Shown here: positions 1-64,000 of the stretch, piece after piece
Layout: the number at the start of each line of letters is the position of its first letter
Numbering within the stretch: position 1 is the stretch's first letter
Assembly (NCBI GenBank): GCA_002269645.1
Contig: NIVC01001953.1
Span: forward strand, 1-64,000
Direction: 5' to 3'
DNA from: Macrostomum lignano
Taxonomy: Eukaryota
DNA length: 64,000 nt
Translations under genes and position numbers: made by a program
Notes under the pieces: model-generated
The model's database searches: none
Told to the model about the DNA's origin: nothing
Seen by the model: only the letters and a program-made list of their open reading frames with translations

Positions 1-4
1 AGGT

Positions 5-360
5 AATGGAAATTCCACTTCAAATGCGTGTGTCACAGTGTAGCCGAGTGATGGAAAATTCCACTTCAAACGCATGTGTCGCAGTGCAACCAGTGATGGA
101 AAATTCCACTTCAAATGCGTGTGTCGCAGTGCAACGAGGATGAAAATTCCAACTTCAAATGCGTGTGTCGCAGTGCAACCGAGTGATGGAAAATTCCACT
201 TCAAAGCGTGTGTCACAGTGCAACCGAGTGATGGAAAATTCCACTTCAAATGCGTGTGTCACAGTGCAACCGAGTGATGGAAAATTCCACTTCAAATGCG
301 TGTGTCACAGTGCAACCGAGTGATGGAAAATTCCACTTCAATGTGTGTGTCACAGTGCAG
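5..360. repeat. 46-bp tandem minisatellite (GTGATGGAAAATTCCACTTCAAATGCGTGTGTCACAGTGCAACCGA), ~7-8 copies
   Basis: Unit recurs at 228 and 274 (period 46) with no unique spacers. Confidence 0.9.
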
Positions 361-959
361 CATGAGACTTTTTTTGCAGATGGATTATTTTTGCAGATAA
401 TTCTCTTGAGCTTCTTTTTAAGATGTCTTTAAAAAAGTTAATAAAATATCTCCTAAACATTTTGCGAAAATAATGATATCGAAAACAATTCCAATAAACT
501 ATTCAGGGCGAGTAATGACCTTCCATAGTGTTCATTTCTGATTATAGAAAATTCCAATAGCCTTGAGGGCGACCTTGGAATCACCCTGCCGTTGTTATTG
601 GCTACATATTGTCGTATTGCTATTGGCTGAAAGTAATCACGTGACCTATGCTTGCGTTGGCTGTTAATAAAACTTGCATGCACTGATTACACCTGCACTG
701 CACACGCACTAACACGGGCTCATCAGCAGGTGAACGGAGAGACTTGACCGCAGCCATACTGGCTATTGATGTCCGAGTTCGCAAGAGTAAGACGCTGAGG
801 TCACCAATTTTATTTATTCGATTGCAACGCCACTAAACTGCCAGCTAACCAAACGGTTTGAGACTGCTTACTCTGTTTCCTAAAATAATGTACTCAGCAA
901 CAGTTTCTTTTGGGGGGCTTGTGTGCATTAAAATTGATCGAGGGGGTGTCGAACTGGAC

Positions 960-1080
960 CCCAAGGCACGGAGAGTGTACATGCCTAACGATTAGAAAGT
1001 CAGCCGCTGTACAGAGCGTGCATACAGAAATGGCGCGCCTGTATGTGATAAGGAGTCAGCGAAATGGCAGAATGGCCGTC
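960..1080 (+). mobile_element. Copy of a short interspersed repeat family (also at ~11700-11785 and 15672-15862)
   Basis: Shares GAGAGTG(T/C)ACATGCCT, GCCGCTGTACA and GAGTCAGCGAAATGG with the 11.7 kb copy, and GCCGCTGTACA plus a GAGTC(A/G)GCG(A/G)AATGG-like block with the reverse-strand copy at 15.7-15.86 kb. Confidence 0.55.
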
Positions 1081-1321
1081 GGTGCTGTTTGTGGGACCAT
1101 GTCGCCGACGGGTGCCCGTGTCCAATAGGTCAAGTAGAGTTTTGCCTAATTCAATGGGTAATTTTTGGCTGTTGCTGAGTACACGAATATGTGGATAAAA
1201 GGTTGACTCAGTGCTTTTCTGGTTTCTGATATTTTTCTACTTTTTATTGCTTTATAATCGTTTTCGTGTTTCTAATGCGATTTGCGCTAATCGTAACATT
1301 GTTGTTTTCTTTTTTTCCAAG

Positions 1322-2359
1322 GCGGTCTCGCCCTCGCCGTCGAGGGCCCGTCCCGAGCCGAAATCAGTTGTCACGACAACAAGGACGGCACCTGCAACGT
1401 TAATTACCTGCCGCTGACGCCAGGCGACTACACGGTGATCGTGAAATTCTTGGACCGGCACGTGCTCGGCTCGCCTTCACCGCGCGGATTGTTGAAGAGC
1501 GAAAGGTCGAGCCGAGCTGCTCATGGTGGGCAGGAGCGGCGAGATCCCGCTGCGGATTGCCGAGACAGATCTGGCTGGTGAGCGACCTGGGTTGTTGATG
1601 ATTGATTGATTGGCTGGTTGATTGATGGATTGATGGATTGGTTGATTGTTGATCGATTAGTTGATTGGCTGATTGATTGTTTGATTGTTTGATTGATCAG
1701 TTGATTGGCTGATTTATTGATTGTTTTATTGATTTATTGATTGATTGATTGTTTGATTGATTGACTGGTTGATTGATTGATTGGTTGGTTGATTGATTTA
1801 TTGATTGATTGTTTTATTGATTTATTGATTGATTGATTGGTTGATTGATTGGTTGGTTGATTGACTGGTTGATTGATTGATTGGTTGGTTGATTGATTTA
1901 TTGATTGATTGTTTTATTGATTTATTGATTGATTTATTGATTTATTGATTGATTGTTTTATTGATTTATTGATTGATTGATTGTTTGATTGATTGACTGG
2001 TTGATTGATTGATTGGTTGGCTGATTGGTTGGTTGATTGACTGGTTGATTGATTGATTGGTTGGTTGATTGGTTGGTTGATTGGTTGGTTGATTGACTGG
2101 TTGATTGATTGATTGGTTGGTTGATTGGTTGGTTGATTGGTTGGTTGATTGACTGGTTGATTGATTGATTGGTTGGTTGATTGATTTATTGATTGATTGT
2201 TTTATTGATTTATTGATTGATTGATTGGTTGATTGATTGACTGGTTGATTGATTGATTGGTTGGTTGATTGGTTGGTTGATTGACTGGTTGATTGATTGA
2301 TTGGTTGGTTGATTGGTTGGTTGATTGGTTGGTTGATTGATTTATTGATTGATTGTTTT

Positions 2360-2395
<36 letters not shown>

Positions 2396-4634
2396 ACTGG
2401 TTGATTGATTGATATGGTTGGCTGATTGGTTGGTTGATTGGTTAGTTGATTGGTTGGTTGATTGGTTAGTTGATTGGTTGGTTGATTGGTTGGTTGATTG
2501 GTTGGTTGATTGGTTGGTTGATTGATTGGTTGATTGATTTATTGATTGATTGGTTGATTGATTGATTGGTTGATTGATTGGTTGGCTGGTTGATTGATTG
2601 ATTGGCTAAAATTGATCGATAAATACGTTCAATTACCTGAGTAATTTGAGTTTGTGGTGCTCAAATACTGAGAATCCCACGATCTTCCATGCCCAACTCA
2701 TCGCCCGCCCCTACGGCAGGTCTCACGGCCACGGTCACGGACCCCGGCGGCTCCGAGGAGGCCTGCCAGCTGCGCCGTCTCGCCAATGGCCGTCTCGGCG
2801 TGGCCTTCTCCCCCCGGATCGCCGGGCCGCACCGCGTGTCCGTCATCGGTCGCTCCGGCCGGCCAGTCGCCGCCTCGCCGTTCGTCATCGCCGTCGCCGA
2901 GACCGACTTGGCCAACGCGGCCCGGGTTCGAGCCTACGGCGACTGTCTGGACGGCCTCGCCGCGGCGGCGTCGGTCGGTCGGCCCTGCGAGTTTCGCGTC
3001 GACACGAGCGGCGCCGGCTACGGCGGACTGTCAGTCAGTGTCGAAGGCCCCGGCCGGGCCGAAGTTGACTGCGCCGACTGCGGCGACGGCGTCTGCCTGG
3101 TGTCGTTCACGCCATCGGCCCCCGGCAGCTACTCGGTGTCGGTTCAGTTCGCCGAGCGCCACGTCCCGGGCAGCCCCTGGACGGTGACGGTGGCCGGCTC
3201 GGTCAAGGACGTCGGCAGCAACGGGCTGTCTGGACCCGAGCTTGAAGCCGAAGGCCCAGGCCTGCGTCGGGGCGGTGTTGGCATCGGCAACGAGTTCCGC
3301 GTGCAGGCACGCGGCGCAGGAGCTCTCGGAGTGGCAGTCGAGGGCCCAGCAAGGCACAGATCGAGTTCAACGATCACCGCGGCGACGGCTGGTGCGCCAT
3401 CGCGTGGACGGTGCCTCTGCCCGGGCTTTACGCGGTGTCCGTCACTCTGGATGGTCGGCACGCGCCAGGGTCGCCGTTTCAGGTTTGATTTTACGGTTAA
3501 AATCCATGCACCCCCACAAGTCTGTCTGGCTTACCGAACATTCCGAGGGGCAGAAAACCACTGTACATTCTCTCAACATGGCGATAAAAGGTGATAGTGG
3601 GGCCGATAACAGTCTAATTGGAAAATTTTCATATGCGGTTGTCAGGTACCCGTAGGCGACTGGGAGGCCAATGGCGGCGGCTCCCGCCGTGCCGAACTGG
3701 TTGCGAACTCCGTCGTCGCCGCCGCGGCCGCCAAGGTTCGCGTTCGCGGTGAAGGCCTTCATCGGGCTCGGGTTGGTCAGCGCGCCTCCTTCCTGGTGGC
3801 CACGGCGGACGCGCCAAGCGGAGCTCTGGCTGTCACCATCGATGGGCCGAGCAAGGTGCAGTTGAACTGTCGCGAAATGGTCGACGGCTACGAGTTTTTC
3901 TACACACCGACGACGCCCGGCCACTACCTGGTTGGGATTCGGTACGGCGACGAGTGCCACATTCAGGGTGAGTTGGAAAAATATGATATGCAGTTTGATA
4001 TGCATGCAGCCAACCGCAGAGCCGCTGCAGTTGCGCCCGGGGGGTAGCGGAACCAAGAAGGGCCCGGTGCTGGCGCCTCCGGTGCTGGCGCCTCCGGTGC
4101 TGGCGCCTCCGGTGCTGGCGCCTCCGGTGCTGGCGCCTCCGGTGCTGGCGCCCCCTCATTTACCGCCAGCATTGCAAGTTAGTTAAGCAAAAAGCCACCC
4201 GCCGAACCCGCAGGCTCTCCATTCGCCGTCCACGTCACCGGCGGCACCCCCGCCTCGGCGCAATTCGTCGACGACGGTTTGAACGCGACGGCGAACTGCA
4301 GCGACCACATCGCCGCCGAGCCCTGCCGCCCCGAGCGAGCTGTCTGTTCGGGCGAGGCCTTACACCGAACCGTTGTCAACCAGGAGGCCGCCTTCACCGT
4401 CGATGTTGCTAGGCTGGGCCAGGCCTCCTCCTAGTCGGCATGGCCGGCCCCTCGGACAGTTCGGACAGTGTCCGAGTGAGGCACAAGTCGGCTGGTCTGT
4501 ACGCGGTTCACTACACGGCTACGTCGACCGGACCACATGAGCTGACGGTGAAGTGGGGAGACGGACACGTGCCCGGGTCGCCCTTCAGAATTAATGTCGT
4601 TGGCGGGAGCCAGTCGCCCGGCTACCGGTTTTGA
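1322..4634 (+). CDS. FLN: Filamin, C-terminal Ig-like repeats; exons 1322-1577, 2720-3482, 3646-3967, 4214-4634; four -1 frameshifts as sequenced
   Basis: Filamin repeat motifs [68 protein letters not shown] and [21 protein letters not shown] junctions are phase-compatible (ETDLA|GLTATVTDP; IQG|SPF). Frameshifts near 1475, 1505, 3349 and 4422. 5' exons lie outside the window. Confidence 0.93.
1595..2610. repeat. (GATT)n/(GGTT)n compound microsatellite in a filamin intron
   Basis: About 1 kb of GATT/GGTT/TTATT units. Confidence 0.95.
4067..4152. repeat. 15-bp intronic tandem repeat GGTGCTGGCGCCTCC, ~5.5 copies
   Basis: Perfect units lying between filamin donor 3968 and acceptor 4213. Confidence 0.9.
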
Positions 4635-7085
4635 ATGACTAACTCGCTTTTTGTGGGCTACAATGGCCTTTCCTATTCTCAAAAGTTGCTGATGGAAAGT
4701 CGTAAGTAATGCCTATTTTTTGAAAAAACGTTCTAGTCAGGCCCACTGTACACCCTGTAAGAGCATATTTATATTGTATAGTGCTATGCTTGGGGTCTAC
4801 CAGCTGTGTCTGACTTTTTGATAGAAAGCATCGAAACTTCACTCTTCAGAGAAATCGAGGTTTTTATTGCAAAGTAACATAAGGCTCGATTTGTTGACTG
4901 GCACGGCCAGTGACTCGAAGGCAATAAAGTAATTAAGACAATACGGAAACACCTAGACGGCTATCCACAGACGTGTTTTGCAACTATTCAAATTTACTTA
5001 ACTTCATATCTCTATGCCAGACAAAATCTAGTAAGAATTGGACGAGTTATTTAAGTATGAAACATATTTTAACTGTTAAAAAAGGTTAAGGATTGATTTT
5101 TCTGGTCCTATATTGATCGAAATACGAGCGTAATTTGTAAAATAAAATATGTATATTGTTTGAAACAGGCCTATAATTGTGATTTTTAAACTAATTTGTA
5201 CTGATTTCCTTTTGGCTCATGTTTAACGAGGTAGGTATGTTATATTTATTGGTTAATCAAATCAAAATAATTTGCCAATAAATAAAATTAGATATTGTTT
5301 TAAGAAGTTATTAATACATGTGAAATAAGTTTCTGTTGTCGTGTACCAAATGATCATCCAAATCCGCAAATACTGCTGGCCTACAAGACTTGCATATAAA
5401 GTTCTAGCTTTTAATGAGATTTTTAATTAGATTTTTCTAGCCACACGCTTCTAATTTTCTTTTCAAATCCCTACTACGTTACTCACAGTAGTCAAATAAA
5501 AGTTACTCGCTGGCAATGGTGTACAGTCCATAAAATTTTTATAAACATGTACTTTCGGTTAAGCTAACTGGATGCTTGTATAGTAATTACCAATTTTACG
5601 CATGGCTCGGAAATTTTTTTATTTTAATTTTAATTTTAATTTTAAATAATTTGCTCTCTGCGGGTGAAATTTCAGTTTGTATTCGATTCGACTATATTGA
5701 TTCGTTATGACTATATGATTTTTCTTGTTTCATTTTGCTATATGATCAGTAATTATAATGTCTGCGTAGCAAAAATTATTTCGGTTGAGGGAGCTTAACA
5801 GTTCCACTCTTTCAGGTTTGGGGTTTGTTGTGCAGCGACTTCTTTTGTATTTTTGTTATAAGTTGGCATATTCAAATTTGGTTCGTGTTTTGGCGCTTGG
5901 TGTCTCGCCTTGTAGACTCGTTACAATTGAAATTAGTTGCACATTCAAAGTAAATTTATTTCAACCGCTAAATCTGGAAGCTATTAAAGTTTTTTTAAGG
6001 CTAGAAACTAATGCAGGTCCTCGCGATTTGTTACAGACGTACATTTTCTTTTATTTTCCGGATTTATTTATGCAGCAGTACGTTAGTTCGTTTTGTATTT
6101 TTTAAAAACGATGGATTTGTCCGGATGCTAAAGCAACCACACATTTATATAACAAAAACATATGTATAACCTGCTTTCCTGTTTAGCCTGCGTGTTTGTT
6201 CGCTTAAATTTTACCTTTCCAAATCGCTGGTCGCTTAGATAAAATTTTAATTTTACATTTATTGCTTATAAATACGAAAAAGCGCTTGAAGCACTATTGA
6301 GCAGCAGATTCTGTTTTAACACTTTTTTGCGGATTAAATTACGGCGAGTGTCTCTCTCTCTGTTCGGCTACGGCCAAGAATATTTTTATTACGATTAACA
6401 CTTAATGCCGCGGCTTCCTCAGTATTAAATATTACGGATTAACTAGTACATATATGTGGTTTTATTTATCGCAATTCCTCGCGTATTATATAATAACATG
6501 TGTAATAAAAAACAATAAATGCCGCCTTACTTTATGCCTTTCTTTGCAACAAAACTACATTGATGATATTTGTTGTATTTTACATTTATTTACTATTTTG
6601 ATGTTGAAATATCAAGCAGCAATTGAATATTTCGCGCACATAAGATTAACGTCGTTACACACTATTCTATTACACACTGTTACATATAAATTTAATTATC
6701 GGCAAGTATATAAAAAAACTCAGTTTACACTGGTAAAGTTGACTAGTAGGTCATAGCGTCGCGGAAAAGTCAGACTGTAAAAATACGCTCGTAGCTTCCC
6801 GCCTGAGTGGTCCTTATGACAGGAGCAAGTATATAAACTTGGAGAAAAATATATAAACTAGTAATAACCTCTATAGAACCTTAATTTTGATTAATAAATT
6901 TAACTTTTAGTTGTCCTTGACTGTGTTCCAGCTTCGTGGATTTAAAAAGCCTCGCCATTTTTTTCAATTTTGCGTCCTTAAACTACGGAAGTCCTTGGGT
7001 CATTGTCTTTCCAATACGCAGGTTTCCTATCAAAATTCACACAAATTTGAAGTGTATTCAATTTACAAGTCTTTTTAGTCTGGCC

Positions 7086-8060
7086 CTACTTATAGTAGCA
7101 TCGATGACTGGCGTTGCCACGCCGAGAAGCCGACTTTGGGCGCATGTCCGTCAGCTCAAAGCTTTGATGCTGCCGCCGTTCTCTTGGGCTGCTTTTGACC
7201 AGCAGGCCGCCGCATCGGGTTGATTCAACAGACTTTAATGCATCGATTTGCGTTGCCGCACTGCCTGCCACTGGCTGCTGAGAGGGGAAGAAGGCCGACA
7301 GGTCCAGCGTCTGCACATCGACATCCGGGTCCGCGGGGGGCAACGGAGTCGCCGCTGCCGCCGGAACCAGCAGCCGGTCGATGTCCTCCTCGCGCACCGC
7401 GTAAAAGTCGCCGGCGCTCACGATGTCAACGTCGGATCCGTAGCCACTGGAGGCCGAGCGCTCGCCCAAGGCCGGCATTGAGCCGCCTGCGGAGAAGGTC
7501 GAGTACGGCTGCTGCACGGCTGTCCACCGGTTCTCCACCGCCGATGGAGCTGCCGGCGCCTCTTGACACCCGTGCGGATCCAGCGGGCAGCGGAAACGGA
7601 CGGTCCGCTGGCTGCCGCAGGCTGAGGCGGCCGATGGCGCCTTCGCCGACCTGGGCGGCGGCGGCGTCGATGAGGGCAGGCATTCCCAGCGGGTGTACGC
7701 GTAGCCGGGGAAGCCGCCCGTTGCTATGCGGTTGCCAGGGCCGCTTCGGCGTCGGCTGCTTTGCGACGGTGGCGGCGGAGGCGGCGGCGGAGGCTGCTGC
7801 GGCGTCTGCCTGGACGGTCCGAACACCAGGCGAGCGATTCGATCTCGAAGACCCGAATCTGCAGCCACCGTTGCCATGGGGATCTCCGTGTAGCCGGAGT
7901 CATCTCCATCGCCAAAATTGTCGACATTTTCGCCAAAGCCACAGTCGTATGCCGACCCGACGCTGCCGACGTCTCCGACGTTGCTGTAAAAGTCGAAATC
8001 GGAGGCGCCCTGGCGCAGGACTGCTGCAGACTGCGGCCACTGCCTTCCGGCGTTCGACAT
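7086..8060 (-). CDS. Uncharacterised low-complexity Ser/Pro/Ala-rich protein or large terminal exon (324 aa)
   Basis: GC-rich island like the host exons, with a 324-codon open frame ending where GC content drops. No recognisable domain. Confidence 0.45.
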   Translation of the reverse strand: MSNAGRQWPQSAAVLRQGASDFDFYSNVGDVGSVGSAYDCGFGENVDNFGDGDDSGYTEIPMATVAADSGLRDRIARLVFGPSRQTPQQPPPPPPPPPSQSSRRRSGPGNRIATGGFPGYAYTRWECLPSSTPPPPRSAKAPSAASACGSQRTVRFRCPLDPHGCQEAPAAPSAVENRWTAVQQPYSTFSAGGSMPALGERSASSGYGSDVDIVSAGDFYAVREEDIDRLLVPAAAATPLPPADPDVDVQTLDLSAFFPSQQPVAGSAATQIDALKSVESTRCGGLLVKSSPRERRQHQSFELTDMRPKSASRRGNASHRCYYK

Positions 8061-8061
8061 G

Positions 8062-8513
8062 TCGCTTGACTGTGTCGCTTGACTGTGTCGCTTGACTGTG
8101 TCGCTTGAATGTGTCGCTTGACTGTGTCGCTTGACTGTGTCGCTTGACTGTGTCGCTTGACTGTGTCGCTTGACTGTGTCGCTTGACTGTGTCGCTCGAC
8201 TGTGTCGCTTGACTGTGTCGCTTGACTGTGTCGCTTGACTGTGTCGCTTGAATGTGTCGCTTGACTGTGTCGCTTGACTGTGTCGCTTGACTGTGTCGCT
8301 TGACTGTGTCGCTTGACTGTGTCGCTTGACTGTGTCGCTTGACTGTGTCGCTTGACTGTGTCGCTTGACTGTGTCGCTTGACTGTGTCGCTTGACTGTGT
8401 CGCTTGACTGTGTCGCTCGACTGTGTCGCTTGACTGTGTCGCTTGACTGTGTCGCTTGACTGTGTCGCTTGACTGTGTCGCTTGACTGTGTCGCTTGACT
8501 GTGTCGCTTGACT
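8062..8513. repeat. 13-bp tandem repeat GACTGTGTCGCTT, ~35 copies
   Basis: Near-perfect array abutting the ATG of the 7086-8060 ORF. Confidence 0.95.
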
Positions 8514-9324
8514 GTTAGTTGTGTCGAATCTGCAGTCAGAATGGGTTGGGAATACAGTTATTGGTCAACTCCCGGATAGGGCATCGCATCAGTTTTTAAG
8601 CATGGTTGGAAAATGAAAAAATGCATGCAGCTCTTCAGACTCGGGGCTATCTCTCAATCCAAGCTGGGGTGCTCAGACTCGGGTCGTCTCCCCGGGGATT
8701 TCGAACCGGCACACTGCTCCCGCGCGGTCGAATCCGAAATGAGCAGATTCGGAATGCTGGCCAGCCTCCCTAGCGGGTTGCTCCATTCTCTACTCTGGAA
8801 TTTCCGCGGGACTTGCCGGGTTGCCGAGGGGGTGGTTGGCGTTCCTTTACAGCCCAGGAGAGATTGAGAGCTGCAGATGGGGAGGACGACTTGTTAATCT
8901 GTAGCCAGCGATCTTGACTGCACAGCGCAACTGCAGGGATTAAGACTGACTGTCTGGTCAATCTGCCAGTCGGTGGGCTGCCACCGCCCCAACACCCCCC
9001 CCCGTCAATCAACTCCTTCTTCGCCTTGTGGCACAGCTCGGAAATATCAGATGAACAAAGCAGATATATGCGAGCGGGAGATACAGTTGGGTATCGACTG
9101 GGGGCATAAATGTTTAATAATCCCCACATAGTAGATGGCAGTCGCTGATGACTTCCGCCAGTTCCATGCCTGGCTGAATCAATGCGGAAACTCCCGGCTC
9201 CTCTGCAGCGGTTCCAGGAGCCAGCTTTGACTTTTCTGCTTTCAGTTTGCTGTGTCTCTGGGCGCTGGGCTCTGTTTTATCTCCTGCAAGCTGCCCTGGT
9301 CTCGGCTCTTTCTTGGTTCACCCT

Positions 9325-10010
9325 CATCCCCTCTCGCTCACCCCTCTCTCCCTCACCCCTCTCTCCCTCATCCCCTCTCCCTCATCCCCTCTCCCTCATC
9401 CTCTCTCTCGCTCACCCCCCTCTCCCTCACCCCTTTCTCCCTCACCCCCCTCTCCCTCACCCCCTCTCCCTCATCCCCTCTCCCTCATCCCCTCTCCCTC
9501 ATCCCCTCTCCCTCATCCCCTCTCCCTCATCCCCTCTCCCTCATCCTCTCGCTCACCCCCTCTCCCTCACCCCCTCTCCCTCATCCCCTCTCACTCATCC
9601 CCTCTCCCTCATCCCCTCTCTCTCATCCCCTCTCTCTCTCATCCCCTCTCCCTCACCCCTCTCTCCCTCACCCCTCTCTCCCTCACCCCCTCTCCGTCAT
9701 CCTCTCTCTCGCTCACCCCCCTCTCCCTCATCCCCTCTCTCTCTCATCCCCTCTCTCTCATCCCCTCTCTCTCTCATCCCCTCTCTCTCATCCCCTCTCC
9801 CTCACCCCTCTCTCCCTCACCCCTCTCTCCCTCACCCCCTCTCCCTCATCCTCTCTCTCATCCCCTCTCCCTCATCCTCTCTCCCTCATCCCCTCTCCCT
9901 CATCCTCTCTCCCTCATCCTCTCTTCCTCATCCTCTCTCCCTCATACCCTCTCCCTCATCCCCTCTCCATCAACCCTGCTCTCTCTCATCACGTCTCTTC
10001 CTCATCACTA
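9325..10010. repeat. Pyrimidine-rich degenerate minisatellite (CTCATCCCCTCTCC-like)
   Basis: Almost purely C/T on the + strand; source of the spurious PHPLSL ORFs. Confidence 0.9.
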
Positions 10011-11699
10011 TCTTCACCAATTCTCTCTGTTATCCTCCTGGCTCTTTCCTTTATCCCCTCCCCTCTCACTTTTGCTCCTCTTCATAACCATAATTTTCTT
10101 CGAATATCTCACTATCCATCCTGTCAAATCATACTGCCTCTTTAACTCGTTTTTTTCAGTCACTCCTGGTTTGTCTCTGCTTTTGCCCATCAATTCCCTC
10201 GCACTCCATCACCCGTATTCTCCCACACCCATCCCAAATCGATCCGCAAGATTTGTTATATTCGCGTCTCAATTCAACGAAAACCAATCACACCGCCCTA
10301 GCCTAGTTCCCTCTCCGTCGAGCCAAGAGACTCATTAATTATTAAAACCGAAGCAGCAGATAAAAACTGCTTCAAGTTTTCTGTCTTATTTGATTGAACA
10401 GTCTTGCCCGCCTCTCAGTCTTGCAGCAAAACAGCAGAGAGAAGGCGGAGAAGGCAGTTAGAGCCCCCCAAAGGTTATTGACCTCAAACTAAGCGAGAAT
10501 TAGCGATGATGGAGGGCTGAAGCTGGGCAGCAAGAAAAAATTTGAATATATTATTACGTAATCCGCGGCATTCCGCCGAGAAGTGGCCGGTCAAGACTCT
10601 GTGCTGGATATTTGTCTACCAGAAACTAATCTATGCGGGGATTCTGGGTCCAGATTTGGTCGTAAAACTTGAGCATATGGGAGGTCTACAGTGATATTGG
10701 GTACGTTGGAGGATAAATCACATTTTGAACTCGAACTCAGGGACGGCTTCAGTAGAAGTGGACGAGAAAGCTGATTTCTTAGAAAATATTTTTCTAGAAA
10801 ATATCTTGCAATAAAATAAATAAACCACAAAAACTATAATTTAGCAATAAAACAGCTCGAACTCAGGACCTCTAGGCGAATCCCTTGTGCAAGCTCTCTT
10901 GCCTCCGTTGTAAATGAATAAACTCACCTTTAATAGCGAATGCCAAAAATATTTTCACAGAAATGAAATTCGTCCAATTCGTTGATGTCTTTTAAATGGC
11001 CGGGCTCCGAGCATTCCAATACTGCCTACAGCCAATTTTATACAGCCCAGGGCCTCCCCGCCTGAGACTGAAATTCTCAACAAAAGCACACAAAAGAAAC
11101 CCCCCAGCCCGCAATTGAAGGAGCATTATCTTTTTCCTGCCAGCCAGCAGCAGGTAGAAGCAGCAAAGTGCCTCTTCAAGTTCTTTTATTCTCTTTGAAA
11201 GAGCGCGCGCGCGCGCCAACTCTCGGGGCGCGGTTTGGATGGCCCCGCGAGAAACGCGTAGAGAGTCGAGAGACAATTGACCATCTCATTGCAGAGCATT
11301 CTGTCGGCTGGGTCTGAATACAGAATTATAAATAGCCAGGTGGGGCCGTGCGGTGAGAAAAGCAATTATGACTGAGCGGGGCTGCTGCCGCAGGTCGCAG
11401 GTGACAGCAAAGACAGCAGAGCAGACTGGCGCCTCAGAGCGACAGTAGAAAACAGATGTCTGTGGGGCAGCGATTAGCTGCATCACTCTGCCCAGCTTCA
11501 TTCTCCATACCTCCTCTCTTTTCAATGCTCCCCCGGGTTCCATTCCCGATGGAGATTCGGTCCCCCCAGGTGAGGAGATCTCTTGCGCCACAGATCCTGG
11601 TTAGATTCGCGGCCACACCAATTTAGGGCTTGTTAACGGAAGTTGGTCAAGGGGTTGTCGTGCGACTCACAGCCATGATGGCCAGCCCCCAAAGCACAG

Positions 11700-11785
11700 A
11701 GAGTGCACATGCCTGAGGATTAGACAGTCAGGGCCGCTGTACACCCTGTGTGAGCGTGTGCATGAGTCAGCGAAATGGGCACAAT
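11700..11785 (+). mobile_element. Second copy of the short interspersed repeat family
   Basis: GAGAGTGCACATGCCTGAGGATTAGACAGTCAGGGCCGCTGTACACCCTGTGTGAGCGTGTG matches 960-1080 and the reverse complement of 15810-15850. Confidence 0.55.
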
Positions 11786-11934
11786 TGCAAGAGCGAAAGT
11801 TTGTGAAAGTGAAAGTTTTGAAGAACAAAAATTGAATTAAAATTTATATTAAAATTTTACCGCAAATGATAGTTTGAAAATTTGTTACGAGTACAGTCGT
11901 TGTTTTACGTAAAAAATTAATTCTATCAAGTCTT

Positions 11935-11963
11935 CACTCTCTCCCACCCTCTCTCTCTCTCCC

Positions 11964-12007
<44 letters not shown>

Positions 12008-12200
12008 TCTCTCTCTCTCTCTGTCTCTATCTCTCTCTCTCTCTCTCTTTCTCTCCCATCTCAGTCTCAGTCTCTCCGATCTCAGTCTCAGTCTCACCAA
12101 TCTCAGTCTCAATCTCACCATCTCAGTCTCACTCTCTCACCATCTCAGTCTCACTCTCTCACCATCTCAGTCTCACTCTCTCGCCATCTCAGTCTCATTC
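11935..12200. repeat. (CT)n microsatellite plus CATCTCAGTCTC-type repeats
   Basis: Direct inspection. Confidence 0.85.
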
Positions 12201-12846
12201 TCCCCCGTGTCGCCCCACTGTAGCCATCTGCTTCCCTCTTCGCCGTCTGTTTGTTTATCCGCCCTGCAGGCGCCTTCCCTGTCAGAAGTTCCAAACTGAA
12301 GTTTTCGCTCAGAGATTTTTACAATTTTCCAAAAATCTCGCGTTGCAGTGATTGATGATGAGGCATAAACTGAAGCTGGGCGCAAACATTCAGGACGCCA
12401 GCACTATACAAGTCAGAGAAGAAAGATAGCGCGAGCCAAACGAAGTGCGAAGTTTCCAACACCCAGTTGTGTTGGCCTTTTTAAAACTAAACAATGATGG
12501 GCCGCAGGACATCTTGAGCCGCCCCAACCCGAATTCGGAATCAGGCTTCTGCCCCCCCCCCCATCAAACTGTTGCAGGATTTTTCCCAGATCACTCTGCA
12601 AATTTCTGTCTTCTAGAGGAGGCCTCTAGTGTTGTCTCGAAGCTCCCGGCTTTTTCCAGCAACCGGTGTGCAGCAACTTTCTCGCTTCGCTAACTTTGTT
12701 AATTGTTCTCAAGGATGAATTGAGTGAGTGGGGGGTAGATGCAGAGCCTGCCGGCCTATCGCTCTAGTAAAGCTGGACTCCGGCTGTCTGGATACTTAAT
12801 TGGCTTCTCATTTGTCTGAATTGCAGCCGCATTCTGTGTGCATACA

Positions 12847-13168
<322 letters not shown>

Positions 13169-13647
13169 CCCAACCTGCTACGCAGTCATTAACAATTTGC
13201 CAGAGCAGAGCTCAGAGCAATACTCAGCCACCCCCTTCAAAGCGCAGCGGCCCCAGCTGCAATCTGACCCAGCACAACCCGTTATTTACTGTCTGTCCCC
13301 CTCAGCCCTCTAAATTATCTTCTGCCTGACTCGCCGCGAGCTCCTCCCCCCTCTATCCCCAGGCTCTCATGTACAACTCGTGTTACGTAATCACAAGCTA
13401 GCTAACTGATAGCCAGTCTGTCTGTTTCTGTTTACCCCGTTTCTTTGTAAACTGAACTTCTCGTCGGAAAAGCCTTATGAGAAATTAGATAGATGCGCCG
13501 TTTACGGTTGCAATGATGGGAACACTCTTTGATCTTTGACTGTGTCCGGTGAAGTTATATACCTGTGCTAATCTGACTAACCGACCAATGTAACTTTTCA
13601 CATAGCAATATACATGAATGAAAAACAGCCCGTTAAATATGTCTGCT

Positions 13648-13875
13648 GTCTACTATCCGCTATCTACTATCCGCTATCTACTATCCGCTATCTACTATCC
13701 GCTATCTACTATTCGCTATCTACTATCCGCTATCTACTATCCGCTATCTACTATCCGCTATCTACTATCCGCTATCTACTATCCGCCATCTACTATCTGC
13801 TATCTACTATCCGCTATCTACTATCCGCCATCTACTATCCGCTATCTACTATCTGTTATCTACCATCCGCTATCA
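13648..13875. repeat. 14-bp tandem repeat CTACTATCCGCTAT
   Basis: About 16 units. Confidence 0.93.
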
Positions 13876-14491
13876 ACCGCCGCATCCCACTGCTAAGTGG
13901 CCTTGTAAAGTTGTCCGCAACAAATTGTTATCTCATTCCAGATCTCAGCACTAAGTTTCTATTGATATTTTCTACTGTTAAAGTACGCGGCAAAAACAGA
14001 AAAGCTTTGGGGAAATATCCTTATTTGCAAACGCCAAGCTGACGCAGACGCAGACATTCCCAGCATCAATTCCCTTTTAGCCTCATCAAGCGAGCGTCAA
14101 CGGCAAACTCGTGCGGCTCTCTTGACACGTCGCGTCACCTGGCAGATTTCAAAGCGGAAAATTGAAAGAAGAAGACGTGGTGCTCTTTGACAGACAGCAT
14201 GGGGGGGATCGCCATAGAATCCCCGAATGTACTCCAGCATTCCAGATAAACTGGGACAGAATCTCAAACTCAAAGCCGCAAAAAATGTGTTCAATGCCCA
14301 CCCGCACTCACCGATTAGTGAAGAATCTTTAGAGCAGTCAGTGAATTTCTGCTTGATTTCTGCGTTGGTTTTTGCCTCAAGATTGACTTTTCTTTGCCAC
14401 TAAATGGCGGCTTCTTTTGGTACGGGCTGCTTATTGGCTATTGGCTGCCTTCTGGCTCGGCCAATGAGACAGTCTTCGGTTTCTGGGAGCT

Positions 14492-15140
<649 letters not shown>

Positions 15141-15671
15141 CGCACAAGCAAGTGACAACAGTTTCCGTGACAAGCAAACAAAGGCAACACGCGCAGCAGA
15201 AGAGCGCGGCACGGTGAGTCCAGAGCTGAATGGACTCACTGAAGCGGACTGTCAAGGCACGCGGGTCTCAGATCTGATTATCGCTGCAGCTTTTGACAGA
15301 GCCATGACGCAACCGCCATCTGACTCGGCGCAAGTGTCTCCCCCTCTGTGCCCCGCGGCAAAGCAGCAAAAAAGCGTCAAACTTCTGCAAGCCAGCTCAT
15401 TCCATGAAGGATGACTCAATCAGTGACATCATTGACTGTACAGCACTGTAATCCGTATTTTAGTCAATAATGACCGGGGTCGTTTGGACTGGGCTGTATA
15501 ATTACTTTTTCTCTGAAATTGTTAAGCTTTCAGGTTAGTAGGTCAGATGGCTGACATTTTTGACACACTCAGGTCAGAGAAACCCCCTGCTCAGAATTTA
15601 GATCGGTCAGTCTAAGGACTGAGCAGTGCGGAACCCTGGCTCTCGTAGTAACGCCTCTGATCCCCCACTCT

Positions 15672-15862
15672 TTTTTTTTATTAGAGGCAGGGGGGTTGTG
15701 TGCACCCTGGCGCACTTTAAGCGACATAGGCACACAACCGGCGAGAGGCATTGCTGCCCATTCCGCCGACTCCCCTGAGCAGGCATACAAGCGCGCGGAT
15801 ACGTACGCAGGCACACACTCACACAGGAGTGTACAGCGGCCCTAACTGAGGGGGAGTGTACA
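15672..15862 (-). mobile_element. PolyA-tailed SINE-like retroposed insertion with 13-bp target-site duplication
   Basis: GATCCCCCACTCT at 15659-15671 and 15863-15875. Minus strand ends CTCTAATAAAAAAAAA. Body matches the copies at 960-1080 and 11700-11785. Confidence 0.8.
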
Positions 15863-15934
15863 GATCCCCCACTCTTCCTGACTGTGAAATACCTGACCGG
15901 ATAGAGCCATAAAATATTTCTAAATTGTACTGAC

Positions 15935-16395
15935 TCTCATATCTCTCTATCACTCCTCTCCCGCTCATATTTCTTTATCTCACCTCTCCCTCTCATCTCT
16001 CTATCTTACCTCTCATATCTCTCTATCTTCCCTCTCCCTATCATATCTCTTTATCTCCCCCTCTCCCTCTCATATCTCTCTATCTCCCCTCTCCCTCTCA
16101 TATCTCTCTATCTCCCCTCTCCCTCTCATATCTCTCCATCTCCCCTCTCCCTCTCATATCTCTCCATCTCCCCTCTCCCTCTCATCTCTCTATCTCCCCT
16201 CTCCCTCACATATCTCTATCCCACCTCATAACTCTCTATATCCCTCTATCTCTCATATCTCTTTGTCCCCCCTCTCATCTCTCTATCTCCCCTCTCGAAC
16301 ACATATCTCAATCTCCCCCTCATATCTCTCCATCTCCCCTCTCCCACACATATCTCAATCTCCCCCTCATATCTCTCTATCTTCCCTCTCCCTCA
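15935..16395. repeat. ~28-bp pyrimidine-rich minisatellite (CTCATATCTCTCTATCTCCCCTCTCCCT)
   Basis: Related to the array at 21240-22510. Confidence 0.85.
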
Positions 16396-16863
16396 ACAAT
16401 TGAAAAATATCATTATTAACTAAGAGAATCTTCGGATTGACTTTATTCAATAGCTGATGCGGCTGAATGGTTTGAATTAACTCAACTTTCGCCACATCTT
16501 AATAATGTCTTTGACTAAGGTTGCATAAAATTTGGGATTTAGTTCGGTTTCGCATACCAGTTTCCTGTTCCTGTTAGAATATGCCGAAAAAATTACTAAG
16601 TGAACAATTTCCATTTGCAAAACTTCCAAGAGAACTTTGTGTCCAAAATAAAGCTACCCACATGGTTTCCATTTTACAATAACAAATTTCATAAAATTAA
16701 TTTTGCATTTAATTTCGTGTCTTGAAAATTAGTTTTTGTTGGTCTTCGTATTTAGTAATAACTAGCAATCTACGCCCCCCCGTTGGGGAGCCAAAGAAAT
16801 GCAATACACGTTTTTTAATAAGCTACATGTAGCCTTGAAATCTTAAAAAATCTCCTGTCAAAC

Positions 16864-17450
16864 TTCTAACCCTAACCCTAACCCTAACAAAAACCCTAAA
16901 TTCAATATTTTGTCCATGAGTTTTTGCATGATCGATGCTTCTATGATTTTTGGCATCACGCTTCCATTGTTTTTGCATGACGCTTCCATTATTTTTGCAT
17001 GATGCTTCCATGATAAACATTTTTAATAAGCTACATGAGCTAAGTTATAAGCTACCCTAACCCTAACCCTAACCCGAATCTTAACGCAATAACCCTGAAC
17101 CTAACCCTAAACCTAAACCATAATACCAACCCTAACACTAACCCTACACCTATACATACTATACCTACACCCTACACTTATACATAAATTTGTGAAGCGC
17201 TAGTAGTATTTTTTAGCTTAGTATCTTAGCGTTGGGAGCCAAAAATGCAGTACAAGTTTTGTAATAAACTACATGTAGCATCTCTTTACAATATACCTCA
17301 GAAGTCCCTTGTAAGCCTTGAAATGTCAGTAATTCCCCCCACAAGCTTTAACATACATGTATCAACTTCCCCCCTTGACATATCAGCGATGCCCCCAATA
17401 AGCCTTGAAATCTAAAAAAAATCTGTCAACCTTCTAACCCTAACCCTAGC
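16864..17450. repeat. Interstitial telomere-like (CCCTAA)n patches inside an internally duplicated repeat
   Basis: CTAACCCTAACCCTAACCCTAAC at ~16866, a degenerate run at 17054-17145 and another at ~17433. Flanking GGGAGCCAAA...CTACATGTAGC and AGCCTTGAAATCT blocks are duplicated. Confidence 0.75.
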
Positions 17451-17903
17451 CTAATTTGCACCTGTAAAATAATGAATAATAAATATTGATATAAGAAGTT
17501 TCACCTTAAATCCCAGAATATTGATCCGATTCGTGATCCGACAGCCTTCCTGCGCAGTGCTGACTCAGGTGAACATTTTCTTCTCTTTCATCCCCAAGGG
17601 TTTCGAATTCAGCAAGCTTCATCTTTTCGGTTGCGCCCTACGACGTTGCTTTATGAGACCCAACAGGAAGCAAGCCTGTTTTGTGTTTGAATTCGTGGAT
17701 TTCTGTTGATTTATAAAATCTGCAATTCTGATACTTTAATACTGGCACTAGTAGTCAGTTTAGAATTTTCCACATCAAAAGAGTTCAGTTTTAGAAGAGT
17801 CAAGATTCTACAAACTTGGGGATCATGGGTACGCTCGTATTGGTTGGGCGGGGAGACAGCCAGTATCATGAAGACCCATGAATTCTACCGCCGCCCAAAG
17901 GTC

Positions 17904-18053
17904 GCGGTACCAGTTCTGGACGGTGCACGTCGAAGGCGCAGAATTGCCCAGAGCTGCCTGCATCTCTTCATGGCACTGCTGCGTCGTGAGGCCGCGCTTG
18001 AAATTGTAGAAAATTATGGCGCGGATGTCGCGTCTCGACAGTTCGGCGGCCAT
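17904..18053 (-). pseudogene. Mariner transposase N-terminal helix-turn-helix fragment
   Basis: MAAELSRRDIRAIIFYNFKRGLTTQQCHEEMQAALGNSAPSTCTVQNWYR matches the mariner N-terminus and the local copy at 48685 (HFRAMIYYDFKSGL...APSRSTVFDWF). The catalytic domain is absent. Confidence 0.8.
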
Positions 18054-18741
18054 GGCTGGCCGGCGGCTGAAAACTGAGTTGCAATTGCAGATTGCACTGC
18101 TTCTCTTAAAGCTGAGCACTTGAATTTTTATATGCCCGTTAAAAACTTATGGGATTAAGGTTTGGTGAAATTTTAGGGCGCGGTATTGTGGGAAAGTGGT
18201 CGAACTCAAAAACTTTCGGGTGCCATCAAATGAATACAATGGTAGATATGTACGAGCGTACGTACACTGTACAAATCTAATCTAATTTTTCCCTCAAAGC
18301 CTCACGGCCTTACGGCCACAGCTCTTGTTACAGTGTCATCTCATTCAGTCGGTTCTTATCCTTTTTAATATTTATAACTACGCTCGTATATTCTCGGTTG
18401 AAGTTTTGCTAAAAAATGGCTGGAAATTGTCCGATTTTTTCTGGAGAAATCGGTCGAGCCATTCTGCAAAGCCAGTGCGGATCACATTTCAGTTGAAGAG
18501 TTGACTTTTTCAATGTCTAATCTAACGATGATTAACTACCGAGCAATTCAGTCAGCTACAGAAAATTCGCAGAAGCAAATTGTTGCACTTCCGGGAGTAC
18601 CCGATGCTGATCCCAGCCCAGCTTCCGGACTGACACGGCAGATGTAGTTGACTTCTTCCGCTCATTATCGCGCACCTGTCTTGTCTGAAAATTGCATTTA
18701 TAGAAGCGCATAGCGCCAGTTGAGCACTAGCTTCATCACAA

Positions 18742-18981
18742 TTGATTGTCAACCCTCTAACATCGATTAGAACTTCCTTCGTTAAACAATGTTCTCAACA
18801 AAAGCAATTCTCCGATGCGTTCATCAACGCCAACGACGCGTCGCCGATGATCGACCGGCAGCGCCAGTCCCTGGAAGACATGCGGAACTCCAAGCGGGCC
18901 GGCATTCTCGGCGGCATGCTGAAGCGTCACGCCAAGCGTCAAGGCGGCAACTTCCTCAACACCTACGGGATGCAGGGATAG
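18742..18981 (+). CDS. Neuropeptide-precursor-like terminal exon
   Basis: GC-rich from ~18810: ...MRNS-KR-AGILGGML-KR-HA-KR-QGGNFLNTYGMQ-G-stop. Three dibasic sites, N-terminal Gln and C-terminal Gly on the last peptide. No signal peptide in this ORF. Confidence 0.4.
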   Translation: MIVNPLTSIRTSFVKQCSQQKQFSDAFINANDASPMIDRQRQSLEDMRNSKRAGILGGMLKRHAKRQGGNFLNTYGMQG

Positions 18982-19271
18982 GCGCTCTTGATTGGTCAGG
19001 CTGACAGATGGATCGCTCTGCTATTTTTCATAACCATTAATACGCAATAAACGCAAACTTATTCTGACTAATATTATTACAAACACGAAAAATAAACTTT
19101 GCATAACTATCTATAAATCAGAGAAGATCTGCTTTTGTTACTTTGAATCTACATGTACGTACTCTTATATATTTGTCAAGTGTTGTTAAAAAAATACGAC
19201 ATTGTTCCCATCAAGAGTCAACAAATTACAATATAATGTATGGTTGAGCCAGCCAACTTCGACTCAACCGA

Positions 19272-19612
19272 ATGGACATCAGGGCGGTGACCATGGCACT
19301 CTCGGGCCATGAAGTTTTTGCTAAGCATCTGAATGGCCCATCTTTACTCAGGACAGGCTCACCCTACATGTACCTCGGCCCAAACCGGGACTTTTCGGAC
19401 GTTTTCAGGCCTGAGAATTTCTGCCAGCTCGTCCGCTACCTGCTACCGGGCGGAGGGGGACCGCGCTGCGGACACCGGCATCACCGGATCTCCTTGTGCG
19501 GCACCGCAGCACCAGCTGCCCGTGGTCGCCAGAGGTCAGCAGAATGAGCGGCGACGTCTCCTCGCTGTATCCGGATGCCCGGAGCCCCTGCAGCTAAAGT
19601 CAAGTACTTCAG
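19272..19612 (+). other. GC-rich exon-like fragment of an unknown protein
   Basis: Protein-like frame DIRAVTMALSGHEVFAKHLNGPSLLRTGSPYMYLGPNRDFSDVFRPENFCQLVRYLLP; possible frameshift in the G-run near 19455. Confidence 0.3.
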
Positions 19613-21239
19613 TAGTTAAACGTAGTTAAACATCACACTGCTAATTGTATTCAGCCAATACCTGCATATTGTATTGTATTATGCTTATCAAATATGATTT
19701 GCTTCAAAGGTTCAGAAAGTCACTATAAAATCCCTTGGGGTGATTGACTCTGCTTTTATTTGATAGTGCGCTACTAATAGTAGTGCCACCTACAAGCGTA
19801 AATACTTACGTAATTACGTTTTTTTAGAGTGATGATCTCTGTAGTGTTCGACTCTTTCTCGTCCAATGGAGGCCAAAAGTCCCAGTTAAATTCTGCAAGC
19901 GGTATGAGCTTGAGAACGCACCTATACAAGTGCTCAAGGGTCAACAGAATTCCACAAATTTTTGCTTCCTCTCGACTGGCCTTGCAAAATAATGTCAAAC
20001 AAGGTTAATCACGTGATGCTCTCCAAGGCTATGGCCATGGCAGTCTCACTCTGGCCATCAGGAGTTCTGACGTCACTGTACCGTTGCTAAAAATAGTGCT
20101 TTTTAGATAATCACGTGGAGATCGTGTGCAAAAATAAAGAAGTAGATGGGGACGAGTCAATTTAGGTAGGATGTGACATCACTCAGGGGAGTCAGGTAGA
20201 CTAAGGGTCAAACAGTAGCAAGCAAAACGGGTGGGCGAGCGAAAATGAAGAAATGGAGTGATGGAGTGAGTGAGTGATCACACAGCAAGGGCGAGCAAGT
20301 TTTGTCAGATGATTTTTCAGAACACTGTGAAGGGGTTGACTGCAACTGGGAGAGGGTCGTATGTAAAGATGAGAATAAATAATTGGCTGGGAATCTTACC
20401 GATTATTTAAGTGCTGTGGCGGCCAGACTACGCGACCGGCAGCACCAGTGCAGCCGCACTGGAAACCCCCCCCGCCAACCTCTGTCTGGCTGAGGTGGGG
20501 TGGTTGCGCACCGCGCTAGCCGGCTCGCTAAGCCAGGGGGGTTGGCGTAGCCAATCACGCCACGCCACCGGTTCGCACCTCCCTTGGCCCCTCAATAATC
20601 TCGCGCTGTTTATTATATAAATACACGCGCAATGCAGCGCAAAATCTTCGCTGCCAAACCATCTATGAAATTAAAAGGCCTTCCGCCTCAGTGCAGAAAT
20701 AATTAATAAAGACTTCATTCGCTATAGTACTACAAGAAATATAAGTTACCTTTATAATGTATTTCGTACTTTTTCAAATCAAAAAGCAAGGTTTTTTAAT
20801 AATGCGAAAACTTGTTTTCGATTATTCTTGTTGAAATGCGTTGAAATAAAACTTTTACTGTTTGTCTTTTCTGTCTGATTAAAACAAATGCTCAAAAATA
20901 ACTACATCATGCTCCCACGCTATTATTTTACTTTAGCTGCAGCTTCTTCGATAAAAATTCGTTTTGCAAGAGCTATAAATCTTTTTTGATATTAATCAAG
21001 ACCTTTTCTTTGATATTAATAAGCTGCCGAGTTACGAGCGTAGTAAGAGGTCAGATGGTTGACATTTTTGACACACTTAGCTCAGAGAACCATTGTGATG
21101 AGAACCATTACGCTCGTATGATTCGGTACAATAAAACTAATCAGTAACTATTGCGCTGTCTTTGTAAAAGTTTTTGTTCTCACTTTGCTATAGGGACACT
21201 AGTGATAGAAGCTGATTAATATCTAGCTAGTGATGCGGT

Positions 21240-22510
21240 CTCATGATATATCATCTCCCTCTCATATCTCTCTCCCACTCCTCTCCCCTCTCATATCTCT
21301 CCCACTCCTCTCCCTTCTCATATCTCTCCCACTCCTCTCCCCTCTCATATCTCTCCCACTCCTCTCCCTTCTCATATCTCTCCCACTCCTCTCCCCTCTC
21401 ATATCTCTCCCACTCCTCTCCCCTCTCATATCTCTCCCACTCCTCTCCCTTCTCATATCTCTCCCACTCCTCTCCCCTCTCATATCTCTCCCACTCCTCT
21501 CCCCTCTCATATCTCTCCCACTCCTCTCCCCTCTCATATCTCTCTTCCACTCCTCTCCCCTCTCATATCTCTCCCACTCCTCTCCCCTCTCATATCTCTC
21601 CCACTCCTCTCCCCTCTCATATCTCTCTTCCACTCCTCTCCCCTCTCATATCTCTCTTCCACTCCTCTCCCCTCTCATATCTCTCCCACTCCTCTCCCCT
21701 CTCATATCTCTCTCCCACTTCTCTCCCCTCTCATATCTCTTTCCCACTCCTCTCCCCTCTCATATCTCTCCCACTCCTCTCCTCTCTCATATCTCTCTCC
21801 CACTCCTCTCCCCTCTCATATCTCTCTCCCACTCCTCTCTCCTCTCATATCTCTCCCACTCTTCTCCCCTCTCATATCTCTCTCCCACTCTTCTCCCCTC
21901 TCATATCTCTCCCACTCTTCTCCCCTCTCATATCTCTCTCCCACTCCTCTCCCCTCTCATATCTCTTTCCCACTCCTCTCCCCTCTCATATCTCTCTCCC
22001 ACTTCTCTCCCCTCTCATATCTCTCCCACTCCTCTCCCCTCTCATATCTCTTTCCCACTCCTCTCCCCTCTCATATCTCTCTCCCACTCCTCTCCCCTCT
22101 CATATCTCTTTCCCACTCCTCTCCCCTCTCATATCTCTCCCACTCCTCTCCCCTCTCATATCTCTCTCCCACTTCTCTCCCCTCTCATATCTCTTTCCCA
22201 CTCCTCTCCCCTCTCATATCTCTCCCACTCCTCTCCTCTCTCATATCTCTCTCCCACTCCTCTCCCCTCTCATATCTCTCTCCCACTCCTCTCTCCTCTC
22301 ATATCTCTCCCACTCTTCTCCCCTCTCATATCTCTCTCCCACTCTTCTCCCCTCTCATATCTCTCCCACTCTTCTCCCCTCTCATATCTCTCCCCCACTC
22401 CTCTCCTCTCTCATATCTCTCTCCCACTCCTCTCCCTTCTCATATCTCTCTCCCACTCCTCTCTCTCTCTCCTCTCATATCTCTCTCCCACTCATCTCTT
22501 CTCTCATACC
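21240..22510. repeat. 27-bp pyrimidine-rich minisatellite (CTCATATCTCTCCCACTCCTCTCCCCT)
   Basis: About 45 units; source of the ISLPLLSPL ORFs. Confidence 0.93.
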
Positions 22511-22517
22511 TCTCGTA

Positions 22518-22868
22518 TCATGAAGACAGACTAGTAAAGACAGGCAGACAGTATCATGAAGACAGACTAGTAAGACAGGCAGACAGTATCATGAAGACAG
22601 ACTAGTAAAGACAGGCAGACAGCATCATGAAGACAGACTAGTAAGACAGGCAGACAGTATCATGAAGACAGACTAGTAAGACAGGCAGACAGTATCATGA
22701 AGACAGACTAGTAAGACAGGCAGACAGCATCACGAAGACAGACTAGTAAAGACAGGCAGACAGCATTATGAAGACAGACTAGTAAGACAGGCAGACAGCA
22801 TCACGAAGACAGACTAGTAAAGACAGGCAGACAGCATTATGAAGACAGACTAGTAAGACAGGCAGACA
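22518..22868. repeat. 35/36-bp tandem repeat GTATCATGAAGACAGACTAGTA(A)AGACAGGCAGACA
   Basis: About 10 units. Confidence 0.92.
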
Positions 22869-23414
22869 GACAGAATTTCGAGACAGACCGCGCAGTTAAA
22901 TGCATTCTGTCTCTAAGAACGAGAAATTCCAGCCACTAGCGAAATCGCTTCGACTCTGTCTGCTTCAGACGTACATATTGTCGAATCCTAGGGGGAACTT
23001 ACTCTGTACTGCTATATGGAATGGCCATTGCCCATTGGTCAGTACATCTATGCGCGTACTACTGTACTCGAATAATAGTAGTAATATGGGACCGTAAAAG
23101 AATTTGACCATCGTAAAGCGTATTGTTCCGTGTTAGGCAAGTACAGTGTACATTTCTAAACAAGTTTTTCCTCATGGTCTTAAGCTATAGTGAAGTCTTA
23201 TTCCTACTCCCTCCGCCAGGGATGACGATTTCAATTTCCTTGGTCTTTGTCTGTTCAGTGTTGTCTGGCACTGGCAGTGAACACTGACTTATAATACCAG
23301 TCTGAAAGAACAAGGAACTAGCTCTATACTTAATATCTGGGCATTGCAAACCAAACAGACTGCTATAGCGTATCAAATAAAATCTACAATTAGTTAAGGA
23401 AACTGCAATAAGTC

Positions 23415-24761
23415 ATGGGAAGCTCGCAATCGAAGCCGTCCGTCGTTTCTAAGGCCACCAGGCCGACAGCAAGCGTTATTATTCGGCTCGACGAAGAGAG
23501 ATTCCGCCTGGTCGAGTGCCTGAAGCCTCTCGTAACGCTTTCAATGGATGAGCTGATCCAGGATTTTAATAATAATACCAACATTTCCACCAAGCAGCAA
23601 TTTGTAATGTTCAAAAATCGACTGGTCGAAGTCGTGGAAACTGCCAAAAATATTTTTGACAAACTGGAGCAGTCCGAACAAATCAATTTACAACTGAAGA
23701 GCGGCTGCCCCAACGAGACAGTGCTGGCCGAGCTACTGAACAGTCAGCTGAAGATTTGTATCTGGCTTCTAGAAGACACAAACAGAAAGAAACTTACAGA
23801 AACTTTTCTTAACGCAAAGGAAGCGGGCGACGAGCTGCTTCAGTTTCTTGACACGTGGCTTAACTTTTTCCATTTCGGCATAGACACGCATGCTATACTT
23901 TGGAAGGATGCCGCACTCCAGGTTATGTCATCTGTGGATCAGTTTAACAGCTGCCTGGCGGATCTACCGAAGTTGACGGAAGAGGCTCGCTTGTGCGACT
24001 TTGAGAGCAAAGATGTGGCTGATTTGATCCAGTCGACATTTATGCTCGGCACGGCGACTGGATGGGACTGCGGAACGACGCAGCGCACTACAGGATGTGC
24101 TGATGACAGCAGCATTCAAACACTTTTGAGAACTGTGAGAACTTTATCAATTATACAGACCAGCAGTCATCAGCAATGGCAATGCCAAAAACTAACCGAA
24201 GAATGGAATCACGCGAGCGAATGGCTAAAATCATTTCCAAGCTTGAAAATCCATTCCGAAAGAGTAACAAGCTCCATTGTACAACTGGGTTCAGCATCTG
24301 TCACCGTTGGAAAATACAATCAGGAGGTCTGCAATCTGATGAAAGAATTCCAGAAAGCTCCAACGCCTGAGATTCAAAGAAAATTAAAAGATAAACTCGA
24401 ACTGCTCAAGAAACAGAGATGCGAATTGTGCCGCGAAGCCATTGCTTTGCGGGAAAATATAGAGAAAACGATCGAAGCAGTCGGAAAAATGCAACTTCGG
24501 GATTCTACAAACGATGAAGGCTTTACCAACCCTTTTAAATGGATTTGGTCGAAAATACGAAAACTCGTATGTCAAATGGTCACTAGGGAAGAGCCGGTTG
24601 TTGTCTGCGATAATTTGCTAAGATGCTTTCTCGAGCGGATAATAGAAAATACCGAAGAAGCTCGCACTGGCTTCGAGGGAGTCAACGAGTTGCATCGCAG
24701 CATCGCAACCGACAGAGGTTGTTACTATTCAGGTGGTGACTTGTACTTCGATGCGCACTAA
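23415..24761 (+). CDS. Uncharacterised intronless helical protein, paralog A (448 aa), N-myristoylation motif MGSSQSK
   Basis: Uninterrupted ATG-to-stop ORF. Highly similar to 34673-36016 and shares conserved blocks with 26642-27994. Confidence 0.88.
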   Translation: MGSSQSKPSVVSKATRPTASVIIRLDEERFRLVECLKPLVTLSMDELIQDFNNNTNISTKQQFVMFKNRLVEVVETAKNIFDKLEQSEQINLQLKSGCPNETVLAELLNSQLKICIWLLEDTNRKKLTETFLNAKEAGDELLQFLDTWLNFFHFGIDTHAILWKDAALQVMSSVDQFNSCLADLPKLTEEARLCDFESKDVADLIQSTFMLGTATGWDCGTTQRTTGCADDSSIQTLLRTVRTLSIIQTSSHQQWQCQKLTEEWNHASEWLKSFPSLKIHSERVTSSIVQLGSASVTVGKYNQEVCNLMKEFQKAPTPEIQRKLKDKLELLKKQRCELCREAIALRENIEKTIEAVGKMQLRDSTNDEGFTNPFKWIWSKIRKLVCQMVTREEPVVVCDNLLRCFLERIIENTEEARTGFEGVNELHRSIATDRGCYYSGGDLYFDAH

Positions 24762-26528
24762 CTGTCCTTGTCCGTCTGTTTTGAAGCCTGACTCGAACAC
24801 TTTTATTATTCTTAATTCTGTTTTGAAACCTTTTACGAGTATGTGTTTAAAGAACATGGTCCGTTTGGCTTTAGAAGTTCAACTTTTGCCACCTCTTAGT
24901 ATAGAGACAGAGGCACCCACCTGGTAGACCAAGACACCAGATATTGAAGCCCTTAAGGTTGCGGAAAGCCTCCTAATTCTCGACGGCTTTGGCGTGTCAC
25001 ACCAGAAATTTTAGAGAAACAGAAGTTTGGGTTTGATGAAACCAATTATATCATACTTCAATTACGACGTACCATTATAAATTAAAAATCAAGGTGTGTC
25101 ATATTTAACCTTTTTTAGATTATTGTTATTGTTCAAATGCGTTGAATTTGAAGTTGAAATGCTTTTCCGTCTTGTCCGATTAAAACAAATGCTCAAAAGT
25201 AGCTACACTATGCTCCCAGGCTATTATTACTTTTCATTTTACTTTAGCTGCAGCTTCTTCGATAAAAATTCGTTTTGCAAGTGCTACGCTTGTATAAGAA
25301 TATATCGAACCACTTCTAATCATCCTAATCAAACAGTAGTACTAATAAGTAGTAGTTATAATAAAATATTCTATCAAGATCACAAAGGTTCCTATTAAAA
25401 TTTTCACGATGATAGATAAAAAGACAACAGGTTCTGGATTGTGCTCGAAGGATGCACTCTGCGTTATTGACATGTCCGTGACCTCTTGTTGCAGTTCAGT
25501 CGGTTCTTAACCGTTTTGTCTGCAGCTCAACTTTCGGCTTAATTTTTTAGCTGAAAGCTTTCCCAATATTTCCTAAAAAAATCGGTCGTGCCATTCTGCA
25601 GCGAATCAATTACCAGCTAACGGGGTGATTTTTTTCTCAATTTCTACGATACTAAAAATGACAAATCGCCGGGTACACAGTTAGCTACAGAAAATTCACC
25701 CAATCGGTTTGTTGCACTTCCGAGCAGAGATGAAGCAAAAAAGTTTTTTGGGTGCAGATCCCAGCCCAGCTTCCAGACTGACACGGCAGATGTAGTTCAA
25801 AAAGTCACTATATAAAGTCCGCAGTCCTATTGGTTTATTAGTCAACAAAATTGAACCAAATGCATCGTTCATTTTTAGATATTTAGCTCGTAAATTGGGG
25901 CGATTGACTCTCCTGTTGTTTGATTATGTGCTACTAAAAGCAGTGCTGCTTACGAGCATCTTTTGCGATAATTGTTCCGGCTATTATCTCTGCAGTCTTC
26001 TAGGAGAGGCCAAAAAGGCCATACAGTTTAGATTCTTCAAGCGGTCATGTGTTTGTGAATTCATGTACAGAAATTGATTTGGGTTTTGTGTTTCAGGGGT
26101 CAGCTGCAGGTTAACTGTCGCCCTTTTAGCCCGCAACACACATGTCCCCCTGAAACCATGGATGTTCAGTTAAATCCTCGTTAATTTGTTCCTCGTGAGC
26201 ATTCATATTTTAAAAAATTGCTTTAAACTGACCATGTCACTGGTAAAGAACCTCGTACTGCATTTGATATGGCAGAATATTTTATCGAACTCCGCTGCGA
26301 TGCATATAAGCTCAGGATTGTTTGCGGGAGTTGATAGCAGAGCATACTCGTAATTCAGACTTGTAAAACACGCACAGAGATTTAGTTTTAGCCGTCAGTT
26401 TGTTTGGGTTAATTACTTTTATCGTAGCTAAGCTCGTAAATAACTATACACAGATCGCATTGTACTACCCATAGTAGTGATACTAATAAGATGTCAAAAC
26501 TTCTTATATGCTAAGGAAGCTAAAAAAG

Positions 26529-26568
26529 CCAATGCACATTAGATGAACACTCTTTGTACCTATAAATA
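26529..26568 (+). promoter_or_regulatory. CCAAT box plus TATA box upstream of paralog B
   Basis: CCAAT at 26529-26533 and TATAAATA at 26561-26568, ~75-80 nt before ATG 26642. AP-1-like TGAGTCA lies just downstream. Confidence 0.5.
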
Positions 26569-26641
26569 AGAGAGATGTTATAGTATAATTGAGTCATATC
26601 GAGTTACATTGCAAGGCTGCTAACAAAACCAAAAAGACATC

Positions 26642-27994
26642 ATGGGCAATCATTTGTACAGCAATCAGCCGGAGACTGAGACGGAGCCGAAGCCCAAACA
26701 GTCATTCGACGCTAAGGCTGTCGCGTCAGCTTTGAAAGTCATACTCCGACTGACTGAGGTGAGACCCAGCCTGTGTGACATCTTGAAGTCAGTAGCTGAA
26801 CTTCAAGTCGGTCTTGGAGACGCTGAAAACACAGCAAAAAATAGAGTCGCTGATAAAAAGGAATTCTTCGAATTTCAAAAGGAACTTCAAAAAGTCATAC
26901 AGATTGCCAAAGATATTCTTATAAGACTAACGGACTTTGGTAGGAATGCCGAACTACTTAATGGAGGAATGGAGCTTTCAAAAGACCAGCTGATCGGGCT
27001 GTTGCGCAGCCAACTAGAGATTTGTACCTGGCTTCTGGCGCAGAAAAGCAAAACCGAGCATGAAAGGACGTTTTTAAAGGCAAAGGAGGAGAGTGACAAG
27101 TTCTACGAATTTCTTCGATCACAGGAAAGAAGTTATTTCAATCGTTTTTTCGGACCAACAGGTACGTTTTATCAATATTGGAAGAATATCGCAAAAAATG
27201 TAAGTTATTTCGCTGGCGAATTCCACACAAGCTTCAGCAATGTCCCAAAGCTACCAGAAGAGGCGCAACTTGCTGAGTTTGAAAGTAAGGAAGCAGTACA
27301 AATAATTAAAGCGACGCTCTTTACCAAAAAATACGAAAAAGTTGTCAAAGACGCAAGAACCCTATCGCTTCTGCAAAAAGGTATTCGCCCGACAGATTTA
27401 GCAGTAATAGCTGAAAGTTGGAACCACATTTCTCCAAAACTAGAGAAATTCGGAATTGATACTAAGTTGATCACAAGCTCGGCTGAAGAACTCTTCAAAT
27501 CATCAGCCACTCTTGCTAGAGACAGCAGAGAGGTCTTCAGGCTGTTGCAGGAGTTTCAAAAAAGCCCGTCACAGGATAAGCACACACAATTACAGGAAAA
27601 GCTGGATTCGTTTAGACAGGCCATTAGCGAATTTTCATCCGCTGTTCACGGCTTGATGGATAATTTCAAGACAACTATTGCTGATGTCGAACAAATTCAA
27701 AAAAGTTACGTATCCATCGCGTTTCATGCGAAAATAATTGAAGCGGGCAAGGAAAAATTTTTTGATTGGCTGCGGTCAATTCCTCTGTTGTGTCGCTTTG
27801 TGGGTGCATCAGAAAATTCTGAACCTGAGGTAGTCACTTGCGACCCGCTGCTAAACTCCTGCTTCGAGAAGATCCAAAAATTTGCTGACGAACTTCACGA
27901 CACTAGCCTTGGAGTTCTGGATTTGCAGCGACACTACCGTGATTTCCCCATTAACTGGAGCAATGGCGAGCCCACCTATTCTCATCGTGAATGA
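26642..27994 (+). CDS. Uncharacterised intronless helical protein, divergent paralog B (450 aa), starts MGNHLYS
   Basis: Shares the blocks LLxSQLxICxWLL, TFLxAKE, PKLxEEAxLxxFESK, RTLS, EVxxLxxEFQKxP and CDxLLxxC with paralogs A and C at the same spacing. Confidence 0.88.
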   Translation: MGNHLYSNQPETETEPKPKQSFDAKAVASALKVILRLTEVRPSLCDILKSVAELQVGLGDAENTAKNRVADKKEFFEFQKELQKVIQIAKDILIRLTDFGRNAELLNGGMELSKDQLIGLLRSQLEICTWLLAQKSKTEHERTFLKAKEESDKFYEFLRSQERSYFNRFFGPTGTFYQYWKNIAKNVSYFAGEFHTSFSNVPKLPEEAQLAEFESKEAVQIIKATLFTKKYEKVVKDARTLSLLQKGIRPTDLAVIAESWNHISPKLEKFGIDTKLITSSAEELFKSSATLARDSREVFRLLQEFQKSPSQDKHTQLQEKLDSFRQAISEFSSAVHGLMDNFKTTIADVEQIQKSYVSIAFHAKIIEAGKEKFFDWLRSIPLLCRFVGASENSEPEVVTCDPLLNSCFEKIQKFADELHDTSLGVLDLQRHYRDFPINWSNGEPTYSHRE

Positions 27995-29823
27995 TTTTAC
28001 CATGCTTTCTAATGTTGTGTGCATGAGCTTCACGAATAATAGGGGTGAACTTTAACGAAATAGCAGAAATAAGAACAGATTTATTATTAATTTTAGAACT
28101 TCTGTGAAATTTCACAAGTTAGCTCAGTCTATTGAGCACTCATACTCGTATAACCTTCATTTAGCATATGCAGGGATCATGAAACAGTTGCATTTTGATG
28201 AACAGGAAAATGCGAGTATAAGATTGACATAAGGCACATTGACACATTGACATAATTGTAAATTGTAAATTGTAAATTCACCGTAAGTAGCTATAGCCAT
28301 ATGAAATCAAGATAGCTATAAGAGTGCTCAACAGATTAAACTGCATGGTTTTTGAAAAAGAGAATTTCGCTGCGTCATGTCTAAGTATAAAAAAACCTTT
28401 TAGTACCTTCTTATTCGAGCCGTTCTTTTTCAGAAGCAGTTTTTTGTACTCGTAAATATGAAATCTTTTTAGGCGCAAGTGTAGCCGCTGCAGCTTAGCA
28501 GTCCCTGTCTCTCTCATCTGTACTGTGCCAGCGATGCTATGTGCTTGTACATTTGAACTTAGTATCTCTTTTTGCTTTTTGCTTGAAATGATGCTAAGCG
28601 TTACTATACAAAAGCAAAAAATAAAAATGATATATGCAGCTATATGAGCTTGAAACCGTCACTCGTCAATTGTCGCTTTACCAAATTTTGTCACTAACAG
28701 GCAAAATACGGCAGCTAGCTACAGCTACAGAACAGACCAACTTCAATTGAATGAATTCAAATGCAACCACGCAGTCAATGAAAAAGTTATGTCCACTATA
28801 TTAGCTGGATGAAAATGAGCCATAACCTATCTCTACATGATTCATCATCTACAGTCGATATTTATCATTACGATGTTATAGGGGTTTAAACTCCCTGGAT
28901 ATTTTTGCTGCTTAAAATGAATTCATGATATAGAAAACCCAATGCTTTAAAACACTTAATGGGACGGCTTCTTAGCTTCTGATATGACCACGATCACATA
29001 ACGCATCGATTCATAGGTTTATCGACTTAATAACAGCAAAAATGCTACTGAAGACTCAAATTGGAGCGGGATTAGCGTTCTTCCTAATCTCTGAAATGCA
29101 TTTTTATAATTGGATTTCTCGTCGCAAGATTGTCTGCGCCTGCGGTAAAACATCCATTCGATGCGTTGGGAGAACACGCAATTCTTCGTTTTTTCCGCTT
29201 CAAATAGATTAAAGAAGTAAAGAAAACAAAATAAATTAATGAACGATCTTCTTGCGGACGCAAAGAGCCTGTTGCTTGTAAAATGATGGTTTTAACGGTT
29301 TAGCTCCTTAATTAAAAAATCGTGGAAATATTGTTAGCAAGATGCACATAAGCAGCTGGAAAATCTTGGACAGCATTGTTAAGCATAACATAATCGCCGC
29401 TTGACTTTAGTTTGACTTTTAGCTCTGAATATTGTTCAAATCGACTGCTGTTTGCCCTTTGTATTAAAAATGTTGTTAAATCTGGACCGGGGGACATTGT
29501 ATTCGCTTCGATGCTTTCCTCCATTTTTGTTTGTTTGTATATTGCTAATTGGTATATACAGTTTTGAACTGGCATAATTTAATTCCTTGAATTTTAGTAC
29601 CCGAATATTTAAGCAGAACCAAAAATATCACTATCCGCCAGACACGTCAGATAGATTACTAAGAGATTAGAGGGGTTTACGTAGTTGCCAGCCAGAAATT
29701 TGTCAATCAAAGTTTACCAGCCAGCTGACTGGTTAAGCACAGTCTTATAATTCATAAGTATATTTACTCCTATATTTACTCATAGACATTCATGAAATTG
29801 ATGTCTCATCGATGGGTGAGGTG

Positions 29824-30877
29824 TGTTGTACTATGGTTTTCTCGGGGTGGCCTGGTAGGTCTTTGAATCCCACCGCTGCCACCAGTGTTGTACCTGTGGT
29901 TGTCCTGCTGTACAGCGCAGTGACTTGGGCTCCGTCCTCTCACTTAGAAGCCTTCTTAACTTTAGTAGCGTAGGTAGTGCTGCCACCAGTTCCTTCAGGT
30001 CTCGGCCTTCGGTGAGGTGAGCTTCCCGTCGGAACGAAATAATGAAGTCAACGAACACAGCACCTAGTGCAGATTTGCAGTTCAACGTACTAGGCGTCTC
30101 GTCAGCCGTACCTGCCGGGCTTGGATGGCAGAGGGAGGGCTGAGTTAGTCTCTCGTAGGCTTGTGGCGCTTTAGTCGGGTCTCAGTCAGACCAATACGAA
30201 CAGACTCAATGTATGCAGAGACTCAGACACTCGGGACGTAATCACACGGAAGAACAAGACTAGCACAGAACTAGACACAGAACAGACTCCTTGACGGAAA
30301 CAAGGGGGAGAGGGCTCCTATTTATAGCCGGGAAACACCCACGCAGAAGACCTCGTGACTTTTTCTATTTTTAGAACTGACGTCACTCGAGAGTCTTGGG
30401 CAGGGTAGAAGCGTGCGGAAGACCTCGTGACTTGTTCTATTTTTAGAACTGACGTCACTTGAGGTCCCCGGCCAGAGTACACGCGGCTGTGACTCAGTTG
30501 CTATTTTTAGCAACATGAGTCACTCCTCTCCTTAGAGAAGGGAGGGGTCCGAAAGCACGTGACTCACCCGGTAAACAGGGCCAACGAGTGCAGTAAACAT
30601 GTTTACTGCACTTTAGGACTTGAAGAACGCAGAGTCTGTCATGTGACTTGCTCACATGACAGAGGAAAACGGGACGGGAACGAAACAGAGACAGCCCACA
30701 GCAGAGAAGCTAAGGGCTGAGAACAAAGACGCAAAAGGCCAGAACAGGCCAAGGGCAGCAGCAGACAGACGAAAGGGAGGGGCGGGAAGCTGACCAGCGG
30801 CATACAGCAACCCAGGGCGAAGGCGAGGGAACAGCTGACAAGGGCGACGCCTAACCAAAAACTAGCGGCTCACTACA
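29824..30877 (-). mobile_element. Solo LTR (1054 bp), probably Ty3/Gypsy type
   Basis: Termini TGTTGTA...CACTACA and 4-bp TSD GGTG (29820-29823, 30878-30881). TATAAATA on the - strand at 30326-30319. Duplicated ~43-bp enhancer-like repeat containing TGACGTCA. Confidence 0.8.
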
Positions 30878-31228
30878 GGTGAGAAATGACTGAAACGTGG
30901 CGAAGCAGTCACAAATACAAAGTGAGATGTAAAGCACATGTAACACTTGTCTGGCTGGTAAATGTTCCACAAATACTTTTTCATCAGTAGACTTAACTGT
31001 TTCTTAACAAAAGAGAACTTCTAAAATTAATTTAGCCCAAAGCTGTTGTCATATCTAAATATACTGGTATATTAACGCTCGTATGTAACCTTATTGGTAG
31101 TTTGATAGTACCATAATTATTTACCTGCACTTATAATATGAGCGCAAACGCACAAAACTTGAGAATAAAATCTACAATTAACAACAACACAACAACAAAA
31201 TACGCTGTCATGATGGTAAAAGTCAGCG

Positions 31229-34080
31229 TCACAGGGCGCGCTTCATGGCTTGGGCGCGAACAAAGGCCGCGCCACCGGCAGTGTCCGGGGCGCCGGCGTC
31301 AGCCAGCAGACAGTCGACATAACGCCGAGTTCGCGCTTGACCTCGCCGGTAGGGTGCCTGCAGCGTGAGCAGCAGCACCTCCTGCACCGGCTGTGGGCAG
31401 TACGACTCGGCGCGGATGAGATGGCCTGCGAGCTGGAGTCGCCGACGGCGCAGTAGATCACTTGGACGTGGCAGGCCAGCGCGGCGATAGAGTGCCGCGT
31501 TGGTGACTCGCTCGACGCCGATGTTGAAGGCGGCGCGCAGCAGACCAGCGTGCGCCGCATCGACTTGCTGTTCGAGTGAGTCCGTCAGCGTCCAGGTCTC
31601 GGCGTTGTACAGCAGGACGGTCTCGATCACCGCCTGGAACAGCGCCGCCCTCTGGCGGTCCGGTAGGGCCTCGGACTGCAGGACTGCCCTCACAGAACGA
31701 AAGGCAGCCCAGGCAAGCCCGCGGCGGCGTCGCAGGTCCTCGCGAGCGTCTGGAACCAGACCGCCGAGGTAAACGAACTGCTGACATCGCGGGAGTTCGG
31801 TCGCCTGCCCGTCAGCGCCTCGGCAGAATATTGCAGCCTCGATGTCGTCCGGCACGCAGAGCACGACGGTCTTCTGCGTGTTGACCACCAGGCCGACACT
31901 CGCCGCAACGGCAACCAGCCTGTCCAGCTGCCGTTGGGCGCCCTCGACGGTCGAGGACAGCAGGGCGAGGTCGTCGGCGTAGCCAAGCACGCTGAGCCGC
32001 TTCTCCGGTTGACGTCGACCCACGCGTCGCTGCAGCAGAAAACCGTCGTCGTCGGTAGGAAGAGCAGTCCGCAGCACCCAGTCAAGCACCAGGACGAACA
32101 GGAACGGCGCCAGCGTATCTCCCTGAAGCACTCCGGAGGATGTCTCAAAGGAGTCCGATAGGCCGTCCGGTGTTGTCACAGCAGCTGTCGTATCACGGTA
32201 CATCGCCATGATGGCGGAGATCAGCTGCTCAGGCACGTTGTACGCGCGGAGCACCATTGGAAGCACGGCTCTGACAACCGAGTCGAATGCCTTCTTGAAA
32301 TCAATAAAGATTAAAATCAGGATCGACTGACGAATCCGCGCCTCCTCGATGACTCGGCGAAGAGCCAGGATCTGCGCCACTGTGCCGCGATGGGGCCGGA
32401 ACCCGTTCTGCTCTGGGCGCAGGTACGGATCCAGCACGGGCTGCAACCGCGAAAGCAGCATCCGGTTGAACAGCTTCGCTGCACAGGACTGAAGGCAGAT
32501 GCCTCGATGGTCTTCAAGCCTAGTGGTGCCCGGCTTCTTTGGAACAGCGACGATGTGCGCCGTGGTCCATTCGTTGGGCGCCGCCTCACCGAAGAGCACG
32601 CGGTTCATCACTCTGGCGACCTCAGCGGCCACACAGGGGATGCGCAGCGCCTCGATGGGCACCTCGTCCGGACCCAGCGCTTTCCCGCCCGGTGACTGCT
32701 GGGCGAGCTTGACAACGTCGGCTGCGTTGACTGGGGCTACGCTGAAACTCTCCTCTGCCGGCAGCGGCGTCTCCGGCGGCAGCGTCAGACTGTCTGGCAG
32801 CGGGGGTGGCGGCGCGTTGACGATGGCGGCGAAGAACTCGCGCAGCTCGTTCCTGCGCTCGTCCGGCGTGTCACCAGCCAGGTGCAGCGGATTGCGCCGC
32901 TTTCGTCCCGTCAGAGCGTTAATGGCGGACCAGGCCACGCGCCCTCTGGCATCGGGCCCAGCGGCAGAGACAGCCTGAATGGCGTCATCGACAGCCGCTT
33001 GTTGGCGCTGCAGGTAGACAGCTGCCAGAGCTGCCTCTGCCTCGCGGGTTGGTCGCCTGCTCAAGCGGAGCTTCTCCAGATCTTCCCTCGCTGCCTGAAT
33101 CGCAGGGTCGTCCTGCCAGACCGGCTGCCCACGTTGAGCCGGTTGCATCATCGGGACTGCTTGCTCCGCGGCGGTTCTGACTGCAGCGCACACTATCGCA
33201 TACTCGGCACTTCCACGCTTGTCGCCCAGCACGGTGTTAAAGGCGCTAGCAAAGCGACGCTGCGTATCGGTGGCTCTGAGCGCGCGGTAGTAGCGCCGCG
33301 GTGGCCGCTTCGGCGGACGGTAGAGCGGATCGCGAAGGTTGAGGTCGCAGATGAGGAGCCGGTGATCGGACCGCAGAGCCAGCGGCGTGATGGTTCGGCA
33401 GTTGACGGCGCGACGACGCTCACGGAAACGCACGAGCACGTGGTCGAGCTGTGCTTGTCTCCGGGTTGCGTTCCTGCCACGCGCGTTCCGTCGCCTCCGC
33501 TTGCAGCCCACGAAGGTTGCGAGACCGCTCAGTGGCTTGCGGAAGCGGGTGTTGGCCGACACCATGTCCTGCCTCTCCAGGAAGTCCTCCAGTGCCTCGG
33601 TGTTGTTGTTCCCGCGTGGCGTCACGAACAGCGACCTCTCGGACCTACGCAGGACTGCGTTCAGGTCTCCGAGGGCGACCGCTGTGTCACGCTGCGCCGT
33701 CGCCTCTACCTGCACTGAGAGCTGCTCGAAAAACTCTTGAGCCTCGTCAGGGCGTGTGGCAGGGGGCGCGTACGCGCAGAACAGGCGAGCATTCCGACCG
33801 CGTAGCCGGACGTCGATCCGAAGCAACCGAGGGGACAGGGAGACGCAGCGACAGCTCTGCTGCAGCCTCGGCCCGATCAGCGCTCCAACTCCTCCACGGC
33901 CTCGCTGGTCCGCACAAGTATAGTAGAGGGTCCACCCGGCGCCCAAGTCCTCACAATGAAGTCCCGGGTCGGCCTTGATAGACACCTCCTGCAGCGAGAT
34001 GATGTCGCAGCTCAGGTCGTACGCCAGCTTCGCCAAGCAGCCTTGAGAGTGCGGCAGTTCAGCGTCCCGACCCGAAGCAT
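31229..34080 (-). CDS. AP endonuclease + reverse transcriptase polyprotein (one frameshift near 34040)
   Basis: MLRVGTLNCRTL (ATG 34080) lies in a different frame from LAKLAYDLSCDIISLQEV. Motifs GDLNA, QLDHVL, SDHRLL, QNGFRPHRGT, FIDFKKAFDSV, GVLQGDTLAP, YADDLALL, YLGG and LLYNAETW are present. Confidence 0.95.
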
Positions 34081-34259
34081 GCCCTGTGGTACGGCTGGGG
34101 CTCGATGCAGTTGAGCCTCACGGTCCCCGGCGCCACCCGGAAGATCCGAGTGGACCCGCGCGGCAGCTCGACGGGCGGCGCCACGCAGCCGGCCTCGTCG
34201 GTTCCGCTCACGCCGGCGCTCAACACGCCGACGGGCGCTCCGCTGCCCTCGCTTGGTCC

Positions 34260-34345
34260 TGCCGCATTTGGCCGCCGCAGCAGTTAAGCGCGGCTCTCGG
34301 CTCTGACCACGAGGAGGTAGCGGCATTTATCTGCACCGTGGTGCA
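34260..34345 (-). ncRNA. HDV-like self-cleaving ribozyme motif at the 5' end of the RTE element (P1 5' strand apparently lost)
   Basis: Minus strand: P2 TGCCGC (34325-34320), P3/L3 ACC-TCCTCGT-GGT (34318-34306), P1' CAGAGCC, P4 GCCGC...GCGGC, GGCCAAA junction, P2' GCGGCA (34265-34260). J1/2-type hairpin at 34332-34345. Confidence 0.6.
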
Positions 34346-34628
34346 AATAAATTAAGACTGCAAATAAATTAAGACTGCAAATAAATTAAGACTGCAAATA
34401 AATTAAGACTGCAAATAAATTAAGACTGCAAATAAATTAAGACTGCAAATAAATTAAGACTGCAAATAAATTAAGACTGCAAATAAATTAAGACTGCAAA
34501 TAAATTAAGACTGCAAATAAATTAAGACTGCAAATAAATTAAGACTGCAAATAAATTAAGACTGCAAATAAATTAAGACTGCAAATAAATTAAGACTGCA
34601 AATAAATTAAGACTGCAAATAAATTAAG
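34346..34628. repeat. 17-bp tandem repeat AATAAATTAAGACTGCA, ~16.5 copies, at the 5' junction of the RTE
   Basis: Perfect units ending exactly at the TSD. Confidence 0.95.
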
Positions 34629-34672
34629 ACAATTAGTTACAGAAACACTGCTGACCGAAACTACAATAAGTC

Positions 34673-36016
34673 ATGGGAAGCTCGCAATCGAAGCCGTCGT
34701 TCTTTACCAAGGCGGTCAGGCCGGCAGCAAGCGTTATTATTCGGCTCGATGAGGTGAGACTCCGCCTGGTCGAGTGCCTGAAACCTCTCGTAACGCTTTC
34801 AATGGATGAGCTGATCCAGGATTTCAATAATAATATCAGCGTTTCCACCCAGCGGAAATTTGTAATGTTCAGAGATCGACTGGTCAAACTCGTGGAAACT
34901 GCCAAAAATATTTATGACAAACTGGAGCAGTTCGAACAAATCAATTTACAACTGAAAAGCGGCTGCCCCAACGAGACAGTGCTGGCCGAGCTACTGAGCA
35001 GTCAGCTGAAGATTTGCATCTGGCTTCTAGAAGACACAAACAGAAATAAACTTACAGAAACTTTTCTCAAGGCAAAGGAAGCGGGCGAAAAGATTTTTCA
35101 GTATCTTAACTCGTGGATTCAACTCGTAGGACGCCTCCTCAAAGGCATAGACATGCGTACATGTATACTTTGGAAGGATGCCGCACTCCAGGTTATGTCA
35201 TCTGTGGATCAGTTTAACAGCTGTCTGGCGGATCTACCGAAGTTGACTGAGGAGGCTCGCTGGTGCAACTTCGAGAGCAAAGATGTGGCTGATTTGATCC
35301 AGTCGACATTTATGCTTGACGCGGCGACTGGATGGGGCTGCGGAACGACGCAGCGCACTCCAGGATGTGCTGATGACAGCAGCATTCAAACGCTTTTGAG
35401 AACTGTGAGAACTTTATCAATTATACAGAGCAGTCAGCAGCAATTGCAATGCCAAAAACTAACCGAAGAATGGAATCTTGCGAACGAACAGTTAAACACA
35501 TTTCCAAGCTTGAGAATCTATTCCGAAAGAGTAACAAGCTCTATTGTACAACTGGGTTCAGTATCTGTCACCATTGGAAAATACAATCAAGAGGTCTGCA
35601 ATCTGATGAAAGAATTCCAGAAAGCTCCCTCGCCTGAGATGCAAAGAAAATTAGAAGGTAAACTCGAACTGCTTCAGAAACAGATGTGTGAATTGTGCTG
35701 CGAAGTCAATGCTTTGCGGGAAAATATAGAGAAAACGATCGAAGCAGTCAGAAAAATCAAACGTAGGGATTCTACAAACGATGAAGGCTTTTTTAAACGG
35801 ATTTGGTCGAAAATATGTCGACTGGTTACTGGGGAAGAGACGGTTGATGTCAGCGAAAGTCTGCTAAACTGTTGCCTCGAGCGGATAATAGAATTTACCG
35901 AAGAAGCTCGCACGGGCTGCGAGGGAGTCAACGTGTTGCATCAGCGGTTCCGACGCATCGCAACCGACAGTGGTTGTTACTTTTCAAGTGGTCACTTGTA
36001 CTTTGATGCGCACTAA
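34673..36016 (+). CDS. Uncharacterised intronless helical protein, paralog C (447 aa), N-myristoylation motif MGSSQSK
   Basis: Close paralog of 23415-24761 (both end GxLYFDAH). The 5' and 3' flanks are also homologous. Confidence 0.88.
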   Translation: MGSSQSKPSFFTKAVRPAASVIIRLDEVRLRLVECLKPLVTLSMDELIQDFNNNISVSTQRKFVMFRDRLVKLVETAKNIYDKLEQFEQINLQLKSGCPNETVLAELLSSQLKICIWLLEDTNRNKLTETFLKAKEAGEKIFQYLNSWIQLVGRLLKGIDMRTCILWKDAALQVMSSVDQFNSCLADLPKLTEEARWCNFESKDVADLIQSTFMLDAATGWGCGTTQRTPGCADDSSIQTLLRTVRTLSIIQSSQQQLQCQKLTEEWNLANEQLNTFPSLRIYSERVTSSIVQLGSVSVTIGKYNQEVCNLMKEFQKAPSPEMQRKLEGKLELLQKQMCELCCEVNALRENIEKTIEAVRKIKRRDSTNDEGFFKRIWSKICRLVTGEETVDVSESLLNCCLERIIEFTEEARTGCEGVNVLHQRFRRIATDSGCYFSSGHLYFDAH

Positions 36017-37329
36017 CTGTTTTTTGTTGTTTGTCTTGACTCAAATGCTTTTATTATTCTTAATTATGTTTCGTAACCTTTTCTGCGTTCAGAGACCAAG
36101 GATCCTTTGACTTCACATTCTAGAAACAAATGATAGGAGCTCAACTTTTTCTATCTCTTAAACGTGGGTCTTCTATTAGCATAGAATATGTATAAGAGAG
36201 ACACAAAATATTGGAGCCACAGGGTTGCGAACCACCTCCTCTTGGAATTTTGGCTTGTCCCACCACAATCAGTGGCGCAACCGGGGGGGGGGGGCGCGAC
36301 CGCCAGAGGCGGAGGCGGAGACCAGAAAAATATCAAAGGAAACCAAGCGAATTTTTGCCAAAATACAGAGCCACCCCTGCACCCCCTTGGGTCTTTGCCT
36401 TTAAAAATCCTAACTAGGTTAACAAGGTTTCCCCCCAATATATTTTTCATTAGTTAAAAGGTTGAACAGTATTTACTCTCATAATATTTTGCTTAAAATT
36501 TAGGTGCATGAGTGCTCTTCAATAGACTTAGCTGTTTTTTTTGTAAGAAAAGAGAACTTCTAAAAATTAGAAAGCCGTCATGTCTAAAATTATATATTAC
36601 GAGCGTACGTTCTTTTTTGCTCGTACCTTCATTTTAATGAGCGCAACGCACAGAAATTGAGTAGCTAATGCCTGTCTAGCTGCGTCTTTGTACAATTTTT
36701 AACTGTCCCTATATTCAACTCCTGTACAGTAAATAAAATAAGTCTAAAAAAGAGCGCTAGACATCTGCACAGACATCTTTGCCTAAAGTAGCACCAGATT
36801 ACTACTTAAGTAGTATACGCGAATTTATCGCAGTTTTTGTGGCGTTTAGCAGAAAAATCATTGAATTTGCTCAAAAACACATCACTTGTCGCTTTTCGCT
36901 TTTTCTACCTGTTTTTTAACTTTCACCACTAACAGGCAAAATACGATAAAGGAACAAAGTGGGCATTAAACATATAAAAATACTGACGAATGCTATTGCA
37001 TTCAAGTCTAACGCTTACATGTATGTGCCGTAATGCGAAGCAGCAAGCCTCAGAGACGCTTTCTAATAGGACTGATACATATTCTACCTAGGCCATATTT
37101 AGGATTAAATAGCAAAACATTTTCACCTCAACGTGTTGTCCTGGGTTTTCTATGCTGCCTTTCGTTCTGTAATGGGCAGTTCTGCAGACGTTTCAGGCGG
37201 TGAGAGAGACCATCCTTAGTATATTCTTTTGATAAATGGTTATAATTTATAATTAATAAAGGCTGATTAATCAAAAAAGCTGATCATAGACTGCAAGGTC
37301 ATAAAAGTATAGCGTCTCAGGGCGCACCC

Positions 37330-37770
37330 AAGTGCCTGGAAGCAGACATTAACCAACAGAGTCCAAGGCGCCGGAAGTCAGCCAGCAGACAGTTGACGAA
37401 ATGTCAAGTGCGCGTCTGCAGCATTATCTATATACCTTCTGCACAGGATGTGTGCAATACGACTCGGCGTGGATGATCTTGTTTGCTCGCCAACTGGAGT
37501 CACCAATGGCACTACGTACAGTTCACTTGGACGGACCAGGCGCTGCTATTATAGAGTGCCGCTTCGATGACACGCTCGTCAGCCAGCGTCAAATTTTTGT
37601 TCTAGCGAATCTGTCAATTCCTGGTCTGGTTCTACAGCAACGATACTTGTTCCATCAAAGCCATAAGCTGATACAGCAACCATCCGATCCAAGCATACGG
37701 TATGTAACGTCTGTCGTTCGGACGACTACCATCCATAAAAGTGGCACAAGCATTAAGACGAAATGCTCGA
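37330..37770 (-). pseudogene. Degraded 3' relic of a related RTE-like element
   Basis: GGCGCCGGAAGTCAGCCAGCAGACAGTTGAC and ACGACTCGGCGTGGATG match 31285-31420 of the intact element. Confidence 0.7.
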
Positions 37771-39096
37771 TTTAATATTAAGTCAGCTTAGGAATGCTTA
37801 AAAGTATGAATAGAAGCACGTTAAGATCGCCTTTGAGTATCATCTCAACAGTGTCTAAACAAAATTATTCTTGCGTCTCTCAGAATCATGCACGAAAGAT
37901 AAGTACGTCTTATTTATTTTTTAGTTTTATTATAAAACGAGTCAGCTTTCTTAAAAGTACTACAAGGATACGTCCGTAAGTTCACTGCAATAGATTATCG
38001 TTTCCGGGCTTAAAATAATGAACGGGAATGCAATACATTCATTAGTTAAAATTTACGGGTCAAATGTCGTGCAATCTGACGAGCATTGGCTAAATTCGAT
38101 TAAGCCATCTGATGGGTTTCTACCTTTTGGCCCCCTTGTGGGGAAGCCTTCGGGCCTCCCCGAAGAAAAATAGAAAGTGAAGATAATGAAGAGAAATCGC
38201 TAATCGCTAATCCCAAAGTACTTTTAGGGGTAAAACGCATAGCTGTTAAAGCTGTCACACGCTTGAGTGAACCCGAACAATAGGCCCTGACCTCATAAAT
38301 CTTGATGGCCTGTCAAAATGATGAGAAAAAAGCTACCGCCCGCATCCTCTCAGACCATCTGGCGCCAGTCTCAACACTGAGTGAGGTACAGGTGGCTGTC
38401 AGACCAGCTCGAAAGCAATGATTTATGACCCCAAAGGTAGCAAAAAAACCGCGCCTATGTTATTATAACTACAAGTATGGCAGATTCATATACTCGTAGC
38501 TACAGAAGTCCTACTAGTATGAATTCTAGAAAAATTACGAAAAAAGGGAAAAAATGCCCATAACCTGCTCTTAGTAGGCTAGCAAGTTTAGAGCCCATGT
38601 GCTAGCGTGGAATTTGGGAAAAGTGCGTCCTCATCACATCGATTCGACAACTCTACTCAATCAGCCTTCAATCCTGTGTCAAAATTGATCATTTCAATCG
38701 TCCGATGCAAAGCTGCAACAGCTGTGCTTCCTCTCGTAGCAACAACTGCATTCGCATTCGGTTTTCAAGATGCGTCGTCTTGTTTGGAGTAGGAGGGCAA
38801 CTTCCTGCGCTGGAAGCGCCGAAGCAACTCGAAGCGGAATAATCTTAACTAGCGAAACAGTTAGAGTTATTATTACATGTAACAGTTAAAGCGCCGCTCT
38901 GATACATCGATCGCTTCAATTTAGGGGCTAAGTTGGCAACCACTTTGGCTTTGACTATGGTTTAGCAGCATCTCGCCCCGCTATTCTGCTCTCTAATGTA
39001 AACTTCTACTTGGCCTCGACTAATATTAGACAAGCCGCGCCAAAACTACGTTTACTTTCATTTTAAAAAATTCGGCGACTATAGAATCAATGTGAT

Positions 39097-39438
39097 TGTC
39101 GTATTATATTGAGACCGACTTCTAGAAACCTCCCGCATGAATAAGATTTATTTACGTATATTTCTAGAAATTTATTTATTCGTATTTACGCGTGTTTTCC
39201 GGAACTTTTTCCCACGCGAGTATAAATATACGACCCCTTTCCCCTTTTTACTTAAGTATTTCTGACACTCCTATAGTGTCTAGTGCTCTGCCATCATATG
39301 GCTCCTTCGATCTGCTTTCCTTAGCCGCCCAGCCGCCCAGCTTGCCTGGTTATTCAGCCCTCAATAAAAGCGTACGGCGTTCGACTCGTACATAAGATCC
39401 CGGTTTCCTGCCTTACTTTAATGGGTAGGAATACAACA
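39097..39438 (+). mobile_element. Solo LTR (342 bp)
   Basis: Termini TGTCGTATT...AATACAACA (8/9 inverted match) and 5-bp TSD GTGAT (39092-39096, 39439-39443). Internal TATAAATA (~39220) and AATAAA (~39363). Confidence 0.82.
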
Positions 39439-40948
39439 GTGATAAAGCATTCTGCCTTATCCACCTTACAGCCCTGACACCGCTCCATCCGATTATCACC
39501 TATATCTATCGCTGTCGAACTCTCTGGCAAACAAATCCTTCCATTCTGATGAAGAACCTAAGGCCGATCTATAATGGCCTATTTTATTAGGCCAGCAAAT
39601 GATCAGTGTAGTAGGTTGGCAGATAACTTAAAGGCGAGAGATTTTTTAGGGACTAAGTGTTTGATATAAGTGTTTTAAGCAAAATACTTTTGCTTAAAGT
39701 ATTGTCAGTGGAAGTAAATTATAATTTAAAATGTAAGTTGTATTAAAAGTTTTTGTAAGTTTTGTTTTATCTGTTTATTTATTTAAATTATAAAGCGTTC
39801 AAAATTTTGTTAAATTTGAATTTATTCTCGTTGTTGTTATTGTATATCGTCATTCAGAACACAATTAATTTCTGTGAATCGCCACTATTCGCCTCGTGAA
39901 CACTTCAACACTTCTTTCTTACCCTCTACCTCGACGTCACTCATAGGGATTCTACTGTACTCTATGTCTACCGTCTATTATACATAATGCGTCACCGCAT
40001 TAGTTTGTTCAAATATGCAAGAAGTAATTACAGCTCAGCTCTGAATACTAATTATTCGATTTTATTCTTGTGCTTAATAATACTAAATCGAAATTAATAG
40101 GGCCTAGTCCAAAATCAGTCATGTTGGCCTAGGCCAAACCTTTTTTTGTTTATTTTCTTTCTATCTTGGCTCAGGTTTAATTAATTAGGACAAAGAGGTT
40201 ATGAAAATAAAAAATTGTCTTAAATTTTGGCAGTGCTTGATACTGCTTATCCATATGGTATTGTAGAATTTATAGGAATAATTTTTATCTTATTCCTACA
40301 TATTCTAGCTACATTCCTATATAGACCAATAGGATAGCTATCTTGCCTATATGCCATATGGATAAACAGAAAATTATTCGCATAGGCCTAGTGGGTCTTA
40401 TAATTATTAATATTGGTGGTGTATTACATTGATATAGCTATTGCTACTATTGCCTCAAATATACACCATACATACTAATATTTTTTTGGCTATGAACATT
40501 CTACATTGGAGTTGAATTGGTTCTCTGTTGCAATTATAAGTAAGGGGATTGCCACGATTGGTGGCAGTTATTAGTAATTATGATTGATAAAAATGGACTA
40601 GAAGGGAAAGATAAAGTCAAAGATAGAAAAGGTAAAATCTTATTTAGCCTAGGCCCTAGCTCTTGCATTTAGGATTAAGACTAGCAATCTAGTGCTCCCC
40701 TAAGCAAAGAGCAAAAATTGCATAATTCTAGTTTACTTCATTATAGTATTTTGCCTTTCGTTAAATTATTTTACCCTGTTTTTCTATCAATTTTAGGTTC
40801 AAGGTCAAGTCAAGTCCTAAACAGGATAATAAACAGAGGCCCTGGGTTTTTTTTTTCGCCAGAGATAAGGTGCGAAATCGCACCTTGTGCCAAATTTCAA
40901 GGTGCGATTTTAAGGCTCAGAGTGCAATTTCTCTTGAGTCTTGTTTAG

Positions 40949-43432
40949 AATGTGAGGGTTTCACGAGAGATGTTCAGACAGACATTCGAAACGATCGTCT
41001 GTGGCTTTAAACAAGATTGACCCGCTTCAACCATCTTTTTGGCAAATACTTACGCAAGTGTTGGGCGTCGAATAAGCTTTAATTTATTAACTGAAGTAAA
41101 AATCCTTCTGACATACATTGATTTAAAAATTGCTTAGCAACACTAGCTCTGATTAGAAATCGCTTTAGTGTTGACTAAAATTGTTTTGATTGTAGCAGCC
41201 TAAAAGCAGATACTGGATTTAAAAATGCTTCGATTTACTCTATACGCATGTCTCAGCTTTAAAATGACACCTCAGGCGTCGCAAAAGACAGCTTTGATGC
41301 TGAGATATTCGACACTAAACATGCATTGCTTTGCGCAATCTCACATTCAGAAATTTCACTGATTTTTTGTCGATATTTGTGCAGTTGCCGTGTCCTTGTT
41401 TTTCATCAGAAACTTGTCAAATTCTAGTCATGTCCAGTTTAAACCTGGACTTCTCTTAAACTGTCTTAAGTATTTGATTTTTAATGATTCCTGCCTTTAT
41501 ATTGCATAGATTGTACCTGAGTCAGTGAGTCTGTGAGTGTACATTTGTACATATGGCAACCAATCATGACTTTTTCACTGCTTTGTGGTTCAAATAAATA
41601 TACGAGTGTACGAGAAACATGTTCCAACTGTTATTGAGAGAAATTGACGTCGCGTTTATTAACAGTCAGTGGCAATTAATATGAAGCAAATAGTTTATTG
41701 TTATGTTTTTACTTTTTTTGCGTGGCAATTCTGCTATCCAAATCGGAATGAGGTAAGCGGTGGGAATAAAATAAAAAAGAAGAATTTTTTCTACTGTTGT
41801 TGCAACCCAATAGCTATATGTACTTCAAACTTTTTAGATTGAACTGGCGATTTCTAATGTACTGCTAAGCTTTCCAATCCCTACGGACTACAGTAGCAGT
41901 TCTTAACTTTTTTTCTGTCTTGACTTCTAGACTCGGAATTCGGAACAACCTAAGGAGCCGCATGAAAATATTTAATTGGATAAAGATATTTTCTAAAAAC
42001 AGCTCAAGTCGTGACACATCTTCTTCTCACCTCAGTCCATCAACTGCTGCTCCTTCTGAGACCAAAGCGATCGTGAAAGTAAAACAGATCAGTTTAGATC
42101 CCATGGCCATGAATACAACCATTTCAATTGTGAACCTGCTTCGCTTACAAGTACGAGCACTAGCCTTCCATTTGATGTCATTAGCTCACTTAACTCTGAA
42201 ATAGTTCAAGGACGGTTCCAAATGTTGAGATCTGACGTAGAAGCAGTCCAATTTGTGGAAATTTATCAACTGGACTCCATGAATCACTCCAATGAAAGGC
42301 AGCGAATAGCTGCAGAATGCGTAAACAAGTTTAAGTGAGTCACAAAAACCCCATTTACTGTAACTACATACACTTGTACGTTAGCAAGGCTCCATGCGAT
42401 GGTTAATAAATGGAGAAGTAGACAAGCATCTGAACAAATATTGAATAAAAATCAGTGAAGTTTCCGAATGTGAGTTTGAGCAAAGCAACGTTTAGTGTCG
42501 AATATCTCAGCATCAAAGCTGTCCTTTGCAATGCCTGAGGTGTCATTTTAAAGCTGAGACATGCGTATAGACATGACTAGAATTTGACAAGATTCTGATG
42601 AAAAACAAGGACATGGCAACTGCACAAATATCGACAAAAAATCAGTGAAATTTCTGAATGTGAGATTGCGCAAAGCAATGCATGTTTAGTGTCGAATATC
42701 TCAGCATCAAAGCTGTCTTTTGCGACACCTGAGGTGTCATTTTAAAGCTGAGACATGCGTATAGAGTAAATCGAAGCATTTTTAAATCCAGTATCTGCTT
42801 TTAGGCTGCTACGATCAAAAAAATTTTAGTCAACAGTAAAGCGATTTCTAATCAGAGCTAGTGTTGCTAAGCAATTTTTAAATCAATGTATGTCAGAAGG
42901 ATTTTTACTTCAGTTAATAAATTAAAGCTTATTCGACGCCCAACACTTGCGTAAGTATTTGCCAAAAAGATGGTTGAAGCGGGTCAATTTTGTTTGAAGT
43001 TACAGGCAATCATTTTGAATGTCTGTCTGAATGGGTCTCCCTAAAACACGCCCCGCACCGCCCTGCAGCGCTACACATTAAAACAAATTGGACTATAACT
43101 AAAGACACTTCAGAATGCGTTTTCTGTTAAGCTTCAAGTTTTTATTAAATTTAGTTTTTTACTTTGAAATATAAAATTCGGTGAACAATAAGTGATATTA
43201 ATAATAATATTAATAAAATAATAATATTATAATTAAATAATGAAAACGAGAATATAAAAAATAAAAATATTTAAAAAAATAAATAAAGATATTTATTCCA
43301 TTACTATTTTAACTTTTCCTTGCAATCAAATACTGCATTGACAAAAAATGTTATAATGTGTAGCAGTTCGGGGCCCGGTGCGGGGCGTGTTTTAGGGAGC
43401 CTTTGTCTGAATATCTCTCGTGAAACCCTCAC
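40949..43432. mobile_element. Foldback-type structure with ~485-bp inverted arms (40949-41434; 42570-43432 minus the MITE)
   Basis: The arms are reverse complements over their length. A partial extra arm copy lies at ~42450-42570. Confidence 0.85.
43033..43402. mobile_element. MITE with ~28-bp TIRs inserted in the right foldback arm
   Basis: TGTCTGAAT duplicated at 43024-43032 and 43403-43411. TIR core CTCCCTAAA(A)CACGCCCCGCACCG. AT-rich interior. Confidence 0.78.
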
Positions 43433-46400
43433 ATTGCTCACATTTCAGACAACTGGGAATGTATATTTTAATATCTTACATAAGGCTATAGCTATAGGCT
43501 ATATCGCCTATATGACTTAATAGGATTTAAAGAGTTATTTTGTTTCATATTTTAAGGCAGTGCATAAAAAATAGCTTAAGCATGGTTAAGCCTTTAAAGA
43601 AAAATGGTTATAAGACCGCACCTAAACTGCACCTACTTTTTTAATTTCAGGGTGCGATTTTAAAATTTAGGGTGCATACGCACACTCTGCGCACAAAAAA
43701 AAAACCCTGCAGAGGCCCAGTACAGCATGGCACCGAAGGGGTTGTTAAAGTACATGCGGCGCCAGATATACTCCTCGAGATGGCCCTTGAAAAGTGTGTT
43801 GCTTGTTCCATGCATGGCACGCAGGCGCCTCTTGGCCAGGGCCCATGTCTCCTTGATGCGGTTTGTGTGCACTATTGGGTCAGCCGGATCCACAAAGTGT
43901 AGACGGTGGTTTACCACTGTATGATTCTGTAGCCTGGCATAGGCCAGCCAGCCATCAGTGATGATATGGGTCCCTGGTAGCACGTGGCATTGGATAATTG
44001 GTAGCAGCATCCTTGCGGCGCAATCAGGTACAACAACCATCATGGCAGTGTTGGTTTCACACTCCACCATGCCGAGTACCCAATGGCCCTCGCACGAAGC
44101 ACCCTGGTGGTATTTATAATGCATAAATTTTGACTCATCCACTTCCACCATGTGTCCAGGTCTGCCAAGCTCTATTGGGTGGTCAAGCAGGTACTGCTGG
44201 CAGATGTCGCGCAGGAATTTGTGCCAGTCCATGGCTGTCTGGCGCGCAATGTTGACCTGCTCGTGGGCCTCCTGCTGCAACATCTCCAAAGCCCAGTAGT
44301 ACATGAACTCCAACACCTGGGCTAGTCGGAGGTGCTAATTGGCAAAAAATGATCCATGTGTGATGGAGTGCTGTGCCCAACATTTGCGGCAAGCCTAGGC
44401 ATAGCCGTTGACAAACATGCTTCCCTGTCTGCATTGCAGATGCATGTCTATGTCACATCTCGCCTGGTTGGAAATCAGGTGATGCTTCGCAAGCCACTTC
44501 ATGGTGGTGAAGTCATCCCGACTGGCTTCCACCATCTCGCAAATTCTGAAGTTTCTTTTAGTTTAAAAATAGTTTAAAAGCTTGGCAGCATTAACAATTT
44601 CATTTGCAGGACAAATAACTGTTGGTGCAGCTGGCCGACCAGCCATAATGGCTGAAAGGGTTGTGGTAAGAGTACAGATGCAAGAAAATACATTAAAATA
44701 ATATAATGAAGTAAAGTAGAATTATGAAATAATATAACAAAGTAAAGTAGAATTATGAAATAATATAACAAAGTAAACTAGAACTATGCCCAAAAATTAT
44801 TCATACAAATCCATTAAAATAAGAACCAATTCTTTTTTTAGTTTTACAAATTACCTTATTCAAGTAAAATATAATAGGGATTTTGCTTCTCACTGTAAAG
44901 ATCCCACTGCTAGTAGGGCCTAATAAAGTTATTATAGGACTTATTATAGGATGTATGAGTACATAGTAATGCATGCACATTTACAATCCCCCGCTAGAGC
45001 TTGTGTTACCCACCTTCTACTTATTAAATTGAGAATAAATATACCTAGCTAAATACCTAAATATACATAAATATAAATTTGTATTGCTTTTTTAATTGTG
45101 AAGTTTCATTGGCAAAAAATACATGTATTATAAATGCATTCTTTAGCTGTTATTAATTGTTGCCAAAGTGATCCAAATGTGTCACCAAAGTGACTTGTTG
45201 CCAAAGTGATTGATAACCCTATTAAGCCACTAAAGTTGTCCTAGGGGTTGCTTCTATATTTAAGAATAATCCCACTGATAAGCCACTAATGCTTTTATTT
45301 GAAGTTGCATAGGACTAGTTTTCTATGTAGTATTTGATGTACTTTTGGTATTATATTATTTACTAGTAGCATTTCATGTAAAATTCATAGTATATAATAT
45401 AAAATTATTATTTAATTGCATACTATTTATTTATTGGCCTGAGCAGTCTTATGGCACTATGTACCCTACTTCTATACTTCCTAATTTTCTCCTACCAATA
45501 GGATCTCTCTCTCTCTTTCTCTCAGTCTTATGTATTCTTAGAATCATAGGGTCATAGCTTATACCCTAATAGGTTTACTGGCCTAAGACAAATTTCTAAG
45601 TCTAGTTGTCCTTACCCTATGATAAGAGTTCTATTTTCTAAGGCAATTTCTCAGATTCTAAATCTAGAGGTCTTGTTCTCTAAAAATAGAGTAAGTTCTC
45701 CCAATCTTGGGGCTTTCAATGCTCCTAAATAACTAAGATAGTAGTATTGCTCAAGCATTTTAATGCACAAGTGAATGAGAGAACAAGTTCTAAGTCACAT
45801 GTACAGAAACAGGTTGACTCCTTTCCTGGTAGCTTCTTTTGTATTTATGGACCCTTTTAGCATGATTTTAAATAGAAAATTTCACAATATTTCTAATATT
45901 TCTAATACTATATACACATTTAAACAAATTGGCATCCTTTTGAATACAATATTTTCTAAGAAAACATTTCTAAAGAATAAGACCTATCTCAAAAATTGTC
46001 ATGGACAAAGATATTTGCTCTGAATCTCCTTTTTCTAAAAGTAACAAAAAAGATAATAGGCATTCTCTTTAAATAGAAGACATCCACAAGACAGCAAGCA
46101 TCCCCTAGATAGAAAGCAACCTAGATAGTAAGTGTTCCCCCCAAATACAATAGCAAGCATCTACCAAAAAGCACATCCCAAGATAGCAAGTACCCCCCCC
46201 CCCAAGAGCAAGCTTCTTGCCTCCTTGATATCAAGCATCCATTAATAGCAAGCATCCTCCTAGCTAGCAAGCATCTCCCCAATAGCAAGAATCTCTAGAT
46301 AACAAACATCCCTCAGATAGTAAGCATCCCTTAGATAGCAAGCATCCACCAGACAGCAAGTAGCTAGTGCAACTATTTCCTTGGCTAATGCAGTAATTGC

Positions 46401-47564
46401 TTTCTTGGGTAGTGCAATAATCTATCCATGTCTTAGCTAGCACAATAGTTCTTTTTTCAGCCTATGGAATAATTCCTTTTTCATCTAGTGCAATAATCTT
46501 TTACTCATCAAGTATAATAATCATTGTTTTATCAAGTGCAAAAGTCCTTTACTCATCATGTGCAACAATCTATAAACTCATCAGGTGCAATAATCCTTTA
46601 CTCATCAAGTGCAATAATCATTTGACCTTCAATAATTAGTACTTTAGTAGGCCCTACCCAAAAGCCATTGGCCTAGTCAGGAAAGCAGTAAATTTCACTA
46701 AATTTTCTGCTGCAAATAGGCCCCTTGGCTATTTCTCTGGTATACTTGGTATATTTGGCACTAAAGGAGAAATAAGAACTTATAACTTGGTGTTGTTGGT
46801 GCATAATGAATGCATAGATTCCCTTGATCAATATAAGAATTTTATAGATTTTTGTTATATCAATAATTCTTTGGATTTTTAGAAGTTTATTAGAAATTTA
46901 GTATAGGTGGATTTAATATACTTATAGTATCTTTTGACAACAGTTAATTTTATTACTGTAAGCATGAAAGATTGCTCAAAGTTTAAATTAAATTCTATTC
47001 AGATTAAAACAAATCTATCACAAGTGATTGAGTCCAAGAATGACAATAAAGTTTATAACCAGATTTTTTTAAGTTTGTTTATAGGATATGAAAAACCTTT
47101 AGAGAAGTTTTAACATATGGTGCAAAGAATAAAATTGATGTTCTTGGTGTCAAATTAATCTGAATTCATAATAATTTTGTTACCCTGGATGCTTAAGTCT
47201 TTTTAATCATTAATCCTAAATTGACATTTGATGTCACAATTTTTTAATTTGTCTATATGTTGACATTAATAAAATGTTTAAAATAACATTTCAATAGCCA
47301 GTTGGAAAAACTAAACTATAGGCATTTTGAAAAATATTAAAACAGCTTTATAAAATATGTAATTGTTCCTTTATATAGTAGATTTTTTATAAGAGGAAAC
47401 ATTAAGATTTGTTCTCATGTTGATATCTATATTGGCACAAAGACAAAGAATCTATATTGTTGGTCCAATTTTCATAAGAAATTTTTATCTTAACTCCATT
47501 TTCTTGTTTAAATGGAATAGCAACAAAAAACAAGTTTATTAAAAAATTCTAAGGACATAATGTA

Positions 47565-48851
47565 CGAGGGCTGAGCAATAAGTTTCCAGGTGTGCTCAGA
47601 CAGAAATAGTTAGAGAGAAAAAAACAGTTATATCTTTTCAAAGTACTCTCTAGCAGATTCGATGCAAATTTTCATGCACTCAAACCACTTGCTGAAGCAG
47701 CTGGACCAATCTGAAGCAGGCACCTCCTCCACATGCCGGATGAAGGCCTCCACTGCAGCTTCTGGTGATCCATAGCGGATTCCACGCATCCTTTTTTGTT
47801 GTGGAAACACAAAAAAAGTCGCAGGGGCCAGGTCGGGGCTGTAGGGTGGATGACCGAGCTCTTGAATGCGCTCTCCGGCCAGGAACTCCGCCACCTGTCG
47901 AGCCTTGTGGGCCGGGGCGTTGTCGTGATGGAGAAGGATGCCCCGAGCTCAAGTCCTTGGGCGACGCCTGGAGAGAGCGCTCAGCACTTCTGGCAAGCAA
48001 ACGTCGGCGTACCAGTCACCGGTGACTGTGCGCTGCTGCACGAGTGGAACCGTGGCCAGATGACCGGTTTTCGCCACAAAAACGGCCACCATCTACTTCG
48101 CCACGCTGTGCTCTCGCCGAAGCTTGGATGGTGGGGTGCCGCCAACTGGAGTCCACTAGGCCGACTGCTGCTTAGTCTCCGGGTCGAAACTATAGATCCA
48201 GGACTCGTCACCACTGACAATATCCCAGACCGAGTTTGAGCTGCCTCCGTTGAATCTGTCGAGCATGGTGCGGCACCAGGTCACCCGAGCCTCCTGCTCC
48301 GGAGTCAGCTGATGAGGCACCCAGCGTGCAGAAATCTTGCTCAGGTTGCTGTGAATGCAGGATCGTCCTGATGGATCCTGATGAGATATCCACCTCTGCC
48401 TCTATCTGGGCCACAGTCACTCGGGCATAATCCTCAACCATGAAGGATGGACCAAGCAGCAACATTATCCTCGGTCGTTGCGGAGACAGGCCGGCCGCTG
48501 CGCTCCTCATCATCCAGACTCTGCCTGCCGCGTCGAAATTCGGCAAACCAGTCAAAAACGGTGGATCTAGATGGTGCTTCATCCCCAAAAGCTCCTGGCA
48601 ATCGCTCAAGACTTTCTTGCTGCCGCAAACCACTTTTAAAATCGTAATAAATCATTGCTCTAAAATGACTCCTACTGTGCTCCATTGTGAATTTGATAGA
48701 TAGGGTGGGTATGCTAGCTTGGTTTAGGTGCTGCACTGGCTATATATGACCAGTGTGTCTGAAACTTTACAAACATTGTACTTATATGGTGTCAGATTTT
48801 GTCAGCTGCCTCTCAACTATGCACATCCAGAAACTTATTGCTCAGCCCTCG
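47565..48851 (-). mobile_element. Full-length (1287 bp) mariner element with a decayed transposase (ATG 48685, stop 47628)
   Basis: TIR CGAGGGCTGAGCAATAAGTTTC at both ends, flanked by TA. Motifs SGDESW, HHDNAPAH and HPPYSPDLAP. Frameshifts and stops. Confidence 0.93.
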
Positions 48852-48913
48852 TATAATTATCACTGCAAGTCATGTTCTAATGGACAATAATATAAGATAT
48901 GCTATTGTTATAA

Positions 48914-49294
<381 letters not shown>

Positions 49295-49538
49295 ATTGTG
49301 GCGCCAGTTCCTGACTGACAGCTTGCTCATTTGTGTCCAGATGACTGTTGCGTTAAGCTTGATTGTAGTGGCTGTTTGGCTACAGCAACTGATCAATACA
49401 TTGAGTTGACACGCTGCCACACTTAAGAGTAGAGTGCGTTTGCTTAGCCTTGAAATAGCTCTGCTGATGGAATTTGTGCGGAGTTGGTGTTTGACACTTA
49501 TTTCTGTGTTTTGTAGCTTTTGTGCAGTCTGCTGCTTG

Positions 49539-49743
49539 TATCTATCTATCTACCTATCTATCTATCTACCTATCTACCTATCTACCTATCTATCTATCTA
49601 CCTACCTATCTATCTATCTACCTATCTATCTACCTATCTATCTATCTACCTATCTATCTATCTACCTATCTATCTAATTATCTATCCATCTATCTGTAGA
49701 TCTATCTATCTATCTATCTATCTATTTATCTAATTATCTATCC

Positions 49744-49820
<77 letters not shown>

Positions 49821-49925
49821 ATATCTATCCATCTATCTATCTATCTATCTATCTATCTAATATCTATCCATCTATCTATCTATCTATCTATCTATCTAAT
49901 ATCTATCCATCTATCTATAGATCTA
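49539..49925. repeat. (TCTA)n microsatellite
   Basis: Direct inspection. Confidence 0.95.
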
Positions 49926-50184
49926 TCTTTATCAATGATGTTCAACCCCCAGCGCCCCTAGTGCTAGTTTAATGTCCCACAGGCCACACCAGTAGAGCTC
50001 ATTCTAAAATTATAACAAGCAAGCATTGAGCTATTTCTCTACATTGCATGCAACTATAGCTACAACACTGACCTCCAGCCTGCTATACAAGCCGGCATCA
50101 ATCAGACAACTAGCGGTTGCAGCGTCACAGATTACCAAATCAATATTGTTTCCTAGCAACCAATCAACCGGGCGCATTAGAATC

Positions 50185-53100
50185 ATGTCTAGCGATGCTG
50201 CAGTTGTTAGTGAAGCTCCTGTTGTTGCACAGCCTGATGATGGCGATAAGTCCAAGCAGCAGCAGCGGCCTCAGCAGCGCCAGAAGCTGGTGCTGAAAGT
50301 GCCCAAAGGCATGCACGATCGCCCGCCAGTGCAGATGTCTGTTCGCGAGGATGTGCTGCAAAAAATTGTTCGCGTTTTCAAAAGTCACGACGCCGAGTGC
50401 TTGGAGACACCCGGCGCTGAGCTGAAGGAGGTGCTCACTGGCAAATATGGAGAGGACTCTAAACTGATCTATGATATCTGCGATCAGGGGGGTGAACTGC
50501 TGAGTCTGCGTTATGATCTCACCGTGAGTCACTGCTTTGGTTCATGGTTCCCCATAATCCCCTAGTCTCTTCCCTTATCCCCATTGATCCTTTCAGTCTC
50601 TTCCCAATACCCATAATCCCTTCGGTCTCTTCCCTATCTCCATAATCCCTTCCGTCTCTTCCCCAATCCCCACAATCCATTCAGTCTCTTCCCCTATCCC
50701 CATAATCTCTTCAGTCTCTTCCCCTATCCCCATAATCCCTTCAGTCTCTTCCCCTATCCCCATAATCCCTTCAGTCTCTTCCCCTATCCCCATAATCCCT
50801 TCAGTCGCTTTTCATATTCCCCTAATTGCTTCAGTCTCTTCCCTTATCCCCATAATCCCTCAGTCGCTTCCCCTATCCCCATAATCCCACAGTAACTTCC
50901 CCTATACCCATAGTCCTTCAGTCGCTTCCCTATCCCCATAATCCCCTAGTCACTTTCCCATTATCCCCTCAGTCTTTTTCCCTTTTTCTATAATCTCCCT
51001 GTCGCTCGCCGCAGGTTCCGTTCGCCCGCTACGTGGCCATGAACAAGCTGCAGTCGATGCGGCGCTACCAGATCGGCCCGGTGTACAGACGGGACCAGCC
51101 AGCCATGACCCGCGGCCGCTATAGGGAATTCTACCAGTGCGACTTTGATATCGCCGGCGAATCCGAACCGATGCTGGCCGACTCCGAGTGCGTGCTCATC
51201 CTCACCGAGGTCCTGTCCGGCCTGGGCTTTTCCAACTACACTGTCCGAGTGAATCACCGCCTGCTGCTAGACGGCATCTTCCAGTGCTGCGGCGTGTCCG
51301 AGGCACTGTTTCGGCCAATCTGCTCGGCAGTTGACAAGCTGGACAAGTGCAGCTGGGACGAAGTGGCCAAAGAGATGTCAGACAAAGGCCTGGCGGACGA
51401 GCCTATCGAACGGATTCGTCAGCTGGTGCTAACGCCGCGTGGAGGCGCCGATCTTGTCGATCAGCTGAGAGAGAATCCCGCACTAAAGGGGAATGCGATG
51501 GTGAGGCTTGGAGCTTGTTGTTGATGTTTGAAAATGCTTGACAGGTCAGTGAGATGAGCTCTCTGATTGGTCAGCGAACAAGACATGTTGGAGCTTTCTT
51601 ATTGGTCAGCAGGTTAGAAATCATTATGGAGCTCTCTGATTGGTCAGTAGGTTAGAAATCATAATGGAGCTCTCTGATTGGTCAGCAGGTTAAAAATCAT
51701 AATGGAGCTCTATAATTGGTCAGCAGGTTAGAAATCATAATGGAGCTCTCTGATTGGTCAGCATTGAAATCTCAAAGTCTCAATCTCAAACTCCCACTGT
51801 CTCCAATCTAGGTAACGCAAGCCCTAGACGACATGAGTCGACTATTTCGCTACCTGTGCCTGTTAGGCTGCCCTGATCAAGTCCGATTTGACCTGAGCCT
51901 GGCCCGCGGCCTTGACTACTACACCGGCCTGATCTATGAGGCTGTACTGGAGCCAACGCCGGACTGCAACGTCACCGTTGGCAGCGTGGCCGGCGGCGGT
52001 CGCTACGACAAACTGGTCGGCATGTTCACCAAGAAGGACATACCGTGCGTTGGGCTCAGCATCGGGGTTGAACGATTGTTCACTATATTGGAGCAGATGC
52101 ACAAGGCTAAGGAGCAGAAGATACGGACCACTGCCACTCAGGTGAGCTGATTTTATCTGGATTGTCTCGATCTGGCACTCCAGTGTCCTCAGATACCGGC
52201 ACTCCAGTTGTCCTCAGATCCCTCAATCTGGCACTCCAGTTGTCCTCAGATCCCTCAATCTGGCACTCCAGTGTCCTCAGATCCCTCAATCTGGCACTCC
52301 AGTGTCCTCAGATCCCTAAATCTGGCACTCCAGTGTCCTCACATGCCCACCCTGGCACTCCAGTGTCCTCAGATCCCTCAATCTGGCACTCCAGTGTCCT
52401 CAGATCCCTCAATCTGGCACTCCAGTGTCCTCAGATCCCTCAATCTGGCACTCCAGTGCCCTCAGATCCCTCAATCTGGCACTCCAGTGCCCTCAGATCC
52501 CTCAATCTGGCACTCCAGTGCCCTCAGATCCCTCAATCTGGCACTCCAGTGTCCTCACATGCCCACCTTGGCACTCCAGTGCCCTCAGATCCCTCAATCT
52601 GGCACTCCAGTGTCCTCAGATCCCTCAATCTGGCACTCCAGTGTCCTCAGATCCCTCAATCTGGCACTCCAGTGTCCTCACATGCCCACCTTGGCACTCC
52701 AGTGTCCTCAGATCCCTCAATCTGGCACTCCAGTGTCCTCAGATCCCTCAAGCTGGCACTCCAGTGTCCCCAGATCCCTCAAGCTGGCACTCCAGTGTCC
52801 TCAGATCCCCTCTTAGCACTCCCATTGTCCTCAGGTCCTTGGCACTGTCACACCCGCACCCCACCCGTCCCCGCTGTCCAGGTGTACGTGTGCAGCGCCC
52901 AGAAGAACCTGTTAGAGGAGCGGCTTCGCCTCTGCGGCCAGTTGTGGCGCGCCGGCCTCCCAGCCGCCCACTCGTTGCGCTCGAATCCAAAATTGCTGAC
53001 TCAATTTCAATACTGCGAGGACACCGGAGTGCCGATCGCGCTGATTATTGGCGAGTCCGAGCTGCGCGACAATAAAGTGAAACTGCGCTGCATTGCCAGC

Positions 53101-53196
53101 CGAAAAGAGCGACTGGTAGATAGGGACTCTTGCGTTGATGAGGTGCGAGCCGAACTCGCTTCTCTAGCTGCTGCTCAGCAGAAGACTGAGCAGTAA
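50185..53196 (+). CDS. HARS: Histidyl-tRNA synthetase; exons 50185-50523, 51015-51500, 51812-52141, 52882-53196
   Basis: [17 protein letters not shown]|[53 protein letters not shown] and the anticodon-binding domain. All junctions are GT-AG, phase 0. Confidence 0.97.
50552..50980. repeat. 30-bp minisatellite CATAATCCCTTCAGTCTCTTCCCCTATCCC (HARS intron 1)
   Basis: Units at 50701, 50731 and 50761. Confidence 0.9.
51556..51762. repeat. 38-bp minisatellite containing CTGATTGGTCAG (HARS intron 2)
   Basis: Units at 51629 and 51667; ~5-6 copies. Confidence 0.9.
52170..52815. repeat. 31-bp minisatellite CTGGCACTCCAGTGTCCTCAGATCCCTCAAT (HARS intron 3)
   Basis: Units at 52261 and 52292; ~20 copies. 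Confidence 0.92.
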
Positions 53197-53399
53197 GGCT
53201 TTGCGTTGCAATTGTTACGAGGCTGCTTCTCTCTCTCTGCTTTTTGGGAACATAATTTATTGTTTTATGACTGGCGTTAACCTGGCTTACTGGCGTACTT
53301 CCGGTTCGTATTAACTATGACATTCAGGAAGTTCAAATTGATATTAAGGTTATCGACTCTTGGGTTAGATTAAGAAGGCTATTTTGTTTGAAATTAAGA

Positions 53400-54150
53400 A
53401 TGTACTTCCGGTTGAGACTATTGATGTAACTTCCGGTTGAGATTGAGGATGTACTTCCGGGTGCGATTATTGATGTACTTCCGGGTGAAATTATTTATGT
53501 ACTTTTGGGTGAGATTATTGATCTAACTTCCGGTTGAGGCTGAGGATGTACTTCCGGGGGAGATTATTTATGTACTTTTGGGTGAGATTATTTATGTACT
53601 TTCGGGTGAGATAATTGGTGTACTTCCGGGTGAGATTATTGATGGAATTTCGGTGAGATAATTGAGATAACTTCCAGTTGAGACTGAGGATGTACTTCCG
53701 GTTGAGTTGATGTAACTTCCGGTTGTAATTGAGGATGCACCTTCGGTTGAAATTATTGATATAACTTCGGTTGAGATTGAGGATGTAACTTCCGGTTGAG
53801 ATTGAGGATGTACTTCCGGGTGCGATTATTGATGTACTTCCGGGTGAAATTATTTATGTACTTTTGGGTGAGATTATTGATCTAACTTCCGGTTGAGGCT
53901 GAGGATGTACTTCCGGGGGAGATTATTTATGTACTTTTGGGTGAGATTATTTATGTACTTTCGGGTGAGATAATTGGTGTACTTCCGGGTGAGATTATTG
54001 ATGGAATTTCGGTGAGATAATTGAGATAACTTCCAGTTGAGACTGAGGATGTACTTCCGGTTGAGTTGATGTAACTTCCGGTTGTAATTGAAGATGCACT
54101 TCCGGTTGAGACTGAGGATGTACTTCCGGGTGAGATTATTGGTGTACTTT
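53400..54150. repeat. ~24-bp degenerate minisatellite with ACTTCCGG core and a ~360-bp higher-order duplication
   Basis: GATGTACTTCCGG(T/G)TGAGATT units; the block at 53422 is repeated at ~53783. Confidence 0.88.
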
Positions 54151-54814
54151 TGGGTAAAGTTAAGAATGATGCACTTCTAAGCTCCGGGTCGTTCAGTTAA
54201 GCCTACAGGTTAGCGTCAGGGAAATCTCTCACATGACAGCCTCTCTGTTACCGACAGCTTTGTCAATTAAAAAAATACGTACAAGTTGCAATCTATAATC
54301 AAATCTATTTGCAGAAATGTTTAGCTGCTAACATCTATCATACTCGTATTAGTCAATCTGGCTGAGGGCCTTTTTGGCTTCTAATGGAATCGAAGTGGCT
54401 ATAAATATTGGCTGTCGGAAGGTTCACTAAATTGCATTAAATTAAAAGGCCAAGATGCTCTTTTCGTACTACTTATGTGTTATGTGTTAAGTAGTAATAA
54501 TAAGCGTATGTGCGTTTTAATTTTCTGCACATAATTTAATTTTTTCCTAATAGTGAAATCCCCTTGGCTTTTCATTTTTTTCTGAACGCTTGTCCTAGGT
54601 AAAAATAAAGATTACAAATTAACAAATATATTATCGGAGAGAAAATGTCTATCTGTCTACCGGTACTCAGCCGCAGCCCCTTCCGGGTGATATTTAACCA
54701 TTTTATTTGTTAAAATCATGTGTTTTGTCACTTTTAAAAGCAGTTATTTACTCGAAGAAGTGTTGTAGTTTCAAGGTTAATTACTGTCTTAAAGTTTCGT
54801 CCCCTTGTCTCATC

Positions 54815-55105
54815 ATCAGTTGCTGGGCGAGCCTCCCAGATCCTCAGCTGCTGGACCAGCTTTCCCAGATCCTCAGTTGCTGGGCCAGCCTCCCAGATCC
54901 TCAGTTGCTGGGCCAGCCTCCCAGATCCTCAGTTGCTGGGCCAGCCTCCCAGATCCTCAGTTGCTGGGCCAGCCTTTCAGATCCCCAGTTGCTGGGCCAG
55001 CCTCCCAGATCCTCAGTTGCTGGGCCAGCCTCCCAGATCCTCAGTTGCTGGGCCAGCCTTTCAGATCCCCAGTTGCTGGGCCAGCCTCCCAGACCCTCAG
55101 TTGCT
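54815..55105. repeat. 28-bp minisatellite CAGATCCTCAGTTGCTGGGCCAGCCTCC
   Basis: About 10 units. Confidence 0.9.
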
Positions 55106-55725
55106 GGGCCGCCACCATTACCTTCTACTAAATTTACCTGTTCATCATAAACTAAAACGGGGAAATTACTCAAATGGGCTCCTCATCACTACCGTCAGTC
55201 ATCTCAGCTAATGAAATTAGTCCTGACAAGCACTGTTGAAGTCCGTCTCGTTGCAAATAGCCCCTCAATGTAAACTGAAGGCAATAATAAGGAAGAGTGC
55301 TTCTCGTTCGAGAGTAGGCTTTTTACGAGCAATCTCTGGGAATGAGCTTTCCCAGGTGAGTTTATAAAACAACAAGAAATAACATGCCATATTTTCCTAA
55401 ATGGCTTTGGGTGTATTGTACCCTGTGAAATCCTCTCTAGATGGCAATCAGGGGAGTATTATTTGCGTTCAGCATCTGCATCAATTATTGAGAGAATTAT
55501 GAGAAGCGAATGCTAGCAGAACTGTACAACAGCTGCGTGACAAACAGAAAACCACTGTACTGTACATTGTACAACCTATATAATTCAAACTGGCCATCGA
55601 GATAGTAACATTTGAATTTTAAAATAGTTTCAATCTCGATATAATGTACTATCCTACGTCGAGTATAGTTGGTACATAATTACATATTACAAGTATTGTT
55701 TCGACTGGAGCACGAGTTATATTAG

Positions 55726-63703
<7,978 letters not shown>

Positions 63704-63741
63704 CTGCAATCGGTTGCAAAAACGATTTTCTTCATGCACCA

Positions 63742-64000
63742 AGACCCATGCGACAAGGAGCAGCTTCTGCACAAAGACCCATGCGACAAGGAGCAGCTTC
63801 TGCACAAAGACCCAAGCGACACAGAGTACTCTCCAGTTTCTGCACAAAGACCCATGCGACACAGAGCACTCTTCAGCTTCTGCACAAAGACCCATGCGAC
63901 ACAGAGTACTCTCCAGCTTCTGCACAAAGACCCATGCGGCACAGAGTACTCTTCAGCTTCTGCACAAAGACCCATGCGACACAGAGCACTCTTCAGCTTC
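63742..64000. repeat. 40-bp minisatellite TGCACAAAGACCCATGCGACACAGAGCACTCTTCAGCTTC
   Basis: Units at 63841, 63881 and 63921; runs off the window end. Confidence 0.9.

Follow-up and report, generated by a model that had tools for sequence, protein, structure and literature searches.

The first 64 kb of contig NIVC01001953.1 from the flatworm Macrostomum lignano (GCA_002269645.1), referred to here as the window, contain three true protein-coding members of one paralogous gene family, designated A, B, and C. As a preferred but tentative reading, we propose that they represent a Macrostomum-restricted family of cytoplasmic two-bundle proteins, in which the A-type may be a peripheral scaffold or adaptor tethered by myristate and the B-type its linked partner or a paralog.

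Genes, copies, and coding constraint

An earlier note on this DNA had reported three intact, intronless ORFs on the same strand, and these were found as listed in Table 1. Their N-termini were also as claimed, MGSSQSK (G2, S6, K7) in A and C and MGNHLYS in B. All three frames are uninterrupted, and each opens at the first start codon available downstream of an in-frame stop. We estimated that a frame staying open for ~450 codons at 40-46% GC would arise by chance with a probability of ~1e-12 for each gene, which makes a chance origin very unlikely. In the protein alignment, A was 80% identical to C and 31% identical to B. The shared blocks LLxSQLxICxWLL, PKLxEEAxLxxFESK, and EVxxLxxEFQKxP were present in all three genes; the spacing of a fourth block, given earlier as CDxLLxxC, was slightly off, since A has CDNLLRC and B has CDPLLNSC. 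Among the three, only B has a transcript-derived GenBank model, and GenBank gene models, including those of the B-type genes, derive from transcripts (PMC5730564). Because this annotation dropped transcripts overlapping repeat annotation, the missing A-type models are uninformative.

Table 1. Positions of the genes, motifs, and neighboring elements in the window
Feature	Position	Strand	Remark
Gene A, A-type, 448 aa	23415..24761	+	ORF; no GenBank annotation
Nonapeptide MGSSQSKPS of A	23415..23441	+	Fits PS00008; no A-C nonsynonymous difference
Connector motif PKLTEEARLCDFESK of A, residues 185-199	23967..24011	+	Segment with the highest conservation in the family
Gene B, B-type, 450 aa	26642..27994	+	ORF; GenBank model P0001
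Connector motif PKLPEEAQLAEFESK of B, residues 202-216	27245..27289	+	From family alignments
LINE ORF2, AP endonuclease and reverse transcriptase, 935-aa open frame	31229..34036	-	Between B and C
Perfect 17-mer x 17 tandem array (TGCAAATAAATTAAGAC)	34342..34630	.	Directly upstream of C
Gene C, A-type, 447 aa	34673..36016	+	ORF; no GenBank annotation
Nonapeptide MGSSQSKPS of C	34673..34699	+	Fits PS00008

The A-then-B pair recurs on NIVC01000469.1 and NIVC01002446.1, giving seven copies over three contigs, four of the A-type (A, C, A', A'') and three of the B-type (B, B', B''). In all three paralogous contigs the pair is kept head-to-tail, with the B-type gene ~1.9 kb downstream of the A-type gene, and the three contigs agree with the three-subgenome structure reported for the M. 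lignano genome (PMC10733133). Homology between the contigs is collinear and reaches many kb past the A and B genes on both sides; they are therefore paralogous chromosome segments and not copies of an element. A was 93.5% identical to its copy on NIVC01000469.1 (dN/dS 0.60) and 93.7% identical to A'' on NIVC01002446.1 (dN/dS 0.39), and for B and its B-type counterparts on these contigs, identity was 58%. Between A and B, dN was 0.67 and dS was saturated, and on this evidence the pair is ancient.

The frames are open in all seven copies; one is split by a transposon and is intact after the element is removed. None of the copies contains a stop codon. All seven indels between A and C were in frame, as were all eight between B and B'', for which our own arithmetic gives ~(1/3)^7 and ~(1/3)^8 in unconstrained sequence. 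These results indicate that the copies are true coding genes. The family evolves fast, with a dN/dS of 0.4-0.9, reaching 0.7-1.0 when the helical domains of A and C are compared. In a rough z-test on substitution counts, the dN/dS of A and C was statistically indistinguishable from neutrality (z ~1.3). This fast change is no evidence of positive selection, because synonymous divergence is raised too.

Gene C was missing at the corresponding site of both paralogous contigs. Judging from the sequence comparison, C arose by an older duplication of A and is an extra A-type copy on NIVC01001953.1; it split off from A earlier than the subgenome copies of A separated, since its dS is 0.13 compared to 0.05-0.075 among those copies. 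Its dN/dS was 0.76-0.90, and amino-acid changes were symmetric, with 17 in the A clade and 16 in C. Homology between A and C stops at the 17-mer array, ~50 bp 5' of the ATG of C, which thus lacks the native upstream region of A. Of the marks of a retrocopy, a spliced-leader remnant and a poly(A) tract were sought in C, and neither was found.

Satellite arrays lie upstream of the genes, and downstream there is a fragment of a DDE transposase. The LINE ORF2 (64% GC; Pfam RVT_1 3.7e-28, Exo_endo_phos 3.4e-07) is unrelated to the A/B/C family. With this ORF between B and C, the earlier description of the genes as embedded in transposable elements is fair. That they are tandemly expanding is correct as to a local duplication in a TE-rich setting and overstated otherwise, the A-B pair being ancient and C older than the subgenome split.

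Predicted architecture and the N-terminal signal

The layout predicted for A begins with MGSSQSKPS and a long four-helix bundle (~10-184); after the conserved connector, a Gly/Thr/Cys-rich linker modeled at low confidence (~203-231) leads into the second bundle of helices (~232-431). As had been proposed, the AlphaFold models of A (m3a602c07b838, pLDDT 66) and B (m2053213aa3bb, pLDDT 72) were both all-helical. The order of helices was identical in the two, and B lacked the 22-residue linker insertion. The domain arrangement is uncertain, because the models were built on a 4-sequence alignment and have a pTM of 0.47. The connector region was 61% identical between A-type and B-type, compared to 30% for the helical domains, and its dN/dS was 0.13 between A and C. 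N-terminal and hydropathy analysis found no signal peptide in A, B, or C, in agreement with the earlier note. No segment was hydrophobic enough to span a membrane (maximum 19-residue Kyte-Doolittle mean 1.0-1.4); the hydropathy scan turned up neither a TM-forming helix nor a hydrophobic hairpin, and the first 20 residues were polar.

Pfam contained no family above its threshold for A, B, or C, and sequence and profile searches of the PDB found no relative at E<=10. When 1.84 billion representative proteins were searched exhaustively with an HMM, the only matches were B-type proteins of M. lignano and a single spurious repeat match; this library apparently lacks other Macrostomum species, and the restriction is seen as M. 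lignano versus the rest. Word-indexed protein searches likewise gave no homologue outside M. lignano. Foldseek with the A and B models found no relative, its best matches to the A model being designed single-chain four-helix bundles of 190-200 aa (target-normalised TM 0.5-0.6). The absence of a recognisable family was thus borne out by Pfam, the PDB, the HMM search, and Foldseek, and the family, known so far from M. lignano alone, appears taxonomically restricted. UniRef automatically names P0002, a relative of B, as Dynein heavy chain N-terminal region 1 (DHC_N1); in hmmscan against Pfam at E<=5, P0002 had no DHC_N1 match and gave DotZ, NAAA-beta, DASH_Duo1, and AATF-Che1, all under their cut-offs. 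Macrostomum-specific genes make up 35-44.5% of M. lignano genes (PMC5816591). Genes confined to the lineage are common in this species.

The N-myristoylation signal had been attributed to all three paralogs. It was found in A and C and not in B. All four A-type copies begin with MGSSQSKPS and match PROSITE PS00008, G-{EDRKHPFYW}-x(2)-[STAGCN]-{P}, at the N-terminus. The nine nonapeptide codons of A and C had no nonsynonymous difference, and M1-G2 was invariant in all seven copies. The A-type N-terminus carries a net charge of +3 over residues 3-20, with no Cys nearby. The B-type copies failed PS00008, owing to Tyr at position 6 in B and Phe in B' and B'' (MGNIWFK) and in P0002. Since the B-type fails the NMT pattern and its N-terminal tails are neutral to acidic, lipid tethering cannot be the common function of the whole family. 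The membrane tags tried in M. lignano embryos included N-terminal acylation tags, a Src64B myristoylation tag among them, and several of the tags in the whole set proved efficient (PMC12633465).

From these features we propose that the proteins would be soluble, cytoplasmic, and all-alpha, with two elongated helical bundles linked by the conserved connector. Gly2 of the A-type would be N-myristoylated co-translationally, and the myristate, together with the weakly basic tail, would provide a reversible tether to the cytoplasmic face of a membrane; judging from the motif, the A-type proteins are probably membrane-tethered in this way. The tethered A-type might then serve as a peripheral scaffold or adaptor, which is the default reading for a helical protein without a catalytic motif. 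The connector would be the likeliest partner-binding site, and the helical domains change quickly. The linked B-type may be a partner with poor or no lipidation, or it may be a paralog that has diverged.

Alternative explanations

The genes may encode lineage-specific germline or sperm structural proteins whose rapid change results from sexual selection and not from immunity, a reading of their biological role that is compatible with a myristoyl tether. Fast sequence evolution and long helical bundles without an enzymatic motif agree with such a role, and Macrostomum-specific genes account for 48.5% of germline genes compared to 35% overall (PMC5816591). However, this orphan enrichment is mild, and the B-type IDs Mlig018364 and Mlig005982 were absent from the portion covered of the germline/neoblast table and from the searchable papers. 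We consider a reproductive role unlikely.

The earlier note had interpreted the family as membrane-attack or immune effectors, that is, lipid-anchored helical-bundle executioners of the MLKL/RPW8/HeLo or alpha-pore-forming-toxin kind that disrupt membranes from the cytoplasmic side. The N-myristoylation motif of the A-type copies, the predicted N-terminal four-helix bundle, and the local duplication of the family are compatible with this, and the dN/dS of the helical domains would suit an arms race. However, the four-helix bundle is among the commonest folds, so its prediction weighs little, and with synonymous divergence raised as well, the fast change does not point to positive selection. 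The likeness to MLKL noted in the N-terminal ~130 aa did not hold up, since hhalign against the MLKL N-terminal region (hand-entered MLKL sequences) gave 0.3% probability and the best local match lay outside the named region. MLKL_NTD, RPW8, HeLo, HlyE, HBL, and ApoL were all absent from the Pfam matches, the PDB sequence and profile searches returned no MLKL, HeLo, RPW8, ClyA, Hbl, Nhe, or ApoL chain, and no such protein was among the best 50 Foldseek matches to either model. The proteins also have no pseudokinase or other sensor domain and no hydrophobic hairpin or TM-forming helix. With nothing specific to membrane attack, cell death, or immunity in Pfam, PDB, Foldseek, or hydropathy, we regard an effector role as very unlikely.

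It is similarly improbable that the genes have no host function and are decaying or neutral ORFs, or encode a protein of an unrecognised mobile element, such as a myristoylated Gag-like protein. Myristoylation and a helical structure are both features of retroviral Gag. The TE-rich surroundings, the position of C next to the LINE with upstream homology ending ~50 bp before its ATG, the A-C dN/dS nearing 1, and the lack of annotation of the A-type genes would agree with such an origin. These points are opposed by the in-frame indels and the absence of stop codons in the seven copies, and by the 31% identity and conserved motifs that A and B have kept despite saturated dS. Collinear homology of the three contigs runs many kb beyond the genes, no terminal repeats flank the A-B pair, and C carries neither a spliced-leader remnant nor a poly(A) tract. 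A Gag, capsid, or zinc-knuckle was found neither in Pfam nor by Foldseek against the PDB or the viral BFVD. Retroelement Gag was rejected as an identity because there was no Gag profile or capsid fold and the flanks are paralogous chromosome sequence, not an element.

Finally, A and B might form an independently arisen, flatworm-specific myristoyl-switch system for membrane disruption, cell death, or immunity, distinct from MLKL, HeLo, gasdermin, and ApoL; in this extremely doubtful case, the fast-evolving bundles would be the outcome of an arms race between host and pathogen, and the unusually deep divergence of B from B' and B'' would stem from old haplotypes kept by selection.

Comparison with known systems

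For the myristate-tethered scaffold that we prefer, the closest resemblance is to c-Src/MARCKS-type anchors, which the A-type N-terminus recalls in Gly2, Ser6, Lys7, the lack of a nearby Cys, and the few basic residues that follow. The SH4 region of c-Src starts with MGSSKSKPK, and we take the A-type MGSSQSKPS to be close to it. Unlike c-Src, the family has no SH3, SH2, or kinase domains, and the remainder is unrelated; compared to Src/MARCKS anchors, the basic cluster is weaker, lipidation is predicted, and the B-type fails the pattern.

With MLKL, HeLo, and RPW8 the family shares a predicted N-terminal helical bundle. Its helices are longer, at ~30-50 residues, and it has no sequence or profile similarity to these proteins, no match to them among the best 50 from Foldseek, no hydrophobic membrane-inserting helix, and no pseudokinase or NLR partner domain. 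MLKL itself is not known to be myristoylated. Membership in MLKL was rejected since MLKL_NTD was found neither in Pfam (E<=1 to 5) nor in PDB searches (E<=10), and an MLKL pseudokinase since there was no Pkinase-type Pfam match and the all-helical models have no kinase fold. HeLo/HELL/RPW8 membership was rejected in view of the low hydropathy, the polar N-terminus, and the absence of HeLo, Helo_like_N, and RPW8 from the Pfam matches. ClyA, Hbl, and Nhe are likewise elongated and all-alpha, at roughly 300-450 aa; unlike the family, these toxins are secreted by bacteria and possess a hydrophobic element, either a beta-tongue or a helical hairpin. Membership was rejected here too, as there was no signal peptide, hydrophobic segment, HlyE or Bacillus_HBL Pfam match, or Foldseek match.

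The designed four-helix bundles (maquettes; PDB 5vju, 8d9o, 6z0c) matched the A model best, with an rmsd of ~5.5 Å over ~210 columns, and the modeled domain is of generic up-down bundle geometry. These bundles are artificial, and with E-values of 0.05-0.2 and 11-12% identity, the likeness is one of shape, not of kinship or function. Like other Macrostomum-specific genes, the family evolves fast and has no homologue found outside M. lignano; unlike them, it has an unusually clear architecture, with a conserved lipidation motif, a conserved connector motif, and an A/B pair kept in all three contigs.

Family genes in the window and on two paralogous contigs

The earlier note had described three intact ORFs on the same strand, and each was confirmed with exact coordinates. 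Genes A and C are A-type and gene B is B-type; in pairwise comparison, protein identity was 80% between A and C and 31% between A and B. The conserved sequence blocks listed in that note are present in the comparison of A, B, and C. The window comes from contig NIVC01001953.1 of M. lignano assembly GCA_002269645.1. Two paralogous contigs of the same assembly, NIVC01000469.1 (L001) and NIVC01002446.1 (L003), were collinear with the window region over many kilobases, and both carry family genes. Seven copies were found across the three contigs, including four A-type genes of 447-451 aa, all intact. Most of the M. lignano genome exists as three paralogous copies (PMC10733133), and the A-then-B arrangement on three collinear contigs agrees with this structure. 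The basic unit is an old A-then-B pair.

Family genes and other features of the window and the paralogous contigs
Feature	Position	Strand	Remarks
Filamin-repeat exon	2689-3594		Pfam Filamin, 6e-32
Satellite sequence	15934-16252
Satellite array	21257-22514		29/56-bp unit, ~45 copies
Satellite array	22515-22869		35/71-bp unit, ~10 copies
Gene A, A-type	23415-24761	+	448 aa, uninterrupted ORF
Gene B, B-type	26642-27994	+	450 aa, uninterrupted ORF
LINE ORF2	31229-34036	-	935 aa, apparently intact, AP endonuclease and reverse transcriptase, between B and C
17-mer array	34342-34630		17 tandem copies, between LINE 5' end and C
Gene C, A-type	34673-36016	+	447 aa, uninterrupted ORF
ISXO2/IS1595-like DDE transposase fragment	43660-44316	-	4e-14
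Exon with class-II tRNA-synthetase anticodon-binding domain	52162-53196		HGTP_anticodon, 8.5e-15
425-aa ORF	60649-61926	-	sole Pfam "hits" without a significant stretch
A-type gene of L001	L001:6695-8050
B-type gene of L001 (P0002)	~2 kb downstream of the L001 A-type gene
"Intron" of the P0002 model	L001:10417-11719	reverse orientation	~1.3 kb
A-type gene of L003	L003:6659-8008
B-type ORF of L003	L003:10001-11374		457 aa, intact

The surroundings of the three window genes are ordinary flatworm genome. The LINE ORF2 has a GC content of 64%, compared with ~40% in its neighbourhood, and the 425-aa ORF is probably low-complexity sequence. Satellite arrays occur in all three paralogous contigs with differing copy numbers; in the window, they yield spurious "ORFs" of 426-434 aa (21230-22534) made of SPLISLPLL-type repeats.

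Gene C is an extra A-type copy confined to the window's version of the region, and the 28.0-36.4 kb block that holds it and the LINE is missing from both L001 and L003. The synonymous distance of C to the A copies was 0.12-0.13, compared with 0.05-0.075 among the A copies, indicating that C is older than their split. Homology between A and C stopped ~50 bp upstream of the ATG of C, at a perfect tandem array of the 17-mer TGCAAATAAATTAAGAC (100% identity) beside the LINE 5' end. As the array unit resembles sequence ~35-50 bp upstream of gene A, the array looks like a recent local amplification. An ungapped search allowing up to 3 mismatches gave no match between the array and the reverse complement of the spliced leader. 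Downstream of C, homology decayed gradually, and neither a poly(A) end nor a spliced-leader remnant (leader sequence from PMC8629364) was found at C. These findings rule out that C arose by retroposition of a trans-spliced mRNA; it is a DNA-level duplicate that lacks its native upstream region.

Gene models, constraint, and divergence

GenBank models of this assembly were derived from RNA-seq, and transcripts overlapping the repeat annotation were left out (PMC5730564). The models therefore provide transcript support for the B-type genes, and the lack of a model for any of the four A-type genes is uninformative and may be due to the repeat-overlap filter. At the B-type genes, the annotation is corrected for a transposon taken for an intron and for a 457-aa gene given as a 53-aa product. 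The single "intron" of the L001 model (P0002, BOX15_Mlig018364g1) has no GT-AG ends, and it carries terminal inverted repeats TAGGGGTGTTCGGG...CCCGAACACCCCTA and an 8-bp target-site duplication, CACACAGA. It is a non-autonomous DNA transposon. Reading through into it gave a stop ~40 codons on. The genomic B-type copy of L001 is interrupted. The L003 ORF is uninterrupted and 99.8% identical to P0002, and the P0002 model probably reflects a transcript of this copy. The short product annotated at the L003 ORF (P0003, BOX15_Mlig005982g1) looks like a mis-spliced gene model. No mention of Mlig018364 or Mlig005982 was found in the searchable literature or in the accessible part of a supplementary table.

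The ORFs in the window and their paralogous copies are genes. Open frames were kept in the seven copies, the transposon in the L001 B-type copy being the exception, and all indels were divisible by three, both the 7 between A and C and the 8 that separate B from its L003 counterpart. The dN/dS ratio was 0.39 for A and the L003 A-type copy and 0.6-0.9 in most recent pairs; between A and B, dN was 0.67 and dS was saturated. Overall constraint is weak and is focused on the A-type N-terminal nonapeptide and on the connector, the motif PKLxEEAxLxxFESK between two helical domains. The nonapeptide had zero nonsynonymous changes between A and C. The connector was 61% identical between A-type and B-type with a dN/dS of 0.13, compared with 0.7-1.0 in both helical domains. 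Amino-acid changes were symmetric (17 in the A clade, 16 in C), indicating that decay is no faster in C than in A.

Substitution divergence was compared between window positions 17452-27994 and L001. It rose steeply: values of 0.9-1.4% upstream of A went up to 3.7% in the A coding sequence and 5.0% in the spacer between A and B, and were highest inside B itself, at 16.6% (5' part) and 27.3% (3' part). The genome-wide mean is 2.2% (PMC10733133). Synonymous divergence was also raised for B (dS 0.37), so the gradient is not simply positive selection. These results indicate that B parted from its L001 and L003 counterparts long before the subgenomes split. The gradient could stem from old haplotypes or from exchange with family members outside the three contigs.

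Predicted architecture and search for relatives

All four A-type copies start with MGSSQSKPS, where PROSITE PS00008 matched, and residues 3-20 have a net charge of +3 with no Cys nearby. This start is very like that of c-Src SH4. In the B-type copies, Gly2 is kept, position 6 is Tyr or Phe, and the tails are neutral to acidic; PS00008 failed in them. The myristoylation motif claimed for all three window genes thus holds for A and C and not for B.

The family proteins have a pI of 5.5-6.4, with no signal peptide and no hydrophobic stretch of transmembrane grade. AlphaFold predicted all-helical proteins, as the earlier note had proposed, with the same helix order for B (pLDDT 72) and A (pLDDT 66). 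The two models are not independent, since they rest on one shared, shallow 4-sequence alignment; their pTM is only 0.47. The predicted order is a polar N-terminal tail, an N-domain of four long helices, the connector, a low-confidence linker with a 22-residue Gly/Thr/Cys-rich insertion in A-type, and lastly a further bundle with about five helices. Internal duplication of the bundles was rejected by hhalign of the N and C halves (probability 0.2%).

The absence of a recognisable family was upheld by Pfam, PDB, profile, and Foldseek searches. In Pfam, the five available proteins yielded just sub-threshold coiled-coil noise that varied from copy to copy (DUF7307, TMP_3, MutS_III, DotZ, DUF4698); the automatic UniRef label DHC_N1 for P0002 was not reproduced. 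PDB searches with phmmer and profile hmmsearch gave no match below E=0.02, and neither word-indexed searches nor an exhaustive profile search found remote homologues. The latter, against 1.84 billion representatives, matched B-type proteins of M. lignano and nothing else apart from P0004, which was rejected as a false match driven by "LLKEFKDDPSE" repeats. Foldseek gave no match at E<=0.001 for the B model against PDB and BFVD or for the A model against PDB. The best structural matches of the A model were de novo designed four-helix bundles of 190-200 aa (TM 0.5-0.6 to target, E ~0.05-0.2), which points to generic bundle geometry. DH-domain chains of Vav1 and PDZ-RhoGEF recurred at E 0.25-1.8, and this relationship was rejected given a TM of 0.12-0.19, an rmsd of 15-25 Å, and no RhoGEF Pfam match.

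Proposed role of the family

The sequences and models support a Macrostomum-restricted, fast-evolving family of putatively cytoplasmic two-bundle helical proteins, in which a myristoyl anchor is most likely present on the A-type members. Such an anchor would tether A-type proteins reversibly to the cytoplasmic membrane face, where they may act as a scaffold or adaptor; partners would most likely bind at the conserved connector. As a whole, with lipidation, localisation, and function all predicted, this reading is tentative, and we place it slightly short of an even chance. That the products of the linked A and B genes are partners is speculation.

A reproductive role is plausible, since the germline gene set has an excess of Macrostomum-specific genes (PMC5816591); the argument is purely one of base rates. 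A membrane-attack or immune-effector role, proposed in the earlier note, found no specific support and is very unlikely. MLKL, HeLo, RPW8, ClyA, Hbl, ApoL, and Gag/capsid structures were not among the best 50 Foldseek matches. The suggested N-terminal likeness to MLKL did not hold up: profile comparison with approximate human and mouse MLKL sequences gave a probability of 0.3%, with the best match outside the stretch that had been named. The in-frame indels, together with flanks that are collinear among the paralogous contigs, contradict a reading as junk or mobile-element ORFs.

Between 35 and 44.5% of M. lignano genes lack a homologue in human, Schmidtea, or Schistosoma (PMC5816591), so orphan status is unremarkable here. 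The family would be important only if the unlikely effector role were true. Transgenesis and RNAi are available in M. lignano. If the scaffold or adaptor reading is true, a well-defined lineage-restricted family joins the large uncharacterised part of the M. lignano proteome, and it would be defined by its seven copies, the A/B pairing, one strongly conserved connector, and a lipidation signal like that of Src.
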